64,000 nt of DNA from NCBI GenBank assembly GCA_964387845.1, contig CAYLXA010000001.1, positions 288,001 through 352,000 on the forward strand, in the 5' to 3' direction. The position numbers were made by a program, and so were the translations under genes. This DNA comes from an uncultured bacterium (GTDB lineage Bacteria; Omnitrophota; Omnitrophia; Omnitrophales; Abzuiibacteriaceae). The notes beneath the pieces are model-generated. The model was not told where the DNA came from. It saw nothing but the letters and a program-made list of their open reading frames with translations, and ran no database searches. How positions within the stretch are numbered: the first letter of the stretch is position 1; every line of letters begins with the position of its first letter. This document shows, one piece after another, positions 1-64,000 of this stretch.

Positions 1-823
1 CCTTGACGGTAAGTTGCAGAAAAATTTTCTTACCTAAGAACAGCTCGATGTCTTCACGCGCATTTTTGCCGATGAGTTTAATCATTTTTCCGCCCTGCCC
101 GACCAGAATACCCTTCTGCGAATCCCGTTCCACAAAAATGGTCGCTTCAATGACTGCCAACTTTTCACTTTTTTCCTGAAAACTATCGATTTCTACCGCC
201 ACCGAATAAGGAACTTCCTGGCTTGCCAGGCGGAAAATCTTTTCGCGGATCATTTCGGTCGCAATGAAACGCTCTGTATGGTTCGATGCCTGGTCTTCGG
301 GAAAATAAAGCGGGTGTTCCGGCAAAATTTCAAATGTCTTTTCCAAAAGTTCCGGAAGATTGTCGCGGTGCATCGCCGAAACAGGAAAAAGCGCTTCGAA
401 CTTAAAGAGTTTGTGATAACAATCCAAAACCGGCAAGAGTTCAGGCTTTGCAACCGTATCGACCTTGTTGACCAATAAAAAAACGGGTTTAGCTAATTTT
501 TGGATCGTTTTCCCGATTTCTGTTTCTTCTTTTCCGGGAATTTGCGGGAACACCATCCAGTAGATAATGTCGGTTTCCAAAAACGATTTTTGCGCGTCCT
601 TCACCATCCGTTCTCCGTAGGCATCTTTGGGCTGATGAAGCCCGGGCGTATCGAGAAAAACAATCTGGCCGCGCGGTTCGGTCAAAATACCGCGCACGGT
701 TTGGCGGGTTGTTTGAGGTTTCGGAGAAACCGCCGCAAGCTTGGTACCGACCAATCGGTTGAGCAAGGTTGATTTTCCGACATTCGGCCTTCCAACGATC
801 GTGACAAATCCGGCTTTGCTCAT
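1..823 (-). CDS. era: GTPase Era (C-terminal part runs off the window start)
   Basis: Minus-strand translation from ATG at 823..821 gives MSKAGFVTIVGRPNVGKSTLLNRLVG...FLDTPGLH...LLVNKVD, i.e. G1/G3/G4 GTPase motifs followed by a KH-domain-like region. The ORF stays open to position 1. Confidence 0.85.
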   Translation of the reverse strand, partial: MSKAGFVTIVGRPNVGKSTLLNRLVGTKLAAVSPKPQTTRQTVRGILTEPRGQIVFLDTPGLHQPKDAYGERMVKDAQKSFLETDIIYWMVFPQIPGKEETEIGKTIQKLAKPVFLLVNKVDTVAKPELLPVLDCYHKLFKFEALFPVSAMHRDNLPELLEKTFEILPEHPLYFPEDQASNHTERFIATEMIREKIFRLASQEVPYSVAVEIDSFQEKSEKLAVIEATIFVERDSQKGILVGQGGKMIKLIGKNAREDIELFLGKKIFLQLTVK

Positions 824-826
824 ACT

Positions 827-2047
827 CTATAAGGCAGGGTTTTTACTGGATGACTTTTGAGACTGCTGCGAAAACCGGTCCACCAGTTGTTTTAGAAGAT
901 CCGCAGGTTTTGCTTCAGCCTTTCCGCCGGTTACAAATTTTTCAACCTGTTTCAATGAATCGGCGTTGAGGCGGTCAATGGATTTATCGAGCTTTTCATG
1001 AGCTGATGTGAAAAATGAATTTGCAAGCTCCTGCTTCAAATCAAACGAGGGATCTCCCAGGTTCCCGGATACCGAAAAATCAAACTCGAAGGGCTTGTCA
1101 TTCATCAGCGTAAAAAATTGTGACAGTGTTTTTCTTGAAAATCCAAACACAATTTCATCCGCTTTTTTGCCGTTCGTTTCTGGAATTACCACGTTCCTTA
1201 ATTTAATTTGATTATCGATCTTCAACTGATTATTTTCGCAGTAGAAGACAGAGTCAATATCTGTAAAACCGCCGGCAATCCCTGCCTGTGTCGGAACCGA
1301 GTTCAGCGAATTCACATCGCGCAGTGCAATATTTTGAAAACTGCTCTTTATTTTAAAATTTTTGTTATTCGAAAGGAAGATGCCGGTCCCCGAAATTCGA
1401 ATTTTACCTTCTTCTCGCCCGGTTAATTTCGAACTTAAATAAAATGAGGTGGTTGCTGGGCTGTTCGGCCGAGGCGGATAATTAAATTCTGAAAATGAGA
1501 AATCGATGTCCCGGAATACCCATTCCCTCTGCTCCGGCAGTGCATTGTGATTTAGATGACGGACGGTCCCGCTTTTAATAGAAAAATGCTGAATCGCATA
1601 ACGCTGAAAAAATTCGAACTTCCCAATCCGGATCTGAGGCCTGAAAAGCTGCTTAAACCGGTGCCCCAATACATCGGAATTTAAATTACCTCTCGGATCC
1701 CGCTCCAAATTCAAAACCGGGTTGATCAGACGGACTTCTTCTACGATAAATTCATTCGCCAGAAAACTCGTAAAGCTCAGATTAATTTCGAGGCGCTTAA
1801 TCGAAAGAAAGATCCGCTCCCGGGAGCCGGGCACATTACCCACTTCGAGCCCCTCCAGCCACACAGTTGCATTTAAGAAGTTAATGCCTCCCCTCTCGAC
1901 ACTCGTCGGAACGCCCAACAATGTTTTTCCGTTCTTTTCTACCATCGAGGGGATAAGAATTTGAGAAGCCAGATGAGCAGAGCTCAAGAGGATAATAAGC
2001 AATAAAACAGCGATGATAATAACAAGATGTGACTTTCTAAGCGGCAT
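827..2047 (-). CDS. membrane-anchored hypothetical protein (possibly AsmA-like)
   Basis: 406-aa ORF with an N-terminal hydrophobic anchor (LVIIIAVLLLIILLSSA) and a beta-rich periplasmic-looking remainder. Its stop lies 3 nt from the era start. No recognisable motif. Confidence 0.4.
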   Translation of the reverse strand: MPLRKSHLVIIIAVLLLIILLSSAHLASQILIPSMVEKNGKTLLGVPTSVERGGINFLNATVWLEGLEVGNVPGSRERIFLSIKRLEINLSFTSFLANEFIVEEVRLINPVLNLERDPRGNLNSDVLGHRFKQLFRPQIRIGKFEFFQRYAIQHFSIKSGTVRHLNHNALPEQREWVFRDIDFSFSEFNYPPRPNSPATTSFYLSSKLTGREEGKIRISGTGIFLSNNKNFKIKSSFQNIALRDVNSLNSVPTQAGIAGGFTDIDSVFYCENNQLKIDNQIKLRNVVIPETNGKKADEIVFGFSRKTLSQFFTLMNDKPFEFDFSVSGNLGDPSFDLKQELANSFFTSAHEKLDKSIDRLNADSLKQVEKFVTGGKAEAKPADLLKQLVDRFSQQSQKSSSKNPAL

Positions 2048-2092
2048 AGCGAGTCAGATTACTAAAAAATCTCTCCCATTTCAAGAAAGCTC

Positions 2093-3769
2093 TTACTCCC
2101 GTTCTTGCCTTACTTTGCTGCTCACCTGAAACTGCATGTAGCGGCCGAGCATCAATCTGGTTTGAGCATCCAAAGCCGGCAGCGCCAAAAGCGTAGCCAA
2201 AATGACCGGCAAGAAGAAAAATTGAAGGATAAAAGTCAGATTTTTAAACCTCGAAACATGCGAAGGCCGTTTTGGTAAAAGCAAGAAGCTGATCGCGAGC
2301 GTCACGATCACCGACAAGCCCGCCATTTGAAAAATCATAGCCGAAATTTTCGGTAAATTATAAGAAATGACGGAAAGGCCGTATTCTCTTCCGCCCCAAA
2401 TAACGGGCAGCCAGCCAAATAAACTGATGATTAATCCCCAAGTTGCCCATGAAACGTGGTTCTCGAGCATTTTGAGCCCGTGCGTGATTTTCACGGAAAG
2501 CGGAATCCTGGGATTCTGCGCAAAGCCTTCCATAATCATCGGAAAGTTTTCAATCCCCCAGGCCCATCGGCGTTTTTGTTTGTAAATTTTGATAAACGTA
2601 TCGAACCAATTTTCACCGACAATAATGCTCATGGAAAGTGTCACATTCAGCGGCACTGTTTTATAGTGCCCGTCAAAATGCAGGAAACACCGCCAAAAAA
2701 TTGCCGAATCATCGGAAATCATGTCTACAGGCCAATAATTCACATCAACCAGCGTTTGAAAATTCATACTGTGACTTGAAAATGTAACCAAATGGTCCGG
2801 ATCCGCCGATTCAATCAGCTGGCCGAACGAAGAACCGGTATCCATCATGCGCGCAAACGCCGGGACTTCCCAGACATTGTTGTGATAAACCGGGATCGGC
2901 TGAAAACTGCACCGCATCCTGTCTTCGCGGATTAGAAAATGATACGTAAGAGACGAAAAATATTCTTTTGTGACACAAGTATCCGCATCAAAACAGGAAA
3001 TGAGGACATTTTGCAATGGGATTTTCTGTTTTTCCAAAAACTCCTTTACCCTTTTCGCAGCCCAGCTCGCATTGGCACCTTTGACAGGCGTTTCACCGGG
3101 CAAACCATCCGGATGAAAGGTCACGAGAAAATTAAAAAACACGCTGGTATAGGATTTATAAAGTTCTTCGGCCTTTAATTTCGCGCCTTCGCCTTCGCGA
3201 TCTTCGAATGCCACCACCACAATCATCCGGTCAAGCGGATAGTTAGCATTCCGTATAGAATTTAAAGTATCTTTAAGGACACGCATATCTTCCCGAAACG
3301 CCGGCAGGATAACAGCGTGATAAATTAAGCCGTAATCCGGAATTTCGGTTTTTGCCCGCACGAGCCGCTCGACACGGTGCAGGTATTCCGTCTGAGACCT
3401 GAATTTGCGGACTAGTTTGATTTTATTCTCGGAGCGGTGGAGTTTTTTGATTTCCTGATAAAGCCCGTTCAATCTTTCTTTAATCTTTGTTTCAAACTCA
3501 CTCAAATTCATGAGTTCTTTGCACCGCATTTGCCAATCCGTATCCCGCTCCTGGTCCAAAATCGAGTAAGACAACACGATTAACGTTGTCATATAAAATA
3601 AGCGGAACACCCAAAATAAATTAAACAACAAAACCAGAATTGCGCCCGCGATGGGTTTGGCAGCAGCTGTGGCTATAAAAAGAATGAGCAGGCTCCAGCT
3701 GATAAGGCCTGGGACAATCTCGAAAATGCGCCGAAAAAGGTAACTTTTTTTAGTAAGTGATTCTGTCAT
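2093..3769 (-). CDS. processive family-2 glycosyltransferase (cellulose/chitin/hyaluronan synthase-like), polytopic membrane protein
   Basis: QKRRWAWG (QxxRW processivity motif), acidic DxD-type motifs, and TM helices at both the N and C termini. The start is placed at ATG 3769 (MTESLTKK) because the longer ORF would overlap the upstream gene. Confidence 0.7.
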   Translation of the reverse strand: MTESLTKKSYLFRRIFEIVPGLISWSLLILFIATAAAKPIAGAILVLLFNLFWVFRLFYMTTLIVLSYSILDQERDTDWQMRCKELMNLSEFETKIKERLNGLYQEIKKLHRSENKIKLVRKFRSQTEYLHRVERLVRAKTEIPDYGLIYHAVILPAFREDMRVLKDTLNSIRNANYPLDRMIVVVAFEDREGEGAKLKAEELYKSYTSVFFNFLVTFHPDGLPGETPVKGANASWAAKRVKEFLEKQKIPLQNVLISCFDADTCVTKEYFSSLTYHFLIREDRMRCSFQPIPVYHNNVWEVPAFARMMDTGSSFGQLIESADPDHLVTFSSHSMNFQTLVDVNYWPVDMISDDSAIFWRCFLHFDGHYKTVPLNVTLSMSIIVGENWFDTFIKIYKQKRRWAWGIENFPMIMEGFAQNPRIPLSVKITHGLKMLENHVSWATWGLIISLFGWLPVIWGGREYGLSVISYNLPKISAMIFQMAGLSVIVTLAISFLLLPKRPSHVSRFKNLTFILQFFFLPVILATLLALPALDAQTRLMLGRYMQFQVSSKVRQERE

Positions 3770-3782
3770 TTTGTGGCCAACA

Positions 3783-5270
3783 CTAATCCAAAGAAATTTG
3801 AACCGGTGAATGATAGGGTTTTGTAAATTTAATTGAAAACGGAAAAAGCGACGGCTCCAACAATTCGGCTTCGCAGATTTGCGTACGCTCATCGGAATCA
3901 CAGCCGGTCCAATATATTCTGCCGCTTAGCTCGTCCAAATGAATGGACAGCTCATCACCCGCCCAATGTTCGGCGATTGTTTGGCTCGAAACCGAATTGC
4001 CGGTTGTAAAATTCATTTCGATCAGTTCGATCGTCTTAGCGGTTGCCATGACCGCATATTTTCCCTGCCGGATCATCTGCGCAAACAAGATCGGGCGGTC
4101 ACTCTTCCAAATCAACCTTTTCTGCGGGCCCTCCTCAAAAAAACTGTCCCGCTTTCCCGCCGTTTGCAGGTCAAGCAGCCAAAGCTCTTTTGATTTCCAA
4201 AAGAGCAGCTGCTCGAGCCCGGGCATCAACCTGACCGATTTGACATCCTCATCAATAAAATAAGGCAGCCGGTTCATGAGAAGCTTGCCATCCTCCGAAA
4301 GCCAAAACATGGTGCCTTTCTCGGTCATGAAAACCCGGTACGGTTCAAAATCCTCGTCTCCGAAAAAAAACCTTTTGAATCCTTGATTCGGAAATAAATT
4401 GACGATTTTCTTTCCCTCCAAGTCAGCGGAAAAAAGATCCTGTCCGGAATCAAATCCGTAAATTTTGTCGCCGATCACTTCAAAAGAAAGAACCTTGCTG
4501 ATGAGCCCCGTTTTGTGGGAGCGGCTCCCGAGATCGATTAGATCAATCCGATCTCCGTTCAGGCAAAATAACTTTTCGGAATCATTCGGATGAAAGCGCG
4601 CGTTGGAAACCGGATCCTGAGTAAATTTTGATAGAAAAACCGGCAAGGCGTCCTCCGAAACCGTGCTGGCGACATACTCTGTCCGGGAACCGCTTTGAAA
4701 CCCGATCAATACCCTTTTTTCATCTGCTGACGAACTAATTTCGACTGAATTTACTTTTGAATCCTTTTCTTCAAACTCAACAACCGGAAAGGACTTTTTC
4801 TTTTTAACGTCATGCGCCAGAATCGTTACTTTATTGCGAGCTTGGTGAACAAGAAATAAATACTTGTCGTCGTCTGAGGGCAGAAAAGCGTTGACAGGAA
4901 AAATGGTGGATTTTGATTGATGTAACTCTTTTGGTATCAATAAGATATGCTCAATCCGAGTTACCTCCTCCTGCCGCACTTCGAGATCGCGGCTCCAAGA
5001 TTGATAATCTTTACGCACAACTTCAACATGATACCGTCCGGGCCTTAAACCCGAAATTGCCGCGGGGCTTTTCCCACGATAATGGTGGTCAACTAAAATA
5101 TCCGAAGATTTAGGCTCCGACACAACCGAGATGATTCCTGTTTTCACAAAATTTTTTGAAACAGGATCAAACACAAAACCGAGCGAATAAAGAGCGAGGA
5201 CGGGCGCAGTAAGAAAATAAAGAATGATAAACAGCCAAAAAATGACTTTGCGTAGTGTGCTGAGTCTCAT
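3783..5270 (-). CDS. secreted or membrane-anchored PEGA-domain protein with a beta-propeller-like C-terminal region
   Basis: N-terminal signal anchor (VIFWLFIILYFLTAPVLA) and a PEGA-like stretch (RPGRYHVEVVRKDYQSWSRDLEV). It sits immediately upstream of the GT2 gene and is probably co-transcribed with it. Confidence 0.45.
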   Translation of the reverse strand: MRLSTLRKVIFWLFIILYFLTAPVLALYSLGFVFDPVSKNFVKTGIISVVSEPKSSDILVDHHYRGKSPAAISGLRPGRYHVEVVRKDYQSWSRDLEVRQEEVTRIEHILLIPKELHQSKSTIFPVNAFLPSDDDKYLFLVHQARNKVTILAHDVKKKKSFPVVEFEEKDSKVNSVEISSSADEKRVLIGFQSGSRTEYVASTVSEDALPVFLSKFTQDPVSNARFHPNDSEKLFCLNGDRIDLIDLGSRSHKTGLISKVLSFEVIGDKIYGFDSGQDLFSADLEGKKIVNLFPNQGFKRFFFGDEDFEPYRVFMTEKGTMFWLSEDGKLLMNRLPYFIDEDVKSVRLMPGLEQLLFWKSKELWLLDLQTAGKRDSFFEEGPQKRLIWKSDRPILFAQMIRQGKYAVMATAKTIELIEMNFTTGNSVSSQTIAEHWAGDELSIHLDELSGRIYWTGCDSDERTQICEAELLEPSLFPFSIKFTKPYHSPVQISLD

Positions 5271-5285
5271 ATCTTAGGAAAATCT

Positions 5286-5999
5286 TTACGATTTTTTCTC
5301 AAGCCAACGGAACAATTGGGAAAAAAACTGCACGTACCGGTGACCGACTTCCATCGCCGACTGCTTCGTCACTTGCTGCTTAATGCGTTTCTCGCCCCAA
5401 TCCACCATTCCTCCGCACCAATGCGGCGCAATGTCGCTTGTCCATGCTCCGGTTTTTCCCTTCCCGAAACTTCCGAACACAAGAAGCGGCGCTTTCTTTC
5501 CGGACACTTTCTCAACAAGCTGTAGAATGATTTTCACATTTTTTTTCGGAATCACTTGATTATAGCCAATAATCACCGGACTGACTTTGAGCGGAATATT
5601 TTTTAAAACTGCGTGGGCGTTGACTTTTCTAAAATAAGCGCCGCTTGCAAGCTGGCGCCGGTCATCTCCCCTTTTGCAGAAAACGGGCAGCGCTTTTTCA
5701 ATGGGCGTTTTCCGGTAACCGCCATCCAAACCCGTAAAAGACCCCCACCCGCCAATCATGAGCAATCCGGTACCGCGCGAAACTTGGCTTACGATTTTCT
5801 TCATAACAGCCGGCGACAGGTTCTTTCGCGAATAATCACTGATGATAATCAGAGAAAAAGTTCTGGCGAGTACGGCGGCTGATACTTTTTTGCCGGGCGG
5901 AACATGAATGACGGAACGCTTCATGCGTTTTGCAATACCCAACAAATAACGTGCGTTGTGCTCAGCAGGGCCGTCGCCCAAATAAAGATACGGTTTCAT
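5286..5999 (-). CDS. class I glutamine amidotransferase-like (ThuA/DJ-1 superfamily) domain protein, function unknown
   Basis: 237-aa ORF with a GATase1-like core (GLLMIGGWGSF...APLLVFGSFGKGKTG). Its start overlaps the upstream stop (TAATG). Confidence 0.4.
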   Translation of the reverse strand: MKPYLYLGDGPAEHNARYLLGIAKRMKRSVIHVPPGKKVSAAVLARTFSLIIISDYSRKNLSPAVMKKIVSQVSRGTGLLMIGGWGSFTGLDGGYRKTPIEKALPVFCKRGDDRRQLASGAYFRKVNAHAVLKNIPLKVSPVIIGYNQVIPKKNVKIILQLVEKVSGKKAPLLVFGSFGKGKTGAWTSDIAPHWCGGMVDWGEKRIKQQVTKQSAMEVGHRYVQFFSQLFRWLEKKS

Positions 6000-6802
6000 T
6001 ATTTATCGTATCCCAATTTTTTAAATGAAAGTTTCAGGATTTGTATCACGGTAGAGCGAGGAACTAATTTCTCAACATAATAAAGCGCCCGATTCCACAA
6101 ACCGGTGATGACACTGGCCGTACGGCGGCGTGCAATCGCGCGAAACGCTTCCTCCACAACCTCCTCGGCAGTCTGTGACGGCCGTTTATCAAGCGGATGA
6201 TGCTCGTAACCGGCTGCCTCTCCAAAATTGGTTTCGGTCCTGCCGGGGCATACATTAATAATTTGAATGCCCTTTTCCGAAAATTCGGACGCAACGGCTT
6301 CTGAAAACGACGTCACAAAAGCCTTTGATGCTGCATAAACTGAAAAGTAAGGCATCGGTTGAAAACCGGCCGTTGAAGAGACGTTGATGATCATTCCGTG
6401 CTTTTGACTCACCATGCCGGGTAAAAACAAATGCGTGAGCGCCACGAGCGCTTTGACGTTCACATCCACCATCTCTAACTGGCGCTCGAGATCTAGTCTT
6501 GTAAAACTACCGATTGCGCCAAAGCCGGCATTGTTGACGAGGCAGTCAATCACGATTCCGCCGCCTCGGATTTCTTCATAAATCTTGCGGTACAAATTGT
6601 CATGAGACAGATCGGCGGGCAAAACAACGGTTTTGATCTGATGTTTTTGTTCGAGGACACGCGCAATGGCCGTTAACTTGTCTTCAGAACGAGCCAGCAA
6701 AACGATGTTCCAACCTTCTTTGGCAAACCGCTCGGCAAACGCCTTTCCGATTCCGGATGATGCACCGGTGATCAGAGCCCATTTATTCTGTTTGGTGATC
6801 AT
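5999..6802 (-). CDS. SDR-family short-chain dehydrogenase/reductase
   Basis: TGASSGIG Rossmann motif, NNAG, and the YxxxK catalytic pair (YAASKAF). The start is placed at the internal ATG 6802 (MITKQNKWALITGASSGIG). Confidence 0.8.
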   Translation of the reverse strand: MITKQNKWALITGASSGIGKAFAERFAKEGWNIVLLARSEDKLTAIARVLEQKHQIKTVVLPADLSHDNLYRKIYEEIRGGGIVIDCLVNNAGFGAIGSFTRLDLERQLEMVDVNVKALVALTHLFLPGMVSQKHGMIINVSSTAGFQPMPYFSVYAASKAFVTSFSEAVASEFSEKGIQIINVCPGRTETNFGEAAGYEHHPLDKRPSQTAEEVVEEAFRAIARRRTASVITGLWNRALYYVEKLVPRSTVIQILKLSFKKLGYDK

Positions 6803-6851
6803 AGCCGGTATTATAACACTTAAAAAAGCAAAAACCCTTGGCAATTTCTCG

Positions 6852-6968
6852 CCAAGGGTTTGTGAATCAAATGGAAAAACAGGGTCAGGTGCCAAGGGTC
6901 ATGGGTCAAGGCACAAATGAACGGTTACTCTTGCCTTGACCCTTGCTACTTGCCCCTTGACCCTAAGA
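6852..6968. repeat. cluster of CCTTGACCC / GGGTCAAGG palindromic units, including an 11-bp-stem hairpin (gggtcaaggca ... tgccttgaccc)
   Basis: ccaagggtc, gggtcaaggc and ccttgaccc (twice) are visible between the nrdJ stop and the SDR start. Confidence 0.4.
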
Positions 6969-9900
6969 TCAGGAACAACCGATGCTATTGCCGCAGTTCA
7001 AACATTTATAGCAGGAGCCGTTGCGGACAGTAATATGGCCGCAACCGTTGCAAACCGGTGCATCTCCCATCATGTGCGCCAAATGGTCGCTTAATACGGA
7101 CACGCCCCCTTTGGCTTCTGCTTCTTCCTGCACGCCACCGCCGGTTGACGTATGTGCTACCGACACAGCCGCAACTGCGGTTTGTTTCGCCGAAGAAACC
7201 GGCTCTTGCGGAATCTTTTTTGCTTCAGCGGCTTTTGCCTTTTCGATTTTTTTCTGCTTCGGCGCCTCCGTAATGGCTTCAGCATCCGTCGGGCGGTGGA
7301 TGAAATCGGTACGGCCGAGATATTCCATGCCAAGCACGCGGAACACATAGTCGATCACGGAAGTCGAGAACTTAATATTCGGATGATCCACAGGCCCTTG
7401 CGGCTCAAAGCGCGTGAAGGTAAACACATCCACGAACTCTTTCAGCGGAACTCCGTATTGAAGCCCGAGTGAAATTGAAATCGCAAAGCAGTTCATGAGA
7501 CTTCTGAACGCCGCACCTTCTTTGTGCATATCGATAAAGATTTCGCCCAACGCACCATCCTCATATTCCCCGGTGCGCAGATAAACTTTGTGGCCGGCAA
7601 CTTTGGCTTCCTGCGTAAATCCGGCGCGCTTTTTCGGCAAACGGCGCCTTGAGGGAGCTGCCACCACCGCTTCAACTTCTGCTTTCTTATCGGAATCTTT
7701 GGAATCACCGGTATTGGAACTTAAAGGCTGAGACGCTTTGCAGCCGTCGCGGTAAAGCGCGATGGCCTTCAAACCCAGCTTCCAACCTTCCATATAAATG
7801 TTGTAAATATCCTGTTCGGTTGATTCGTTCGGGATATTGACCGTCTTCGAGATCGCGCCCGAAATAAACGGCTGCGCGGCGGCCATCATGCGGATATGAG
7901 CCATCGGAGCAATAAAACGTTGGCCGTACTTGCCGCACTTATTGGCGCAATCAAACACCGCAAGATGTTCATTCTTCAAATGCGGTGCGCCTTCAACCGT
8001 CATGGTTCCGCAAACCACACGGCCGGCTTCTTCGATCTCAGCTTTCGAGAAACCAAACGCTTCAAGGAGACTAAATCCCGGCGTTTGATATTGCTCCGGC
8101 TTAAATCCAAGGCGTTTCAAAGTATCTTCTCCGAGAATCCAGGAAGCAAACCCATCTTTAAGTTCGAAAATAAACGGAAGCGCGTTTTCTACCTTTTCCA
8201 AATCTTCTTTGGTCAGGCCCTTATTCAAAAGCGCGGATTCGTTCACCCACGGCGAGGTTTTGAGTGAATTGGTTCCGAGCACATATTCAATGATTTCCTT
8301 AGACTCCACTTCGTTGTAGCCAAGATGCTTGAGCGCGGACGGCACGGATTGATTGACGATTTTGAAATAACCGCCGCCTGCGAGCTTTTTGAATTTCACC
8401 AGCGCGAAATCAGGCTCAATGCCGGTTGTGTCGCAATCCATCAAAAGGCCGATGGTGCCGGTCGGCGCAATCACAGTGGCTTGCGCGTTGCGGTAACCAT
8501 AACGCTTTCCGAAATTCACCGCATCGTTCCAATCTTCTTCCGCGGCTTTGAGTAGATAGGAAGGACACTTTTCAGCGCTAATGGCTTTCACGGCAGCGCG
8601 GTGTTTTTCCATCACACGCAAAGTCGGTTCCTGATTTTTTGCGTAACCGGGGAAAGCACCTTTGTGTTGTGCGATTTCGGCGGATACACGGTAACCATGG
8701 CCGGTCAAAATCGCCGTGAGCGCTCCGCAGATCGCAAAACCTTCTTCGCTGTCATACGGAATGCCGTTGACCATCAAAAGCGTTCCGAGATTCGCATAAC
8801 CAAGGCCGAGCGGGCGGTAATCATGGCTGTTCTGGGCAATCTTTTGTGTCGGATAAGATGAGAAATCCACCAGGATTTCCTGCGCGGTAATCAAAATGCG
8901 GATGGCGTGGCGATAACTTTCCACATCCACTGAACCATCTTCATTCAAGAATTTCATCAAGTTGATGGACGACAGGTTGCAGGCTGTATCATCCAAAAAC
9001 ATGTATTCCGAACAAGGATTGGAAGCGTTGATTTTGTCCGTGTTAGACGATGTGTGCCAATCATTGATCGTGGTATCAAATTGAACACCCGGATCCGCGC
9101 ATTCCCAAGCTGAATGGCAGATTTGGTTAAAAAGCTTGCGGGCATCTAGACTTTCGCAAACTTCGCCGGTCGTGCGGAAACGTGTTTCCCATTTTCCGCC
9201 TTCGACAACGGCTTTCATAAACTCATCCGGAACGCGGACGGAATTATTAGAATTTTGGCCGGAAACCGTACGATACGCTTCTCCGTTGAAATCAGCCGGG
9301 TAACCTGCGGCAATTAAAGCGCGGACTTTTCTTTCTTCCTTTTCCTTCCAATTAATGAAGTCGACAATTTCGGGATGGTCCATATCGAGGCAAACCATCT
9401 TGGCCGCACGGCGTGTGGTACCGCCGGATTTCGTGGCGCCCGCGCCGCGATCAAGGACTTCTAAAAATGACATGAGGCCGGATGAAGTACCGCCGCCTGA
9501 AAGTTTTTCCTGACGGCCGCGGAGTTTTGAAAAGTTGGTTCCCGTTCCGGAGCCGTATTTGAAAAGGCGCGCTTCGGCTTTCACCAAATCAAAAATGGAC
9601 ATCAAATCATCGCCGACAGATTGGATAAAGCAAGCGGAGCATTGCGGATGAGAATAAGCGTCTGTGGTCCTTTCAACTGTTCCTGTTTTCGGATTCCAGA
9701 ACCAATTGCCGCCGCTTCCTTTAATACCATATTCATGGTAGAGGCCGCAGTTGAACCATACGGGAGAATTGAAGGCCGCTTTTTGCGTCACGAGGAGATG
9801 GGTAAGCTCCATTTCAAATGCTTCGGCATCTTCCGGAGTGGCAAAATAATTTCCGAGCTCTTCACCTGCGCGGCGGATTGTGTGCGCAATACGCTTCACC

Positions 9901-10238
9901 ACTTGCCGAACGCTGGTTTCGCCGCCGACGCTCGTAACACCGGCCTTCCGGAAATATTTTGAAACCACAATGTCCGTCGCAAGCTGCGTCCAAGACTTTG
10001 GAATTTCGGCGTCTTCCATTTTAAACACAACAGAACCATCGGGATTGCTGATCACAGATTTGCGGCGGTCCCACTCAATCTGATCGAAAGGATGAACGCC
10101 TTCTTGCGTGAATCTGCGCGCAATATGAATCCCTTCACGCGAACTAACACCGGCACCGGCAGAAAAATGTGCTTTTCCGTTTGATCCTGCTTCAGCCGAT
10201 TTATTCGCTTGTTTGGTTTTTTGTGTTTTTGCTGACAT
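6969..10238 (-). CDS. nrdJ: adenosylcobalamin-dependent (class II) ribonucleotide reductase
   Basis: 1089-aa ORF with a Cys-rich C terminus ([27 protein letters not shown]) typical of NrdJ and the RNR catalytic core. A strong SD GGAGG sits 8 nt upstream of the ATG. Confidence 0.9.
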
Positions 10239-10299
10239 TATGAATTCCTCCGTTATCGAATCCTTAAGCTACCTTACTAAGCCGCTTAGGAGCTTTATT

Positions 10300-10346
10300 G
10301 TAGCATATATAGTGTTCTTTTAGAACTTCTCTACCATATCTAGTGC
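10300..10346. promoter_or_regulatory. candidate tandem NrdR boxes in the nrdJ leader
   Basis: gtagcATATATAGTGTt (12/16 match to the NrdR consensus acaCwAtATaTwGtgt) and taCcATATcTAGTGcc (11/16). Their centres are about 31 bp apart, the spacing usually seen for NrdR operators. Confidence 0.3.
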
Positions 10347-10504
10347 CCGTAATGGACAATTCGGCACTCTTGGATTTTACTTAAGCTTATTTTTCTCCCT
10401 TTTTCGCTATCTGAATTAGTTGTTCTTTAGGCTAGATGTATTTGGACCTGGTTGACCCACAAAATTCACGATGGACTTTGTAAATAAACTGACAGGAAGT
10501 CAGG

Positions 10505-10551
10505 AAAAAAAACGACTGAACCGGGCTCTCTTTAAGAGCCTGGTTCAGTCG
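10505..10551 (-). terminator. rho-independent terminator of mnmE
   Basis: 17-bp stem cgactgaaccgggctct / agagcctggttcagtcg with one mismatch, followed on the minus strand by a U8 tract (A8 on the plus strand, 10505-10512). Confidence 0.7.
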
Positions 10552-10760
10552 CTTCATTTCACTGTTGGATGTTTCGAACAAGCATTAATTATGATTCCGT
10601 TACTTTCATCCGCGACTCTGCGATTTTGATCGCTCATCGCTTCCAATCGTTCATTGAATTTTTCATCAAAGAACTTTAACTGCCGAGTGAAGAGAATTTT
10701 ATGCGAGAAATAATTCAGTGTCAACAACAAAAATATTTTTTTTTAAAATCTCGCACAAAA

Positions 10761-12137
10761 TTATTTTCCGATACAAAATTCCTTGAAAATGACATCCAAA
10801 AGGTCTTCACTGTAGATCTCGCCGATGATCTCACGCAATGCATCCAGCGCAAGTTTTAAGTCCATCGTAACAATTTCGAGAGATTCCTGCCTTCCGAATG
10901 ATTCCCTGCTCTTTTCCAGCGCTTCCAGAGACGTTTCAAGTGAACGTTTATGACGAAGCCGTATCAAAGAAGCCGATTCTTTGGCAACGCCGTTCTGCCA
11001 CACCGCTGATACGACACTTTTCTCCAGTTCTTCGAAGCCAAATTTTGTTTTTGCCGAAACCAGGCATGCTTTTTGACCCTTTACAAAGTTCTTTTCTAAT
11101 GTTTTTTCTAAAAGATCGGCTTTATTGATGACATGAATGACGGATTTTCCCTCCAACTCGGAGCGAATCTTCTGATCTTCCGAAGTGACGCCGGCCGGTG
11201 CATCGGTGACAAACAAAAAGAGGTCGCCAGCTTCTATATATTGGCGCGATCTTTGAAGCGCAGCTTGCTGCAAGGGATCACTGCTTTCCCAAAAACCAGC
11301 CGTATCAACCAGGCGGATAGGAATTCCGTCTAGTTCGATCATTTCTTCAAGCGTATCACGCGTTGTGCCCGGAATATCAGACACAATGGCCCGGTCACGG
11401 TCGAGAAACGCATTCAGGAGCGACGACTTACCCACGTTCGGCCTTCCTATAATTACCGCCAGGACGCCTTCCCGCAGGATTTCGCCCTTCGTAAAGGACC
11501 CAATGAGTGATTTCATCCGGTTTGCGGTTGATTCGTAAAGATCGAGAAAGGCTTTGTTCTCATAAATCTCCAAATTTTCATCCGGAAAGTCGAGATAAGC
11601 CTCCATATGCGCGTACATTTTCATTAGGCCGTCTTTGATCCCATGAATTTCTCGGGAAAGCGAGCCTCCGAGCTGATCCATGGCGGCCTTCAACGCACGA
11701 TCCGTCTTGGCTTGAATCGCATCCAGCACGGCTTCAGCTTGCGTAAGGTCAAGCCGGCCGTTCAAGAACGCGCGCTTTGTGAATTCGCCGCGCTCAGCCA
11801 TGCGCGCACCGGCTTTGAGTACCGCATCCAGAATCCGGTGCAAAGATACCGCGCCGCCGTGCGCGCTAATCTCGACCACATCTTCCTTGGTGTATGAATT
11901 CGGCGCCCGAAAAACACTCGCCAGCACCTCATCCAGCGTTTCGTGATTTGAATCCGTGATCACGCCGTGCCGGATGGTGTGCGTTTTGGCGGAAGCAAGC
12001 GGCCGGCCGTGTTTGGATCTAAAAATTTTATCCGCGATTTGGATTGCGTCTTTTCCGCTGAGGCGGATCATGCCGATTCCGCCTTCACCGGCCGGTGTTG
12101 AAATCGCTGCAATCGTATCTTCTGAATTGATTATCAT
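10761..12137 (-). CDS. mnmE: tRNA modification GTPase MnmE (TrmE)
   Basis: GTPase motifs (GRPNVGKSS, DTAG, NKAD) and the characteristic C-terminal CIGK. Confidence 0.9.
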   Translation of the reverse strand: MIINSEDTIAAISTPAGEGGIGMIRLSGKDAIQIADKIFRSKHGRPLASAKTHTIRHGVITDSNHETLDEVLASVFRAPNSYTKEDVVEISAHGGAVSLHRILDAVLKAGARMAERGEFTKRAFLNGRLDLTQAEAVLDAIQAKTDRALKAAMDQLGGSLSREIHGIKDGLMKMYAHMEAYLDFPDENLEIYENKAFLDLYESTANRMKSLIGSFTKGEILREGVLAVIIGRPNVGKSSLLNAFLDRDRAIVSDIPGTTRDTLEEMIELDGIPIRLVDTAGFWESSDPLQQAALQRSRQYIEAGDLFLFVTDAPAGVTSEDQKIRSELEGKSVIHVINKADLLEKTLEKNFVKGQKACLVSAKTKFGFEELEKSVVSAVWQNGVAKESASLIRLRHKRSLETSLEALEKSRESFGRQESLEIVTMDLKLALDALREIIGEIYSEDLLDVIFKEFCIGK

Positions 12138-12139
12138 AG

Positions 12140-12205
12140 TTTTAAGTCGTAAGTGGTAAGGGCTAAGTTATTCGATCGCTTAACACTTACCACTTATCAC
12201 TTATC
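12140..12205. repeat. GTAAGT-heptad hairpin element, copy 1 (family i)
   Basis: aagtcgtaagtggtaag ... cttaccacttatcactta: tandem (N)GTAAGT units followed by their inverted complement. It fills the whole mnmE-folC gap and overlaps the folC stop. Confidence 0.55.
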
Positions 12206-13529
12206 CCTTCTTCAATTGTTCGCTCGCTTCTGCGACAAGAAATAACGATCCGGTAATCACCGTGATTGCATTCCGGTCACTGAGCCGCTTTGAATATTCC
12301 AAGGCTTCTTTTATATTTTCAGCCGGGATCATCAAATCAAAATATGCTTTGCCGGCTTCCATCATGACTTTCAAATCCTGCGCTCTCGGCTGATCAGCTT
12401 TTGTGAGAATGACTAGCTGCGCAACACCGGCCAAAGCACCGAGCATTGATTTTAAATCTTTTTCCCGTGAGGCGCCAAAGATAACCTGGATTTTCTTTCT
12501 TGGCAATAAGCGCCTGATGTTTCGGGCTAATGCGCTCATGGAAGCATCGTTATGAGCGCCATCCAAGATAAACATGCGGCCCTTCTTATTAATCACTTCA
12601 AAACGGCCGGGCCATTTAGCCGATAAAAGACCTGTTTTTATCTGAGATTGGGATATTCCGAGACCCATTTGACGGTTTAAAACATGAATACCGGCTAAAG
12701 CCGTTGCAGCGTTTTCTGTTTGAATATCGCCGATCAAGTGTATTCGGCAACGTGCCAGCTTGATTTTCTTCATACTGAAATCAAACACAGAGCCATTAAT
12801 ATCCATCCGGCGAATTCGAGCTTGGAAATCCGTGCCCGAAAAGATACCCTTCACGCCAAGCGTGCGGCATCTTTTTTGAAGTACTGATTTTGCTTCAGAT
12901 GTTTGTTTCGACGATACAAACGGCGTGTTGCGCCGGATGATCATGGATTTGTCTTTCGCGATTTTGGCAATGGTGCTGCCCAGATGCTCCTGATGATCCA
13001 AACTGATCGGCATCATCACCGACAAATTCGGATGAACGATGGTCGTTGCGTCAAGCCGTCCGCCCATTCCGACCTCGAGAACCGCCCAATCAATTTTTTG
13101 CTCCGCAAAATATAAAAAAGCAATCAGTGTTGAAATTTCAAAAAATGTGATGGGTTCAAGCAATTTAATCTCGCGGCGTCTTTTCTCGATGGTCCTTTTT
13201 ACTTTCGATACCAGCTTCGCGAGTTCCGATTTTGATATCATTTTCCCGTTAACGCGGATCCGCTCGCGAAAATCAATCAAGTGCGGCGATGTGTACATCC
13301 CGGCTTTGAATCCGGCAGATTGGAGAATCGATTGAAAAAAGACAGCGGCCGAACCTTTTCCCTTTGTTCCGCCGATTAAAATGGACGGATACTTTTTCTC
13401 GGGATTGCCGAACCAGCGCGCAAGCACACGCATCCGCTCGATGTTGAGCTCGCGTTTGTATTCGAAATGCGACACTTTCTCGAGGTTAAAGAAGGAATAA
13501 AGATACTGAAGCGCCGAAGCGTAGGTCAT
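12201..13529 (-). CDS. folC: folylpolyglutamate synthase / dihydrofolate synthase
   Basis: Mur-ligase-family P-loop GTKGKGS with FolC-like N- and C-terminal domains. Confidence 0.85.
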   Translation of the reverse strand: MTYASALQYLYSFFNLEKVSHFEYKRELNIERMRVLARWFGNPEKKYPSILIGGTKGKGSAAVFFQSILQSAGFKAGMYTSPHLIDFRERIRVNGKMISKSELAKLVSKVKRTIEKRRREIKLLEPITFFEISTLIAFLYFAEQKIDWAVLEVGMGGRLDATTIVHPNLSVMMPISLDHQEHLGSTIAKIAKDKSMIIRRNTPFVSSKQTSEAKSVLQKRCRTLGVKGIFSGTDFQARIRRMDINGSVFDFSMKKIKLARCRIHLIGDIQTENAATALAGIHVLNRQMGLGISQSQIKTGLLSAKWPGRFEVINKKGRMFILDGAHNDASMSALARNIRRLLPRKKIQVIFGASREKDLKSMLGALAGVAQLVILTKADQPRAQDLKVMMEAGKAYFDLMIPAENIKEALEYSKRLSDRNAITVITGSLFLVAEASEQLKKG

Positions 13530-13541
13530 GGAAAGCGGGGT

Positions 13542-15104
13542 TTAATGTTTGAAATGACGTTCGCCGGTAAAAACCATGGCAATGCCGTAATGATCGCAGG
13601 CCGCGATAACTTCCGAATCTTTAATCGAGCCGCCCGGCTGAATGATGGCACGGATACCGTTCTGATGGGCGACTTCGATATTATCCGGCATCGGGAAAAA
13701 CGCATCACTCGCAAGCATGCTTCCGCGCGACCATGATTTTGCTTTTTCGCAGGCCAATTTGACGGCATCGACCCGGGACGTCAAGCCGCCGCCGATTCCC
13801 ACGGTCTGCGTTCCGCGCACAAGCACAATCGCGTTTGACTTCGTGACTTTGACGCAGCGCCAAGCAAAAAGCAGAGATGCCAATTCTTCTTTCGACGGCT
13901 TTGATTTCGTAACGGTTTTCAAATTTTTATTCAGCCTGGCTAAATGATGGTCAATCGGGTCGTCTCGGTCCTGCAGCAAAACGCCGCTTTTCACGTACCT
14001 CAAATCATACGGCCCGATGTGGCGAAACTCTGGCACTTCAATAACGCGGAGATTTTTACGCTCCTGGAATATTTTGAGTGCTTCTTTTGAAATTTTAGGC
14101 GCAACAACGACTTCGAAGAAAGTAAGTTTGGCAAAAAGCATCCGCGCAGCAGCGGCCGTCACTGGCTGATTGACGCCCACAATACCGCCGAACGCCGAAA
14201 GCGGATCGCAATCGACAGCCTGCGCAATCGCAGTTTCCAGATCCTGATTCACGGAAATGCCGGAAGGATTGTTGTGCTTCACCACACACGCCGCGGTTTC
14301 TTTGAATTCGCGCATGATGTCGACCGTTGCATCGATATCAAGAATATTGTTATATGAAAGTTCTTTGCCCTGAAATTGAGTAAACGAAAATTTGGGCGCC
14401 GAATCAAGCCGCGTGTAAAGCGCCGCGCGCTGGTGCGGATTTTCGCCGTACCTGAGCGTGGCGGATTTCTTAAACGGAACGCTCAAAAATTCAGGCAGGC
14501 CTTCTTCTTTCACAAATTGCTTTTCAAGATAATGCGCAATGGCATGATCATAAGCCGATGTATGCTGAAACGCTTTCAGAGCAAGTTTCTCTAGCGTTTC
14601 TGCCGATAATTTTCCGCCGTTCTTCTGCAATTCTTCAGCCAACACTGTGTAATCCGCTGCATCGGTAACGACCGCAACCGATTCGTGATTCTTCGCCGCC
14701 GAACGGATCATCGCCGGGCCGCCGATGTCGATATTTTCAATAGCTTCGGCCAGTTTCACCTTCGGATTTTTGACCGTTTCCTGGAACGGATAAAGATTGA
14801 TGACCACCATATCGATCGGCTGAATGCCGTGCTGTTTGGCTTGTTTGGCGTGCGATTTAAGGGAACGCCGGAATAAAATGCCGCCGTGAACTTTGGGGTG
14901 AAGGGTTTTGACGCGCCCGTCCATCATTTCAGGAAAGCCGGTAAGATCCGAGATATTTTTAACCTTGAGACGCGCTTTCTTGAGCGCCGCCTCCGTACCG
15001 CCGGTTGAAATCAACTCAACGCCTAATTTGGCAAGCGTTTTTGCGAAATCCACGACGCCGGTTTTATCGGATACGCTGATGAGTGCGCGTTTAATTTTTG
15101 CCAT
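13542..15104 (-). CDS. purH: bifunctional AICAR transformylase / IMP cyclohydrolase
   Basis: 520-aa ORF with an MGS-like N-terminal domain (MAKIKRALISVSDKTGVVDFAK) and an AICARFT domain. Confidence 0.9.
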   Translation of the reverse strand: MAKIKRALISVSDKTGVVDFAKTLAKLGVELISTGGTEAALKKARLKVKNISDLTGFPEMMDGRVKTLHPKVHGGILFRRSLKSHAKQAKQHGIQPIDMVVINLYPFQETVKNPKVKLAEAIENIDIGGPAMIRSAAKNHESVAVVTDAADYTVLAEELQKNGGKLSAETLEKLALKAFQHTSAYDHAIAHYLEKQFVKEEGLPEFLSVPFKKSATLRYGENPHQRAALYTRLDSAPKFSFTQFQGKELSYNNILDIDATVDIMREFKETAACVVKHNNPSGISVNQDLETAIAQAVDCDPLSAFGGIVGVNQPVTAAAARMLFAKLTFFEVVVAPKISKEALKIFQERKNLRVIEVPEFRHIGPYDLRYVKSGVLLQDRDDPIDHHLARLNKNLKTVTKSKPSKEELASLLFAWRCVKVTKSNAIVLVRGTQTVGIGGGLTSRVDAVKLACEKAKSWSRGSMLASDAFFPMPDNIEVAHQNGIRAIIQPGGSIKDSEVIAACDHYGIAMVFTGERHFKH

Positions 15105-15117
15105 TTTTGTTTCCTAA

Positions 15118-15212
15118 TTCCCTCTCCCTTTGGGAGAGGGCTAGGGTGAGGGATTTCTATAAATCCCACCACCCTCATCCTAACCTTCTCCCTCTAAAGA
15201 GGGAGAAGGGAT
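15118..15212. repeat. nested palindromic element, family ii (CCCTCTCCC-N3-GGGAGAGGG / GGGTGAGGG), copy A
   Basis: ccctctccctttgggagagggctagggtgaggg ... ccaccctcatcc ... cttctccctctaaagagggagaagg. It overlaps the 3' end of the PabC-like gene, whose C terminus reads PSPSLEGEG. Confidence 0.55.
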
Positions 15213-15989
15213 AAATCGTTTCATTAACCTGCTTGTTATAACGCCCGGAATTTCCGTGCCGATTTGACGGCCATCGAGCGACCGCACCGGCACGATGATA
15301 CCTGTTGAATTGGTTAAAAAGGCTTCATCCGCATTAAATACATCGTGACGCGTTAAGAAGGATTCTTCCGCCGAAATACCCAATTCGAGCGCATATTTTA
15401 ACACAAAACGGCGGACGACTCCATTCAGGATTCCGGCTGTGGGAGGCGTTTTCAACGCGCCTTCCTTCACCATGAAGAAGTTCCAGACTCCGGCCTCGCG
15501 TACATACCCGTCTGGCCCCAGATAAATCCGGTCAAACGAATCGGTACAATCTAAAAAAGCAAGCAGCCCATTGACCAGATCGCCTGATTTTGCTTCCGGC
15601 GGAACGCTGTTTGAGAGGTTGCGCCTCACAGCGGAAGTTTTAAGATCAACGCCTTCCCGATAAATCTTTTCGGGATAAGAGCGCACGGATACGATCGTGA
15701 AAATATTTTTCTCCGAAACAGCCAGACGAATTGAATGGTTTGGATTTTCTTTGGCGATTTCGGCAAGTTCTTTTTCAATCCGTTCACGTTCGGTGGGAAC
15801 TTCAATCCCTGAAGTTTTTGCGGATTCAAACAAACGGTCCAAATGTTCATTCAAATGCAGAATTTTACCGCTCCGGGATTGCATGGTTTCGAAAACGTTT
15901 AATCCAAGCTCCGCCGGCGATATTATAGGAAGCTCTGCCGGTTTTATCTGTTTTCCGTTGATAAAGAGAAGCATATCCGTAAGTGACAT
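15180..15989 (-). CDS. pabC: class IV (branched-chain / D-amino-acid type) aminotransferase-fold enzyme, probably aminodeoxychorismate lyase
   Basis: Fold-type IV PLP enzyme, 269 aa from ATG 15989 (the ORF track uses a TTG at 16007). pabB and folC in the same region support a PabC assignment. Confidence 0.55.
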   Translation of the reverse strand: MSLTDMLLFINGKQIKPAELPIISPAELGLNVFETMQSRSGKILHLNEHLDRLFESAKTSGIEVPTERERIEKELAEIAKENPNHSIRLAVSEKNIFTIVSVRSYPEKIYREGVDLKTSAVRRNLSNSVPPEAKSGDLVNGLLAFLDCTDSFDRIYLGPDGYVREAGVWNFFMVKEGALKTPPTAGILNGVVRRFVLKYALELGISAEESFLTRHDVFNADEAFLTNSTGIIVPVRSLDGRQIGTEIPGVITSRLMKRFIPSPSLEGEG

Positions 15990-16030
15990 GGGAAAAGTAT
16001 AAAGCAAAAAAACAGGGCTGACTATTCGGA

Positions 16031-19000
16031 TTATGCGGAGTAGAAAACCTGCATTTGCGCGCGGAACTTGCCGACCAAATATGCCGCGGCTGATAATACA
16101 TGGTCCACAAACGCTTGGTTCCAGATTATGACCTTGTCTGCGATTTTTTCAAGAAATGGAACGGCAACCGCGTCATCTGAAACACCGATAATGGCCATGG
16201 AAAGACCGAGATTTCTAAGTTCGGCGCGCGCCTTGTGGTAATCCTCAACGGGAACAATCCTATTTTTTGGATTTGCAATGGTTGCATTAATCTCGTCGAT
16301 GACGCGAAGCTCTGCGCGGTTTGTCACGATCACCATGTAAGAACCGTAAACATCCGAAAGATTCCGGCCAACCACAGCCAGACTTCCCTTTTCGCCGAAG
16401 AAAGCGTTACGCGTAAACACTTTCCCTTCCCGCATCTCTGATCGATTTTGAAGTGCTGTAACAATCTGATTGTCAAAACTGCGAGCGTTTGACACAATCC
16501 GGCGCATTTCGCTTCTCGCTACCGGTGCAATCTCAGTTTGCAAATCTCGGAATAACGGATTTTCTTTGACTTCAACTCTTCCTTTAGCAATGGTTTTTTC
16601 AGTCTTTGCAATGACGCGGAAATTAAAAACTGTTTCACCCGAAACTTCGGACTGCACCTTGGCCATAATTAGCGGGAGCCCCAAAACTTCGCTTTGCACC
16701 TTGTCTCCGATTTCAGTATTATTGAAAGCATCTGCTTGATTTAGAATCGACTTTTCAATCGCGCTTTGAAAATCGATTGGTTTGATTTTTTGAAGGCTTT
16801 CCGGCAGCAATTCCTTGTTAATTTCGCCTTCCAAATGAATACTGACATCATAACGGCTTCCAATTGTCTTTTGAGCGATTGTAAAATTCCGGTGTTCGCT
16901 TGTTAGCGATTTGACGCCCGCCTGCTCATAAAATTGAGCATCAATAACGGGAACCTCGCGGTCTGCGATCTCTTCTAAAATCCGGACCGCGCGATGAATA
17001 TATTTAGCGTGCCGGAAACTTCTTCGCTCATTTTCGCTCAGAGTCAAACTCCTGTTTTTCATCTGCAATTCCGAATACCAGCGCCGGAATAACTTCATAA
17101 TTTGAATCAGCGAAAGCGGCTGGTTAGCGCCGAGCGGATTGGATGAATTTTGTTCGTAAATTCTATTAATATCTGTCTCGCTTTGAGCTGTCCAGCTTGA
17201 TTTTTCCTGATTTAAAACCGCTTTAAGTACCGGAATATAAAAACCTGTGTCACGCTCAATCCACCAATTAAGCACATAAAGAGCGGCGAAGCGCGCAGAT
17301 TGGCGCAGCATATCCGGATTAAAGTTTTTAGGCGCTACTTCAATGAGCGGTTTCCATTCATCAACCGGAATAACCGGTTCAGCTAAGTATTGAAGCAGTG
17401 TTTCGAGGCCAACCTCATTTCCTTTTCCAAGCTCATCGGCTCTTGTCTTCCGGATTGTAAAATTAGGATGCGACAAATTTCTAAGAAGTTTTTGCACCGA
17501 ACGCAGTTCTGATTTTTGGCTGCCGGCATCAGGCCCAGGCATCGGCTCTGTCAATTTTTGGAAACGTTCGGCCAATTCGGTTTCTGAGATTTTAAACATT
17601 TCGTCAACAAACGCTTCGGAACCGCCAAGCTCCCCTCCGTCTTCTCCGAATAAACGGACTTCGACTAACTCATGAAACGCAACGGCAAATCTTTCGGCCG
17701 ATATCCTTTCTTCATCCGTTTTGAATTCAAACTGAAAAGCGAGACGCGTATCCTTAACCGCTTCAAGCGTCATCAAGGCCATCGGATTATCCGCTTCGAT
17801 CCATTCAGCACTCCCTTTGTTCAGATTTTTGATCTTAACAGAAACATTTTTTGCTAGGGCGGCTTGCGCCATTTCGACAATGAACATCGCTGGACTCGCA
17901 TGGACACCTTGCCGGTTCTTGACCGTAACATTGATCTCAATGCTGTTACTTTCCCCTTCCCGCAATTCCGACATGTTTCTATCAGTCGGCGTTACGGACT
18001 TTTTATATTCATTAATCTGATGATCGAGAAAAGCTTCGTAACTATCAATGGCCTGGCTTGTTTGCGCCAACCACTCTTCTTCTTCTTTCAATAATAGGCC
18101 ATGTTCTTCTTTCATTCCCTTCAAAGCAGACTTTGCTTTTCGAAGCTCTGGTAATATTCTGAGATAATAATCGTTCGCTTCCGCGGCTAGAGAATTGCCT
18201 CGATCCGAAACTGACAAAATAAAGCTGCTGAAACGATTCAACAAAACTTCCGTGCGGCTCAATAAAATCTTAATTCTGAGCTGCTGTTCATCCAAAGCGA
18301 TTCGCCTCGGTTTGATAAGAGAATAATAAAGGAGCGCTCCGACTCCTATGCCTATCGCGCCCGCTGAAATACCGATAACGGTATAATTTCGTAATTCAGA
18401 ACGATGTTTAGGCGGACGGGGAAAACTTTGAAAAGGCCCCCTGCGCGCAGCGCGGACAGCCTGAATTCTCGCCGTCACTTCTTCAATAGTATCTAAGTCA
18501 CCGGCTAATTCTGCGTTATGAAGCTCGACTTCCAATCTTGCCAAATCCGTCGAGTGATGCGATTGGTCTACAGCAAACGGAAGCTCGATCGGCTCCTCAT
18601 TTTCCAAATCATTGCGCAGTTCCGAACGGACACCGGATTTTTCGCGAGGCGGCTGTTCAGATTTCGGCGGAACCGGGATCCATCCTTCCCACCGGCGGTA
18701 AACATGCGTAGGCCGCGTCCCTACTTCATTGGAAATATTTTTACCGCGCACGCCATGAACCTGATGGGCTTCATCACGCCGTAAAACTTCGGCTCTTTGT
18801 GCACGAAAATAATCATCCGTAAAATGAGTGATTTCGCCGGTTTTTAAGCCCGCGCGGCGCCAGTCAATGTGCCCTTCGGGATGAACAACACGCATATCTT
18901 TCTTCAGTACCTGCAAAGCTCCGGAAAATGCGGCGTGATTAAACAAAATAACTGTTTTCCCGCGATACTGCTCGTTCATGCGTTTCCAAAAAGCGGCGGC

Positions 19001-22000
19001 GCGGATGATTAAATGGGCAAAACTTTCGCCATGCTCAGGTTTCGCCAAAACACTCCACTTTTGATAACTTCGCGCGGCCTTGAATTGTTCCCGGCCAAAC
19101 TGCGCCTTAATTTGCTCATTGGTGAGCCCTTCCCATTCGCCTTGAAAAATTTCTTTTGTATCGGGATCAATCATCACTTTCAGTTCAATTCCTAATTTTT
19201 CACGTACCAACCGGATAAATGGTTCTGCCGTATCCCGCACACGCCCAAGCGGATTAATGATCACCACAAACTGATCCGGATTTGCTGTGATTTGGTCTTT
19301 AAACTTTTCAAATAATTTTTCAGCGTCAGCTTGCGCTTGCACGCGCCCTTTTGGCGTCAACTGCGCGCCTTCGTTATCCATACCGCTTCCCTGAAACCTC
19401 TTTCTCCCTGTTCTTAGCCCTTCCGCAATGATGTGAGTTTCTCCGTGGCGGATAACGTAAAGATCCAGATCAAGCGCCGGTGGGAAATAAGGCTCTTTAT
19501 AAAAAAGCTGCCCGGTCGATTGATTGACCCAAAAACCCATTTGTTGCAATGTTTCGGAAACATTTTTTCGCAATTCCACCCTCGCCTTCATTAATAAATC
19601 CGGCTGTATTGCACTGGTCGGAACCACAAGTTTGCCGTTTTCCCAATAGACCAGCGCACTCAAAAACTGGAACATGACCGGATCATGTTTTCTCACAAAA
19701 TCAGGGTCAAGCCAGTAAAGAGACTGGGCTTCAAAGAAAAACTCTCGCGCAGAAACAATGCTGTATCGGCTCAAAAACTGCGTTTCAATTTCTTCTTGAG
19801 AATAATCAAGCACCTGCTTCTTTTTCCCAAATTGCCTTTCAAGTGCCTGCAGCCTAGTCTCATAAATCCGTTTTGCAATCTGATAAACTGCTGTTTTATC
19901 GTGTGGAATGTTCACAATAGAGAGTGGTAAATTTTTATTCGCAAAATGCTCTAAGCGCTCAAAGTTAATCGGCAGCGCATACTGATTATGCTCAACGAGC
20001 GTTTCCGCAAGTTCGTGAGTCAGGAGCCGTTCTAAATAAGTAAAGTCCTTATCCCTCACCTTCAAAAATTCATCGCTCACTGGCCCGTCATAGGAGATCG
20101 GATGATCGCCCGCATAAAGTGAAAGAAAGATCGATTTAACATTGGACAGCACAGGATGAAGGGAGTGATAGGTAACGCCTCCCAAATGATCTCCGTTGCG
20201 TCTTACGATAGAACGCGCAATAAATACTTGGGCATTGAGCATTTTAAAAAGCGGTGCAATTGCAATGCCGGCCCTATGGCTTTCAAGGAAATGATTGAGC
20301 TGGCCATATAACTTACGCGCTAATCTCCAGTCGGTTTCACTGTTTAATCCATGCAATACATCAGTCCGAATATGTGCAGAAGAGCCTTGTAGATAACCCA
20401 AAACAATTTGACGCAATTCCGCCCTTGCCCCCTTTGAAGAAACATTTTCATGATCCGCTGGGGCCGAGGGGCTTTCTTGTAGTTCTTGCAAAATTAATAT
20501 CACTTCGTCCGGAAGTCCTAATGCGCTTAAAGCATCCTTGGCGCTTTCGAGCTGATGAAAACTGAAATGATCCGCAAATCTTTCTGCGCGAGACTTATTT
20601 CCCAGCAACCCTGTCAAAAATGGGATAGCCAACTCACGAAAATGAATGCACCATGGCTCCGCTTGAAGAATCCGGTTGGTCAGATAAAGCAGTTTTTTAA
20701 GCTGTTTAAACGATAAATCGCTATCTTGAAGCGCGGCACGGATTGCGTCATGGCCTGCATCCAACAACATAGTCTTAGGGGCAGCACTTTCCGCTTCGGA
20801 ATTCCTGAGCTCGGAACGTATGGCTCTAGATTTAATAGCAACGCTGCCGAGATACACATTGCCGCTCTGGTGATAAAGAAGCGGGTTTTCGTGGCCATCC
20901 ATGCTGATAACGTCTCCATCCGCGATATCACGGCCGGCGATGAGCCAAAGATGCTTTTCCGGCTGGAACACCATGTCCGGAACGCCATAAACGGCCGAAA
21001 TGCCTTCTTTCTGCGCCAGCGTTTCCGCATGCACTGAAATGGTCTTCGCTAAAATATGAACCCCTTTTGGAATCCGGTTAATCATTTCGGGATTCACTCT
21101 GTCCAAGATCAAAATAACGCCGTCAACATCCGCTCGGGGATGAGAAACAAGTTCGCCCAAAAGCTTTTCCGCTGCTTCTATCGAATTAGCCGCCAAACCG
21201 CGAATCGCACCGCCGCTCACGCCATGGCCGCGCGCAATCGGCTGATTGTCAGTCGAGTCGGCAAATTCCGGATATTGATCCGTCACAAAATCATCATTGC
21301 TTTGGACAATCCATATCTTTCCGCGCTCAATCGTGAATTCAAACTGCTGGTTGTAACGGAAAATGTTCTTGAGCTTACGCGCGTACTCGAACACTTGTGC
21401 GTAAAGCTCCGGCTGCAATGCTTCAAATGTTTGTTCATCCGGCCGGATTCGCTCACCATTTCCGATTAAAATGTAATTTTGGCCGGCACGGCTCATCAAT
21501 TGATCGCCGATCGAGTGAAACCGAAATTTACCTTGGAGCACGTCATGGCCGTCCGGAAGTGTTCTCAAAACTGCGTGCCCCGCGCCTGAAATTTTCCCGT
21601 CATCAGTCGGCTTTAAATTTCCGAAAACGCCTTTCTGCAGAATAACGACCGTTCCCCACTCTTGCGAAATCTGATGCCGTGTACGATACGCGCGTGCCTC
21701 TTCGGAGTCCCACGATGCATAAACCGCTTCGACTGCCATCATGACCTGATCCATCATGTCGTTTGGAATTATTTTGCCGTGCCGCGCCACGATTGCTTTG
21801 CACTGTTCCACCACTGCCTTCATGCCGTCTGCCGACAAATCTTCCTTTTCTTTAACATTCAAAACCTGCTCAAATTCCGCCTCAGGAATACCGAGCACAT
21901 TGATCGAAAATGACCGGATAAATTCCGCGTAGGTGTCATACGCAAACCACGCATCGCCGCTTTTTTGGGCAAGCGCTTCGGCTTCCGCGTCGTTCATGCC

Positions 22001-25000
22001 CACATTCGACACAGTAGCCAAAAGGCCGGGCAGCATGAAAGCAGAACCGCTTCGCGCGTACAAAATAAGCTTGAGGTCGGGATACTCGGAGTAGCGTTTG
22101 AGCCGTTCGATTTCGGCTGCGATTTTTTGACGGAATTCGTCCGACCTGAAAATGTCGGGTTTCGTCACTAACTTGGCGCTCAAGATGACACCCGGCGGTA
22201 CGGGAATCCTCTCGTGCGTCATGCGGATCAAGTTCAGGCCCTTTTTGCTCCAAAGCGAGAGAAGTTCCGGCCGTTCATCCGTTTCATTTTCGCCAAACCG
22301 GTACAAATGTTGCTCGAAATCATCCGGCCTTTCCGCGCCGGCATCCTCACGGATGGCTTCGTCCTGGCCTTGCGAAAGCGCAGAAGCGAGAACAGCATCA
22401 AATTTCATGAGCGCGCGGTCAAATGCCGTCGCGCCGGAATTCCGGATCAGCTCATCAATCACCGCGGCTTCAAGTCTCTCTTTTCCTTCAGGCGGAAAGT
22501 CATAAATTTGATAAGTCTGATCATCCTCTGTTTTGGTTTTGATTTTAAAGAGGCTGGTATGTTCGCGCCATAATTTTGCCAGATCGTGATAACCAACTTC
22601 ATCCAAGCTGTATTGCATGGCCGCGCGCATGGTGTTATTTAGTTGCCGGGTAATTTTGTGGACTTCGGCCTCAAGCGTGTGGACCAAATCGTAGAGCTGC
22701 GACGCCTTAATGCTGCCCGAATCAAGCTCAACCATCAATTGATCAAAATCGACACCACCCAGCCCTGAAGCCTGAATAAACCGGCCGAGCGCAATGAGAT
22801 TGGGCAATTCGCGCCGCAAATCGTCTACAGAATTTATTTTTTCAATCTTTTCCTGGACGTGAGCAATCTTTTCCGAAGCTAAAATCGATAATTTCTCGCT
22901 CATTTCAACCAACGTGCGTAAATCATATAGATAATCACCTTCTTCATGCATATCGTTCCACTCCTGGTCTATATCATCCGCATCCTCATCGGCCGAATCT
23001 TCGCCGTCCCGCCCAATGCTCTTCTCTGCCTGTCCCAATACTTTTTTCTGATTTTCCTCTCCGGAAAGCAAAAACTCTTTAAGATCATTTTGCACTTTCA
23101 CGATGGCGGAGAAAATGGCCGCATGATCATCAGAATCGATCAACATAAGCAGCCGATCGTAATCCTCCCGCATAAACCGGGTAATGGCCGTCATTTTCTT
23201 TTTCAAGTACCCACCGTCACGCAGATCTTCAGTTTCTCCTTTTAAGAAAGGAACGATCGTCGCGACGCGAGTTCCGAAATGATCCGCAAAAGCCAAATAA
23301 AGTTGAGTCATTAATTGAACGCGTTCATAGTCAATCTCGGACACATCTTCATCCCGGTTCGCTTCTTCATAAATCGCGACTACTTCACGCTCCGGAATGT
23401 CCAGGATTTCATCCAGAAAAGCCTCCGGATCGCTTTTGCTGATTTTCCCTTTGGCCGCAAGCGCTTTGACAAAACGGTTCAAGAGTTTTGAATAAGTTTG
23501 AAGAGTCGCTGGATTGAAATCTTTTGTCATATCATCCCGCAGCAGAGTCCAGTTGCTTTCCTTTAAAATAGACTCATCAAGCGTCAACCAATAAGCAAGA
23601 ACTCTTCTCGTATTCTCAAAGTCACTTCTATTCAAGTTTCGATGAATACCGTCTCTAAAATGGCTGAACCATCCGCGGCCAAACTCGCCGGGATAAGAGG
23701 CATTATTATCAAGCCGTCTTGAATAGCTGATAATACGGTCCTGCGAATTATCCGTAGAGACGCCGCCCTTGCGTTCGGCTTCGATGACTTTCATTAAATA
23801 AAAATAGGCCGCTCGGGCGTTTGGTTGATGGAGCAAATACAAGGACATCTGCGGATACTCTATGCGCTTTCTGCCTTCGCTTGGAATATCACGCACAAGG
23901 CCTTGGGCTGCCACAAAAGCAGCGGCAAGCGGATCCGCCGGTGAAACGCTCAGCAAGATAGAAATCAGTTCCCTGAAAAATTCGTGGCCTATGGTTCGGA
24001 GGTGCAGCAGAAGGTGAATCAGTTTACCCAAGTCGTCAGGACTTGCTTGGCGGAAAGTTGCTTCTAAATCATGGTGGATATCAGCTTTGATGTAATGCTC
24101 ATTAAAGTAAGCGGCTGCCAACTCAAGAAAAATCCGGTTCTCTTCCGGCGAATTTGTTTTAGAGAGGTAAATCGGAATCAAATGCTCTTTAAAGAAAGCA
24201 TCCGTCATTCTATAGCGGTCGGGCGACATCGCGCTCGACACGTACCACAAGTAGCTCTGTTTCTTATCCAGCGGTAAATCTGCTTTTAAAATAAACTCGC
24301 GAATCAAATTCTGCAGATGCTCTTTAGAATTTTTTTTAAGTAGGTCGATAATCGCCTCTTTCCTCGCCCCGACGGCTTGATTTTGCTCAAACGACAGGTG
24401 CTTGCCGCCTCTTCCAAAACTTAGTTTCATGAGTGTTTGGTAATCGCGCAGCGCTTTTTCGAATTCTTTATAAGACATTGGGTTTGTACGACCGTCCGAC
24501 CTGAGCTCGGAACGTTTTTGGGCAGTAAGTGTTTTTAAATTCGGAAAAAGTGTGCGGAACGGTTCGCCGAAAAAGAGGCGGCGTCGGACAGCCTCTTTGC
24601 GGCGATGAATAAATGCGGCTTGAGTCGGAAAAATAAGATGCCTCGGCAGAGGAGCGTATTTTAAATAAACAGGAGCTGATGTATTGATACCAACATTTAA
24701 TTCCGGGTCTTGCAAATTCGGCAGCGGAAGCGTGAGCACCGCATCCCGCAGAGGATTTTTACTGCGGTCACCGATTGTGCGAATCAGCATGCTGGCTTGA
24801 ACCTCGCTTACATCCCACGGTGAACGGAATCCCAGCCGAACCCAGTCAGATTCATTACGCGATAAAACTTCCGCGACCAGTTTTTCTATTTTTTCATTCG
24901 AAATTTTTCGGCCCGTTTCAACACCGTTCTGATCCAGTTCGGGAACATCGGTCAGCATCCGGCTTAGATATTCCGTCATGGATTGTTTTCCGGTGCGGCG

Positions 25001-28000
25001 TTTTGTATCGTCCGGCCAAAATCTGGCGCCATACTTCAGTGAGAATATTTTTACGCCCAGATCTGTGGATCTGTAACCAAACTTCCAATCATGAACGTCT
25101 TGATCCAGCATGACCGATAAGGCCCATAGCATCAAATTTCGATACGTGAAACCCGGATAAGACTGCGAGAATTTTCGTGTAGACGGCGGTATATCGGCCA
25201 AACGTTCTTCGGGCCATGCCGATACAACACTAATGAACCGCTTGACATAATCGGCCAGCAGCTCGTTGTCCGAGGGTTTCTTGATTTCTTTCCCGTCAAA
25301 TTCCTCAATATGAAGACCGGTCGGACGCAGATGTATGACTTGCGTCAAGCCCAATGTCCAGTAAGCGTAAAATAAATCCTCTAAACCACCCGCAAGCAGA
25401 TGATCCAGACGGCCTGCAAATTTTTCAAATTCGTCCAGGTCTTTGAAATAGGGATCGATTAACGTTGCCAAAAATTGGTTGAGGTTGCCGAATTTCTTGT
25501 CAAGGCCCCGGTTTTCCCATTCCCGGCGCAATTCGACGCCGAGCTCGCGTAATTCCCTATTCGAAAATCCTTCGGGCAATACCTTGCTCCAATAAATGCG
25601 CCTGTCCTCTGAGCCGCTTCTGGGCCAAAACCGATTGGAGTCGTGCGGGCTCAATAGAAACGTCAGAGCTTCAAGGATATCGCCTTCCGTCAGACTGTCA
25701 TAAATCTTATTCGGAGAGCCCGCTTGATCCATCAAATCGCGAATCACATCCATAACTTGATCGACTTTTGAACGTTGGGTGACCGCGGCAGTTTGCCTAA
25801 GTTCCGAACGGTTTTTCAGAATTTGCCGCCGTTCTTCGAGCGTAAAAAATTGTTTTTCGTAAGCTCTTTTTGCGGCTTCCCGGATTTTTCTATTAAACCG
25901 GTCTAAATCAGTTATTTCCTTCTTTAAAAAATCAAGCCACTGTTTTGGTTCAATGGTCATTTCCCCGAAAAATTCGTCGCTCAAAAGCATCAACAGCTGC
26001 ACAAATGCGACTTTGTACAAAGGATCTTCCTGATCCAAGGCAGCCCGCATCGCATCTGATACCGGAAGTACCGGATTCAGATAAGGGAACAGGATTTGAG
26101 CCGGATAGGACGACCGGATTAATTCATTCAATTTAGCTTCTACTTCAAAGTAAGCATGGGCCAACAACCCCTGCTGATCGCCTTCATACCCGCCCAGCGC
26201 ATGAGCCAGCAAACTTCCGGGACGCAGGATAGCTTTCATCACATTAATCCAATAGAGCGATGTTGAGTAATCGTTTTCTCCCTTATAAAATTCGTTTGCA
26301 AACACATAGGCATCGGAATGGCTAAGTTCCTCCTCTAAAACTCCGCTCCGGTATAATTGTGCGACATACCCATAATCGCCCAAACTATAAAAATGCATTT
26401 GAATCCAATCTCGTAAGTAAGCGACGGGTGATTGATCAAAATTGGGAAATTGATACTGGCCCGTTTCATATAACTTTTTCAAATTTTGGTAATAATCAAA
26501 ATTTTCTATCGAAGGAACGTCGGTGCCTTCAATAATGACAATATGCCTGTCTTTCGCAAATGCACTTAGGTAACTGTCGCTCTTTCCGTCTCTCGATTTG
26601 AGGCGAACGGTGTAAACCGGAACAAACCGGCCTGCCGCAGAGCGCTGAGATTCCCTTTTGATAATTTTACCGACCAAGAGTCCGCTGCCGTTCACTATGT
26701 CCACGATCAGGCCACGTGGAATTAAAATATCGTCCGCGATTTTTGTTCCTATTTTTCCGATATCATAAATAGAAATCAAATCTTTGTGGCCAAATGAAAA
26801 AGCGGCATCAAAATCCGGTGAAAGAGGCCTGAGAACCTGGTTGAATGTTTCAACGGCCTCAAGACGGTTTAAGTCATTTAGACTGGCTTTTTCGACTAGG
26901 TACTTTAGCTTCGGCCAATAGCTCACCCAAAACCATTCCACAACATCAAAGCTGGGGCTATCCGGATTTAGGAGCCTAAACTCTCTGATTAAGTTGAGAA
27001 TTTGATTCGCCTGGCTGGTGTTGAGCGTGATCTTTCCGCGCAAAGCTTTGATAATGCCTTGCGCATTTAAATTTTGAGTTTCCAAAAATTCTTTCAGAAC
27101 ATCTACGGTAAAAAAGCGTTTAATATTTTTTACGCTTAATTTCGAAATGATGAGAGCATGCAGCGTTTGAACCGGATCCGTATTTACTGCTTGTGCCGTC
27201 TGATTGCGCAATTCAGAGCGGAGTAGCTCAGACTGCGGGGCAGCGGTTTGACCTTGCAACGGGATTTCCCAGAAATTGCGGGCGTTGCGGGCAGAATCGA
27301 AGAATGCTCTGGCTTTCGCACGGTTGCCTTTGGTTAACTCGAATAATCCAAAAATAATTGCGTAAGCTCTTTCCGTAAAGCTACGCGACTTTTTTAGCAC
27401 AAAGTCACGGGCCAGCCACCGGTAACGGAATGCGTCAAAATGATACTGAAAACCGGCTTCCGGATCGTGAATCTTTTTAATTGTATTGCGCGAGGCTCCC
27501 TGAGAGTAGTGCTGATCTAAATAATCGCGGCCGTAGTTGGTAATCCCTGCATAGATCTTCTTAAAGCCCGAACGCCGCGCGACATCTTGAAGAATCTGAA
27601 TCGCTTCCGGCATCAGTTCATCGAAATATTTTGCACCGTCATTGTTAAACTCGAAACTGTTGACCGTTAGTACCGGATCTCCATTGTCTTCCGATGCAAT
27701 CATCCACATCTGTGCCCGATGCTGATAGGCATCGCCTGAACCCTTGTGATCGATGTCCGCCAGGATAATTCCGTCGTCACTCAGGAGAGAGGGCAAAATC
27801 CAGGAGACAAAATGCTGCAGAGAAATACAATTTCCGATGGCTTCACTTGAAGTGAGAAAATCTATCGCGCCTTTCAGGGTCTTTTTGTCGTGAATTCTTA
27901 TTCGAATTCCCTTTTCTTTATTTTCGTAAACCCTGCCCTTCTCAAATTCAGAAACATTGATGCCGATTGCCTGCATTTTTTTCTCAATGGCTGAAACATG

Positions 28001-31000
28001 GCCTGTTTTGCGAAGTCTTTCTGACAAATAATCACGCAATCTTTTGTAATACAAAATTCCGGGCGCAATATTGAGCCGCGTGCTGATCAAAAAAGTTCCT
28101 GGCGCGATAATTCCCATCAAAATAAAAAACAAGGCAGCATTTGAAATGAGAGGATAAATGGTAAAAACGCCGAACCCGACCAGAAACGCGAAAGCGGTCG
28201 GCGCCACCCAAGCATAAATGGGCCTTGGCGGCTTTCTAAGGCCTTTCAAAATGCGTGGATTCATCGTGACAATGTCGAGAGCATCTGCAATGCTGATCCC
28301 GAGTGCGCGCCGCACTTTGGCAATTTCGGAAATTTTCATGCGGCTCAGGCGCGTGGCTTTCATAAATTTCTGAACCGCCATGAGTTTGTCAAAAGCGTCT
28401 TTTTTAAGACTGTCCCGCACCGCTTTGTCTTCGGAAAGCCTGCGCATAGCTTCTTGATTTGAGGCTGACCAGACTACGGCAATAACTTCTTCCGTTTTTT
28501 TCCGCTGGTCAGGCGAAAGTTTATCCAAAAACTTAAGCACATTGACGAGATCGCCGTCTTTAACGGACACGTTGTACAGAATTTCTTCAAAAAAGTACCG
28601 CAAATTCCGGTTTGGACTTGGAAAATATTCGAGCAACTTTTCAAGTTTCGCGATTGCGCGCGGAGGATAGCTCATTTTCTGCGCAACGGGATTTTCATTA
28701 ATTTCAGCGAGAATGGTTTCGATAAATTTTGGATATGCGCGGAGCTCGGATCGCTGCTCATCGGTTTTTTTTGCGATTGCCCTCCTTTCAGACTTATGCT
28801 GAAACCACCACATTCCTCCAAAAAGAAGCAGAAGCGGCGGGATCAAGGAAGCATTGTCCGTAAGCCAGGCAACGGGCCCGGTCACAACAAGAACAAGCGA
28901 GGCTGTAATTGCCTTAAGAAAATATTGTTTCCGGAACTTAAACCACCACGTTTTATACTGAGTCGGAAAAATCTTAACGCGGTTCGATGGTTGAATTAAA
29001 TCCGTTACATAACCAATCACTTCACCTTTTGGGAAAGCATACTCCAAAGGCTCGACCGGATACCCATAAACGTCTAAATATTGTTTTTGGGAAGGATCGG
29101 CATATTCGATCGATACAAGCTCGGGCTGTTTGCCGGATTTCTTAACATAATCGACAAGCCTCTTAGGCCCTTGATTGAGCGGATAAGCAAAATAAAGAAC
29201 TGATTTAAATCCGCATGCCCGGGCATAGTTCTCGATGATTTTTTGAATTCCCTTCGCCTTTGCATCAAAAATTCGCCCCTCCACACCGTCCACAAATAAA
29301 ATCGGCTGTTCTTTTCCGTCTTGATCCTTATAAATCGCGGCGGCGATTCTGGCCCGTACCCGGCGGCCTTCGCGCGTACGGAAATCAATCGCTGAAATAC
29401 TTTTGTTGTGCAAATAATTAAACGGGCCCAGCGCACCTTTTGTTCTCCGGTTTAATTTGTCAAGCCACGTGTTGCCGCGAAGCGACGCCGAAGAAAAGAA
29501 ATCCTTTTGATTGGTTAAATCAAACCACGGATCGCGCCGCCAAATCCGGGCTTCTACAATTGAGTCCGGTAAATTTCCCCAATCGTCAATCTTGGAGATA
29601 CTTTTCTGAAGGTATTGATTGGCCTTCGCGGCATTGGGGTTTACATATTGGCCCAGCTCTTGCAGCAACTTTTTTCCTTCCTCGACAGGCAATTCACCTC
29701 TTTTATTCCTGGCCAATTCTTCTTTGTGCGCATTGAAAAATTGAGTGACCGACTTCTTACCCTCCTTTAAATTGGGCGTGTACTGTCCGGGCTTAAACTG
29801 GCGGTCTTCGGTTGAACCCAAAAAATCCCTGAGTATTTTCTGGATAAACTCGGGGATGGTTTGATTTTCCGCGTCTTCGAATTCCCCTGCCGGTACTTTT
29901 TCAATATTATCCCCGCGAATTTGATAATAGACTTTGTAATCCGGATTATCCCAATTTTCGTTGATGCCGACCGATTTGAGACGCTCCATGGTTTGAATCG
30001 CTGCCTCGGTCTGGTCAAACCATTGCCGGTAACTTCGCCGCTTAAGCATGGAGGCCAGATCCAACGCGGAAATTGTTTTCCACGAAAAAATGAACATTCG
30101 TTTCGCAAATACCGCCAAAATGTAAACCAAGGCTGTGAAACCTGACGCCACAAACAAGCTTTCAATCCATCCTGCGGGATCAGAATTGTTGATCATTTCC
30201 CTAATATTTAAGCTTGCTAAATTTCCATCCATCCAAAAAGAAATAGCGGAATAGAAAATTGTGAGCGCTGCGCGTTGAACCGAAGCATAGAAATATCCAA
30301 TAACGCCAGTGAAGGAAACCGCGAGAAGATGCAGCCACGGGTTCTGAATGAGCGCCGTACGGGCGTGCGCAATCCGTGCGCGTTCTAATTTTTCTTCGTT
30401 AATTTTGTTCAAGTCAATCTTTAAACTTTTAAACTTTTTCCACAAAAATTTCAGCTCCGGGAAACCGTCTTTCTCCATCCGCTCGTCGATTTCGGCAATG
30501 GTGAGATCTGAATTCTCACGCAGTTCACTGGCTGCCTTTGGATTTTTGCTTTTTCCGTTTCCGGAAAAAGCGTTGCGCGTCAGAACACCGATCGTTTTAA
30601 ACACCAGCGCGGTGTTATAAAGTGCCGACCGGTCCCGGATATCGTTTAACTCCAGCTCTATGTCATGCGTGTCCATGCCAAACTTTCCGGTTCCGATACC
30701 CCGCTTTAGAGCGCTTGAGCTGAGAAAACCCGGCTTGGTGTGATGTAAAACACTTTCGATATAATTTTGATCAACTTCCAAAGGTAAGCGCGGCCTTGGC
30801 CCAAACCATTGCATGTCACCGCGGACAATCGACAAGAGCTGCGGAAGCTCATCAAGCCCCGTTCTGCGCAAAAACCATTCGTAAGGCGTAATGCTTTCAT
30901 CTGAAATGTTGAAATCAAGTTTCATGGTTTTAATTTTTCGTATCACAATCGTCTTGCCCTGAAAACCGATTCGCTCTTGAATAAAAAACATGGGGCCGCT

Positions 31001-33958
31001 TGTGATAATTTTCCGGATAAAGGCAAGCAAATAAACCAGCGGAAGAGTTAAAACCCACAAAACGAGCGCTGTGATTCTCCCTGCCGCCTCGGACAGATCA
31101 GGTTTCTTTGCCGCGGGAAGCGATAAAGCATTGGTTTCCTTCAAGCGCAATTCCGAGCGCGCTTTATCGATGTCGTTCGATTGAGAAGCCGAAGTCGGTA
31201 TTTCTCCGGTTGGGTGATTGCTGCTTACCGCATTTGCTTTTCCTTTTGAATGCAAATAAAAGGTGCCGACGGCGGATGTTAAATGTCCCAATCCGGCCAG
31301 AAGCACAACCTCGTTTGAATCTTTTCTGGATCCAAGATACGCGGTTTCTGCCATAAAAGATCCTCTGTCTTTTGCTTTGTCGTTGGGATGTGTCAAATAA
31401 TCAGGGGCGAATAACTGGTGCGACTCGATAGATTTCAACCATTTGGTAAAAAGCAGAATGAGAGAAACCACAAGAAACCACGGTGCAAAAAATGCAGCTA
31501 TTAAACTATCCCGAAGCGAATCCCCATGATCAAATATTTCACTGCCAACCTGCAATTTGTAAAGCAGGCGAAAATTTCGCTCGTGAAAAAATGGGATGCC
31601 TTCTCTCGCTAAGAAATAAGATAACTCCCGTACTTTTTTCTTGTTTAGCAGCATAAATTCAGAACCATGCACAATGCCAATCACATGAAAAGTACGCCCG
31701 CCGATTTTGACCATCTTACCGGAAAAACCAAAGCGTTCCGCAATCGGCGAATCTTGAAATTGCGCCATGGTTTCAGAAGCCGCCTTTCGCCAAATTGGAG
31801 TAGCGAAGTCTGAAAATACTCGGCGGTGATAACCGATATTTTTGCCTAAAAGACCGGCTTTTTTAAATTTCTGAAACAATTCGATGGGTTTTGATGATTC
31901 AATCATCCAAGTTCCGATAGTCCTTTCTGAAATTTTTAATTCACCCGCTCGATCCCAAAATTGTTTCTCAGACGGGTAACGTAAAACATTGATCAATAGC
32001 GGGAGGATAAACTTTTGAACAAAATCAGCGTAGGTAAAATTGAAACTTAAGAGAACCACATTCGCCAAAAGCCACGTGATAAAAATACTAATGGGAAAGC
32101 CAAACCGTGAAAGACTTAGCTGCATAAGTGCCTGTTTAATGCTTGATAAAAAATGAGCTGCGAGTGGATAGGTTTTGGGGAATAGAAGCATTAAAATCAA
32201 GGATCCCGACATTGCGGCTATCCCGTAAAATAAAAATGGAATAGCTTTCATCCCGATTTTTAATAGATGCTTCCGCTTTGCATCCGGGCTCCCGTTCTTG
32301 AGTCTAGATTCAGCATGAATGACATCCCCGGTTACCCGCAATTCCGACCGAGGCGCGGTTGGCGACAAGTGCAATTCCGAGCGCGGCTCTGCGCTTGCGG
32401 CAAACTCGTCAGGAATGACCGGCGATTCCAATAAGATATCCGATACATAATCGGCAGCAGTGCGGCGAACAACCGGGTCGGAATCACCAGCAGCAATAGC
32501 CATAACGGAAACAGCGCGCCAGTCGTGGTGGCGCGTTTGGTACAAGTAATCAAGTAAATTCAGAAGTTTGATTTTAAATTTTTGGAGATGCGGGTTTGGG
32601 GTGCTTGATCCCGATTGAAGTTCCAGAGCTTCTGAAAATGTGGCAAACAAAATATCGGGCGATACTTCATACAAAGAAAATTTTGAGTCGTAAGCCAGCA
32701 AATGTTCAATTCGGTCGATGATTGCAAAATTTCCACTTTGATATGCATTATAGAAATTGATCATGATTTGGCCCGCAACAATTCGCTGAACTAATTTTGA
32801 AACTTCCCCGCCCGTTACTTTAAAATAATATTTTTTTCTGGCTTTGAGCCCATCCAATTCGAATAACTCCCGCAGATTTTCTTCCACTTCCCTCTTGATT
32901 CTTTCAAATTCTATCCTTTTTTCAGAAAGAACATCTTCGAGCGGTTTTTGAGCGGCTTCCAAATTTTCCGTGGCTGGTATTTTCAGCTTTGGTTCTTTTT
33001 GGCCGGGCTGAGTAGAAAACTGAGAACACCCGACCGAAGCTAGTCCGATTAAAGAGAACAACTGAATCAATTTCAATATTTTGAATGCGCGCAGCTCTGA
33101 GGATTGAGATATTTTTGTGTAAACTTGAAAACTGGAGGAGCTATCCGGATGGATCTTGACTGTAACGCGTGAAAAATCGGGAGATGAAAAATAAGGCATC
33201 AATTCATGCTCAACGCCATAGTTGACCAATTTTCCGCCGGCTTTGAGATTTCTTTTGATCGTACTGGCTAGCCGCGCACGATTAGCTGTGCCATAACTAT
33301 AATAATAGACAATATCAGCTTGCTGCAAAAGCGCGGTCCAGCGCGTGTCATTAAAATCTCCGCGCAAAAATTCTACTTGGCCTTTTTTGATAATCCCGCG
33401 CTCCTCGGCCACAGAAAGTAACCGGAGACTGTCTGCGTAGAGATCCGGATCATATTCGATGCCGGTGATTTTTAAATTCGGATAACGGTGAGCAAGCATC
33501 AATGCATAAGCGCCCTGGCCATGGCCCAAGTCCACCATGGTAACCGGCTGGTCATGCGGGATCGGAAATTTTTCGACCGTTGCATTTATCGAATCAAGCC
33601 GGGTCTGTAGGTGAACGCCTTTTTCCGTGCGCCGGAGCTGAGCTGAGCTAAAATCAACTCCGGAATTTCGGAACAAAAGGCCGAGCACTTCCCTTGGATC
33701 CCTGGCCAATTCGACTGCTCGCAATTCCGAGCGCGGCTGAGTGTTTAATTTAACTGTGCCGCGGGCGATGGTGGGTAAATCCAGATCCAGAATACCGCCA
33801 TGCTGATTGGCTAAGCGATGGACTCCGACGGTGGTGAAATTATTTTTGAAGGATTCCGCGATCACAGACGAATCGCCGTAAGCGATCGTGCTGGTAACTG
33901 AAAAGGTAAGGACAAGTGTCAGAGCAACACTTTTTAAAAGATATGAGTTTAACTTCAC
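16031..33958 (-). CDS. giant 5975-aa composite ORF, possibly a polyprotein: signal peptide, SAM-MTase, lipoprotein, tentatively TraB/GumN-like membrane module, PglC-type phosphoglycosyl transferase, several unknown membrane/soluble modules, PPDK-like dikinase, histidine phosphatase, HPr-like domain and HEAT-like module, separated by about 21 R-S-E-L-R motifs
   Basis: A single uninterrupted reading frame starts at ATG 33958 (MKLNSYLLKSVALTLVLTFSVTSTIAYG, signal-peptide-like) and ends at TAA 16031. Domain calls come from motifs read directly in the translation, listed under the sub-features below. Confidence 0.7.
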   Translation of the reverse strand: MKLNSYLLKSVALTLVLTFSVTSTIAYGDSSVIAESFKNNFTTVGVHRLANQHGGILDLDLPTIARGTVKLNTQPRSELRAVELARDPREVLGLLFRNSGVDFSSAQLRRTEKGVHLQTRLDSINATVEKFPIPHDQPVTMVDLGHGQGAYALMLAHRYPNLKITGIEYDPDLYADSLRLLSVAEERGIIKKGQVEFLRGDFNDTRWTALLQQADIVYYYSYGTANRARLASTIKRNLKAGGKLVNYGVEHELMPYFSSPDFSRVTVKIHPDSSSSFQVYTKISQSSELRAFKILKLIQLFSLIGLASVGCSQFSTQPGQKEPKLKIPATENLEAAQKPLEDVLSEKRIEFERIKREVEENLRELFELDGLKARKKYYFKVTGGEVSKLVQRIVAGQIMINFYNAYQSGNFAIIDRIEHLLAYDSKFSLYEVSPDILFATFSEALELQSGSSTPNPHLQKFKIKLLNLLDYLYQTRHHDWRAVSVMAIAAGDSDPVVRRTAADYVSDILLESPVIPDEFAASAEPRSELHLSPTAPRSELRVTGDVIHAESRLKNGSPDAKRKHLLKIGMKAIPFLFYGIAAMSGSLILMLLFPKTYPLAAHFLSSIKQALMQLSLSRFGFPISIFITWLLANVVLLSFNFTYADFVQKFILPLLINVLRYPSEKQFWDRAGELKISERTIGTWMIESSKPIELFQKFKKAGLLGKNIGYHRRVFSDFATPIWRKAASETMAQFQDSPIAERFGFSGKMVKIGGRTFHVIGIVHGSEFMLLNKKKVRELSYFLAREGIPFFHERNFRLLYKLQVGSEIFDHGDSLRDSLIAAFFAPWFLVVSLILLFTKWLKSIESHQLFAPDYLTHPNDKAKDRGSFMAETAYLGSRKDSNEVVLLAGLGHLTSAVGTFYLHSKGKANAVSSNHPTGEIPTSASQSNDIDKARSELRLKETNALSLPAAKKPDLSEAAGRITALVLWVLTLPLVYLLAFIRKIITSGPMFFIQERIGFQGKTIVIRKIKTMKLDFNISDESITPYEWFLRRTGLDELPQLLSIVRGDMQWFGPRPRLPLEVDQNYIESVLHHTKPGFLSSSALKRGIGTGKFGMDTHDIELELNDIRDRSALYNTALVFKTIGVLTRNAFSGNGKSKNPKAASELRENSDLTIAEIDERMEKDGFPELKFLWKKFKSLKIDLNKINEEKLERARIAHARTALIQNPWLHLLAVSFTGVIGYFYASVQRAALTIFYSAISFWMDGNLASLNIREMINNSDPAGWIESLFVASGFTALVYILAVFAKRMFIFSWKTISALDLASMLKRRSYRQWFDQTEAAIQTMERLKSVGINENWDNPDYKVYYQIRGDNIEKVPAGEFEDAENQTIPEFIQKILRDFLGSTEDRQFKPGQYTPNLKEGKKSVTQFFNAHKEELARNKRGELPVEEGKKLLQELGQYVNPNAAKANQYLQKSISKIDDWGNLPDSIVEARIWRRDPWFDLTNQKDFFSSASLRGNTWLDKLNRRTKGALGPFNYLHNKSISAIDFRTREGRRVRARIAAAIYKDQDGKEQPILFVDGVEGRIFDAKAKGIQKIIENYARACGFKSVLYFAYPLNQGPKRLVDYVKKSGKQPELVSIEYADPSQKQYLDVYGYPVEPLEYAFPKGEVIGYVTDLIQPSNRVKIFPTQYKTWWFKFRKQYFLKAITASLVLVVTGPVAWLTDNASLIPPLLLLFGGMWWFQHKSERRAIAKKTDEQRSELRAYPKFIETILAEINENPVAQKMSYPPRAIAKLEKLLEYFPSPNRNLRYFFEEILYNVSVKDGDLVNVLKFLDKLSPDQRKKTEEVIAVVWSASNQEAMRRLSEDKAVRDSLKKDAFDKLMAVQKFMKATRLSRMKISEIAKVRRALGISIADALDIVTMNPRILKGLRKPPRPIYAWVAPTAFAFLVGFGVFTIYPLISNAALFFILMGIIAPGTFLISTRLNIAPGILYYKRLRDYLSERLRKTGHVSAIEKKMQAIGINVSEFEKGRVYENKEKGIRIRIHDKKTLKGAIDFLTSSEAIGNCISLQHFVSWILPSLLSDDGIILADIDHKGSGDAYQHRAQMWMIASEDNGDPVLTVNSFEFNNDGAKYFDELMPEAIQILQDVARRSGFKKIYAGITNYGRDYLDQHYSQGASRNTIKKIHDPEAGFQYHFDAFRYRWLARDFVLKKSRSFTERAYAIIFGLFELTKGNRAKARAFFDSARNARNFWEIPLQGQTAAPQSELLRSELRNQTAQAVNTDPVQTLHALIISKLSVKNIKRFFTVDVLKEFLETQNLNAQGIIKALRGKITLNTSQANQILNLIREFRLLNPDSPSFDVVEWFWVSYWPKLKYLVEKASLNDLNRLEAVETFNQVLRPLSPDFDAAFSFGHKDLISIYDIGKIGTKIADDILIPRGLIVDIVNGSGLLVGKIIKRESQRSAAGRFVPVYTVRLKSRDGKSDSYLSAFAKDRHIVIIEGTDVPSIENFDYYQNLKKLYETGQYQFPNFDQSPVAYLRDWIQMHFYSLGDYGYVAQLYRSGVLEEELSHSDAYVFANEFYKGENDYSTSLYWINVMKAILRPGSLLAHALGGYEGDQQGLLAHAYFEVEAKLNELIRSSYPAQILFPYLNPVLPVSDAMRAALDQEDPLYKVAFVQLLMLLSDEFFGEMTIEPKQWLDFLKKEITDLDRFNRKIREAAKRAYEKQFFTLEERRQILKNRSELRQTAAVTQRSKVDQVMDVIRDLMDQAGSPNKIYDSLTEGDILEALTFLLSPHDSNRFWPRSGSEDRRIYWSKVLPEGFSNRELRELGVELRREWENRGLDKKFGNLNQFLATLIDPYFKDLDEFEKFAGRLDHLLAGGLEDLFYAYWTLGLTQVIHLRPTGLHIEEFDGKEIKKPSDNELLADYVKRFISVVSAWPEERLADIPPSTRKFSQSYPGFTYRNLMLWALSVMLDQDVHDWKFGYRSTDLGVKIFSLKYGARFWPDDTKRRTGKQSMTEYLSRMLTDVPELDQNGVETGRKISNEKIEKLVAEVLSRNESDWVRLGFRSPWDVSEVQASMLIRTIGDRSKNPLRDAVLTLPLPNLQDPELNVGINTSAPVYLKYAPLPRHLIFPTQAAFIHRRKEAVRRRLFFGEPFRTLFPNLKTLTAQKRSELRSDGRTNPMSYKEFEKALRDYQTLMKLSFGRGGKHLSFEQNQAVGARKEAIIDLLKKNSKEHLQNLIREFILKADLPLDKKQSYLWYVSSAMSPDRYRMTDAFFKEHLIPIYLSKTNSPEENRIFLELAAAYFNEHYIKADIHHDLEATFRQASPDDLGKLIHLLLHLRTIGHEFFRELISILLSVSPADPLAAAFVAAQGLVRDIPSEGRKRIEYPQMSLYLLHQPNARAAYFYLMKVIEAERKGGVSTDNSQDRIISYSRRLDNNASYPGEFGRGWFSHFRDGIHRNLNRSDFENTRRVLAYWLTLDESILKESNWTLLRDDMTKDFNPATLQTYSKLLNRFVKALAAKGKISKSDPEAFLDEILDIPEREVVAIYEEANRDEDVSEIDYERVQLMTQLYLAFADHFGTRVATIVPFLKGETEDLRDGGYLKKKMTAITRFMREDYDRLLMLIDSDDHAAIFSAIVKVQNDLKEFLLSGEENQKKVLGQAEKSIGRDGEDSADEDADDIDQEWNDMHEEGDYLYDLRTLVEMSEKLSILASEKIAHVQEKIEKINSVDDLRRELPNLIALGRFIQASGLGGVDFDQLMVELDSGSIKASQLYDLVHTLEAEVHKITRQLNNTMRAAMQYSLDEVGYHDLAKLWREHTSLFKIKTKTEDDQTYQIYDFPPEGKERLEAAVIDELIRNSGATAFDRALMKFDAVLASALSQGQDEAIREDAGAERPDDFEQHLYRFGENETDERPELLSLWSKKGLNLIRMTHERIPVPPGVILSAKLVTKPDIFRSDEFRQKIAAEIERLKRYSEYPDLKLILYARSGSAFMLPGLLATVSNVGMNDAEAEALAQKSGDAWFAYDTYAEFIRSFSINVLGIPEAEFEQVLNVKEKEDLSADGMKAVVEQCKAIVARHGKIIPNDMMDQVMMAVEAVYASWDSEEARAYRTRHQISQEWGTVVILQKGVFGNLKPTDDGKISGAGHAVLRTLPDGHDVLQGKFRFHSIGDQLMSRAGQNYILIGNGERIRPDEQTFEALQPELYAQVFEYARKLKNIFRYNQQFEFTIERGKIWIVQSNDDFVTDQYPEFADSTDNQPIARGHGVSGGAIRGLAANSIEAAEKLLGELVSHPRADVDGVILILDRVNPEMINRIPKGVHILAKTISVHAETLAQKEGISAVYGVPDMVFQPEKHLWLIAGRDIADGDVISMDGHENPLLYHQSGNVYLGSVAIKSRAIRSELRNSEAESAAPKTMLLDAGHDAIRAALQDSDLSFKQLKKLLYLTNRILQAEPWCIHFRELAIPFLTGLLGNKSRAERFADHFSFHQLESAKDALSALGLPDEVILILQELQESPSAPADHENVSSKGARAELRQIVLGYLQGSSAHIRTDVLHGLNSETDWRLARKLYGQLNHFLESHRAGIAIAPLFKMLNAQVFIARSIVRRNGDHLGGVTYHSLHPVLSNVKSIFLSLYAGDHPISYDGPVSDEFLKVRDKDFTYLERLLTHELAETLVEHNQYALPINFERLEHFANKNLPLSIVNIPHDKTAVYQIAKRIYETRLQALERQFGKKKQVLDYSQEEIETQFLSRYSIVSAREFFFEAQSLYWLDPDFVRKHDPVMFQFLSALVYWENGKLVVPTSAIQPDLLMKARVELRKNVSETLQQMGFWVNQSTGQLFYKEPYFPPALDLDLYVIRHGETHIIAEGLRTGRKRFQGSGMDNEGAQLTPKGRVQAQADAEKLFEKFKDQITANPDQFVVIINPLGRVRDTAEPFIRLVREKLGIELKVMIDPDTKEIFQGEWEGLTNEQIKAQFGREQFKAARSYQKWSVLAKPEHGESFAHLIIRAAAFWKRMNEQYRGKTVILFNHAAFSGALQVLKKDMRVVHPEGHIDWRRAGLKTGEITHFTDDYFRAQRAEVLRRDEAHQVHGVRGKNISNEVGTRPTHVYRRWEGWIPVPPKSEQPPREKSGVRSELRNDLENEEPIELPFAVDQSHHSTDLARLEVELHNAELAGDLDTIEEVTARIQAVRAARRGPFQSFPRPPKHRSELRNYTVIGISAGAIGIGVGALLYYSLIKPRRIALDEQQLRIKILLSRTEVLLNRFSSFILSVSDRGNSLAAEANDYYLRILPELRKAKSALKGMKEEHGLLLKEEEEWLAQTSQAIDSYEAFLDHQINEYKKSVTPTDRNMSELREGESNSIEINVTVKNRQGVHASPAMFIVEMAQAALAKNVSVKIKNLNKGSAEWIEADNPMALMTLEAVKDTRLAFQFEFKTDEERISAERFAVAFHELVEVRLFGEDGGELGGSEAFVDEMFKISETELAERFQKLTEPMPGPDAGSQKSELRSVQKLLRNLSHPNFTIRKTRADELGKGNEVGLETLLQYLAEPVIPVDEWKPLIEVAPKNFNPDMLRQSARFAALYVLNWWIERDTGFYIPVLKAVLNQEKSSWTAQSETDINRIYEQNSSNPLGANQPLSLIQIMKLFRRWYSELQMKNRSLTLSENERRSFRHAKYIHRAVRILEEIADREVPVIDAQFYEQAGVKSLTSEHRNFTIAQKTIGSRYDVSIHLEGEINKELLPESLQKIKPIDFQSAIEKSILNQADAFNNTEIGDKVQSEVLGLPLIMAKVQSEVSGETVFNFRVIAKTEKTIAKGRVEVKENPLFRDLQTEIAPVARSEMRRIVSNARSFDNQIVTALQNRSEMREGKVFTRNAFFGEKGSLAVVGRNLSDVYGSYMVIVTNRAELRVIDEINATIANPKNRIVPVEDYHKARAELRNLGLSMAIIGVSDDAVAVPFLEKIADKVIIWNQAFVDHVLSAAAYLVGKFRAQMQVFYSA
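17701..17950 (-). other. HPr-like phosphocarrier domain
   Basis: IEINVTVKNRQGVHASPAMFIVEMAQ resembles the HPr active site GLHTRPA (the His-15 region). NPMALMTLEAVKDTRLAFQFE resembles the HPr Ser-46 region. Bounded by MSELR and KSELR. Confidence 0.5.
18622..19573 (-). other. histidine phosphatase (phosphoglycerate-mutase-like, branch 1) module
   Basis: LYVIRHGETHIIAEG (the RHG catalytic motif), verified on the DNA at about 19440-19470. Bounded by KARVELR and VRSELR. Confidence 0.6.
20810..22274 (-). other. pyruvate-phosphate-dikinase / PEP-synthase-like ATP-grasp nucleotide-binding domain plus phosphohistidine swivel domain; no PEP-binding TIM barrel found
   Basis: KKGLNLIRMTHERIPVPPGVILSAK and YARSGSAFMLPGLLATVSNVGMND match the PPDK_N motifs GGKGANL...PVPPGF and VRSSAxxEDMPGMMDTVLNLGLND. 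KTISVHAETLAQKEGISAVYG matches the PEP-utilizer mobile-domain phosphohistidine motif. GTNDL was not found. Confidence 0.65.
30526..31150 (-). other. PglC/WbaP-type polyprenyl-phosphate phosphoglycosyl transferase (Bac_transf) module, aa ~937-1144
   Basis: N-terminal re-entrant helix ITALVLWVLTLPLVYLLAFIRK and the signature LRRTGLDELPQLLSIVRGDMQWFGPRPRLP. The roughly 200-aa size equals a free-standing PglC. Flanked by ARSELR and AASELR. Confidence 0.75.
31162..32340 (-). other. polytopic membrane module with a TraB/GumN-like motif (tentative), aa ~540-932 of the giant ORF
   Basis: GGRTFHVIGIVHGSEF resembles the TraB/GumN/Tiki G-T-x-H motif. Several TM segments. Bounded by RSELR on both sides. 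Confidence 0.3.
33103..33721 (-). other. class I SAM-dependent methyltransferase module of the giant ORF (aa ~80-285)
   Basis: VDLGHGQGAYALMLAHRYPNLKITGIEYDP (motif I plus an acidic residue at the end of beta2) and ADIVYYY. Bounded by PRSELR upstream and SSELR downstream. Confidence 0.6.
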
Positions 33959-34062
33959 AGTTTGAGCGAGCTGCCTTTCAAAATCGGGAATGGATAGATA
34001 ATATCACAGATAAACTGATTTTCAAGTATAAGAGGGTTTTAATATAAAATAAGAAGATATAT

Positions 34063-34082
34063 ATAGAACTAATAAGTTCTAT
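34063..34082. promoter_or_regulatory. perfect palindrome ATAGAACT-AATA-AGTTCTAT in the AT-rich 126-bp region between the pabB-like stop and the giant-ORF start
   Basis: Seen directly. Possibly an operator for the giant gene or a weak terminator for the upstream gene. Confidence 0.25.
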
Positions 34083-34084
34083 TA

Positions 34085-35578
34085 TTATCTGTTGGAAAGG
34101 GCTTCGACAAGCGCTTTTCCCTTGTGAAGCGTCTCTTGATACTCTGCGGCGGGTTTTGAATCATGCACAATACCGGCGCCGACTTGGAAGTAACCCTTTT
34201 GCTGATTAATCACGATTGTGCGGATCACAATGTTGAGATCCAGATCACCATCAAAACCAAAATAGCCAATGGAGCCGGTATAAATCCCGCGTTTGAAAGG
34301 TTCCAGCTCTTCGATAATTTCCATACAGCGAATCTTTGGGCATCCCGTGATAGTTCCGCCCGGGAACATCGCGCGTACCAAATCAAATTGATCCGCATCA
34401 TCACGAAGCTCGCCCTTTACGTTTGAGACAATGTGCACAACGTGTGAATATTCCTCAAGCGCCATCATCTCGCTCACGCGCACCGTGTGCGGCTTGCACA
34501 CGCGCCCCAAATCATTGCGTTCCAGATCTACTAGCATAATGTGCTCGGCGCGCTCTTTATCATTTGAGATAAGTTCACTGCGCAGTTTCTGATTTTGCAC
34601 TGCCGTTTTCCCGCGCGGCCGGGTCCCTGCAATCGGGCGCGTTTCGCACGCACTTCCCCGCTTTTTGATGAGGCGCTCCGGCGAAGAGCTAATCACCTGC
34701 AAATCGCCGAGACGAAAGAAACTGGAAAAAGGTGACGGATTGATATCCCGCAAACGTTCATAGAGTTTCTCAGAACTTCCTGAGAAATCAAACGAGAACC
34801 GCTGTGAAAGATTGGCTTGATAAATATCGCCTGCCTCTATGTAATCTTTGCCTTTTTTGACAATCGCTTCGAATTTTGATTTTTGAATATCAGATTTAAA
34901 ATTCTGAATTTGTATTTGTCCATTTTGATAAAGCGTTTGATTGAGTTTCGAGAGAGTCTCTTGAATCCAATTTTGACTTTCACTTAGCTGATCCTCAAAA
35001 CTCTTTCTCTCGGAAGGCATTAAATTGCTGATGAGATAAATCGCTTTCTTTGATTCATCGTAAGCGATCAAATTTCGGATGAATAGGAAAACAGCTTCAT
35101 CCAGTTTTTGGTCATTCTTCGCCCGGTTGGGCAGGCGTTCAAAATCCCACGCCAAATCATAGGAAAAATAACCAACCGCGCCGCCTAAAAATTCAGGGCC
35201 GGCGTTCCATTTTCTTCCGCGATAAGTTTTAAAGAGCTTGCGCATTTCCAGAAGAAAATCACCGCGTTTTTTTACGACCCTCACCCTGCCCTCTCCCTCA
35301 GGGAGAGGGAAACGCGAAGCGTGGGTGAGGGATTTTTCGATCGAAATATTTTTACCCTGCTTTCGCAAGATTAAAAACGGGTCGCTGGCCATATAGGAAA
35401 ATGTACCGGTTTTCTGGTGAAAGCGCGCGCTATCCAGGATAAACGAATTTTCGGAAGACTGGATCCTGCGGAAAGTTTCCCAGGAACTCAACGAAGCGGG
35501 GATTTTTTGGATCAGCGGAACAATGAAGCCTTTTTGGAAATATTTTCGAAGTGTCGTGATGGGCAGAACGTTATTCAT
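34085..35578 (-). CDS. pabB: chorismate-binding enzyme, aminodeoxychorismate synthase component I (PabB) / anthranilate synthase component I family
   Basis: C-terminal chorismate-binding signature (PIAGTRPRG...ERAEHIMLVDLERNDLGRV...GGTITGCPK). Assigned PabB-like because pabC-like and folC genes are nearby and no trpG/trpD is present. Confidence 0.65.
   Translation of the reverse strand: MNNVLPITTLRKYFQKGFIVPLIQKIPASLSSWETFRRIQSSENSFILDSARFHQKTGTFSYMASDPFLILRKQGKNISIEKSLTHASRFPLPEGEGRVRVVKKRGDFLLEMRKLFKTYRGRKWNAGPEFLGGAVGYFSYDLAWDFERLPNRAKNDQKLDEAVFLFIRNLIAYDESKKAIYLISNLMPSERKSFEDQLSESQNWIQETLSKLNQTLYQNGQIQIQNFKSDIQKSKFEAIVKKGKDYIEAGDIYQANLSQRFSFDFSGSSEKLYERLRDINPSPFSSFFRLGDLQVISSSPERLIKKRGSACETRPIAGTRPRGKTAVQNQKLRSELISNDKERAEHIMLVDLERNDLGRVCKPHTVRVSEMMALEEYSHVVHIVSNVKGELRDDADQFDLVRAMFPGGTITGCPKIRCMEIIEELEPFKRGIYTGSIGYFGFDGDLDLNIVIRTIVINQQKGYFQVGAGIVHDSKPAAEYQETLHKGKALVEALSNR
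35278..35331. repeat. family ii nested palindromic element, copy B, inside the pabB-like coding frame
   Basis: ccctcaccctgccctctccctcagggagagggaaacgcgaagcgtgggtgaggg. It is translated in frame as FPLPEGEGRVRVV near aa 85-100. Confidence 0.5.
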
Positions 35579-36887
35579 GCCGGTACATCAAAAACCCTGA
35601 GCCCAACTTCGGGTAAAAATAAGTAGACTTTTGCGGCATCAATTCTCCCGAAGCGCAAATAGCCTGCATCACTTTGGCTTCAATCGGCGGCACAATCACA
35701 GCCGCGTCAAACTTCTTGGAGCGTACGCCTTCGAGTGCCTCATCCGAAAAGCGCGTGTATTCGAGAAAATGCTCGAGATTTTTATCATCAACACCAAGAT
35801 GTTTCAAAACCAAATGTGAAACCTGCGCGACTTCAAGCCGGTACCAAATGTCGGGTTTTCCGGCCGGCATCTCCGCGCGTGCTTTTTGAATGTCTTTGAT
35901 TTTAAATAAAATCGATTCACCGGGAAAACAAACCGCGAAAGCGTCCCTGATTTTTCCCTGCGCGAGTTCTTTTACTTCCGTCTCGGAAATTTTTCTCGAG
36001 TCAAATAAGGGCGAAAGGATTTGCGACAATTCTGACGCGCTTACTTTTTTGATGTTCTTGAGCTGCCGATGGATGGGAAAAATTAAAAGCCCTTCATCTT
36101 CCAATTCCACAAGCCCCATTAAGCAATAATCGGAAGGCTGCAAGCTGCCAGCTTCAGGCTTCAAGCTTGAAGTTTGCAATTTGGAGCCTGCAGCTTGAAG
36201 CTTGCGGCTTGCGGCTTGTTCTTGGCTATAGCGCAAAGCGGTTTCATAACGGTGATGGCCATCCGCGATTAAAACCTGCTTATCGGAAAACATTTTTGAA
36301 ATCTGCGTTTTGTCGGATGAATCCGAAACCGCCCAAAGTTTGTGCGCTTCACCGTCAGAAAATTTAAATTCGTATAACGGTTTTTGTTTCTCAAATTTCT
36401 TTCTCAGTTCCTGGGCGGTTCTTTCAGAATCTTGATAAAGCCCATAAACCGGCGAAATGTTGGTTTTGATTGCTGAGAGCAGCTTGAACCGATCTTCCTT
36501 CGGGCCGGAATGCGTTTTTTCGTGCGGCAAAATCACTTTTGATTCAAAAGGCTCCACTTGAAACAGACCAAAAATCACGACGCGCGTCTTGATGCGGCCC
36601 GATTCTGGGTCTTTGAAGATGGTTTCGTAAAGATAAAAACTCTCTTTTGTGTCTTTTTCGAGAATTTGCTTCCTCAGCCATTCGTTCAGAAATTCAGAAG
36701 CTTTTTGATATTTCACACTCGCATCTTCTTTACCGTATTCGATACGAATGATGTTGTAGGGACTTTTACCGTAAAGCGCTTCCTGCTCGGCAGGTGAAAT
36801 AATATCGTAAGGCGGAGCAACCACTTGATCCATTTTGACGGACCCGGAATTGTAACGCAGTGCGCGGAAAGGTTTGATAATAGCCAT
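35571..36887 (-). CDS. DUF1015-family protein
   Basis: Conserved PHEKTHSGP and ADGHHRYETA motifs. Contains a low-complexity palindromic insert at 36136-36212. Confidence 0.55.
   Translation of the reverse strand: MAIIKPFRALRYNSGSVKMDQVVAPPYDIISPAEQEALYGKSPYNIIRIEYGKEDASVKYQKASEFLNEWLRKQILEKDTKESFYLYETIFKDPESGRIKTRVVIFGLFQVEPFESKVILPHEKTHSGPKEDRFKLLSAIKTNISPVYGLYQDSERTAQELRKKFEKQKPLYEFKFSDGEAHKLWAVSDSSDKTQISKMFSDKQVLIADGHHRYETALRYSQEQAASRKLQAAGSKLQTSSLKPEAGSLQPSDYCLMGLVELEDEGLLIFPIHRQLKNIKKVSASELSQILSPLFDSRKISETEVKELAQGKIRDAFAVCFPGESILFKIKDIQKARAEMPAGKPDIWYRLEVAQVSHLVLKHLGVDDKNLEHFLEYTRFSDEALEGVRSKKFDAAVIVPPIEAKVMQAICASGELMPQKSTYFYPKLGSGFLMYRHE
36136..36212. repeat. palindromic low-complexity insert (GCTTCAAGCTTGAAGC and similar) inside the DUF1015 coding frame
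   Basis: gctgcaagctgccagcttcaggcttcaagcttgaagtttgcaatttggagcctgcagcttgaagcttgcggcttgcggcttg, translated in frame as KLQAAGSKLQTSSLKPEAGSLQ. Confidence 0.45.
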
Positions 36888-36976
36888 ATTAACGTAAATT
36901 CAAATCTCAAATTTCAAAATAATTTTGATATTTGAAATTTGAATTTGTTTTGAGATTTGATATTTGAATTTTGAAA
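36888..36976. repeat. AT-rich array of ATTTGAAAT / TTTCAAAT direct and inverted repeats
   Basis: aaatctcaaatttcaaaataattttgatatttgaaatttgaatttgttttgagatttgatatttgaattttgaaatt. The region fills the gap between the tRNA-binding-protein stop and the DUF1015 start. Confidence 0.45.
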
Positions 36977-37321
36977 TTACTTAACAATTGCTCCAGACGG
37001 TAAATCTTTTTCGGGAGTTAGAAATGCGAGACTTGAATCCGTGCTTGCGGCCAGCAGCATGCCTTGTGATTCAACGCCGCGGATCACGGCCGGAGCCAGA
37101 TTTTTCACCACCACGATTTTTTTACCGACCAGCTCTTCAGGTTTATAGAATTGTTTAATACCGGCCACGATGGTCCGTTGCTCATCGGCAATCTTAATCC
37201 TCAAAACCCACAAACGGTCGGCGTTGGGATGCGGCTCCACTGCCAGGATTTCGGCCACCCGCAGCTCCAGCTTCTTAAAATCATCGTATGTAATGGTTTC
37301 AGTCGTCATTTGAGCCGCCAT
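36977..37321 (-). CDS. tRNA-binding (EMAP/Trbp111/CsaA-type OB-fold) domain protein
   Basis: MAAQMTTETITYDDFKKLELRVAEILAVEPHPNADRLWVLRIKIADEQRTIVAGI...NLAPAVIRGVESQGMLLAAS. Start set at internal ATG 37321; the longer N-terminal extension crosses repeat DNA. Confidence 0.65.
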   Translation of the reverse strand: MAAQMTTETITYDDFKKLELRVAEILAVEPHPNADRLWVLRIKIADEQRTIVAGIKQFYKPEELVGKKIVVVKNLAPAVIRGVESQGMLLAASTDSSLAFLTPEKDLPSGAIVK

Positions 37322-37361
37322 TCTATCACTAACCAAATAACGGTGGCAAGAAGGCTTCTCT

Positions 37362-37515
37362 AGCAGTATGGGATATCTCTTCCGGCACCAGCAGTTCGCA
37401 AGCTCCTGCGGCTTGCGCCTGCCTGCGCGCTCGCCCGTTGAACCCGCCGAAAAGCATGGCGGGGCCAAGCTTCAACGGGCTCCGCGAGCTGCCTTTAGAG
37501 ATATCCCATACTGCT
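37362..37515. mobile_element. MITE-like element with perfect 19-bp terminal inverted repeats (AGCAGTATGGGATATCTCT ... AGAGATATCCCATACTGCT) flanking a 116-bp GC-rich core
   Basis: The inverted repeats are read directly at 37362-37380 and 37497-37515. A large structured 5'-leader hairpin is the alternative interpretation. Confidence 0.3.
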
Positions 37516-37599
37516 TTACTTTAATAGCGGAAAACAGAAAATCGTTAAAGCTTACCTTCGGAGGGAATAATTTGCCGAATGCGGCTCACGGAACCACGA

Positions 37600-37690
37600 G
37601 GAGCTAGGCCCCCCGACTCTATTTCGCAAAGCGAGACAGCGGGGGTCCGAGTGGTGAGTGCGCAGGCGGCTTGACGCCGCAGCCCGTCAC
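37600..37690. repeat. family iii element (ggCCCCCc...TTCGCAAAGCGAG.CAGCGGGGGTC...GCGCAGGCGG), copy 1
   Basis: About 65 nt are near-identical to 40964-41028. An inner TCGC-AAA-GCGA hairpin is nested inside a C5/G5 stem. Confidence 0.5.
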
Positions 37691-37987
37691 CTACATTGAA
37701 TTTCCTATTGAAGGTGAGGGCTGTCCCAATTCACCTATGAATAAACGTCTTAAGGCTTTAATGATAATTGGGACTGGAACGGCCGAAGTGCCGGTGCCGG
37801 CAGACAATCCTTGCCGGTGCTTAATAAAGATGGAAAACTAGTTTATTGTTGTAAGTTATTATAAATAAATGACTTATGGAATATAGTTTTTCTTGTCAGG
37901 TAGCGAAAAAATGATAGAATATCGGTCTCATTTTTGACTTTGTATCCGCGAATGTGGCCCTCAGTAAGCGTCTAAAGGGAGAGAAAA

Positions 37988-39097
37988 TTGGGAAAGATTA
38001 AAATAGCAGTCGTCGGTGTCGGGAATTGCTGCGCTTCCCTGGTCCAGGGAATCGAGTTCTACCGCCATCAAAACGGCACCATTGCCAAGAGCCGTGAGCA
38101 TCTGGGTTTGATGCATTATAACCTAGGCGGCTACTTACCGGAAGACATCGAAATCGTCGCTGCGTTTGATATCGATAAACGTAAGGTCGGTGAACGCCTT
38201 GATGTCGCGCTAAAAGCCAAGCCCAATAATGTGCTCGAGCTTTTCGGCGATATTCCCCGCAGCCGTGTCGTGGTTCAAATGGGAACCGTGTTGGATGGGT
38301 ATTCGGAACACATGTCAGAATATCCTGTTGATCGCACATTTGTCCTCGCGAAACAAAAACCTGCCAATGTAGAACGCGTTCTGAAAGAGAGCGGCGCTGA
38401 AATTCTTTTGAATTATTTACCGGTTGGATCCGAGGAAGCCACACAATTCTACGCGGAAGCTTGCCTCAAAACGGGCGTGAGCTTCATTAATTGCATGCCT
38501 TCCTTTATTGTTTCAGATCCCAAATGGTCAAAGCGTTTTGAAGATAAGCGAATTCCCGTGATTGGCGATGATATTAAGGCTCAGCTGGGTGCTACAATTG
38601 TTCACCGCACGCTTGCGAAATTGTTTGCAGACCGCGGCGTCAAGATTGACCGCACCTATCAATTAAATACCGGCGGCAACACTGACTTTTTGAATATGCT
38701 CAACCGCAAACGCCTGGCATCCAAGCGCATTTCAAAGACGGAAGCCGTCCAAAGCCAGCTCGAAATTCCGCTGGATGAGGAAAATATTCACATCGGGCCT
38801 TCGGATTATGTCGCGTGGCAGAACGACAACAAAGTTTGTTATTTGCGCATGGAAGGCCGCGGATTTGCCGGTTTCCCGGTGAATGTCGAACTCAGGCTTT
38901 CTGTGGAAGATTCCCCCAATAGCGCCGGTGTCGCGATCGATGCGATCCGCTGCTGCAAGCTCGCGCGTGAACGCAATATCGGCGGGCCGCTCGTTTCAAT
39001 TTCAGCTTACGCGATGAAACATCCGCCGAAACAACTTCCCGATACCCAAGCCCGTGAACTCGTCGAAAAGTTCATCCAAGGCACTTGCCAGCGCTAA
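37988..39097 (+). CDS. ino1: myo-inositol-1-phosphate synthase (inositol-3-phosphate synthase), short bacterial/archaeal type
   Basis: 369-aa ORF, IAVVGVGNCCASLVQG Rossmann N terminus, MIPS-family core. The only plus-strand gene in the window. Confidence 0.8.
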   Translation: MGKIKIAVVGVGNCCASLVQGIEFYRHQNGTIAKSREHLGLMHYNLGGYLPEDIEIVAAFDIDKRKVGERLDVALKAKPNNVLELFGDIPRSRVVVQMGTVLDGYSEHMSEYPVDRTFVLAKQKPANVERVLKESGAEILLNYLPVGSEEATQFYAEACLKTGVSFINCMPSFIVSDPKWSKRFEDKRIPVIGDDIKAQLGATIVHRTLAKLFADRGVKIDRTYQLNTGGNTDFLNMLNRKRLASKRISKTEAVQSQLEIPLDEENIHIGPSDYVAWQNDNKVCYLRMEGRGFAGFPVNVELRLSVEDSPNSAGVAIDAIRCCKLARERNIGGPLVSISAYAMKHPPKQLPDTQARELVEKFIQGTCQR

Positions 39098-39175
39098 CCC
39101 GTCATTGCGAGGCGCTTAAATTGTCGCCGAAGCAATCTACGTTTTAAGCTTTGAAGAAGCCCTTCGCTCAGTGAA
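39098..39175. repeat. family iv element (CCGTCATTGCGAGGCGC ... CGCCGAAGCAATCT), copy 1
   Basis: ccgtcattgcgaggcgcttaaattgtcgccgaagcaatctacgtt closely matches the reverse complement of 46660-46703. Confidence 0.5.
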
Positions 39176-39377
39176 TTCAACGTGAGAAATCTATTTGCTT
39201 AGGCATTGGAACACCTTCCACCGTTCCTACAATACTTAACGCTGTAGGCCGTCGGCTTTCCAACGCCTTCACACATGATTTCTCTCTCACGAATTCAATT
39301 CGCTTCGGCGCTTCTTCAAAGCTTTCCGCGCCACCCGCATCTAAATCCTAAGGCCGCAAATTGCGACCTTAGAATTT

Positions 39378-39917
39378 CTACCCAATCTTCCCGGGCCGAT
39401 GCGGATCCATCTCAAAACCAATCGCATCCGTAGTCGGCGGCGCCAAAAGCGGCCTAATCATTTTGAACAATCTCTGCAAAGCTCTGTCGTGATCGAGCAG
39501 AACCTTCTCAATTTCATCCAATCGTCCGTGCAGAATTTGATTCAGGTTGAAAACTTCTCTCAATCTCACAAAAGCACGGATCACGTAAACGCTCATACGG
39601 ACAGCTCGGTCACTGTTTAAAATGTTGGCTGCCATTAACGCCCCGTGTTCTGTGAAAGCAAAAGGAAGATACCGATCGCCACCCCGACCCTCTTTCTTTG
39701 AGGTCACAATCTGTGACCTCAAAAATTCTGCTTCCTCCAGAGTAAGCTGAAACATGAAATCTGCCGGAAAACGGCTTCGGTTACGTTTGACAGCTTGATT
39801 GAATGCTTTTGTGCTCACCCCATAAAGCTCCGCTAAGTCACGGTCAAGAATAACGCTCTGACTCCGGATGATGAGAACACGATTTTCTACAGCTAATTTA
39901 GGACCTCTTTTAGACAT
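39378..39917 (-). CDS. ORF6N (KilA-N-related) DNA-binding domain protein
   Basis: VLIIRSQSVILDRDLAELYGVSTKAFNQAVKRNRSRFPADFMFQLTLEE...GRGGDRYLPFAFTEHGALMAANILNSDRAV is typical of the ORF6N domain. The gene lies in an AT-rich stretch. Confidence 0.55.
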   Translation of the reverse strand: MSKRGPKLAVENRVLIIRSQSVILDRDLAELYGVSTKAFNQAVKRNRSRFPADFMFQLTLEEAEFLRSQIVTSKKEGRGGDRYLPFAFTEHGALMAANILNSDRAVRMSVYVIRAFVRLREVFNLNQILHGRLDEIEKVLLDHDRALQRLFKMIRPLLAPPTTDAIGFEMDPHRPGKIG

Positions 39918-40070
39918 GAAACACCCCTCTTATTGGTTTTAAATGGAGGGGGGATTTTAATTTTGTTTTTTACTGCGGGAGATATGGAATTATATATAAC
40001 TTTTACGATTAATCAACACTCAACTTCTAGCCTGTCCCCTTAGAAGGTGCCTGGCACTTTTTTTATGAGA

Positions 40071-40739
40071 TCAAATGACCCCTTTCATTAATGTTTCTTT
40101 AACTTTCTTGGCATTTTTTAGTCCTTCGTCAATCAAAGAAATAAAATACTCAATTTCTCCATTTAAAGTACTAGGATAAAAATCTCCAACCCGACAGCAT
40201 CCTTCACAAATTCCATCCATAGCTTGAACGTAAGCGGTTTCAGCAAATGTAAGCCATTCACGCGTTTCATTCCATGTTTCCTTCCCATCATGAGTACGCC
40301 AGGGGAAATTATGAACACGTTGAATATTCCGATGAGGATTTATCTTGTCACTAATATCTTTTATTTTTTCCTCGTACTCATCAAAATGAGATAAAAACTC
40401 TTTTCGTTGTTGTTTTAACCTATCTTTTGAGAAAGTCTGTCTTTCTAATTTTAGTTCAATATTTTCTTCTGAAACTTCTTTGCTTTTTTGCATTAAATTC
40501 CATAAACTAGCTTCACTAGAACGACCAAAAATCTTTCCTAAAGCGAGAATGTACTTTGTTTCCAAAGCATCTCGAATAAAGCTGAATAAGCCACCAAATT
40601 CTCGTTCAAATCCTTCTGATTGAACAAGCCCGTTATTCCATTTGAATAATAAAGCATGGAAAATGTTAGCCTCGCAAAGATCTCTGCTTACACAGGTTTC
40701 TATTACCTTCAGTGAATCTTGAACTTCATCCATCATCAA
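40071..40739 (-). CDS. hypothetical protein; possible HEPN-like candidate (R-x5-H in PHRNIQRVH), partner of the ORF6N gene
   Basis: 222-aa ORF, noticeably more AT-rich than its neighbours. No confident motif. Confidence 0.4.
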   Translation of the reverse strand: MMMDEVQDSLKVIETCVSRDLCEANIFHALLFKWNNGLVQSEGFEREFGGLFSFIRDALETKYILALGKIFGRSSEASLWNLMQKSKEVSEENIELKLERQTFSKDRLKQQRKEFLSHFDEYEEKIKDISDKINPHRNIQRVHNFPWRTHDGKETWNETREWLTFAETAYVQAMDGICEGCCRVGDFYPSTLNGEIEYFISLIDEGLKNAKKVKETLMKGVI

Positions 40740-40832
40740 CCTCCAATAAATTCATGATTCTGTACCAATTATAAAAGCATTCATATTTTATGCCCCCAAT
40801 TCGCAGAAGACAACCTGGTTCTCGAAATAGAA

Positions 40833-40908
40833 CGCCCTCACCCCCTCCGGGCCTAAGGCCCGATAGGGCCGGAGGCTCACCCTACCCCTCTCCCAAAGGG
40901 AGAGGGAA
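40833..40908. repeat. family ii nested palindromic element, copy C
   Basis: gccctcaccccctccgggcctaaggcccgatagggccggaggctcaccctacccctctcccaaagggagaggg. Confidence 0.5.
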
Positions 40909-40959
40909 AAACAAAGGAAGAATCTGGCTTTGTGGAGGCGGCTCTCGGAATCCTTCAGA

Positions 40960-41070
40960 GCTTGGTCCCCCACCGTTTTGTTTCGCAAAGCGAGGCAGCG
41001 GGGGTCTGAAGGATGAGAGCGCAGGCGGTCGAGCCCGCGGGAGGCGAGAACCGCCGGCGCCGGAACAAAG
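40960..41070. repeat. family iii element, copy 2, followed by further GC-rich palindromes
   Basis: ggtcccccaccgttttgtttcgcaaagcgaggcagcgggggtctgaaggatgagagcgcaggcgg. The spurious 94-aa plus-strand ORF 40790-41074 translates repeat DNA. Confidence 0.5.
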
Positions 41071-41081
41071 CTAGATTCTGA

Positions 41082-41963
41082 CTAAATTAGTGCTAATCCG
41101 ATTAATTTGTAAATAAGGCGCGCGACGAGGAAATTGGGGGCGTGAAGCTTTTCTATCGGTGATAATTCCATGACATCAAAACCAACAATTTTTCGTGACT
41201 TGGCGATTTCCCTAAAAAGCGCCATGGCTTCATGCCACAAAAGACCGTTGGGTTCCGGTGTTCCGGTTGCGGGCATAATCGAAGGGTCAAAACCATCTAC
41301 ATCGATCGTAATATAAACTTCATCCGTTAAATTGGTCAGCGCGGTGTGAATCCAATCTTGAATTGCCATCTTTTTGATTTCGTGCGCGTATAAAATGTTT
41401 ACGTTTTGCTTCTTGGCGACCCTGATTTGATCCGGTGAAATGCTGCGGATACCGACTTGCGAAAGCGGGCACTTTCCTGCAATGCGCGCCGCAATTGAGG
41501 CGTGCGAATAAGGCGTTCCCTCATAAGAATCGCGCAAATCCGCGTGAGCGTCGATCTGCAGAACGGACATTTTGGGATATTTCTTCAAGTGTGATTTGAT
41601 TAACGCGCTTGAAATAGAATGTTCACCGCCGATTCCGACCAGGAATTTATTTTCCGAGAGAATTTCATCCGATCGCTTTTCCAATCTTTCGATAAATTGC
41701 TTCGGGTCTTTTTCCTTTGCGGCAGGTTTGAAGCTTGGAAGTGTCGCAATCGATACCTTTTTACATGTTTCAACACCCAATTCCTCATCGTAATACTCCA
41801 CATAACGAGAAGCATCAATAACAGCTTTGGGGCCGCGGGATGTGCCTTTTCCGTAAGAGACCGTTCCTTCATAAGGAACCGGCAAAACAGCAACTTTGGA
41901 TTTGGTGTAAGCGGGTTCGGGATCCTGGCCTAAAAAGTTAAATGGGGCTTTTTCGTGCTGCAT
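41082..41963 (-). CDS. speB: agmatinase (ureohydrolase family)
   Basis: Mn-binding motifs GGEHSIS, DAHADL and SIDVDGFDP. Confidence 0.85.
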   Translation of the reverse strand: MQHEKAPFNFLGQDPEPAYTKSKVAVLPVPYEGTVSYGKGTSRGPKAVIDASRYVEYYDEELGVETCKKVSIATLPSFKPAAKEKDPKQFIERLEKRSDEILSENKFLVGIGGEHSISSALIKSHLKKYPKMSVLQIDAHADLRDSYEGTPYSHASIAARIAGKCPLSQVGIRSISPDQIRVAKKQNVNILYAHEIKKMAIQDWIHTALTNLTDEVYITIDVDGFDPSIMPATGTPEPNGLLWHEAMALFREIAKSRKIVGFDVMELSPIEKLHAPNFLVARLIYKLIGLALI

Positions 41964-42013
41964 AGGTAATCCTTCGAGAAACTCAGGATGAGTGGGTCAG
42001 CAAGCTGACCTCC

Positions 42014-42559
42014 TCACACGATAAAAACGCAGGAAGCGAGAACGGTGGTCCAGCGGCCGTCTTTATCGCCTTCGGCGCTTTGCGTCACTTCCGTGGTACG
42101 GACGATTTGATTTGAAATTTTCCAGATTTCGCGCTTAGCGTCGTAACTAGAATCCGGATCAAACTTCACACCGGAGACCGTTGCCAACATTTCAGCCGCC
42201 AAGTCTTCGGCATAATCGCCCGTTTTTTTATCCGTCCAGCCGTAAGCGTGATGTTCTGACAAATAGCCGTGCTGGTTCGAGTCTTTTGGAATCGCAATGC
42301 CGACACTGGCTGAAATCAACCTGTTGGGCTCGTTCGTTGCATTGTCGCTCATCACGCAAAACACGATTTGGCCGGCTGAAAGATACTTCAAACCTTCTTT
42401 GCTCGGAATGATTTTGCAGTTGGGTGGGAAAATGCTCGATACTTTTACCAAATTATAGTTCGCAATACCGGCATCGCGCAGCGCAAGCTCAAAGCTGGCC
42501 AATTTTTCAAGATGAATGCCGACGCCTTTCGTCATAAAACATTTTTTGGGTAGAATCAC
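42014..42559 (-). CDS. pdaD: pyruvoyl-dependent arginine decarboxylase
   Basis: 181-aa ORF; N terminus and the self-cleavage-region pattern (FFMTKGVG...SSIFPP) are typical of PdaD. Confidence 0.8.
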   Translation of the reverse strand: MILPKKCFMTKGVGIHLEKLASFELALRDAGIANYNLVKVSSIFPPNCKIIPSKEGLKYLSAGQIVFCVMSDNATNEPNRLISASVGIAIPKDSNQHGYLSEHHAYGWTDKKTGDYAEDLAAEMLATVSGVKFDPDSSYDAKREIWKISNQIVRTTEVTQSAEGDKDGRWTTVLASCVFIV

Positions 42560-42575
42560 GTTCGAGTCTCCTTAA

Positions 42576-43955
42576 TTAACGGTCCACAATATCGTCTGAA
42601 GCAACAATCGGAATCAAGCCGCCGTTCTGCATAATGTTAATCACAGTTTCATCGCCAAGTTTTGAAATACCGCCTGCGTATTTCCAATCAAACACAAAAG
42701 CGCCGACGCTCACGCGGCGATAAACCATCTCGAGTTTGTTATTCACGATGGCCGGAACGGTCATTTTGGGAACGCTCACATATTCCTGAATGATCCAATT
42801 GTTCTTGAGCGCCTTGTCGATCGCGGCGTTCCAATCTTCATCGCGTGTTTCGGCGCCGATCACGACATCGCCCCGGTTTCCGTAGCCGATGGTGGGTTTT
42901 AAAACCAAAGAATCCTTTTCATCTTTCAAAAAATCAATCAAATAGCTTTTCCGCCTGCCGTAAAAACGTTCGGCATCCGACACCTGGCGCGTCCACGGCA
43001 GATGATTTTGCTTAAACTCATTTTCTTTGTCCGTGAAATAACGGTCGTAATCGGGATTCGTTAAAATAGATATCAAGGCACGGCTCGAGGCGAGGCGCGA
43101 CCTTAAAGGATTAACCATGCACACCGCACGTTCACGGTAAGCCTTCAGAAAATCTTGGATTTCATCGGCTTTTTCGGCGAGCTCATGACAAACGACGCGG
43201 CGGTATACCAAATCAACCCTGAAATTACCATGATAAAGCTTTCCGGTCTTGAATTTAAGCTCTCTGGGGTCTGCAATGGTTGCCTTGTAGCCTTTGGACT
43301 CAAAAAATGCCTTTAGGATCTCAAATTCGGGGCGCGTGCGGACCGATTTCCAATCCACAATCGCAATATTGGGCGTCTCAAATCCGCCGAATTCCTCATA
43401 AGCGCTTAAAAGTGCCGAGAGAAGTCTCTCGAAGCGCTCTTCTTTCTTAAAATGAAACTCGGCAAAAAAATCTTTCAAATCCGGTGTTTCAAAAATGATT
43501 TTCTCAAGCTCATTGGCATAAGCCGTACCGGCCGGCGCATCGCAGTTGAGCTGAATAAACTTGAGTGCTTCGCCTTCTAAGAATCCATCCAGACGCATCA
43601 TCACGACATTGCGTGAATAACCGGGATCGATTTTGATTAATTCCTGGATTTCCGGCGTGTAGCGAAAGTGCTCCGCCACCACGGGATCCGTAAAATAAAG
43701 GTTGGTTGCTTTGTTGACAATGGAAAGAAAACTATCGGAAACCGTCCGAAGAATTTTTTCCTGCTTGGCCGTAATAAAATGCGGCTTCAGGAAAGCCGGA
43801 ACGATGAAGCGGCCGTACTTGATATTCTGCTTTTTGAGCTCTTCCTGGAAATGATTGATGGCTTTCGGGAAACTCTTTTCATGCGCCATCACGAATTGAT
43901 CGAAGGCGTAATCGATGCTTTTATTGGAATCAATGGATGAAGGTGTCCACGCCAT
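42576..43955 (-). CDS. ATP-grasp-like ligase, glutathionylspermidine-synthase / YgiC-like family (tentative); context suggests polyamine conjugation
   Basis: 459 aa with no decisive motif. The call rests on size, pattern and adjacency to pdaD-speB. Confidence 0.35.
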   Translation of the reverse strand: MAWTPSSIDSNKSIDYAFDQFVMAHEKSFPKAINHFQEELKKQNIKYGRFIVPAFLKPHFITAKQEKILRTVSDSFLSIVNKATNLYFTDPVVAEHFRYTPEIQELIKIDPGYSRNVVMMRLDGFLEGEALKFIQLNCDAPAGTAYANELEKIIFETPDLKDFFAEFHFKKEERFERLLSALLSAYEEFGGFETPNIAIVDWKSVRTRPEFEILKAFFESKGYKATIADPRELKFKTGKLYHGNFRVDLVYRRVVCHELAEKADEIQDFLKAYRERAVCMVNPLRSRLASSRALISILTNPDYDRYFTDKENEFKQNHLPWTRQVSDAERFYGRRKSYLIDFLKDEKDSLVLKPTIGYGNRGDVVIGAETRDEDWNAAIDKALKNNWIIQEYVSVPKMTVPAIVNNKLEMVYRRVSVGAFVFDWKYAGGISKLGDETVINIMQNGGLIPIVASDDIVDR

Positions 43956-43958
43956 AGG

Positions 43959-44852
43959 TTATTTCTTTACCAGAATACCCGCTTCCTCAAGACGTTTCTG
44001 CATTGTATTGCCGATTTCGGCCGGGCTGTCTGCAACCGGAATTCCGAGTCCGCGCAACGTCTTGATTTTGTCAGCCGCAGTGCCGCTTCCTCCTGAAATA
44101 ATAGCACCTGCGTGGCCCATCCGCTTTCCGGGCGGTGCCGTTTGACCGGCTATAAAGGCAACGACCGGTTTTTTCATCTTTTTATTAATAAATTCTGCGG
44201 CCTTCTCCTCCGCCTCACCGCCGATTTCACCGATCATGAGCACGGCCTGCGTGCCGGGATCTTTCTCGAAAAGTTCGAGGCAATCAATAAAATTGGTTCC
44301 CAAAACAGGGTCTCCGCCGATTCCGATACAAGTCGATTGCCCAATACCGAGATTCGTGAGCTGCCAAACTGCTTCATAAGTGAGCGTTCCGCTGCGCGAA
44401 ACAACGCCGACAGCCCCGGCTTTATGAATATAGCCCGGCATAATGCCGATTTTGCAAGCACCCGGCGTGATGACACCCGGACAATTCGGTCCGATTAAAC
44501 GTACAGGCTTGCCCGCGAGTTTCTTTTTGACTTCGATCATATCTAATGTCGGAATGCCTTCTGTGATACACACCACAAGGCGAATTCCGCCGTCGGCAGC
44601 TTCTAAAATCGCGTCTTTGGCAAATTTTGCGGGAACATAAATAACACTCGCATCGGCTTTGGTGGCTTGAACGGCGTCTTTGACGGAATTAAAAACAGGA
44701 ATTTCATCAACCTTCTGGCCGCCTTTTCCGGGCGTGACGCCGCCGACAACTTTGGTGCCGTATTCCACCATCTGCTTAGCATGAAACGCGCCGTGCGTAC
44801 CGGTAATGCCCTGCACAATCACGCGCGTTTCGGAATTGACTAAAATAGACAT
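43959..44852 (-). CDS. sucD: succinyl-CoA synthetase alpha subunit
   Basis: [45 protein letters not shown] and the phosphohistidine-loop region. Confidence 0.9.
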
Positions 44853-46021
44853 TACTTCTTCCCTTGTGACGCCGCGACCACTTTTTTGGCAGCGTCCGTT
44901 AAATTTTCTGCGAGTGAAATATTGAGGCCCGAGCTCTTTAAAATCGCGAGGCCTTCTTTAACATTGGTGCCTTCGAGGCGAACGACAAGCGGCACTTTGA
45001 TCTGCACTTGCTTCGCCGCAGCCACGATTCCTTGCGCCACCACATCGCATTTCATGATCCCGCCAAAAATATTGACCAAAATGGCTTTTACATTCGGGTC
45101 CTGCAGGATGATTTTAAAAGCGGCCGATACTTTATCAACGCTCGCGCCGCCGCCCACGTCTAAAAAATTTGCCGGCTCTCCGCCGTGCAGCTTGATAAGA
45201 TCCATCGTCGCCATCGCAAGCCCGGCGCCGTTCACCATGCAGCCGATATTGCCGTCGAGGCCGACATAACTAAGATCAAATTTTTTAGCTTCCACTTCCC
45301 GTGCATCTTCTTGAGATGTGTCGCGCATTTCGGCAATTTCCGGATGCCGGAAAAGCGCATTATCATCGAAAACTGCTTTCGAATCGACGATAAACACATC
45401 GCCGCTTTCTAAAACGCCGAGCGGATTAATTTCCAGAAGAGAAATGTCCTTTTTAACAAACACCTGCGACAAAACCGAAATGATTTTGGCGATCTGCTTT
45501 TTCTGTGCTTCCGTTAGAGATGCTTTTTGAATCAGCTTCAAAGCATCGGCTTCCTTAACACCCGCCGCCGGATCAAAATGAAGCTTCATGATTTTATCCG
45601 GATGCGTTTTGGCGACTTCTTCTATGTCCATACCGCCCATTTCCGAAAAAACCACACACGGAAGTTCTTTTTCGCGATCCATCACGGCCGCCAAATAAAG
45701 TTCTTTTTTAAGAATACTCGCAGATTCTAATAATACAGAATTGATTGGCTGGCCCTTTCCGGCAGTCTGATATGTCACCAGCGATTTTCCGATAAGAGAC
45801 TGGGAAAACTCGAAAGCTTCTTTCACAGTCTTCACGATTTTAACGCCGCCGGCTTTTCCGCGGCCGCCGGCATGGACTTGGGCCTTCACAACCAGCGGCA
45901 ATTTGCCGATCGCGGCAATGTCGTTTTCCGACAAAGTGTCTTTGGTAAACACTTTCCCGGTCGGGACCGGAAGCCCTTCGGCTCTAAAAATTTCTTTGGC
46001 TTGATATTCGTGTACTTTCAT
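44852..46021 (-). CDS. sucC: succinyl-CoA synthetase beta subunit
   Basis: ATP-grasp N terminus [12 protein letters not shown]...[16 protein letters not shown] and C-terminal CoA-ligase domain. Stop and start overlap with sucD. Confidence 0.9.
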
Positions 46022-46029
46022 TTTTTATC

Positions 46030-46120
46030 CAGTGTTAAGTTGTAAGTGATAAGTTTTAAGTTATTCAATTACTTACCACTTATAACTTATCACTTACCAC
46101 TATGTTACAAACTTACAAAA
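46030..46120. repeat. GTAAGT-heptad hairpin element, copy 2 (family i)
   Basis: gttaagttgtaagtgataagttttaagtt ... acttaccacttataacttatcacttaccac ... acttac. It fills the sucC-start to gamma-CA-stop gap. Confidence 0.55.
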
Positions 46121-46620
46121 CGTCCCCGCGCGTGTTCCGCTGCAAGCTGAGCGTACCGCTTGGCCCATTCGATCTGGCCTTTGACTTCTTTCTTGGTCAA
46201 TTTCCGCTTAAATTTAGCCGGCATTCCAAGATATAAACTCTCAGGTTTTACCTTCATCCCTTCCGTCACAAGCGCTCCGGCGCCCACGAGTGCGCCTTCG
46301 CCAATCACCGCGTCATTTAAAATAATCGCGCCCATTCCGATCAAGGCGCCCGATTTTACCGTACACGCATGCAAAATCACATTGTGCCCAACCACGCAAT
46401 AATCACCCACGTAACAGCCGCGCTCGCGCTCTAAATGTACGAGCGAGAGATCCTGAATGTTTGTGTATTTACCGATCACAATTTCATTAATGTCGCCGCG
46501 CAGCACCACGCCGGGCCAGATATTGGCATAATCCTTGAGCGTCACGCGCCCGATCACTTGCGCAGACGGATGAACCCAGACATTCTTCCCGAGTTTCGGC
46601 TTATAAGTAAAAGTCGTCAT
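46105..46620 (-). CDS. gamma-carbonic-anhydrase-like hexapeptide-repeat (left-handed beta-helix) protein
   Basis: Hexapeptide repeats and a His triad pattern (VHPSAQVIG...IGKYTNIQDLSLVH...VGHNVILHAC). Start at ATG 46620 (MTTFTYKPK). Confidence 0.7.
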   Translation of the reverse strand: MTTFTYKPKLGKNVWVHPSAQVIGRVTLKDYANIWPGVVLRGDINEIVIGKYTNIQDLSLVHLERERGCYVGDYCVVGHNVILHACTVKSGALIGMGAIILNDAVIGEGALVGAGALVTEGMKVKPESLYLGMPAKFKRKLTKKEVKGQIEWAKRYAQLAAEHARGRFVSL

Positions 46621-46703
46621 TGCGAGACATAGTGATTGGTGTCGAAGCAATCTACGTTCTGAGATTGCTTCGGCGAAGTTTTCAAAGCGCCTCGCAATGA
46701 CGG
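46615..46703. repeat. family iv element, copy 2 (complete palindromic version)
   Basis: gtcattgcgagacatagtgattggtgtcgaagcaatctacgttctgagattgcttcggcgaagttttcaaagcgcctcgcaatgacgg. Outer inverted repeat GTCATTGCGAG / CTCGCAATGAC; inner inverted repeat GAAGCAATC / GATTGCTTC. Confidence 0.5.
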
Positions 46704-46711
46704 TATTTGCA

Positions 46712-47461
46712 TTATTTCTTCAAAAAATCCAATAGATTGACCGTGATCTGGCGGTTGACTTCGGCAATCGAAGTGACGAGCGGAATCTGCTTTGGGCAGG
46801 CCTTCACACAATTCTGCGCATTCCCACAATCTTCAATGCCGCCTTTTTCCATCAAAGCTTCTAAACGTTCTTTTTTCAGCACGGCGCCGGTCGGATGCGC
46901 ATTGAACAGCCTGACTTGGCTGATCACGGCAGCACCGACAAAATCCGAGCGGTCGTTAATCTGCGGACAAACTTCCATGCAGCAGCCGCAGGCAATACAG
47001 CGCGACAGTTCATAATTTTCGAGCGCTTGCTCGGGCTGAATCCGGGGCCCCGGCCCAAGCGCATAAGTTCCGTCAATCGGAACCCAGGTTTTTGTGCGTT
47101 TCAAACTTTTAAAAATGCGGCTTCGGTCGACCGCCAAATCACGCACGACCGGGAATTTGGTCATCGGTTCAATTGTGATTTCATCGCCCAAATGATCGAC
47201 GAGCGTTGAGCACGCCTGCCTGACTTTTCCGTTAATCACCATCGTGCACGTGCCGCACACTTCTTCAAGGCAGCTGGCTTCCCAGGTAATGACCGATGTT
47301 GCGCGGCCGTCAAAAGTTTTTGGATTTTTACGCAGATCCTGGAGGCACGTGATGATATTCATGTACGGGCGGTACTTGATTTTATACTCTTCCCAATACG
47401 GTTTCGTATTCGGCCCGTCCTGGCGCTTGATTTTGATTTTAATCGAATCAAATTTTGCCAT
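46712..47461 (-). CDS. sdhB: succinate dehydrogenase / fumarate reductase iron-sulfur subunit
   Basis: Cys clusters for 2Fe-2S, 4Fe-4S and 3Fe-4S (CGTCTMVING, CIACGCCMEVCP, CGNAQNCVKACP). Confidence 0.85.
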   Translation of the reverse strand: MAKFDSIKIKIKRQDGPNTKPYWEEYKIKYRPYMNIITCLQDLRKNPKTFDGRATSVITWEASCLEEVCGTCTMVINGKVRQACSTLVDHLGDEITIEPMTKFPVVRDLAVDRSRIFKSLKRTKTWVPIDGTYALGPGPRIQPEQALENYELSRCIACGCCMEVCPQINDRSDFVGAAVISQVRLFNAHPTGAVLKKERLEALMEKGGIEDCGNAQNCVKACPKQIPLVTSIAEVNRQITVNLLDFLKK

Positions 47462-49200
47462 TAATATTTCCGCTCTCGCGGCTCATAAAGTGATGTGTCT
47501 ACTTTTTCGTAACTTAATTCCGGAGCGTCCAGTTTATATTTTGCGATCGTGGTCTTGAGAAAATCTTTGTCGTTCCGGTCCGGAAATTCCGGCTTGTAAT
47601 GCGCGCCGCGGCTTTCATTGCGCTTTAAAGCGCCGATCGTGATCACGCGCGCAAGCTGAAGCATGTTGATCAGTTCCCGTGTAAACACAAGCGGCTGATT
47701 GGCCCAGTTTGACATGTCATGAATATTAACGTCATTTGTACGCTCAATCAGTTCAACTAATTTTTTATCCGTTTCCTCAAGCGTTTTGTTGACCCGGACA
47801 ACCGTCACATTATCCGTCATCACCTTTGCCATTTCTTCCCACAGCTGGTAAGGATTTTCTTTGCCGCGCGAGCGCATGACTTTTTCATTTAAATCTTTTT
47901 GCCTACTGACTTCCTCATCAAAAATTTTCTGGCTCGACGATTCAGAACTTTGCTCGAGCCCGCCCACATATTTCACAGCTGTTGTGGCCGCCACCGCGCC
48001 GCCATAAATGCACGACAACAAGGAATTTGCTCCGAGCCGGTTAGCGCCGTGATATTGATAATCGCACTCACCCGCCGCCAAAATACCTTTTACGTTTGTC
48101 ATGTGCTCGTCGTCGATATACATGCCGCCCATCGTGTAATGAACTGAGGGAAACACGCGCATCGGAACTTTGCGCGGATCGTCACCGACAAATTTTTCAT
48201 AAATTTCAATCACGCCGCCCAGTTTCGCTTCCAATGATTTGCGATCGAGATGCGAAATATCGAGATAGACGACATCTTTTCCGTCTAATCCGAGTTTCTG
48301 CTCACGGCAAACTTTGAAAATGGCGCGGCTTGCAATGTCGCGCGGCACGAGATTGCCGTATTTGGGATACATTTCTTCGAGAAAATACCAGGGTTTTCCA
48401 TTTTTATAAGTCCACACGCGCCCGCCTTCGCCGCGGATCGCCTCCGACATCAACCGGTTTTTATCTTCACCCGGAATCGCGGTCGGATGAACTTGAATGA
48501 ATTCGCCGTTTGCGTACCAAACACCTTGCTCAAAGAGCGCGCCCGCCGCGGAACCTGTGCAGATTGTAGAGTTGGTGCTGCGCCCATAAATCATCCCCAC
48601 GCCGCCCGTGGCCATCACAACCGCATCCGCGCGGAAAGCTTTGAGTTCGAGTGAAGCGAGATTGATCGCCGTAATTCCGCGCGCTACTTTTTGATCATCC
48701 AGAACAGCCGATAGAAATTCCCAGCCTTCATAGCGCGTGATAAGTCCGTCGGATTCAAAACGGCGGGTTTGTTCGTCGAGCGCGTAAAGCAGCTGTTGTC
48801 CTGTGGTGGCGCCTGCAAAAGCCGTCCGGTGAAACCGTGTGCCGCCGAAACGGCGGAAATCCAGCATGCCTTCGGCCGTCCGGTTAAACGGAACACCCAT
48901 CCGGTCAAACATGTGAACAATGCCGGGCGCTGCTTCGCACATGCCGAGCACAAGTTTTTGGTTTGCCAAAAAGTCGCCGCCGAAAATGGTTTCCTCAAAA
49001 TGAATGCGCGGCGAGTCGCCTTCACCTTTTGTATTGATAGAAGCATTGATGCCGCCTTGCGCGCATACAGAATGCGATCTTCGGCACGGAATAATGGAAA
49101 AAATATCAACCGCGAGGCCTTGCTCGGCCAGCTTTACGGCCGTCATCAGTCCCGCAAGACCGCCGCCAACTACGATGTATTTACCTTTCGCAACGCCCAT
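47461..49200 (-). CDS. sdhA: succinate dehydrogenase / fumarate reductase flavoprotein subunit
   Basis: FAD-binding N terminus VVGGGLAGLMTA, covalent-FAD His region (RSHSVCAQGGINA), and active-site HYTMGG. Confidence 0.9.
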   Translation of the reverse strand: MGVAKGKYIVVGGGLAGLMTAVKLAEQGLAVDIFSIIPCRRSHSVCAQGGINASINTKGEGDSPRIHFEETIFGGDFLANQKLVLGMCEAAPGIVHMFDRMGVPFNRTAEGMLDFRRFGGTRFHRTAFAGATTGQQLLYALDEQTRRFESDGLITRYEGWEFLSAVLDDQKVARGITAINLASLELKAFRADAVVMATGGVGMIYGRSTNSTICTGSAAGALFEQGVWYANGEFIQVHPTAIPGEDKNRLMSEAIRGEGGRVWTYKNGKPWYFLEEMYPKYGNLVPRDIASRAIFKVCREQKLGLDGKDVVYLDISHLDRKSLEAKLGGVIEIYEKFVGDDPRKVPMRVFPSVHYTMGGMYIDDEHMTNVKGILAAGECDYQYHGANRLGANSLLSCIYGGAVAATTAVKYVGGLEQSSESSSQKIFDEEVSRQKDLNEKVMRSRGKENPYQLWEEMAKVMTDNVTVVRVNKTLEETDKKLVELIERTNDVNIHDMSNWANQPLVFTRELINMLQLARVITIGALKRNESRGAHYKPEFPDRNDKDFLKTTIAKYKLDAPELSYEKVDTSLYEPRERKY

Positions 49201-49815
49201 TTAGACTCTCACTAAGTGAATCAGCGAACTGAGGCCCATCGTGAAAACAATTACGCCAAGAAGCGCGGAAAACACGGCTGAGACTCTTTGTGATTTTGGC
49301 CCGACCGTAATGCCCCAGCTGATTGCAAATCCCCAAAGGCCGTTTGCAAAATGGAAACACACGGCAGCAAGACCAACGATGTAAAACCAAAATGTAAACG
49401 GATTCGCCATAAGTTCCTGCATCCGCGCAAAACTCACTTCCGTTCCGTAAAGCGCGTGCATAATGCGTGTTTCATAAACGTGGTACAAAATATAGGCAAA
49501 CGTAATCAAGCCCGTCCAGCGCTGAAGTACATAGAGAAAATTTTTTGTGTTCGGATAAGACGACAGGTTGGATTTTCCGCTAAACCAGACGTAGAAACCG
49601 TAACCGGCATGATACAAAATCGGAAGCGCGATAAAGATGATTTCAAGTGCAACCACAAACGGCAAACTTTGCAGGAATTCGATTTTTTCGTTGTAAGCTT
49701 CCGGGCCTTGTGTAATGAAGGAATTCGTGAACATGTGCTCCAGCAAAAAAGCGCCGATCGGAAATACGCCGGAAAGCGAGTGGAGCCTTCTAAGCCAGAA
49801 TGAGGATTTAGACAT
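49201..49815 (-). CDS. sdhC: succinate dehydrogenase cytochrome b558 membrane subunit (single large anchor, type B)
   Basis: 204 aa, five predicted TM helices with conserved His residues. Directly upstream of sdhA. Confidence 0.7.
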   Translation of the reverse strand: MSKSSFWLRRLHSLSGVFPIGAFLLEHMFTNSFITQGPEAYNEKIEFLQSLPFVVALEIIFIALPILYHAGYGFYVWFSGKSNLSSYPNTKNFLYVLQRWTGLITFAYILYHVYETRIMHALYGTEVSFARMQELMANPFTFWFYIVGLAAVCFHFANGLWGFAISWGITVGPKSQRVSAVFSALLGVIVFTMGLSSLIHLVRV

Positions 49816-49818
49816 TTT

Positions 49819-49908
49819 TCAGTCGTAAGTTGTAAGTGGTAAGTCGTAAGTTAATAAAATGGTAAGTTTTTGCTTCTTACTTACCACTTATCACTTACGA
49901 CTTACAAC
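49819..49908. repeat. GTAAGT-heptad hairpin element, copy 3 (family i)
   Basis: cgtaagttgtaagtggtaagtcgtaagtt ... cttacttaccacttatcacttacgacttacaac. Spans sdhC start to mdh stop. Confidence 0.55.
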
Positions 49909-50831
49909 TGGAGTTTACCGATACTTTCTTTCACATGCGCAACCGACTTTTGAAGCGCTGCTTGATCAGCGGCAGAAATTTTAAGCTCGATCACTTTTCG
50001 GACGCCGCTTTTATCCAAACTCACCGGAACACCGCAATAAGTACCGGAAATTCCGTATTCACCGTTCAAAAGTACGCAGCACGGCAAAATTCGGCCTGAG
50101 TCATTCAAAATTGCTTCGACCATTGCAACTGCCGAACTTGACGGCGCATAATACGCGCTGCCTGTTTTAAGCAAATTCACAATTTCGATTCCGCCGTCGC
50201 GCGTGCGCTGATTAATTGCATCGATTCTTTCTTTCTTGATGAGCTGTGTAATCGGAACGCCGTTCACGGTCGAGAAATCAGGGACCGGAACCATCGAATC
50301 GCCGTGGCCGCCCAACACCATCGCGCGAACGTCTTTCGGTGATACTTTGAGTTCTTCGGCAATAAAATACGCATAACGCGAGGAATCCAGAACGCCCGCC
50401 ATACCGATCACGCGCTTTGAATCAAACCCTGATTTCTTCCACGCCAGATAAGCCATGACATCCAGCGGGTTTGTGACAATAACGAGAATTGCTTTTGGAG
50501 AATATTTGACAATTTCGGTGACGATACCGCCCACGATTTCGGCGTTTTTGGCCTGCAAATCATCACGGCTCATGCCGGGCTTTCGGGCGAGGCCTGCTGT
50601 GATCACAACGACGTCAGAATCTTTTGTATCAGCGTAGGAATTGGTGCCGACGATTTTGGTATCGAATTGCTCGAATGAGGAAGATTCCATCATATCAAGC
50701 GCTTTTCCCTGCGGCATTCCTTCAACCACATCGACTAAAACGACATCCGCCAATTCTTTTTCAAGGATTCTTTGAGCGCAAGTGGCTCCGACGAAACCTG
50801 CTCCGACTACGGTCACTTTTGAACGATTCAT
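49902..50831 (-). CDS. mdh: malate dehydrogenase (LDH-like family)
   Basis: KVTVVGAGFVGATCAQ Rossmann motif, catalytic His/Arg pattern, 309 aa. Confidence 0.85.
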   Translation of the reverse strand: MNRSKVTVVGAGFVGATCAQRILEKELADVVLVDVVEGMPQGKALDMMESSSFEQFDTKIVGTNSYADTKDSDVVVITAGLARKPGMSRDDLQAKNAEIVGGIVTEIVKYSPKAILVIVTNPLDVMAYLAWKKSGFDSKRVIGMAGVLDSSRYAYFIAEELKVSPKDVRAMVLGGHGDSMVPVPDFSTVNGVPITQLIKKERIDAINQRTRDGGIEIVNLLKTGSAYYAPSSSAVAMVEAILNDSGRILPCCVLLNGEYGISGTYCGVPVSLDKSGVRKVIELKISAADQAALQKSVAHVKESIGKLQL

Positions 50832-50950
50832 ATAGACTCCAAGCTTAAAAGATGAGAAGAAACGCGTAAGCCAATATTATCTGTTATTTTGAAAAACATG
50901 CAAGAAGTTTTAGGTGTAGTAATTACGAGAAACAAAAGCAGAAATACAAA

Positions 50951-52150
50951 TTAACGGCCGGCGGCGAGAAGTAAATATCTTTGAAGATCGATCGGGTGCT
51001 GGCTGATGAGATTGTCCCACTGGCGGTGCGCGATTTCAAACTGTGCGCGGGCATCTTTCATTTTCTGGTGCGCCATTTCGTGAAAATCGTGCGAACGTTT
51101 ATCCCACTCATTGCGAATTACTTTTTGATATTCCATCGCGGCGCGCTCCCAAGTCACCAAACTGTGACGCAAATCTTCATAACGCTGCCGGAACACTTCG
51201 AAAACCGGCACCAACCCGTGATGATGCTCCGCGGTTTTTAAAAGATCGTGGGTTCTCTGATGTTCCGCCGCCAAACGCGCATGCAAAATCTGAAACCGAG
51301 AAACCGTTCTTAAATCATGCGTCAGCCCGACACGGCTTAAAAACGCGATCACCCATTTGCTCGGATCCCATTGATACCAACGAACGCCGTTGCGGTAATC
51401 CGACGGAAAACGGTGATGAAAATTGTGATAGCCTTCTCCGTAAGTCATCATCGCCACAAACCAATGGTCCTTCGCGGTTGCGTAAATATCGTACGTCGCC
51501 TTTCCGAACATGTGGCAGACAGAATTAATGCAGAACGTTGAATGATAAACAATTGTGATTCTGGCGCAAACCGCGAAAATAAACGCGCCGAGCGCGTGTC
51601 CTGTCATGGCGCCGATTGCAATGGGTAGTAAAATTCCGGATGTAAACGCCCAAAGTAAGAAATATTTGTGCTGATGCATCACGAGCTTGGATTTCTGAAG
51701 GTCTTTGACGTTATCAAAATTGTATTGGTGATGCCAGAAAATCAGCCAGCCGATGTGCGCGTAGAAAAAACCTTTTTTAATGCTGTAAGGGTCGTCATCC
51801 GTGTCCACATATTGATGATGATCGCGGTGCTGAGAAGCCCATTTGAGTGCCGATTGCTCGAAAGCGGCGGAACCAAAGAAGAGAAGTAAAAACTGAATAA
51901 TCGGATTTGCTTTGTAAGTCACATGGGCGAAAAGCCGGTGATAGCCAACCGTAATGCCTAAACCGCTGACCACCATATAAAAGGCAAACAGCCAAATTTC
52001 GGGCGCTGAAATACCATACTTATAGATGTAAATCGGTGCACCAATTAAGGTTACAAGCATCGTAATGGCGAAGAATATAATATTCTCCCAGACGTAACCC
52101 TTGGTGAGTTTGGCTTTCGGTGTCTCTTGCTTCATAGGATAAGTAGCCAT
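50951..52150 (-). CDS. acyl-CoA / acyl-lipid delta-9 fatty acid desaturase (membrane di-iron)
   Basis: Three His boxes: HRLFAH, HRDHHQY, HNFHHRFP. Confidence 0.8.
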   Translation of the reverse strand: MATYPMKQETPKAKLTKGYVWENIIFFAITMLVTLIGAPIYIYKYGISAPEIWLFAFYMVVSGLGITVGYHRLFAHVTYKANPIIQFLLLFFGSAAFEQSALKWASQHRDHHQYVDTDDDPYSIKKGFFYAHIGWLIFWHHQYNFDNVKDLQKSKLVMHQHKYFLLWAFTSGILLPIAIGAMTGHALGAFIFAVCARITIVYHSTFCINSVCHMFGKATYDIYATAKDHWFVAMMTYGEGYHNFHHRFPSDYRNGVRWYQWDPSKWVIAFLSRVGLTHDLRTVSRFQILHARLAAEHQRTHDLLKTAEHHHGLVPVFEVFRQRYEDLRHSLVTWERAAMEYQKVIRNEWDKRSHDFHEMAHQKMKDARAQFEIAHRQWDNLISQHPIDLQRYLLLAAGR

Positions 52151-52202
52151 ATTATCCAGTTTATCGGTCAGGATTGCAAGTTTTTTAGAAAAAAGACGGT
52201 TT

Positions 52203-54938
52203 TTAACCTGTGCTTTTCATGCCAAAAGCAATGCCATTTAGGGCTAATAAAAGCACGTCTTTTATCTGATTCTGGCGGACAGCACTTTGGTTTGTGCTCT
52301 TTTTTGATTCTTCTAAAAACCGGACTTGAAGAAAATTCAAGGGATCAACGTACGGATTCCGCAAACGAATTGACTCTTTGAGAACCGGATGAAACCCCAA
52401 TAAGTCGTCTTGCCCGGTAATTTCAAGAATTTGATCACAGCTCCGCGCATACTCTTCTTTGATCCGGCCGAAAATCTCAGACCGCACGGCCTCGGAATCC
52501 ACCAAAGCAGAATACCGTTCGGCAATATACATATCCGCTTTTGCGAGAGATACGCGCGCATTGTCAATCAACATATGAAAAAAGGGCCATTTTTGGTACA
52601 TTTCGCGAAGTTCGGCCAAACCTTTTTTGCCTGACTGCTTGATCTCCGCTTCAAGTGCATAGCCGATCCCATACCAGGCCGGTAAAATAAACCTCGACTG
52701 AACCCAGCTGAATACCCACGGAATCGCGCGCAGATCTTGAAATTCCCGCGAACGCTTGCGCGATGCCGGCCGTGAGCCGATCTGCGCAATCCCAAAAAGC
52801 TGAATAGGTGTTGCGGAATAAAAGAATTCTTTAAAACCGGGCGAATCAAAAACCAAATCGCGATAAAATCTGAGCGATGTTTGGCATAGTTCTTCCATCT
52901 TTTTCTCCCATTCGGCAATTTTACGGCTTCTTGCCCATTCATGCTTGCCGACTAAATTGGTCCAAATGACGGCAGTCGCCAGCTGCTCCAAATTTCTTTG
53001 CGCAATCATCAGGTTGGCATACTTCTGCGAAACGACTTCGCCCTGCTCCGTAATCCTGATCTTTCCGCCCACCGCCGCATACGGCTGCGCCAAAATGGCT
53101 TTATGCGACTGTCCGCCTCCGCGGTCGATGGTGCCGCCTTTGCCGTGGAAAAACCGGACGGCGACATTAAATTTCTCGGCCATTTCGACCATCCGCTTCT
53201 GTGCAAGGTACAACTTCCAATTCGCCGCAAAATATCCGCCGTCTTTGTTGCTATCCGAATAGCCGAACATGATTTCCTGCAAATTGCCTTGGCTTTGCAC
53301 ATAGGAACGGTAAAGCGGAAGTGAAAAAAGTTTTTGCATAATCAAATGAGCTTCTGCTAGCGATTCGATTTTTTCAAAAAGCGGCACAATCGCCAGACAG
53401 CTTTCAACGACTTTTTTGCCTTTAACTTTGATTAAGCCCGCACGAACCGCCAAATACATAAACCCAAGAATATCTTCGGGCTTTTCAGCCATGCTTAATA
53501 AATAATTCTTCACATAAGAGCGGCCCATTTTTTCCTGAATTTCTTTGATGAGCTCAAGCTGCCGGATGATATCTTTGGATTCGGCGGATAGCCGGCGCGC
53601 TTTTTTAAACTGCGCGTTTTTCTTCGTGATTGCGCCAATCAATTGCCCGGCGGTTGGTTCAAATCCGAAAAGCTCCTTGACCGCATGCATGATTTTCCGG
53701 CTGTCGTCCCGGAAATCCAAAGCGGCCAAATGAAAACCGAATACGCGCACCTGGCAAATTAAATTTTCTAAATCACCCGCCACCGCAAACCGGCCTTTGT
53801 TCTTCTGCAGACTTTCTTGAATAATCAAAAGATCCGCCAAGAATTCATCCGGCGATTGATACTGAACGGATTTTTGCTGATACGTGTTTGAAAGTTTTCG
53901 GTGAATAAAAGAAAGTTTTTTTCGATAGAGTTCGCTCGACTCATATTTGTCGAGTTCGGAAGCCAACTTGGGCATCAAGCGGCGGTCGTTGGCAAGCGAA
54001 GCCAAAAAGGAACGCCCGGCGCCGATCATTTGGTCTGATTGGCTGAATTTCAGCATCAGCGCTTCGCAAGCGTTCAGGTAGAGCGTAAAAATAAGCTCTC
54101 GGTGGCGCCTTGCGGTTTCTTCGGTCACCTGGCAAGTCACATTGGGATTACCGTCGCGGTCGGCACCGACCCAGGAGCCAAAACGCACCAGCGGCAAATC
54201 GCTGATTTTTCCCGTTGATTCATAAAATTCATCATGACTTTTTTGAACGATTCGATGAAAAGCCGGAATCAGGGGGAAAATGGTTTTCTCAAAGAAAAAG
54301 AGAGTTTGGTCCACTTCATCCAAAACCGAAACTTTTTTCGTGCGGGTTGGTTTTGTCTGCCATAAAATTTCGAGCAATTCCTTGATCTTTAATGTATGAG
54401 TTTCCTTTTCGAAATTGGTAGCGTCCGGGTGATTGATTTGAGACAAGCTCGACGCGATTTCTAGAATATGGCTCAGAATGGTCCGCCGTTTGACTTCGGT
54501 CGGGTGCGCCGTTAAAACCAATTCGATATCCAAGCGATTGACAAGCCGGCTGACTTTTCGCTCGGAAATTTTTCGCTTAGACAAATCATGAAATAGTTTC
54601 CGGACCGACATATGCTGCAGCTGATTGTGCTTATCATATGCGCGTAGGCGGCGGATTCTTTCTGCTTCTTCGGCGATATTCGCGAGCTGAAAATAAATGG
54701 TGAATGCGCGCGCGATTTTGTACGCTTCCGGCACACTGAGTGATTGAATCAGCCGCCTTTTTTTGGCAATGAACGCCGGCGCATGGCTCTTCCGGATTTG
54801 CTTCGCAAAATGCCGGATTTTCTCGATCTTATTTAATAACGCAACCCCCTCCTGATCCCGGATCACATCGCCCAGAATTTTTCCGAGAAACCGGACATCC
54901 TGCCGCAATAGACTGTTTGACATGTTTTTATTTCTCAT
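52203..54938 (-). CDS. ppc: phosphoenolpyruvate carboxylase
   Basis: 911 aa; N terminus LRQDVRFLGKILGDVI, VFSWVQSRFILPAWYG and a Gly-rich C terminus match PEPC signatures. Confidence 0.9.
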   Translation of the reverse strand: MRNKNMSNSLLRQDVRFLGKILGDVIRDQEGVALLNKIEKIRHFAKQIRKSHAPAFIAKKRRLIQSLSVPEAYKIARAFTIYFQLANIAEEAERIRRLRAYDKHNQLQHMSVRKLFHDLSKRKISERKVSRLVNRLDIELVLTAHPTEVKRRTILSHILEIASSLSQINHPDATNFEKETHTLKIKELLEILWQTKPTRTKKVSVLDEVDQTLFFFEKTIFPLIPAFHRIVQKSHDEFYESTGKISDLPLVRFGSWVGADRDGNPNVTCQVTEETARRHRELIFTLYLNACEALMLKFSQSDQMIGAGRSFLASLANDRRLMPKLASELDKYESSELYRKKLSFIHRKLSNTYQQKSVQYQSPDEFLADLLIIQESLQKNKGRFAVAGDLENLICQVRVFGFHLAALDFRDDSRKIMHAVKELFGFEPTAGQLIGAITKKNAQFKKARRLSAESKDIIRQLELIKEIQEKMGRSYVKNYLLSMAEKPEDILGFMYLAVRAGLIKVKGKKVVESCLAIVPLFEKIESLAEAHLIMQKLFSLPLYRSYVQSQGNLQEIMFGYSDSNKDGGYFAANWKLYLAQKRMVEMAEKFNVAVRFFHGKGGTIDRGGGQSHKAILAQPYAAVGGKIRITEQGEVVSQKYANLMIAQRNLEQLATAVIWTNLVGKHEWARSRKIAEWEKKMEELCQTSLRFYRDLVFDSPGFKEFFYSATPIQLFGIAQIGSRPASRKRSREFQDLRAIPWVFSWVQSRFILPAWYGIGYALEAEIKQSGKKGLAELREMYQKWPFFHMLIDNARVSLAKADMYIAERYSALVDSEAVRSEIFGRIKEEYARSCDQILEITGQDDLLGFHPVLKESIRLRNPYVDPLNFLQVRFLEESKKSTNQSAVRQNQIKDVLLLALNGIAFGMKSTG

Positions 54939-56035
54939 AGATTAATCTTTGAACTTGGCTTGATTGAACGAATAAACAAAATGAAGATCGTCACGACTGT
55001 AATGGGTATTATAAATGCAAACATGATAGAACTAAAGATCGGCAGAGCGTCGTGTTGTGTCGATTGAAAAAGCAAATAACAAACATACGACACATAATAG
55101 CCGAAGAAAAGAGTCCCTTCCCATCTGGCAATCAAATGACCCGTAAAAAAAATGGGAAAGCAAGCAACAGATACTGCCACCATGACAGGTATGTCAAAAT
55201 TAAGCGCTGCTTTCGAAACTTGAATCCCCTCCGGAGCGAGCACAGCGGTTAAACCCACGACGGCAAGGATGTTATAAATATTCGAACCAACGATATTTCC
55301 TACCGCGATGTCACGCTCACCCCGCAATGTAGCAACAATAGATGTAGCGATTTCAGGCAAGCCGGTGCCAATCGCGACAACCGTGAGGCCTATCACGAGC
55401 TCGCTGATTCCAAAAAGTCTGGCAATCTGAACCGAACCATCCACAAACCATTTCGCCCCTAAAATTACGGCCAACAAACTTACAGCAATCCAGAGCAGCT
55501 TGGAAAAAATTATGGCTTTCTTGCTGTGGCTTGATGCTCTTTTTCCAAATTCCTTTTCATATTCCTCTTTGACTTGCCCAGCTTCTTTCTTGCTCATTTT
55601 TACGACAAACCAGGTATACAAAAAGATACCAGAAATCAGCAAAATACCGTCGAAACGGCCGATCGTTCCGTCCCATGCGGCAGCAAACAAAACACAAGAC
55701 ACCAGAATCATAACGGGAACATCCCAGCGCACAATCTGCTGAGCTACAAATAACGGAGCAATCATGGCGCAAGTCCCTAGAATTAGCAGCACATTCGATA
55801 TATTGCTTCCCACTACATTGCCGAGCGAAATATCAGATTGGCCGGAAAACCCGGTTTGAAGGCTCACAATGAGTTCGGGTGTGCTAGTTCCGTAAGCAAC
55901 CACCGTTAAACCAACCAACAAAGGCGAGATTCCCAATCGAACGGCAAGTTGCGATGAATGACGAACCAAAAGCTCAGCCCCTACAATGAGCAATCCAAGT
56001 CCGCCGCTTAAATAAAACCATGTTACGGCATTCAT
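54935..56035 (-). CDS. Ca2+/Na+ antiporter (CaCA family, YrbG-like)
   Basis: Two alpha-repeat regions (GNVVGSNISNVLLILG and GNIVGSNIYNILAVVG). ATGA overlap with ppc. Confidence 0.75.
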   Translation of the reverse strand: MNAVTWFYLSGGLGLLIVGAELLVRHSSQLAVRLGISPLLVGLTVVAYGTSTPELIVSLQTGFSGQSDISLGNVVGSNISNVLLILGTCAMIAPLFVAQQIVRWDVPVMILVSCVLFAAAWDGTIGRFDGILLISGIFLYTWFVVKMSKKEAGQVKEEYEKEFGKRASSHSKKAIIFSKLLWIAVSLLAVILGAKWFVDGSVQIARLFGISELVIGLTVVAIGTGLPEIATSIVATLRGERDIAVGNIVGSNIYNILAVVGLTAVLAPEGIQVSKAALNFDIPVMVAVSVACFPIFFTGHLIARWEGTLFFGYYVSYVCYLLFQSTQHDALPIFSSIMFAFIIPITVVTIFILFIRSIKPSSKINL

Positions 56036-56038
56036 TAT

Positions 56039-57157
56039 TTATTTGCTCAATTTCGCGGCGGGAGGAGAAGAAGAAAGCCAGATAACAGCCGCAATGAAGA
56101 ACCCGGTCAAGAGCAAATTCAAGGCAAGGCTCATGCCGGCCAGTGCAATGGCAGAGCCGCTAATCCCGTAGCTTAAAGCAACCAATAAAACACCTGCACC
56201 GACTTCGCCGCGAGGGAACATCGCAACGCTTACCGCGATTCGCTCGCGGAGAGTTGCTTCTTTGCCGTAACAAAATATCGGAAAACATTTGCCCACATTT
56301 GAGAGCACCGTTAAAAGCAGGACATGGATCACGGCCATTCCGATTGTGATTTCTCCAAGCTGAACTTTGGGAAGCGAACACCCGACCAAAAACATGAAAC
56401 CCGCTTTAATCGTCGGATCCACCATCGATTCTATTTGCTGAGGCAAAGTTTGGCGCGAAGCAGCTTGCGGCGCATGATGATGGCCTGCATGAGGATGATA
56501 CAAAACACAACCCAGCACGAATGCCGGCAAAAGCACCTCAAGATGAACTCCGGCTACAATTTCTACAAGAGAGCAAATGGCTACTATAATGATCGAATAC
56601 AACAAAATCCAAAGATTGCCCACCGGGAATTTCAAACTATGCAAATACCGGTAAGCCAGAACCAAAAGAATGACAATAACGACTATGATCGCACCGAGTT
56701 CGGGTTTTGCGCCGACAATCATGATTTTCAGCGGAATCATTAACAAAATAGTATCTAAGTCATCAAAAATTGCCAATATTCGGACTTTTCGGAAGATCCA
56801 AGTCGCACCAAGACCTGCAGCTAATAACATCGTAAACAAAACGCCGGCTGAAGTTGGTGCCGCAAAACGCCCCGCCAGTAGAGATTCTTGCCAATCCATT
56901 CCAAAAATATATACAAAATATGCCGCGCAAAAAATCCATGGAAAAGCAGCGGCCGTGGCGGCAACCAAATAATCTGTGGCGTAGGATTTGAGATTATTTT
57001 TATCAATTGTAAATTCAAGCCCTACTTGAATCATGATGTAGGCCAGACAGGTCATCGTTACCGCGTATAACAGCCCCTGAACTTTGGCCAAATCAAGGAA
57101 TTGAGATATGCCCATCCCTAATACAAGTAATAGGCTGAAAATAAAAACTTTCTTCAT
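56039..57157 (-). CDS. cation:proton antiporter family membrane protein
   Basis: 372 aa, about 11 TM helices, CPA-like core. Confidence 0.55.
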   Translation of the reverse strand: MKKVFIFSLLLVLGMGISQFLDLAKVQGLLYAVTMTCLAYIMIQVGLEFTIDKNNLKSYATDYLVAATAAAFPWIFCAAYFVYIFGMDWQESLLAGRFAAPTSAGVLFTMLLAAGLGATWIFRKVRILAIFDDLDTILLMIPLKIMIVGAKPELGAIIVVIVILLVLAYRYLHSLKFPVGNLWILLYSIIIVAICSLVEIVAGVHLEVLLPAFVLGCVLYHPHAGHHHAPQAASRQTLPQQIESMVDPTIKAGFMFLVGCSLPKVQLGEITIGMAVIHVLLLTVLSNVGKCFPIFCYGKEATLRERIAVSVAMFPRGEVGAGVLLVALSYGISGSAIALAGMSLALNLLLTGFFIAAVIWLSSSPPAAKLSK

Positions 57158-57253
57158 TGTTACCCTGTCATGATTTTTAGATTACCACGGCACAAGCCGC
57201 ACAATTTATCAAATGCGCGGCGCGTCGTTACTAAAGCAAGCTTCTCAAAAAAT

Positions 57254-59038
57254 CTACGAACGAACTTTATGATAGCGGCTTCTTAATAGCAAGAGAAAAG
57301 CAACATCTGCCGCTACCACGGCGGAAACATACCCCACACCACCGCCGCCAAAACCATAACTATGAAGCCCGGCCGCTAAGACAAAATTCACGCCGTACCA
57401 GGCCATGATCACCGTCAAAAAGCAGACCGCGCACCAAAACGCGGTCGCGAATGAATCCAGCCAGCCGGCAGTTCGCCCATGCATAACCGCCAAATACGCA
57501 AGTAACGCAATCAAAGCCCAGGTTTCCTTCGGATCCCAGCCCCAAAACCGGCCCCATGAATAATTCGCCCAAACGCCGCCCAGGATTGTTCCGGCAGCGA
57601 GCAAAATAAGCCCAATTTGAAGCGAACGATAAAGAAAAGTAATAAGCTCATCTAACGTTTTATTATTTTTTTTCTTAAAAGCATAGTGAAACACAACCAC
57701 ATGCGCGACACCCCAATTGAGCAAAAACGCACCATAGCCGAGCGTAATCGTCAGCACATGAACTGTGAGCCAAAAATTGCTGCGCAAAACGGGAACCAAA
57801 GGCGAAATCGACTGGTCCAAAACCGCCGGTAAATTTTCGCTGATCAAGAGCGCCAGAATGGATACGGACGCTGCGATCATCGGAATCAAATAGGACCTGT
57901 AAAAAGCAAAAAGAATGAGCGAGAAAAGCACAACACTCCACGACACCCAAATGACTGACTCATACATGTTCGTCACGGGCGGACGCCCGGCGATTAAACA
58001 ACGCAGCACAAAACCCAACGTATGAACCGCAAAAGCCGCGGTAAAAAATGAGAAAGCGATTTTATTGGCGCGTTTTTTATTTCTCAGTGTCAGCCAGATC
58101 AGAAGGCTGCCTAAATAAATTGCCCATGCCGTATGAAACGGGCGAAATTTGAGATAGAAAAGCTCGTAATGAATCAACGTCCGGTCGATGATGATGTCGC
58201 GCGATTCCAGTAATTTTGTAAGCGCATTGGCGAAAAATGAAGCAGATACGCCGGCCATTTCGATTTTTTCATCCCGCAAGCGGCCGAGGAGAAATGAAAG
58301 TGAGTTACTCGCTTCCTTCACATTCGCCGCGGGATACATGGTTTCCAAAATGGAAATACCGTGATCGCTCGCAAGCCCCTCAAGCGGAACCCACCCCGCC
58401 TGTGGATCATCGGGATGCGGAATAAAGCCCGGCATTTCTCCGCGCCCGATAGCCTGAAACAGACGCGCTCTGCTTCCGAGTTCAATCATTGCCTTTTCGT
58501 ATTCGTTTAGTTTTTCTTTTCTGTCCTGCTTAGCCCTTACTTCACCTGTTCTTGCCGTAAAATTCAAATCGGCGAGAACAAGAGAAGGTGCGATTCTATT
58601 GTTTTCCAGATCCGCGGAGAAATCCTTTCGTAACTCGGGATTTGAAACAGGTAAAATAGCCTTCGCGCTCCAAATATCGGGGGCCGCAATCCATCGCCAC
58701 ACCAGTTCGGTTGGCTCCATTTTTTGAAAATGTGTTTTGCCGGTCATATAGAGGACGATTTCTTTCGCGAAACTCTCAAACGGCTTGACGCGGCCGCCCT
58801 GCTGAACCGGAATTCCACCCAAAACTTCGTGCGCATTACCTTCGGATTGATTGGCAAAGGATTGGGGCGAGAAAAACATCGCCAAGAGAATGACTAAAGA
58901 AAGACTGACAATAAATTTACAATACACCCCCTCACCCTTTCCCTCTCCCTGAGGGAGAGGGGAATTGTTTAACTCACTCCCTCTCCCGCTTGCGGGAGAG
59001 GGCTGGGGTGAGGGTTGATTATTTAGAAATTGTCTCAT
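57254..59038 (-). CDS. ccsA: cytochrome c biogenesis protein CcsA (system II heme-handling WWD-domain protein) with a long N-terminal periplasmic domain
   Basis: WGRFWGWDPKETWALI (WWD motif) and conserved His residues. ATG 59038 overlaps the ccsB stop (TAATG) but would translate a palindromic repeat as MRQFLNNQPSPQPSPASGRGSELNNSPLPQGEGKGEG. An in-frame GTG at 58927 would instead start directly at a signal peptide (VYCKFIVSLSLVILLAMFFSPQSFA). Confidence 0.75.
   Translation of the reverse strand: MRQFLNNQPSPQPSPASGRGSELNNSPLPQGEGKGEGVYCKFIVSLSLVILLAMFFSPQSFANQSEGNAHEVLGGIPVQQGGRVKPFESFAKEIVLYMTGKTHFQKMEPTELVWRWIAAPDIWSAKAILPVSNPELRKDFSADLENNRIAPSLVLADLNFTARTGEVRAKQDRKEKLNEYEKAMIELGSRARLFQAIGRGEMPGFIPHPDDPQAGWVPLEGLASDHGISILETMYPAANVKEASNSLSFLLGRLRDEKIEMAGVSASFFANALTKLLESRDIIIDRTLIHYELFYLKFRPFHTAWAIYLGSLLIWLTLRNKKRANKIAFSFFTAAFAVHTLGFVLRCLIAGRPPVTNMYESVIWVSWSVVLFSLILFAFYRSYLIPMIAASVSILALLISENLPAVLDQSISPLVPVLRSNFWLTVHVLTITLGYGAFLLNWGVAHVVVFHYAFKKKNNKTLDELITFLYRSLQIGLILLAAGTILGGVWANYSWGRFWGWDPKETWALIALLAYLAVMHGRTAGWLDSFATAFWCAVCFLTVIMAWYGVNFVLAAGLHSYGFGGGGVGYVSAVVAADVAFLLLLRSRYHKVRS
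58927..59006. repeat. family ii nested palindromic element, copy D (two inner CCCTCTCCC/GGGAGAGGG palindromes inside a CCCTCACCC/GGGTGAGGG outer pair)
   Basis: ccctcaccctttccctctccctgagggagaggggaattgtttaactcactccctctcccgcttgcgggagagggctggggtgaggg. Confidence 0.55.
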
Positions 59039-60798
59039 TAGATTTTCCTCATTTTGGGGTCACTGGTCTTAAGCGTCGAATATTGTTTTAAATAGAATAA
59101 CAAAATAATTCCGACTATCATCACAATCGAACCCGCATATTTAACCGGGATACCGGGGTCGCGCGCAACTGTAAAGACGGAAATATCCGGCTCGCCGGGC
59201 GTCACTTGATACGCAGATTGATACACTTTGAAACTACGATGAACGAGCGGTTCATTCATCTGAATCAATTGATCGCGGCTGATTCCCTTCGCTACGTCTT
59301 TCAAAGTGACCTGGCTTTTGAAACTGGCGGGCCGGTTGGTGCCGGGATCCGTATCCATTAAAAAATCATTCAATTGAATCGTGAAGCCCAGCGGTTGCGT
59401 CTCAAGCCCATAAACAAAGTGCCAATCATGGCCGCCTAACTGAGTCCGTTCAACCTGGCCCTGCCGAAGCCATAAATTTTGAGATTCATTTCCGTCCGAT
59501 AGTTCGATTTGAATGACGCGAGTTGCGCCTGTGCGCTCTGAAGCGAGAGGAATCGGAGAAAATGAACGTTCTACTTCGGCATGATGATAAAAAGCATCAA
59601 CACTGAATTTAAAATCCATCCATCCGGTTTCAATTTGTTTGCCGATTTCGACAATGCCGTCCGTAAGCAAATCGCCCTTTTTAACTTGATAGCGCGGTAA
59701 ACCGTCCGGATTATAAATGAACCGAAGTTCGTTCTTTGAAGCCGCTTGATCCGCTTGGCCGGCCATTTTCATCGCAATCCGCATTCCGGAAGCGCTTGGC
59801 GCCATGCCATGCACAGTCGGAAAATCGGGAAAATTCGCGAAAATGGTATGCTGTTCGTTCAATCCATCGCCTTCCAAGATCAATTCCACCGCGGGGTTCC
59901 GCCACTCCTTGGAACGGTCAATCAATTTGTTTTGATCTACAATCGCATCACGCAAAATACGGTTGAGCTTAGCGCGGATTTTAGTGCCTTGAAGCGTAAA
60001 TGATTTTGGTTTGTCGGATTCCTTGATCGGAACCTGAATGATTTTACCCGATTTGAGCATAAATTCTAAATGCGCAAATTCATCTCCCGATTTTTTCTTC
60101 GGTTTCTCGATGTCAATCGGTTGGCGCGCAAAATGAATGACGGCGGCACCCATGGCTAGCTGATTTTTTTCGGGATTATCCAAGAAAAGCCAATCGTTGG
60201 TTTGCGCCATCGATCCGGATAGTGAAAATTGAATGGCGGGAGACCCTTTGGCGGATTCTTTGACAGATTCTCCCAAAACCGCTTTCGGGAAATCCTGCAA
60301 AACATGGATCTGAACGGAGCTTTTCGGCTTCAATTCCAATTTCCGGCGCCCGGACCACGGAAACACGCTTGGTTTATAATGCATGACAAAATGTTCTTTC
60401 AAATCGGGAGAGAAAATTTCAAGTATCGGATTCGCCAAAGTCATACGGCTTTCGGAATCGCCTTCCTGAATCGACACCTGCCCTTCAATCCCGAAACGCT
60501 GCGTGATCAAAGAACCAATGAGAATCAAGATGATTCCGAGATGGGTCAAAAGAAAACCGATGTGCTGCTTGCGCCACGGCCAACGGCTGATTGCGGATGC
60601 GGCTAAATTAATCGCCAGTAAAACCAAAACAATCGAAAACCAAGGAGTATAATAAATCAAGCGCTGGGCGGCTTCCGCACCGTGATACGACTCGATGAAG
60701 GTGCCGGCAGCCACAATAATCGCGACAGTTACAATAAGCAGAACCGCGCACCAAAGCGAAGCAAAAAATTTGAATAGGTCGGACAATAGATGATTCAT
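59038..60798 (-). CDS. ccsB: cytochrome c biogenesis protein CcsB / ResB
   Basis: 586 aa, N-terminal TM helices, large periplasmic domain, C-terminal TM; ResB family pattern. Immediately upstream of ccsA. Confidence 0.8.
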   Translation of the reverse strand: MNHLLSDLFKFFASLWCAVLLIVTVAIIVAAGTFIESYHGAEAAQRLIYYTPWFSIVLVLLAINLAASAISRWPWRKQHIGFLLTHLGIILILIGSLITQRFGIEGQVSIQEGDSESRMTLANPILEIFSPDLKEHFVMHYKPSVFPWSGRRKLELKPKSSVQIHVLQDFPKAVLGESVKESAKGSPAIQFSLSGSMAQTNDWLFLDNPEKNQLAMGAAVIHFARQPIDIEKPKKKSGDEFAHLEFMLKSGKIIQVPIKESDKPKSFTLQGTKIRAKLNRILRDAIVDQNKLIDRSKEWRNPAVELILEGDGLNEQHTIFANFPDFPTVHGMAPSASGMRIAMKMAGQADQAASKNELRFIYNPDGLPRYQVKKGDLLTDGIVEIGKQIETGWMDFKFSVDAFYHHAEVERSFSPIPLASERTGATRVIQIELSDGNESQNLWLRQGQVERTQLGGHDWHFVYGLETQPLGFTIQLNDFLMDTDPGTNRPASFKSQVTLKDVAKGISRDQLIQMNEPLVHRSFKVYQSAYQVTPGEPDISVFTVARDPGIPVKYAGSIVMIVGIILLFYLKQYSTLKTSDPKMRKI

Positions 60799-60898
60799 AA
60801 CAGTTTAAGATAAGGGGTAATTATACATGATTGGCATAGCACACGTCATTAGAAACCGAAATTAGTTTAAGCGGGAATTAATTAGACTGATTGAAGAA

Positions 60899-62986
60899 TC
60901 AGCCCCAAGCCAAGCTGATTTCGCAGGAAATTAAATGCGCAATGTAATCGCCAAATTCGGCGTTGGAATTGGCAAGATAGTAATAAAGTCCGTATTTTGG
61001 CTCAACAGTTACTTTTTCATTCACATTCCATTTCAAGCCCGCTTCCAAATCCAGTTTCCGATAATCAGATCCGATCGGCAAGCCTCTGGCAGTAAAATCA
61101 TTAAAATTATCAGCACGGGCATATTGCACCGATTGAATAAACGAAACATTTTCTTTCGGCATGTAGCTCGTACTCAATGTCCACGTATCCACATTCGCGT
61201 TAAAACCCGGCAGGTTACCGCTTAATGCGCCGGCGGCCGGAGTATTGGTGTTTGACATAAGCTTTGAATAGGAGCCCAGAATCATTACATTTTCAACGGG
61301 TTGCGATGTAAAATCAAAAATAAAATTATTTGAGGTTGTTTCCGTATCAACGCCTGCTAAATTTTCAATGTTCGTCCTGTAATTTGTATCGCGCCCGATA
61401 AACCGAAAAGACGGCTGAAGATATTTGGTTAATGTCAATGCCAACCTCATCATGAATTCATTAATATAGGTGTGCTGGCTGTCAAAAAATGCAGATTTTG
61501 AAACTCCTGATGAAACAGTTTCGTAAATATCATCGTAATCCGTCATTTTAAGAGTCCTTCGAAAATGCGAAGTAATCCGCACAAATGAAAACGGCGCTGC
61601 GTGCCCGCCTAAAGTCATCACGCCACGCTGGATGTTTGTAATCGTTTCGCGAATAAAAACTTCACTTGCACTCGCCCCCGACTGTCCGCCAACGCTATCC
61701 CGATTTTCAGACATCGGTAACCGGTCTTGTTCTAATTCCAATTCTGTATAAATAGCCGTCCGCGGAATCGCCGTAAATCTGGCCGTAATCCCTTGTCCCC
61801 ACCTGAAACCGCTCATACGCGTATCGCTGACGTCAAATCGGTTAATGCGATTATCGGGCGGATCTGTGGTCTCAACGTTATAAGTAGACTCTCCGCGGCG
61901 ATTTAAAAATTCTGACTTAACCTTTGCGCCGATATTGAACCATTTTGTGACCAGGGCCATCATATTAGCAACCCAGGTGTTGGAATGAAAATGGTTGGTT
62001 GCGATATTGCCAAAACGGTTTTCAGCATTTGCAAATGAACGCGGATTACCATTTTCGTCAAACTCTCGGATATCTTCCCATTCTTTGTTATGGATTTGTG
62101 CATATCGATACCCAGCCGAAGTGTACACTTTGTCCTTTAAAAACCACTTCGCGATTCCAAATATTGAGCTGAAAGTGTGTGCTTCCGGCTTTTGCTGCTG
62201 CTTTCTAATTAATTTATTACCAGCCGTAGCATCAGAGTCAGCGCCAAAATATTTCTCGACGCGTGTGTTATCGGATTTCACAATTTCAAATTTTTGCTCG
62301 CTTTTAAGTTCATAACCTTTAACGGTATGGTCGACTTTCAAGCCAAACGTATCCGCCACTTCGCTCACATCCTGATAGGAAGGCGCTATTTTCCGCGTCA
62401 CACCGCTCTGAACCACGTCTCCCCATGTTAATCTGGATTTTGCACCATTTTTAAATTCGCGCTCATACCCAATCATTACTTTTGGAAAATCCGGTATATC
62501 CAGCTCCGCTTCAACGCCGAAATGGCCGATGTCCAGTTCTAAATCTTTAACCGCGTCGCCAACCCGGAGTGTGTAGTCGCCCCGCGTTAGATTAAACGGA
62601 TGATAAACACCGCCCGTCCGGTCATAATATTTCCGGAACTCTTGGTAATCAAATTTGATTTGTCCCACTTCTTTTTTCTTGATGATGACAACGCCTTCGT
62701 AATCATTGTCCGCGGGGATTGCCTTGCCTTCCATTTTTACCGTAATATCATTCGGAAGCCTGTAAAAAGAATAAAATTCCTCAACGCCTGCGGCGTAATT
62801 GTTGCTCTTCCAATGATGCGCTCTGAATTTATCGGCTTCCCCGTCCACAAAAATATAACGGACCGGAAGAGGTGTGATATCAAGATGATTTTCTGAATTA
62901 TTTTCCGAAGCTGCGTATAGAGATTGAGTGACGGCCAAAGAGACATACGCTAAAACGAATATTAACTTCCAATATGAGCGTCTCAT
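60899..62986 (-). CDS. large predicted outer-membrane beta-barrel protein (about 695 aa) with signal peptide
   Basis: Start at ATG 62986 (MRRSYWKLIFVLAYVSLAVTQSLYA, SD GGAGG upstream). Alternating amphipathic beta-strand pattern with abundant aromatic residues. Follows the multiheme cytochrome gene after a 10-nt gap. Confidence 0.55.
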   Translation of the reverse strand: MRRSYWKLIFVLAYVSLAVTQSLYAASENNSENHLDITPLPVRYIFVDGEADKFRAHHWKSNNYAAGVEEFYSFYRLPNDITVKMEGKAIPADNDYEGVVIIKKKEVGQIKFDYQEFRKYYDRTGGVYHPFNLTRGDYTLRVGDAVKDLELDIGHFGVEAELDIPDFPKVMIGYEREFKNGAKSRLTWGDVVQSGVTRKIAPSYQDVSEVADTFGLKVDHTVKGYELKSEQKFEIVKSDNTRVEKYFGADSDATAGNKLIRKQQQKPEAHTFSSIFGIAKWFLKDKVYTSAGYRYAQIHNKEWEDIREFDENGNPRSFANAENRFGNIATNHFHSNTWVANMMALVTKWFNIGAKVKSEFLNRRGESTYNVETTDPPDNRINRFDVSDTRMSGFRWGQGITARFTAIPRTAIYTELELEQDRLPMSENRDSVGGQSGASASEVFIRETITNIQRGVMTLGGHAAPFSFVRITSHFRRTLKMTDYDDIYETVSSGVSKSAFFDSQHTYINEFMMRLALTLTKYLQPSFRFIGRDTNYRTNIENLAGVDTETTSNNFIFDFTSQPVENVMILGSYSKLMSNTNTPAAGALSGNLPGFNANVDTWTLSTSYMPKENVSFIQSVQYARADNFNDFTARGLPIGSDYRKLDLEAGLKWNVNEKVTVEPKYGLYYYLANSNAEFGDYIAHLISCEISLAWG

Positions 62987-62996
62987 GACGGCCTCC

Positions 62997-63779
62997 TTAA
63001 TATCGAAGATGATCGTCAAAATTGGAACCATGAACCGCCGTGTGGCACTTCGCGCTGAAGCAAGTGCCTTGCGCAAGGCGCGTAGCATGATTAGAACTTC
63101 CGATGAACGGAAAATTATCTTGTGTATGACAACGTAAACATAAATTACTGTCGCGGGCAATCAGCATTTTGTCAGTAATCGAGCCATGAACTTGATGACA
63201 TGTCGTGCAGCCTTCGCGCAGCGCTTCATGCTCCCACACAAACGGGCCGCGTTGTTCTTTATGACATTTAAAGCATGCTTCGTTGACATCTTCCATGGTT
63301 GTGGATGACCATGGCCTGACTTCCGGTCCGTGCGGACTATGGCAGTCCGAACAACTCATCTTTCCTTCGAGCACGGGATGGTGGTGCGGAAGATTAAATT
63401 CTACTTTTTTATCGGTATGACACGCAAAACAGACGGACGGATCTTTTCTGGGATTAATGATTTTCTTATCTTGGCTGGATTCTTTTAACTTATCATCCAT
63501 ATCGACATGTAGACTTCCGGGGCCATGACAAAGCTCGCAGCCTTGTACCGCCATATCTTTTCCGGGAATGCTGATACGGGAATGGGTCGAAAGTTCAAAC
63601 TCTTTGACTTCTTTTTCATGGCAAGCGGCGCAAGTATCCATACCGACATACTCCGCGCCTTCTATGTTATGAACTTCGAGAACTTTTTGGAGGGCTTCTT
63701 CGTCGTATTTGCAAGAAGTGACACTGAGAACGAGGGATAATACCGCAAAACTAACAAAAATGCTGGCTTTTTGATTCAT
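62997..63779 (-). CDS. multiheme c-type cytochrome lipoprotein (7 CxxCH plus 1 CX4CH heme-binding motifs)
   Basis: Signal peptide with lipobox (LSVTSC). Motifs CAACH, CELCH, CFACH, CSDCH, CFKCH, CTTCH, CLRCH and CFSAKCH. Confidence 0.8.
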   Translation of the reverse strand: MNQKASIFVSFAVLSLVLSVTSCKYDEEALQKVLEVHNIEGAEYVGMDTCAACHEKEVKEFELSTHSRISIPGKDMAVQGCELCHGPGSLHVDMDDKLKESSQDKKIINPRKDPSVCFACHTDKKVEFNLPHHHPVLEGKMSCSDCHSPHGPEVRPWSSTTMEDVNEACFKCHKEQRGPFVWEHEALREGCTTCHQVHGSITDKMLIARDSNLCLRCHTQDNFPFIGSSNHATRLAQGTCFSAKCHTAVHGSNFDDHLRY

Positions 63780-63885
63780 GCTAGCGGTTTATGATTTGTG
63801 TTTGCGTACGAATTATATTGTTTTATTAAGAAATGACAATCGCTTTTATGGCAGTGAAATTATCGACATTTCCTGAAAAACTTTA

Positions 63886-63901
63886 TGTGACATCTGTCAC
63901 T
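63886..63901. promoter_or_regulatory. CRP/FNR-family-like site TGTGA-N6-TCACt upstream of the cytochrome gene
   Basis: tgtgacatctgtcact, about 107 bp upstream of the cytochrome ATG. One mismatch to TGTGA-N6-TCACA. Confidence 0.3.
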
Positions 63902-63912
63902 TAAATTGACGT

Positions 63913-64000
63913 TTATGCAGGGCCGCCGGTATGGCAATCCATGCACGATATTTCTTTCCATGATTCTTGATCGCCGTCGGGATGCTTAAATTCCAGCCCA
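63913..64000 (-). CDS. C-terminal end of another c-type cytochrome (partial, continues past the window end)
   Basis: The minus-strand frame reads ...GLEFKHPDGDQESWKEISCMDCHTGGPA* with a CMDCH heme motif; stop TAA at 63913-63915. Confidence 0.5.
   Translation of the reverse strand, partial: GLEFKHPDGDQESWKEISCMDCHTGGPA

Follow-up and report, generated by a model that had tools for sequence, protein, structure and literature searches.

Two GC-rich stretches of about 65 nt, lying in a 64-kb window of bacterial DNA (the whole stretch analysed, 64,000 nucleotides), are the apical parts of two copies, A and B, of a GC-rich element of about 155 nt. The element folds as a three-way junction, is present in a third copy, C, and belongs to a widespread family that is uncatalogued, being absent from Rfam. 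With a probability of about one half, it is a dispensable, structure-dependent interspersed element that leads the life of a REP/REPIN sequence with a new architecture. Two sets of observations back this reading: (i) its gain or loss among close relatives, its random orientation and its in-place inversion, and (ii) dispersed near-identical paralogues, no transcription signals, nesting with other repeats and the insertion of other mobile DNA into copies. Against it stand a copy number that looks low and the finding of neither a mobilising enzyme nor an excision or insertion intermediate.

Fold and covariation

A gapped degenerate pattern, made from the blocks common to copies A, B and C, was scanned against metagenome contigs. 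It matches 35 metagenome loci (loci and contigs are designated here by L numbers), 28 of which are confirmed by a second covariance model, R2; the first model, R1, was built from copies A and B. The remaining seven loci resemble GC-rich coding DNA. The 28 confirmed relatives come from 241 million records searched, and the environmental metagenomes that hold members include those of groundwater and activated sludge. Since the matches were retrieved with the three pattern blocks, the invariance of these blocks is partly a matter of construction. The 3' arm and the outer stem are conserved though they lie outside the search pattern; because the matched loci share this sequence (the second arm and the closing outer stem), they represent a real family and no search artefact.

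All confirmed relatives fold as a single three-way junction. The outermost helix, P0, is a long outer stem of 15-26 bp that is variable in sequence. P1 is formed by GCUCNC paired with GNGAGC, inside which lies an invariant GGA/GA internal loop. It is followed by P2, a variable stem of 7-10 bp, by a conserved 7-nt bulge, GCUYGGY, and by a variable hairpin, P3. The second arm consists of GGCGG, a variable stem and an CGCNGGAG loop, and then GAACCGCC / GAACCGCCGGU. The G+C content of the element is 53-71%, in loci that otherwise have 44-59%.

This fold is beyond doubt. In a 24-member alignment, RNAalifold predicts 36 pairs, and 28 of the 36 have double compensatory changes; five helices covary, and about 45 unpaired or junction positions are conserved. 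The proportion of paired cells is 95.7% compared with 68.9% in shuffled and 29-40% in slid controls. The score for covariation, 0.677, falls to 0.162 after shuffling, and none of 500 shuffles attains the observed 0.677. Relatedness among the aligned sequences means that their independence is overstated by the shuffle controls, a problem of which the slid controls are free. A column-pair screen for pseudoknot or tertiary pairs returned only trivial low-variation columns. The two strands are not equivalent: G-U pairs outnumber A-C pairs by 24 to 10 (p = 0.024), and the sense strand folds better by a mean of 4.9 kcal/mol (Wilcoxon p = 3e-4), so that one particular strand is the folded one. Such a bias is compatible with RNA and single-stranded DNA alike and does not separate them.

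A coding role for the element, in a larger gene or as a small ORF, is hardly credible. Open frames do cross it, for example at 40790-41074 (94 aa) and 37368-37607 (79 aa), but ten ORFs spanning the element have no match in Pfam and the variation is pairwise-compensatory rather than codon-like. As the stem lengths vary, the frames are also inconsistent between members.

An alternative that is possible, though doubtful, is an uncatalogued class of structured non-coding RNA, such as a self-cleaving ribozyme or a protein-binding scaffold, kept in one to a few paralogous copies. Very strong covariation of the five helices around invariant loops and junctions speaks for it, as do the preference for G-U over A-C, the more stable sense strand and the small number of copies per contig. 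To our knowledge, a design with about 45 conserved junction positions and five covarying helices is more elaborate than any known single-stranded DNA transposon end and is typical of functional RNA. The outer stems of 15-26 bp would also suit this alternative: processing of the RNase III type could act on this long stalk and so free the three-way junction from read-through transcripts. Small ribozymes (twister, hammerhead) likewise occur without gene association, in either orientation and in clusters. However, no ribozyme or RNA model of Rfam scores at the element even at E <= 10, where the matches are noise only.

The 130-nt unit occupies the apex of a larger palindrome of about 276 nt in roughly half of the metagenome loci. 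This shell carries covarying hairpins of its own, a conserved loop CCCCAGCGAGG, a block ACCRTGCCCGC and inverted ends. It is seen at the following loci:

L086, 2965-3238: shell
L089, 1317-1592: shell
L092, about 5005-5281: shell
L104, 5953-6219: shell
L094, L098, L100, L101 and L114: shell

The sole candidate among the fetched loci for a shell that is apparently core-less ('empty') is L116 (around 444-454). The shell is absent from the 64-kb window.

Copies in the window

A scan of the 64-kb window with R2 yields exactly three copies, all within 3.7 kb:

37570-37808, plus strand: copy A, split by another small repeat (R1 101.9 bits; R2 41.9 bits over 37568-37696, the 3' domain being absent)
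37570-37682, plus strand: 5' two-thirds of copy A, enclosing 37607-37669
37683-37774, plus strand: family X insertion of 92 nt in the P5 loop of copy A, directly after CCGCAG, aligned with five copies from L105, L088, L110 and L086
37776-37808, plus strand: putative 3' remnant of copy A, degenerate, read by eye against the 24-member consensus, with no model score
40920-41078, plus strand: copy B, full length, with an extended P3 (R2 103.9 bits, E 5e-32, over 40925-41076; R1 113.8 bits), enclosing 40964-41028
37362-37515, minus strand: copy C, diverged yet canonical, complete (R2 129.5 bits, E 1.6e-40, over 37369-37505)
37516-37569, no strand: AT-rich spacer of 54 nt between the 5' ends of copies C and A, within a block of about 480 nt (about 37350-37840)

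The preliminary description of the window had recorded two intergenic copies of a structured repeat, at 37607-37669 and 40964-41028, and both are confirmed in place and in their intergenic siting. An ungapped direct repeat of 61 nt (37609-37669 and 40968-41028) has 80% identity and a blastn-short E-value of 2.6e-8, and it contains an exact core of 26 nt, TTTCGCAAAGCGAGRCAGCGGGGGTC, at 37622-37647 and 40981-41006. RNAfold agrees with the proposed hairpin, TCGC-AAA-GCGA nested inside a C5/G5 stem, in both copies. The two stretches of about 65 nt had been called near-identical, which holds for the 26-nt core but not for the flanking stem, where six of ten base pairs differ. Their extent was also underestimated: the 65 nt comprise P3 with its apical extension, the 3' strands of P2 and P1 and the start of P4, which is only the apical part of a unit of about 155 nt, and the real units measure about 155-240 nt. 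The third copy, on the minus strand, had been missed as a member. The element at 37360-37516, which holds copy C, is probably the repeat listed separately as 'family ii', in which case the two families of the description (ii and iii) are one.

The similarity between A and B continues farther 5', into GCGGCTCNCGGAA, and in this wider frame each copy is a single long hairpin with a 10-bp stem, P2. Four of the six differing base pairs of this stem are exact double compensatory changes, and the other two are tandem G-A/A-G in copy A. The intergenic DNA around A and B has a G+C content of about 60-67%, and the whole window 46.6%. An exact 21-nt core has zero matches in genome, metagenome and viral contig collections, so that the apical extension of A and B is private to this lineage in these data.

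It is very improbable that the similarity of A and B is meaningless, arising by chance, from an assembly artefact or from a decaying local duplication. The 26-nt core does occur in two copies only and nowhere in three public collections, but it has no match in 100 shuffled windows, even with three mismatches (chance expectation 0), and copy B is identical in an independent assembly (Logan contig L001). Chance is further opposed by the four exact compensatory double changes in P2 and by the 28 relatives from other metagenomes that have the same fold.

In the 5' part of copy A, the 5' arm of the outer stem, ATTTGCCGAATGC, leads into P1 (GCTCAC) and the GGA loop. The strands of P2 are ACCACGAGGA and TCCGAGTGGT and the 7-nt bulge is GCTAGGC; P3 (C5/G5) is tipped by a TTTCGC-AAA-GCGAGA hairpin and is followed by GAGTGCGC, P4 (GGCGG) and the 5' strand of P5 up to CCGCAG. 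At this point, the family X insert (CCCGTCACCT..AGGTGAGGG, then CTGTCCCAATT...AATTGGGAC) disrupts the copy and breaks its 3' arm. The 3' strand of P5 is absent, and 37776-37808, which reads GGAACGGCCGAAGTGCCGGTGCCGGCAGACAAT where the family consensus is GAACCGCCGGTGCCGGAAG..., is probably what remains of the 3' end.

Copy B is closed by the outer stem GAATCTGGCTTTGT-GGA-GGC / GCC-GGA-ACAAAGCTAGATTC and possesses P1. Its P2 strands are ATCCTTCAGA and TCTGAAGGAT, its bulge is GCTTGGT, and it has the same apical extension of P3 as copy A, P4 of GGCGGT/ACCGCC and P5 of CGAGCC-CGCGGGA-GGCGAG. The fold has a z-score of -3.05. Only 4 nt separate the end of copy B from the stop codon of an agmatinase gene on the opposite strand.

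Copy C is detected by R1 over 37417-37494 on the minus strand (49.6 bits, E 4e-7). Its outer arms are 26 nt long and form an inverted repeat (37362-37387 / 37490-37515). The 10-bp P2 stem (GCCCGTTGAA / TTCAACGGGC) is wholly different from that of A and B yet complementary, and P3 is short (CCCGCC..GGCGGG), lacking the apical hairpin of A and B. Retained are GGCRGCUCNCGGA, GCUWGGY, the C/G stem and GAGNGCGCAGGC, and the 3' domain is complete. Copies C (minus) and A (plus) are arranged head-to-head with their 5' ends 54 nt apart. The outer (terminal) arms of copies A, B and C have no sequence in common.

Gain, loss, inversion and disruption

A close relative, L117/L118, was found through a 96%-identical ORF6N protein, and its DNA is 74-82% identical to the window. 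All three copies are absent from it at the syntenic positions of a 20-kb locus, and the gapped pattern has no match on the relative's 86-kb contig. The block of about 480 nt at 37350-37840, which holds copy C, the spacer and copy A, is represented by about 52 nt. In the more distant relatives L002-L004, short spacers are found without the element. A close relative that does without any of the three copies counts against a non-coding RNA class.

Other copies persist. Intact orthologous copies are kept in L088/L114, where the flanking proteins are 74-90% identical, and in L102/L103, which is more readily explained by a host-level function than by the decay of a selfish repeat; the keeping of the element at orthologous positions while the stems turn over speaks likewise for an RNA. 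At the orthologous loci L089 (1317-1592) and L092 (about 5005-5281), the whole 276-nt unit is present in opposite orientations at 84% identity, within flanks that align on the same strand at 84-98% identity. This is the result either of an inversion in place or of repeated insertion at one site. Both versions of the unit are intact, and such an inverted unit is a further point against an RNA. Two copies are found on one contig in L086 and L089, with shell arms about 92-93% identical, beside unrelated genes.

Copies of the element are also disrupted by other mobile DNA. Family X has entered the P5 loop at the same site, after CCGCAG, in copy A and in L105. In L110, an IS110-family element (DEDD_Tnp_IS110 and Transposase_20) at 283-1782 interrupts the shell within its 5' arm, at the CCCCAGC|GAGG loop. 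The disruption of copy A, L105 and L102 is again unfavourable to an RNA class.

The IS110-family element in the L110 shell recalls the targeting of REP sequences by IS621.

Genomic context

The window looks like core chromosome of an Omnitrophota-like bacterium. Its inositol-phosphate synthase is 73-75% identical to those of Omnitrophota MAGs, and the ORFs scanned are housekeeping genes except for two that lie between copies A and B, one encoding an ORF6N protein and the other an AbiU2-like HEPN protein. There is no transposase-like domain among the 30 window ORFs scanned, and no RAYT gene was seen in the 64 kb.

Copies C and A are located between divergent genes for a tRNA-binding-domain protein and inositol-phosphate synthase. 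The best promoter-like sites of both genes lie between those genes and C/A, which places the two copies upstream of the sites. Copies A and C each share the orientation of their own downstream gene, and copy B and L096 are antisense to both adjoining genes. An all-against-all BLAST of the ORFs within 6 kb of the elements reveals no recurrent neighbouring protein. No conserved promoter or terminator is seen in the flanks of the element, which, like the antisense placement of B and L096, speaks against an RNA class.

A cis-acting RNA of the neighbouring genes (riboswitch, leader, attenuator or dedicated terminator) is improbable, as neither the gene nor the orientation is consistent. The shared orientation of A and C with their downstream genes would agree with such a role, and so would the many members found 5-180 nt beyond the end of a gene and the U-rich tract UUCCUUUGUUUUU that follows the complement of copy B, 4 nt past the agmatinase stop. 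Nevertheless, the genes on either side of the element at about 20 loci are unrelated, sense placements are about as frequent as antisense ones, promoter-like sites separate A and C from their genes, and the relative keeps the same genes without the element.

The copy number looks low. Strict-pattern matches number one on a 1.1-Mb contig, one on a 232-kb contig and two on a 113-kb contig. Inspection of the flanks for target-site duplications brought to light none that recurs; the sole candidate is an 8-nt direct repeat, TGAGCGAA, in L095.

An association with ORF6N, a gene near the element in the window and in L094, was considered and is attributed to chance: the family has at least 8000 members, and ten loci round four ORF6N homologues (L117-L126) are free of the element.

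The ORF6N gene belongs to a variable islet (window 39378-40739; L117 8718-9827). In the window, the islet holds ORF6N and the AbiU2-like HEPN gene at low G+C (26-44%); in L117, ORF6N is retained and a different gene of 369 aa replaces AbiU2 and the copy B segment.

Relation to known repeats and structured RNAs

A match in Rfam to a known element had been named in the preliminary description as a finding that would explain the repeat away. With Rfam 15 at gathering thresholds, there are 0 matches in the whole window and none at the element in 15 loci. Viral contigs contain no match to the gapped pattern, blastn searches of plasmids and phages are also negative, and a literature search on the element sequence and on Omnitrophota repeats found nothing relevant. 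The preliminary description had suggested a small structured RNA or another REP/MITE class. Structure is borne out by the conserved three-way junction and its covariation in 24 members. Membership of a REP/MITE class is borne out in part: three copies in 3.7 kb, absence from a syntenic relative, mixed orientation and nesting with repeats agree with it, but there is no GTAG/CGTC tag and no recurrent target-site duplication, and the terminal arms are unconserved among the window copies.

Several properties are shared with the REP/REPIN sequences that are mobilised by RAYT (TnpA-REP), a Y1 HUH transposase encoded by a single-copy gene. Both are GC-rich extragenic palindromes without a fixed orientation, frequently sited at the ends of genes or in the gap between two divergent ones. 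Compensatory changes are documented for REPIN hairpins (PMC3116915) and affect 28 of 36 pairs here, and the head-to-head copies C and A resemble the inverted doublets of REPINs. REP elements are known targets of IS110 (PMC11208160), as is the element here, and in both cases persistence by vertical descent is possible. There are also differences. One criterion for REPs given in PMC3733652 is a GTAG or CGTC tag at one end of a short imperfect palindrome. REPs are simple tagged hairpins of 20-40 nt found in tens to hundreds per genome, whereas the element here is a three-way junction of 130-155 nt that lacks a GTAG/CGTC tag and in which about 45 positions, unpaired or at the junction, are conserved; its outer arms start with unrelated sequences, and its copy number is apparently low (three in the 64-kb window).

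Structured MITE-like repeats such as ERIC/IRU, Correia, RUP and BOX are intergenic imperfect palindromes of about 100-300 nt. The element falls within this size range and is likewise an intergenic imperfect palindrome, present or absent between relatives and nested in repeats, and the 276-nt subfamily of shell plus core has conserved inverted ends. Unlike in MITEs, ends are conserved only inside this shell subfamily, the arms of A, B and C being unrelated, no target-site duplication recurs, and conservation resides in internal loops rather than in the ends. We know of no parental IS of the element.

Orphan RNA motifs and small ribozymes (twister, hammerhead, hatchet, pistol) also have covarying helices round invariant junction or loop nucleotides, an inconsistent gene neighbourhood, both orientations and local clustering. 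However, the junction strands of 0-1, 3-4 and 2 nt do not fit a hammerhead core, and no Rfam covariance model scores the element. Finally, the attC sites of integrons are imperfect palindromes of 55-140 nt in which structure prevails over sequence and folding is strand-specific. In contrast with the element, attC sites keep their basal R''/R' boxes (RYYYAAC / GTTRRRY) and vary at the apex, and at the element there are no conserved R boxes, no cassette array and no integrase, the neighbours being housekeeping genes.

Proposed mode of life

As an interspersed element, the three-way junction would be non-autonomous and would have been gained in this lineage, possibly recently. It would settle in tolerated intergenic spots, between divergent promoter-like sites or just past a stop codon, could be flipped in place and would itself serve as a landing site for other mobile DNA. 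By analogy with RAYT proteins and REP hairpins, its spread and persistence would rely on a trans-encoded protein that recognises the folded single strand, either as ssDNA or as a transcript. Resident copies may behave as strong hairpins, and a terminator could be formed by the complement of copy B, as UUCCUUUGUUUUU follows it, 4 nt after the agmatinase stop.

If a protein recognises the fold, this would be an interspersed element with a recognition structure far more elaborate than REP hairpins. More tentatively still than an RNA class as such, and on the unlikely side, the family could be a new functional structured nucleic acid, either a small mobile self-cleaving or scaffold RNA or a mobile element that is recognised by its three-way-junction fold and not by terminal repeats. 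A fold-recognised mobile element, if true, would be a transposition or recombination substrate of an undescribed kind. If the family acts as RNA, it would be a well-supported new motif, with 28 covarying pairs and conserved loops; such motif candidates have previously proved to be ribozymes or components of riboproteins. The element comes from poorly known uncultured bacteria, the closest relatives of the window being Omnitrophota-like MAGs, and the covariance model from this analysis permits a direct census of it.

Other repeats in the window

Family X is a second small repeat of about 85-95 nt, in which a covarying hairpin precedes GCCCCAATTTCC-N-GGAAATTGAT-N-GTATTGGGAC. Several independent loci carry it within or beside three-way-junction elements:

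Window, 37683-37774: family X copy
L105, 2070-2146 and 1880-1957: family X copies
L088, 201-283: family X copy
L110, 1-95: family X copy
L086, 3330-3405: family X copy

A CGTC-tagged repeat, CGTCATTGCGAG...CGAAGCAATC, is present in the window at 39100-39151 and 46615-46666 (to about 46701). It has a 79% match in L117 at 14553-14637, a different place within the region aligned to trpE, which suggests that this family moves and may sit inside coding DNA. A palindrome family, CCCTCTCCC-NNN-GGGAGAGGG, has four copies (15120-15150, 35289-35319, 40886-40916 and 58941-58971), of which one falls inside the ORF for anthranilate synthase (34085-35578) and another immediately 5' of copy B. AT-rich palindromic repeats (AGTTGTAAGTGGTAAG... 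and its complement) occur at three gene ends (12132-12208, 46025-46101 and 49813-49910).

Positions 39146-39324, which separate the inositol-phosphate synthase gene from the ORF6N gene, form a palindrome of 179 nt. Its 15-nt arms (AAGCTTTGAAGAAGC / GCTTCTTCAAAGCTT) are perfect, and a further inverted repeat is nested inside. The arms have 13 nt in common with the outer stem of L087, which is probably a coincidence; a common outer stem was rejected, since on a rough estimate chance alone would give about 0.4 such matches and the two interiors show no relationship. The Rfam model COG2827, an RNA motif, is matched weakly and in part at 37813-37867 (19.7 bits for a threshold of 49.1; E 4.1); this match covers unpaired ends only and is probably also due to chance. 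Very AT-rich nested palindromes, with 30-nt arms that are 87-92% complementary, lie at 36896-36971 between the DUF1015 and tRNA-binding-domain genes. A giant minus-strand ORF of 5975 aa extends over 16031-33958 of the window, and its equivalent in L117, at the same place, exceeds 3800 aa.

Follow-up and report, generated by a model that had tools for sequence, protein, structure and literature searches.

A pair of adjacent minus-strand genes lies between ino1 and the polyamine genes in the 64-kb stretch of DNA analysed here (the window), and the question raised by this locus is whether the two arrived together as one small defence module, as a preliminary description had suggested, or have separate histories. 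The second answer is favoured here with moderate confidence: a stand-alone AbiU2-type HEPN gene would occupy a strain-variable slot beside an independent, resident ORF6N gene.

Gene layout and base composition

The gene for an ORF6N/KilA-N-type DNA-binding protein of 179 aa, a lineage-resident member of the PDC-S05 candidate family, was located at 39378..39917 (minus strand), and the HEPN_AbiU2-family gene at 40071..40739 (minus strand) as an open reading frame of 222 aa starting from TTG. The likely true start of the latter is an ATG at 40733, 6 nt downstream of a GGAGG, which yields a product of 220 aa identical to the database protein P0001. The genes are separated by 153 bp, and the interval yielded no terminator, leaving transcriptional read-through from the HEPN gene into the ORF6N gene conceivable. 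Ahead of the HEPN gene, a consensus scan picked out a promoter-like sequence (TTGTCT-17-TAAAAT, 40785..40813, minus strand), which at 9/12 positions is a pattern match only. The ORF6N gene has a sigma-70-like promoter (TTGATT-16-TATAAT, 39989..40016, minus strand, 10/12 match) that borders the variable segment from just within the conserved DNA, with both hexamers (-35 and -10) conserved in the relative L091.

The fall in base composition reported over the 39920-40790 region was found to be real, the coding sequence of the 222-aa protein having a GC content of 0.345 and a GC3 of 0.256 against a window background of 0.466 +/- 0.030 (669-nt windows), which corresponds to z = -3.97 and lies within the lowest 0.33% of 669-nt windows. 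However, the description of an AT-rich islet of two genes applies to this gene alone: the ORF6N gene was rejected as AT-rich or foreign since its GC of 0.469 and GC3 of 0.472 are native.

Family, motif and genomic contexts of the HEPN protein

The 222-aa protein was matched to the Pfam family HEPN_AbiU2 (PF18734) with 30.7 bits (gathering threshold 26.8, E 2.7e-7), in a partial alignment of residues 27-138 to profile positions 21-128 of 193 that exceeds the threshold by about 4 bits. This above-threshold match bears out the HEPN-like R-x5-H hint previously noted at PHRNIQRVH, which contains R137 and H143; the codons of the predicted Rx4-6H catalytic motif, R137-N-I-Q-R-V-H143, were placed by codon position at 40311..40331 (minus strand). 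Motif conservation was scored over 23 sequences, down to 15% identity, and R137 and H143 proved to be the sole invariant residues of the AbiU2 subfamily, with N138 nearly invariant at >=90% conservation (alignments A1, A2 and A5). Written as R137-N-x3-R-x-H143, the motif fits Rx4-6H with a polar residue following the arginine, a feature of HEPN proteins (PMC3710099). AbiU2 is a HEPN family with this motif that is found in R-M operons (PMC3710099, Table 1) and is named for the abortive infection (Abi) gene abiU2 of the Lactococcus lactis AbiU locus (PMC3710099). The protein resembles that family in length (about 200-230 aa), in its invariant R-N-x3-R-x-H and in being all-helical, as predicted by an AF2 model with a pLDDT of 89.5. 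It differs in belonging to a rare, divergent sub-clade.

A total of 29 close homologues were found, 16 of which carry the same precomputed Pfam call, and an exhaustive HMMER search of 1.84 billion representatives recovered 49 clusters (50% identity) for the AbiU2 subfamily. Its distant members scored 29.2-44.7 bits against HEPN_AbiU2 over profile positions 17-172. Searches of the PDB gave no match to the 222-aa protein by single sequence or family profile and no significant Foldseek match to the model, fold searches being non-specific, and the PDB copy searched held no solved AbiU2-family structure. No usable match was obtained among the PADLOC defence HMMs, NCBIfam or PHROGs, no plasmid match by tblastn with a strongly AbiU2-like distant member, and no relative among viral contigs scanned with the AbiU2-subfamily profile. 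As judged from its sequence, the product of this gene represents a rare and divergent kind of AbiU2-type HEPN protein whose catalytic motif is intact, and the annotation 'unknown 222-aa protein' is corrected accordingly. No member of the AbiU2 family is known to have been characterised biochemically, as an RNase or otherwise, and in 2001 Dai et al. reportedly attributed the lactococcal AbiU phenotype mainly to AbiU1.

The genomic contexts of eight AbiU2-subfamily homologues, most of them on short contigs, were inspected. One combined an SNF2/PLD helicase with an MmeI/Eco57I methyltransferase, another PLD, HTH_17, HsdR and HsdM genes, a third DUF4411 PIN, CoiA and RHH genes, and a fourth a DUF1016-SNase nuclease. 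As in the AbiU2 family, these homologues stand as solo genes within or next to loci for restriction-modification and other defences; unlike AbiU2 genes in R-M operons, the window copy instead lies between speB and the ORF6N gene, amid housekeeping genes of an uncultured Omnitrophota bacterium. The abortive-infection or defence role put forward in the preliminary description agrees with the family name (PMC3710099) and with the RM/BREX-like and nuclease-rich loci of the homologues.

A non-defence reading is unlikely: the HEPN gene would then encode a helical housekeeping protein that processes RNA or binds nucleotides, or would be an inert remnant, and its AT-richness would reflect recent transfer of a gene without conflict function. 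HEPN domains do have non-defence roles (PMC3710099), two of the homologue contexts are of housekeeping type (gatCAB in one, NAD kinase/GltX downstream in the other), and the missing PADLOC match and non-specific fold searches agree with this reading. Against it stand the extremely sporadic and rare distribution of the gene, its absence from close relatives and its repeated occurrence within or next to genes of RM/BREX-like, PIN, PLD and nuclease type. In addition, an intact reading frame and a catalytic motif kept strictly in every homologue point to selection for an enzymatic function.

The variable slot between speB and the ORF6N promoter

Alignment by blastn to the relatives L091, L092 and L093 showed that homology stops at 39997 and restarts at 41092, and the sliding identity to L091 falls to background past 39999. 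The strain-variable segment so delimited (39998..41091), without homology to L091, spans about 1.1 kb and can be divided into a foreign, AT-rich core (39998-40790) and a stretch of G+C-rich, native-type dispersed repeats (40790-41081). Its flanks are collinear in the relatives at 75-82% nucleotide identity (75-81% in the ino1-ORF6N intergenic region), and the 13 kb around the slot are collinear housekeeping DNA. The HEPN gene is missing from the syntenic relatives. In L091, speB abuts a slot gene that is unrelated, encoding a membrane/zinc-ribbon protein of 371 aa with a GC of 0.31-0.35; tests of this protein for defence or metabolic families gave sub-threshold zinc-ribbon and CBM_4_9 hints only. 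Two slot alleles were seen in total. The more distant relatives L004-L006 (73-75% amino acid identity in ino1) share the order DUF1015-tRNA_bind-ino1 and were unsuitable as an empty-site reference, as their genes downstream of ino1 differ.

Conserved synteny across relatives, which the preliminary description had named as grounds for refuting its interpretation, was observed for the ORF6N gene but not for the 222-aa gene. Because of its AT-rich composition and its absence from syntenic relatives, the HEPN gene is regarded as sporadic and horizontally acquired; the earlier proposal of horizontal acquisition is retained for this gene and withdrawn for ORF6N. The content of the slot may have been replaced by recombination through the conserved flanks. 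In this the locus resembles core-flanked variable or defence hotspots, which likewise have identical breakpoints between relatives, differing AT-rich cargo and no recombinase in the slot. Unlike the usual hotspots, the slot is very small and holds one gene per genome, with two alleles of which one carries a defence-family signature.

Copies of dispersed intergenic repeats were mapped in the speB-HEPN gap (40833..41070, with other copies at 15120, 35289, 58941 and 37609), among them a hairpin repeat, CCCTCTCCC-N3-GGGAGAGGG, at 40886-40916 and a copy of repeat family D5 at 40968-41028, each from a dispersed family. These right-hand copies are not present in L091. Repeat family D7 is represented by a copy between ino1 and ORF6N (39100..39151) and by a second at 46615; the former lies where the sequence can be aligned to that of L091 at 75-81% identity. 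The islet had been described as bracketed by repeats, and the copies do exist, but they do not bracket an insertion because the left copy is shared with a relative and the right copies lie inside the variable segment; with their families dispersed in addition, the flanking repeats were rejected as insertion borders. No direct repeats were found across 39900-40900, no tRNA in 37000-42000, no Rfam match around the slot and no integrase or recombinase among the syntenic neighbours. The signatures of an integrated mobile element or integron cassette were absent from the surroundings of the slot.

The ORF6N gene and its relation to the HEPN gene

The earlier assignment of the 179-aa protein to the ORF6N-domain proteins was confirmed by a match to Pfam ORF6N (PF10543) with 109.9 bits against a threshold of 27.8 (E 7.7e-32), spanning residues 13-99 and profile positions 2-86 of 86. 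PADLOC HMMs for PDC-S05 were matched with E values of 7.4e-49, 3.2e-45 and 1.6e-35, the second match covering 11-160 of a 177-position model, and the protein is predicted to combine a putative KilA-N/APSES-like fold with a long helix. The likeness to PDC-S05 (10.1101/2024.01.29.577857) includes this full-length match to the 177-aa model (E 3e-45) together with the Pfam ORF6N match. The candidate is defined by embedding in type I RM, BREX or DISARM systems (10.1101/2024.01.29.577857); no such embedding was found for this gene, which sits among ino1, the HEPN gene and speB and, unlike PDC-S05 genes within those systems, is a resident chromosomal gene between ino1 and the polyamine genes. One PDC-S05 member, described as RhuM-type, reduced T7/T5 plating approximately 1000-fold in E. 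coli (10.1101/2024.09.26.614923). That member is a different protein from the one analysed here and may have the longer architecture. The family is very large and sits in RM/BREX loci, integrative or mobile elements, plasmids and ordinary chromosomal sites. The neighbours of ORF6N are heterogeneous, and across 80 metagenomic loci the upstream genes are often housekeeping genes and the composition is not deviant.

At the same site in the relatives L091-L094 the ORF6N protein is 96% identical at the amino acid level. With a dN/dS of 0.05 the gene is under strong purifying selection, and its dS is 0.59, compared with 1.4-2.2 for its neighbours. In L097 it directly follows PvlArgDC with no cargo between. 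An AbiU2 HEPN gene was found at 0 of 82 ORF6N loci, and ORF6N in 0 of the 8 homologue contexts. The ORF6N gene is best described as a lineage-resident gene and not as a conserved partner of the HEPN gene.

That the two genes nevertheless work as one toxin or abortive-infection system, with ORF6N as regulator, antitoxin or sensor of a HEPN toxin, is considered quite unlikely. The genes do adjoin in the same direction, 153 bp apart and with no detected terminator between them, and the membership of ORF6N in a family with a phage-restricting representative suits such a role. A free-standing toxic RNase normally requires an inhibitor or trigger, none was identified for the HEPN protein at this locus, and a solo HEPN protein would need some control; small DNA-binding genes do stand beside several homologues, though of differing families (HTH_3, HTH_17 and RHH_12). 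However, the two genes do not co-occur elsewhere (0/8 and 0/82), the sister genome keeps ORF6N with an unrelated neighbour, homology breaks upstream of the conserved promoter that belongs to ORF6N itself, and the GC3 of the HEPN gene (0.256) differs sharply from that of ORF6N (0.472). Joint acquisition of a two-gene module is not supported, as ORF6N is a resident with its own conserved promoter, native GC and no co-occurrence with the HEPN gene.

At exactly this position, the AT-rich genes (GC 0.31-0.35) found in two genomes differ, yet both end just upstream of the conserved ORF6N promoter. This raises the possibility of an exchangeable slot anchored on ORF6N, in which a constant ORF6N protein (sensor/regulator or DNA-capture factor) would be accompanied by interchangeable upstream effector cassettes. 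The ORF6N end may have been exchanged more recently, because it shows fewer synonymous changes than its neighbours, and DUF1016-type nuclease genes recur both beside ORF6N and beside AbiU2 homologues. This arrangement is nonetheless judged improbable: only two alleles were seen, ORF6N stands without cargo in L097, the upstream neighbours at the 80 metagenomic loci are heterogeneous and often housekeeping genes of ordinary composition, the 371-aa protein matches no defence family, and searches of the locus turned up neither a recombinase nor attachment-site-like repeats nor target duplications. Its narrower form, in which ORF6N is a constant sensor/regulator paired with a HEPN RNase here and with the membrane/zinc-ribbon protein in the sister genome, is more improbable still; if true, it would constitute a modular mode of action for PDC-S05/ORF6N proteins that has not been described before.

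In the favoured reading of a stand-alone HEPN gene beside a resident ORF6N gene, the HEPN gene is most likely an ordinary small defence gene, encoding a putative stand-alone RNase of abortive-infection type in a recombination hotspot. The slot between speB and the ORF6N promoter would hold one AT-rich, self-contained HEPN gene with its own promoter-like site. By analogy with other HEPN proteins, a dimer would bring two Rx4-6H motifs (R137/N138/H143) together, and the paired motifs may form a metal-independent endoribonuclease site. In response to phage attack or another stress, cleavage of host and/or phage RNA at this site would halt translation, an action amounting to abortive infection or toxin-type defence. 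The ORF6N protein, with a predicted DNA-binding domain of KilA-N/APSES-like type and, behind it, a long helix that probably mediates oligomerisation, would act apart from the HEPN protein as a DNA-binding regulator or a single-gene defence candidate.

The locus was compared with better-known HEPN systems. It differs from the AbiU2 locus in having no large partner in the slot for the role of AbiU1 and no adjacent Sel1-repeat gene, and from type II/VII HEPN-MNT pairs (Shewanella SO_3166/SO_3165, PDB 5yep) in having no adjacent MNT open reading frame or Pfam match. Unlike the minimal HEPN toxins, the protein is approximately 90 residues longer and belongs to a different family. As a compact AbiU2 member of 220 aa with a confident model, it could be a convenient test case. 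An ORF6N/PDC-S05 gene can evidently be a long-term chromosomal resident, which calls for caution in counting every PDC-S05 match as a mobile defence gene, and the locus itself is a clean, natural one-gene variable slot with breakpoints placed at the base-pair level in the mostly uncultured phylum Omnitrophota.

Gene content and base composition of the locus

The locus carries two minus-strand open reading frames, one at 39378-39917 encoding a 179-aa ORF6N-domain protein and one at 40071-40739 encoding 222 aa from a TTG codon, referred to here as the HEPN gene. Since GGAGG lies 6 nt ahead of an ATG at 40733 and the database protein identical to the product of this frame (P0001) is 220 aa long, 40733 is the probable start of the HEPN gene. 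Housekeeping genes lie on both sides, namely ino1 (37988-39097, +) together with the tRNA_bind and DUF1015 genes on the left, and agmatinase/speB (41082-41963, -), pyruvoyl arginine decarboxylase (PvlArgDC; 42014-42559, -) and a circularly permuted ATP-grasp protein (42576-43955, -) on the right. A promoter-like site for the HEPN gene was located from 40813 to 40785, and a sigma-70-like promoter for ORF6N (TTGATT-16-TATAAT, 10/12 matches) from 40016 to 39989. No terminator was detected between the two genes, so read-through transcription from the HEPN gene into ORF6N could occur.

The preliminary description had treated both genes as a single AT-rich islet. The drop in GC content was borne out for the 222-aa coding sequence (GC 0.345, GC3 0.256, versus 0.466 for the whole window), which lies 3.97 sd under the mean of all 669-nt windows and within the lowest 0.33%, but not for the ORF6N coding sequence (GC 0.469, GC3 0.472), whose composition is not distinguishable from that of the housekeeping neighbours. 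The compositional islet therefore comprises one gene with short flanks (about 39920-40790) and not two. HEPN gene aside, the sole other region of the window containing 669-nt windows at GC ≤ 0.38 is a 520-bp AT-rich intergenic stretch (10239-10760) upstream of a 1089-aa class-II-ribonucleotide-reductase-like ORF (6969-10238, -), which might carry a long leader or riboswitch.

A variable slot between conserved DNA

The search with ORF6N identified a 96% identical protein (P0030), encoded on four contigs (L091-L094) that derive from other samples. They align collinearly to the window for 13 kb or more, with a nucleotide identity of 74-82%, and display the order ATP-grasp, PvlArgDC, speB, a 371-aa gene, ORF6N and then ino1 on the opposite strand. 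Amino acid identity to L091 is 98% for PvlArgDC, 96% for ORF6N, 94% for ino1, 92% for sucD, 91% for tRNA_bind, 87% for ATP-grasp, 82% for speB and 79% for DUF1015. Homology between window and relative ends at 39997, some 80 bp before ORF6N begins, and picks up again at 41092, within the end of the speB gene; the ORF6N promoter falls just within the conserved DNA and is kept in L091. The slot between these breakpoints is filled in the window by the HEPN gene and repeat copies, and in the relative by the unrelated 371-aa gene (L091:8712-9827, L092:929-2044, L094:3-860; GC 0.32), of which no trace was found in the window. The slot segment of the relative is AT-rich as well (GC 0.31-0.35 versus approximately 0.46), and in the sister genomes the start of the 371-aa gene overlaps or abuts the speB stop. 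Its product displays a pair of predicted membrane segments, a weak CBM_4_9-like region that stays below threshold and, at the C-terminal end, two CxxC pairs, and matched no Pfam family and no PADLOC model. Further along L091 (15690-20540), running beyond the locus end, a giant gene of 3804 aa with no Pfam match on record follows a chorismate-binding gene.

In a more distant contig, L097 (PvlArgDC 81%, ORF6N 63%), ORF6N directly follows PvlArgDC. Still more distant loci (L004-L006, ino1 73-75%, one labelled Candidatus Omnitrophota) retain the DUF1015, tRNA_bind and ino1 genes; downstream of ino1 they carry other genes, with both ORF6N and the HEPN gene missing. This synteny indicates that ORF6N is a lineage resident and that strain specificity is confined to its upstream gene; it does not support the earlier proposal that the two were acquired together. 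Comparison of ORF6N with L091 (39378-39917 versus L091:10001-10540) yielded a dN of 0.030 and a dS of 0.586 (ratio 0.05), and ORF6N is thus under strong purifying selection. Its dS (0.59) is markedly lower than the 1.4-2.2 of all flanking genes at similar dN/dS, and could reflect either a more recent exchange of the ORF6N end or constraint on synonymous sites.

The repeats near the two genes, previously thought to bracket the islet, are short families of dispersed intergenic elements. They comprise copies at 39100-39151 (other family copy at 46615) and 40968-41028 (other family copy at 37609) and a REP-like hairpin, CCCTCTCCC-N3-GGGAGAGGG, present in both orientations at 15103-15150, 35289-35319, 40862-40923 and 58938-58985. 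As the left copy (39100-39151) sits in DNA aligning to the relative at 75-81% identity and the right copies (40886-40916 and 40968-41028) fall within the variable segment, they do not mark the ends of an inserted segment. Short GTAAGTG(G/A)TAAG-type repeats, arrayed together with inverted partners at 12132-12208, 46025-46101 and 49813-49912 (families D1/D3/D4 and I3-I5), form a further dispersed family, unrelated to the HEPN/ORF6N finding.

An integrated element was considered and rejected, as no recombinase was found in the slot, no tRNA between 37000 and 42000 and no direct repeats flanking the AT-rich core across 39900-40900; the locus had no Rfam match. The slot content probably turns over when DNA passes between related strains and recombines homologously via speB and ORF6N/ino1. 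The least ordinary aspect of the locus is that two unrelated AT-rich genes, one in the window and one in the relative, occupy base-pair-identical breakpoints, both adjoining the conserved ORF6N, and on this account a slim chance is granted to an anchor-plus-cassette arrangement around ORF6N.

The AbiU2-family HEPN protein

The slot of the window is thus filled by one foreign gene, which has a promoter-like site of its own and codes for an intact AbiU2-family HEPN protein. Residues 27-138 of the 222-aa protein match Pfam HEPN_AbiU2 (PF18734) with an E-value of 2.7e-7 and 30.7 bits (gathering threshold 26.8 bits); no PADLOC, NCBIfam or PHROGs model matched. Searching 5.8 billion proteins with a word index retrieved 14 homologues, and a profile search of the same set raised this to 29, of which 16 carry a precomputed HEPN_AbiU2 call. 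When 1.84 billion cluster representatives were searched exhaustively with an HMMER profile, only 49 clusters were identified (E ≤ 1e-3), and the sub-clade is thus rare. Several of the most distant members score 29-45 bits against PF18734 themselves, covering nearly the entire profile. Across an alignment whose members go down to 15% identity, R137 and H143 are the sole invariant residues and N138 is almost so (consensus L-R-N-x-x-R-A-H-N). HEPN domains are defined by Rx4-6H in which the arginine is followed by a polar residue, and Anantharaman et al., 2013 (PMC3710099, Table 1) list this signature for AbiU2; the R-x5-H hint noticed earlier at PHRNIQRVH was therefore correct, and by threshold and motif the gene qualifies, at the sequence level, as a member of AbiU2.

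By analogy with the HEPN superfamily (PMC3710099), the protein would dimerise, pairing the R137/H143 motifs into a metal-independent endoRNase site, which infection or stress might unleash to arrest translation, resulting in abortive infection. Approximately 90 residues exceed the minimal HEPN core, and the long helices predicted at 2-39 and 190-221 (AF2 model) may, speculatively, represent an autoinhibitory or sensing part. The locus is not a HEPN-MNT pair. The earlier suggestion of a HEPN-type defence function is supported for one gene, and a joint two-gene acquisition is not supported.

ORF6N and its genomic contexts

The whole domain of the 179-aa protein matches Pfam ORF6N (E 7.7e-32), PHROGs places it in 'anti-repressor' families, and PADLOC models of the phage-defence candidate family PDC-S05 match with a best E-value of 7.4e-49, one of them (177 positions) end to end. 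On these profiles it classifies as ORF6N and PDC-S05, and the family is huge (at least 7953 matches at E ≤ 1e-10). PDC systems are candidates defined by embedding in type I RM, BREX or DISARM loci (10.1101/2024.01.29.577857), whereas the ORF6N gene of the window lies outside any RM, BREX or DISARM system. One PDC-S05 representative, described as RhuM-type, is reported to reduce the plating of T7 and T5 on E. coli by about 1000-fold (10.1101/2024.09.26.614923).

ORF6N was present in none of the eight readable contexts of HEPN-subfamily homologues, which contained an SNF2/PLD helicase with an MmeI/Eco57I methyltransferase and a T1RH-like gene; PLD, HTH_17, HsdR and HsdM; a DUF4411 PIN with CoiA and RHH; DUF6804 with a DUF1016-SNase nuclease (an Omnitrophota MAG); DUF2971; an HTH_3 gene; gatCAB; and, in the eighth, a contig of the same organism (L001). 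Conversely, tblastn with all 29 subfamily proteins detected no member in 82 ORF6N loci (80 metagenomic, L091 and L095). Neighbours of ORF6N homologues are heterogeneous, including HTH_3, methylmalonyl-CoA mutase, integrases, HsdR/HsdS, a T4SS coupling protein, RadC/JAB, Schlafen AlbA_2, DndB, DUF1016 nucleases and ArdA, the last on a Bacteroides plasmid with conjugative-transposon tra genes as well. Taken together, these contexts provide no evidence of a conserved ORF6N-HEPN pair.

A DUF1016_N nuclease gene, in some cases with SNase, is the immediate downstream neighbour of the two closest ORF6N homologues that are non-syntenic (72% and 69% identity) and likewise of one Omnitrophota AbiU2-subfamily homologue (L177:1004-2152; the contig of database protein P0033; L084:2081-3301 / L085:2339-3559), a recurrence that could point to a shared type of variable or defence neighbourhood. 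In another contig (L095:8001-14024), an ORF6N homologue of 66% identity lies right at the junction between housekeeping genes (leuCDB, asd, truA) and a block containing HicB, Vsr, an HNH protein and a pair of Dcm-type methyltransferases.

Follow-up and report, generated by a model that had tools for sequence, protein, structure and literature searches.

A putative MtrAB-type conduit of an octahaem cytochrome and an outer-membrane barrel, next to an ImcH-like gene, in an Omnitrophota genome

Metal-respiring bacteria pass electrons across the outer membrane through a "wire in a barrel" formed by MtrA and MtrB. The Omnitrophota are abundant, uncultivated and mostly ultra-small bacteria of groundwater and sediments, and to our knowledge their energy metabolism is known from gene lists only. 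The locus described here, at the end of a 64,000-nucleotide stretch of Omnitrophota DNA (hereafter the window), raises the question of whether a multihaem cytochrome gene and the large barrel gene that follows it encode such a conduit. An earlier note on the sequence had proposed a cluster of a partial cytochrome c, an eight-haem cytochrome, a barrel of about 695 residues, CcsB and CcsA, and all five elements were found on the minus strand: the 3' end of a cytochrome gene, a 260-aa cytochrome, a 695-aa secreted protein, ResB/CcsB and CcsA. A closely related contig (L001), which encodes a barrel that is 93% identical, served as a stand-in for the sequence past position 64000. From the window edge inwards, the features are:

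63913..64000, minus strand: 3' end (28 codons and stop) of a putative ImcH-like inner-membrane multihaem cytochrome gene, from its match to the L001 C-terminus
63780..63912, minus strand: intergenic region with a promoter-like site and a palindrome, aligning with the cbcL-mtrA intergenic region of L001
62997..63779, minus strand: octahaem MtrA-like c-type cytochrome, 260 aa, predicted lipoprotein (Cys23), from haem motifs, TIGR03508 and phmmer
60899..62986, minus strand: outer-membrane beta-barrel, 695 aa, about 26 predicted strands, MtrB-like fold
60820..60849, minus strand: promoter-like site ATGACG-18-TATAAT in the 100-nt gap before resB, by consensus match only
59038..60798, minus strand: ResB/CcsB, system II cytochrome c biogenesis, 586 aa, from PF05140 (91.6 bits)
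58929..59014, no strand assigned: composite palindromic REP-like element at the resB-ccsA junction, with further copies of its core in the window
57254..59038, minus strand: CcsA (ResC-type haem handling protein) with a long periplasmic N-terminal domain, from PF01578 (112.6 bits)

The ATG of the barrel gene is located exactly 10 nt past the stop codon of the cytochrome gene, as the earlier note had stated, and AAGGAGG is found 5 nt upstream of it. The short gap and the strong Shine-Dalgarno sequence suggest that the two genes are translationally coupled. In all 36 related loci with enough upstream sequence, most of which are from Omnitrophota metagenome-assembled genomes, the barrel gene directly follows the octahaem gene, and the pairing persists down to 25% barrel identity and in other phyla. 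Since the pair recurs in every one of these loci, its juxtaposition is not due to chance. The loci of the relatives also carry genes for CbcL-like, tetrahaem and Rieske/cytochrome b proteins.

The cytochrome contains eight haem motifs, as proposed, of which seven are CXXCH and one is CX4CH (CFSAKCH), corresponding to about 30 residues per haem, and its signal peptide ends with the lipobox-like sequence V-T-S-C23, in line with the proposed lipoprotein. All eight motifs and nine additional histidines outside the motifs are invariant among 25 homologues. The best match in a phmmer search of the PDB was MtrA of the solved MtrCAB complex (6r2q_A, E=2.9e-41). Residues 107-254 align to residues 173-325 of MtrA, such that haems 3-8 correspond to MtrA haems 5-10 and haems 1-2 to MtrA haems 1-2, while two internal MtrA haems have no equivalent. 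The cytochrome is thus homologous to MtrA, and a large-barrel gene adjoins it, as in the MtrA/DmsE/MtoA/PioA family, but it contains eight motifs rather than the ten CXXCH motifs of that family. Its score with the DmsE/MtrA family model TIGR03508 (175.7 bits) is below the curated cutoff of 192.2 bits, which fits the two missing haems. An AF2 model of the cytochrome alone, predicted from a 25-sequence alignment and without haems, was unusable (pLDDT 39.7). With eight haems the wire would be shorter than MtrA, and its spanning of the barrel is putative.

The barrel protein has a predicted signal peptide (...SLYA/AS); a longer version of 753 aa in the mechanical list of open reading frames begins with TTG, an unlikely start. 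Its predicted structure (pLDDT 89.4) has 26 long strands, as in the MtrB of 6R2Q, and both fold searches ranked MtrB first, its alignment being by far the longest. The MtrB/PioB comparison suggested in the earlier note gave a different outcome at the sequence level, in that neither PF11854 nor any other Pfam or NCBIfam model matched the window barrel at E<=0.1. Weak PF11854 matches were obtained for 1 of 43 close and 6 of 40 remote members of the barrel family, and the two that were inspected (P0055, P0327) were partial and off-register; a bridge to PF11854 through these relatives was therefore not counted as evidence for homology. As a search of the PDB sequences with a profile of the barrel family also gave nothing meaningful, the relation to MtrB rests on fold and not on sequence, and we classify the barrel as MtrB-like according to its modelled structure. 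The family is large, with 914 clusters at 50% identity across the Omnitrophota and other uncultivated phyla. The two unrelated families named beforehand as cases against a conduit do not fit: the plug domain, TonB box and 22 strands of a TonB-dependent receptor contrast with a plug-free barrel of 26 strands, and LptD is matched neither by family model nor by fold.

The second cytochrome gene that had been noted to run past the window edge ends with GLEFKHPDGDQESWKEISCMDCHTGGPA and contains one CXXCH motif. Of its 28 residues, 24 are identical to the C-terminus of a 496-aa protein in L001, which has three TM segments, a CX3CH motif beside TM3, six CXXCH motifs and an NrfH/NapC-like module. ImcH has been described as a protein of about 500 aa with three N-terminal TM helices, a CX3CH motif next to TM3, six CXXCH motifs and a NapC/NirT-like core (PMC6295460). 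The L001 protein has every one of these features, the comparison being with the description and the window itself contributing 28 codons, and the cut gene is therefore a putative ImcH-like inner-membrane quinol oxidase gene, matched at its C-terminus. An imcH-like gene was identified in 18 of 42 related loci.

Downstream of the barrel gene, the products of the two biogenesis genes match the system II families well above the cutoffs (PF05140, 91.6 bits against a cutoff of 24.6, for ResB/CcsB; PF01578, 112.6 bits, for CcsA), the genes adjoin each other, and the WWD motif is present in CcsA as WGWDPKETW. TM-like segments were found at both ends of the nearly identical ResB homologue in L001. The window CcsA differs from typical system II proteins by an additional periplasmic region of about 300 aa at its N-terminus and by a TIGR03144 score (161.5 bits) under the equivalog cutoff of 187.6 bits. 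The first 37 codons of its open reading frame cross the REP-like element at 58929-59014. Translation probably begins at a GTG (58927) instead, and the resulting N-terminus corresponds to the one in the homologue from another related locus (L004). The earlier note had spoken of a conduit with its own maturation system. The linkage to ccsBA components recurs (14 of 42 related loci), but "own" is an argument from linkage only, because these genes may be the only system II of the genome.

The porin-cytochrome reading of the cluster gains computational support from the invariant pairing, the ImcH-like gene directly upstream and the recurrent ccsBA linkage. With modest confidence, we favour the view that the octahaem cytochrome (260 aa) and the barrel (695 aa) are the two components of a porin-cytochrome complex of the MtrAB type, which passes electrons outward with an ImcH-like partner. 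Eight bis-His c-type haems, attached by the downstream ResB and CcsA, would be sheathed in a 26-strand outer-membrane barrel and carry electrons across the outer membrane. Electrons would leave the quinol pool most likely by way of the ImcH-like inner-membrane cytochrome, whose gene is immediately upstream, with CbcL-like and Rieske/cytochrome b modules as additional routes in the relatives. A small tetrahaem cytochrome would take them across the periplasm, and the octahaem wire would deliver them to an acceptor outside the cell, for example minerals of Fe(III) or Mn(IV), humics or another cell as partner. Computation shows the homology of the cytochrome to MtrA, the MtrB-like fold and the invariant pairing, whereas we infer that the two proteins associate, which way the electrons flow and which substrate they serve.

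The same MtrAB-like conduit could run inward, as in MtoAB and PioAB. It would then draw electrons from extracellular Fe(II), from reduced minerals or humics, from a cathode-like surface or from a partner cell, and pass them to cytochromes of the periplasm and on to the quinone pool or a terminal reductase. Genes for an extracellular cytochrome of the MtrC/OmcB type, or for the further outer-membrane cytochromes that the earlier note had suggested looking for, were found neither in the window nor in the L001 flanks, which makes the layout resemble that of the iron-oxidising MtoAB and PioAB systems and counts against our preferred explanation. Rieske/cytochrome b genes adjoin the pair in several relatives, and proteins of the CbcL/MtoC family occur in both oxidisers and reducers (PMC6295460). 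However, no CbcL/MtoC-like gene is present at the window locus, and genes for carbon fixation, terminal oxidases or nitrate reductases were not found among the part of the window open reading frames and the cluster flanks that were scanned. The flanks of the cluster in the relative contain genes of the TCA cycle and for succinate dehydrogenase, as would be expected of a respiratory heterotroph. Outward flow is favoured because, to date, homologues of ImcH have been linked to Fe(III) reducers only (PMC6295460), and we regard inward flow as unlikely.

A conduit might also be absent altogether, if a periplasmic NrfB-like carrier and an unrelated porin or transporter merely shared one operon. The cytochrome does match the NrfB-like and cytochrome c7 domains of Pfam, no family is assigned to the barrel, and large barrels look alike in fold searches whatever their kind. 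A soluble NrfB-like carrier, named beforehand as a refuting case, is nevertheless set aside since the cytochrome matches the MtrA/DmsE decahaem family, and MtrA itself, best. The pairing across phyla, the long MtrB alignments, the lack of a plug domain and a remote barrel subfamily that carries its own fused monohaem domain likewise argue against this explanation, which we consider very improbable. Least probable of all is a dedicated extracellular terminal reductase encoded elsewhere and fed by the pair in place of minerals; the cytochrome scores on the DmsE-family model and DmsEF is a paralogue pair of MtrAB that serves an outer-surface reductase (PMC9732548), but no molybdoenzyme or other reductase gene adjoins the pair in the loci with listed neighbours, where the recurrent neighbours are cytochromes and quinol oxidases.

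The outward MtrAB-like conduit that we favour can be compared with three groups of known systems, which include the arrangements named in the earlier note. Compared to Shewanella MtrA/MtrB (MtrCAB, 6R2Q) and DmsE/DmsF, the C-terminal six haems are collinear, the gene order of cytochrome followed by barrel is the same, and the barrel has about the same size and the same strand count as MtrB. In contrast to MtrA, the last haem motif is CX4CH and a lipoprotein signal is found in the clade; mtrC or omcA does not adjoin the pair, and the inner-membrane partner is ImcH-like as opposed to CymA. MtoAB of Sideroxydans and PioAB of Rhodopseudomonas have in common with the window locus the two-component layout and an MtrA-family cytochrome, as well as CbcL/MtoC-type genes in the relatives. 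Yet MtoA and PioA are decahaem proteins, the MtoB and PioB barrels are larger and recognised by the MtrB_PioB model, and an ImcH gene beside mtoAB or mtrAB was not found in a 2018 survey (PMC6295460). [quoted passage not shown] OmbB is described as a smaller porin-like protein, and the Pcc cluster includes a 12-haem outer-membrane lipoprotein cytochrome (PMC4245776). The haem count of the window cytochrome fits this system, whereas the outer-membrane multihaem cytochrome gene is missing from the window and the L001 flanks, the barrel has 695 aa and 26 strands, and the cytochrome is clearly of the MtrA type. New here are the eight haems, the lipoprotein anchor in the clade, the sequence-divergent barrel, the linkage to imcH and the lack of an extracellular cytochrome gene in the window and the L001 flanks.

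Metal-reducing cytochromes have been flagged in Omnitrophota by generic HMMs (PMC10066038, PMC8478452), and these are probably compact eight-haem conduits of the Mtr type with an unrecognised barrel and an ImcH-like neighbour. Surveys of iron cycling that rely on MtrB/PioB models could miss such barrels, because the family is large (914 representatives at 50% identity), paired with a cytochrome and unrecognised by these models. An eight-haem wire would also be a natural test of the number of haems needed to span the outer membrane. More speculatively, and improbably in our judgement, the large unnamed family could represent a self-sufficient minimal trans-outer-membrane wire without an extracellular cytochrome, used by ultra-small, possibly host-dependent Omnitrophota for direct exchange of electrons with a partner or host cell and not for mineral respiration.

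Among the promoter-like sites in the scanned stretch, the best one (TTGTCA-16-TATAAT, 63839..63812) is located upstream of the cytochrome gene and is only a candidate, since the total numbers of promoter-like sites (14, with 12 expected) and terminators (11, with 9.8 expected) are at the level of chance; the positions of the two best promoter-like sites, and these only, are suggestive. The palindrome GTGACAGATGTCAC at 63887-63900 occurs once in the window and is at most a candidate operator. Of 35 sequences checked, only 3 have it upstream of the cytochrome gene, namely the window and 2 of the 34 related loci. The presence of a sigma-54 activator gene next to the pair in L004 prompted a search for a sigma-54 promoter, but none was detected in the window, nor were there any Rfam matches in it. 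The core of the REP-like element, CCCTCTCCC-N3-GGGAGAGGG, is present at four places in the window, as compared to zero expected by chance.

All genes between positions 57254 and 64000 are encoded on the minus strand, and all elements listed in the earlier note were recovered, in the following order:

64000..63913, minus strand, the final 28 codons of a cytochrome gene cut by the window edge, ending in ...SCMDCHTGGPA and a stop codon
63912..63780, spacer of 133 nt
63779..62997, minus strand, octahaem cytochrome of 260 aa
62986..60899, minus strand, barrel protein of 695 aa
60898..60799, spacer of 100 nt
60798..59038, minus strand, ResB/CcsB
59038..57254, minus strand, CcsA

The gap between the stop codon of the octahaem gene and the ATG of the barrel gene measures exactly 10 nt, as had been claimed, and AAGGAGG is located 5 nt upstream of this ATG.

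The 260-aa cytochrome contains the eight haem motifs expected from the earlier count, of which seven are CXXCH and one is CFSAKCH (CX4CH). The only strong match among the PDB sequences was to MtrA of the MtrCAB complex from Shewanella baltica (6R2Q chain A, E=2.9e-41), with residues 107-254 (haem motifs 3-8) collinear with MtrA 173-325 (MtrA haems 5-10), and a weaker alignment of residues 23-151 to MtrA 39-168. Based on this match and the collinearity of the motifs, the protein is an MtrA homolog that has lost two internal haems. The closest NCBIfam model was TIGR03508 (DmsE/MtrA decahaem), with a score of 175.7 bits, slightly below the cutoff of 192.2, and the GSU2203-type decahaem model was also matched. 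All eight haem motifs, including CX4CH, and nine other histidines are invariant in 25 homologs that are 62-92% identical, which is enough for eight bis-His haems. The signal peptide terminates in V-T-S-C23, in agreement with the lipobox pattern. The window cytochrome is a predicted lipoprotein, as had been suggested, but among the 25 homologs the lipobox cysteine is confined to 11 sequences, those of the closest clade, and the lipid anchor is therefore a clade-level feature that is not essential to the family.

The 695-aa protein begins with a classical signal peptide (...SLYA/AS), lacks haem motifs and gave no matches in scans against Pfam and NCBIfam. An AlphaFold2 model based on a 43-sequence alignment was confident and all-beta (pLDDT 89.4, pTM 0.79). 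Its 26 long strands cover the sequence from residue 34 up to the C-terminus, and it lacks a plug domain. MtrB (6r2q_B) was ranked first in a Foldseek search of this model against the PDB (E=4.4e-11), and MtrB is a 26-strand barrel according to a statement quoted in PMC12133095. The comparison with MtrB is thereby borne out by the predicted fold but not at the sequence level: a search with the family profile against PDB sequences gave no match, and PF11854 matched weakly in scattered family members only, both inspected matches being off-register. Since a sequence-level tie to MtrB is not established, we refer to the modelled barrel as MtrB-like by fold and genomic role, rather than as a proven MtrB_PioB family member. 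A strongly conserved N-terminal motif, P-x-R-Y-x-F-V-x-G-D-x-x-K-F-R-A-H-H-W (residues 41-59; about 62866-62810), includes the invariant residues P41, G49 and W59 and a short helix (51-58) that the model places between strands 1 and 2; the motif may contact the cytochrome.

A word-indexed search identified 69 relatives, with six of the seven named ones from Candidatus Omnitrophica/Omnitrophota MAGs. A full HMM search yielded 914 representatives at 50% identity (E<=1e-3). Scanning a single genome from each species recovered 38 loci, mainly from groundwater Omnitrophota MAGs and one Syntrophales MAG, and L044, from a MAG with the label Candidatus Eisenbacteria, has the same module. Each of the 36 loci with 850 nt or more of sequence upstream of the barrel gene has an MtrA-like octahaem gene immediately upstream of it on the same strand. 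That the two genes are paired without exception, down to 25% barrel identity, is the most compelling evidence for a joint function of the two proteins. In a remote subfamily of about 800 aa (alignment A3), an N-terminal PSCyt1 monohaem cytochrome c domain is fused to the barrel in 28 of 40 members. The one such locus examined (L043, 5562-7991) has an MtrA-like gene 10 nt upstream, and thus a cytochrome-porin fusion in addition to the porin-cytochrome pair.

Genes beyond the window edge were assessed from L001, a closely related contig with a barrel 93% and a cytochrome 92% identical to those in the window. Upstream of its octahaem gene are, in order, genes for a c554-type tetrahaem cytochrome (192 aa), a 496-aa protein that has an NrfH/NapC-like core, three TM segments, six CXXCH and a CX3CH adjoining TM3, and a 651-aa protein with 11 CXXCH and a fused dihaem cytochrome b domain. 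The latter two have the architectures described for ImcH and CbcL/MtrH/MtoC, respectively (PMC6295460). For the second cytochrome gene noticed at the window edge, 24 of the 28 residues encoded in the window match the C-terminus of the ImcH-like protein in L001, not the CbcL-like one, and the spacer at 63780-63912 can be aligned to the spacer between cbcL and mtrA in L001. The gene for the CbcL-like protein with its 11 haems and cytochrome b (L001 7108-9207, between imcH and the octahaem gene) is absent here, and imcH is thus predicted to lie directly upstream of the octahaem gene in the window genome, with no cbcL at this locus. The spacer also contains a perfect palindrome, GTGACAGATGTCAC (63887-63900), which is single-copy in the window and was found upstream of the octahaem gene in L001 and in another relative, L023; none of the remaining loci checked has it. 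It is a candidate operator.

ImcH-like genes were identified in the fetched flanks of 18 of the 42 loci. Other relatives additionally have genes for a 9-haem membrane-anchored cytochrome, Rieske and cytochrome b proteins, and one has a sigma-54 two-component system alongside. In the loci L007, L013, L019, L020, L028, L030 and L038, the barrel gene is followed by the 9-haem gene, with a C-terminal membrane anchor in the products whose ends were inspected, and then by the cytochrome b gene; L004 and probably L028 have a Rieske gene. The c554-type tetrahaem gene and imcH come next, which suggests that a Rieske/cytochrome b complex is connected to multihaem cytochromes in those relatives.

The MtrA homology, the MtrB-like predicted fold and the pairing in 36 of 36 loci support the porin-cytochrome reading of the earlier note, and an MtrAB-type conduit is the best-supported explanation of the cluster. 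The ImcH-like protein would oxidise quinol, a small periplasmic cytochrome would relay the electrons, and the octahaem wire within the barrel would conduct them across the outer membrane. The same conduit operating with inward electron flow is a serious rival, since neither the window nor the L001 flanks contain a gene for an MtrC-like surface cytochrome, as in the MtoAB/PioAB layout of iron oxidisers. However, homologs of ImcH have so far been linked to Fe(III) reducers (PMC6295460), and the genes in the flanks are for the TCA cycle and succinate dehydrogenase, not for autotrophy, for which reasons we infer that outward flow is favoured.

The ResB and CcsA proteins are bona fide system II components according to Pfam, and ResB was found in the fetched flanks of 14 of the 42 loci. 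The recurrent linkage suggests that the whole cytochrome island is co-inherited with ResB/CcsA. Of the proposal that the cluster has its own maturation system, the genes and their linkage are thus real, but dedication to the island does not follow from linkage. Genes for PEP carboxylase and two putative membrane-transporter-like proteins (366 and 372 aa; 52203-57157, minus strand) separate ccsA from a fatty-acid desaturase gene, which directly follows ccsA in L001, indicating that these close relatives differ by an insertion or deletion.

Three CbcL and three ImcH homologs were counted in Omnitrophica by Zhong and Shi (2018), who reported no imcH with adjacent mtrAB/mtoAB genes (PMC6295460). 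Using FeGenie, Seymour et al. (2023) identified in 10 of 23 Omnitrophia species homologs of periplasmic cytochromes of the Desulfovibrio ferrophilus type (PMC10066038), and Casar et al. (2021) listed Omnitrophica among the taxa carrying iron-cycling genes. Mtr genes have been described outside Proteobacteria, in Desulfobacterota. A full-text literature search of incomplete coverage retrieved no description of an octahaem MtrA with this barrel family. The proposed conduit is not categorically new; the data support an Mtr-type porin-cytochrome locus that is distinct in its eight haems, sequence-divergent barrel, imcH linkage and uncultivated phylum. It defines a large family without a name in current models and makes extracellular electron transfer in Omnitrophota accessible to testing.

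A palindromic REP-like family, CCCTCTCCC-N3-GGGAGAGGG, is present in the window at 15120-15140, 35289-35309, 40886-40906 and 58941-58961 (plus 58980-59003), with 8 strand matches observed versus 0 expected by chance. A composite copy (58929-59014) is located at the resB-ccsA junction, where the annotated ccsA ORF reads through it as "...SPLPQGEGKGEG...", and another copy lies within the 5' part of the anthranilate synthase ORF. The window also contains a giant ORF of 5975 aa (16031-33958, minus strand) with Pfam matches to methyltransferase, bacterial sugar transferase, PPDK_N, histidine phosphatase and HPr domains; very large ORFs are a listed trait of Omnitrophota (PMC10066038).
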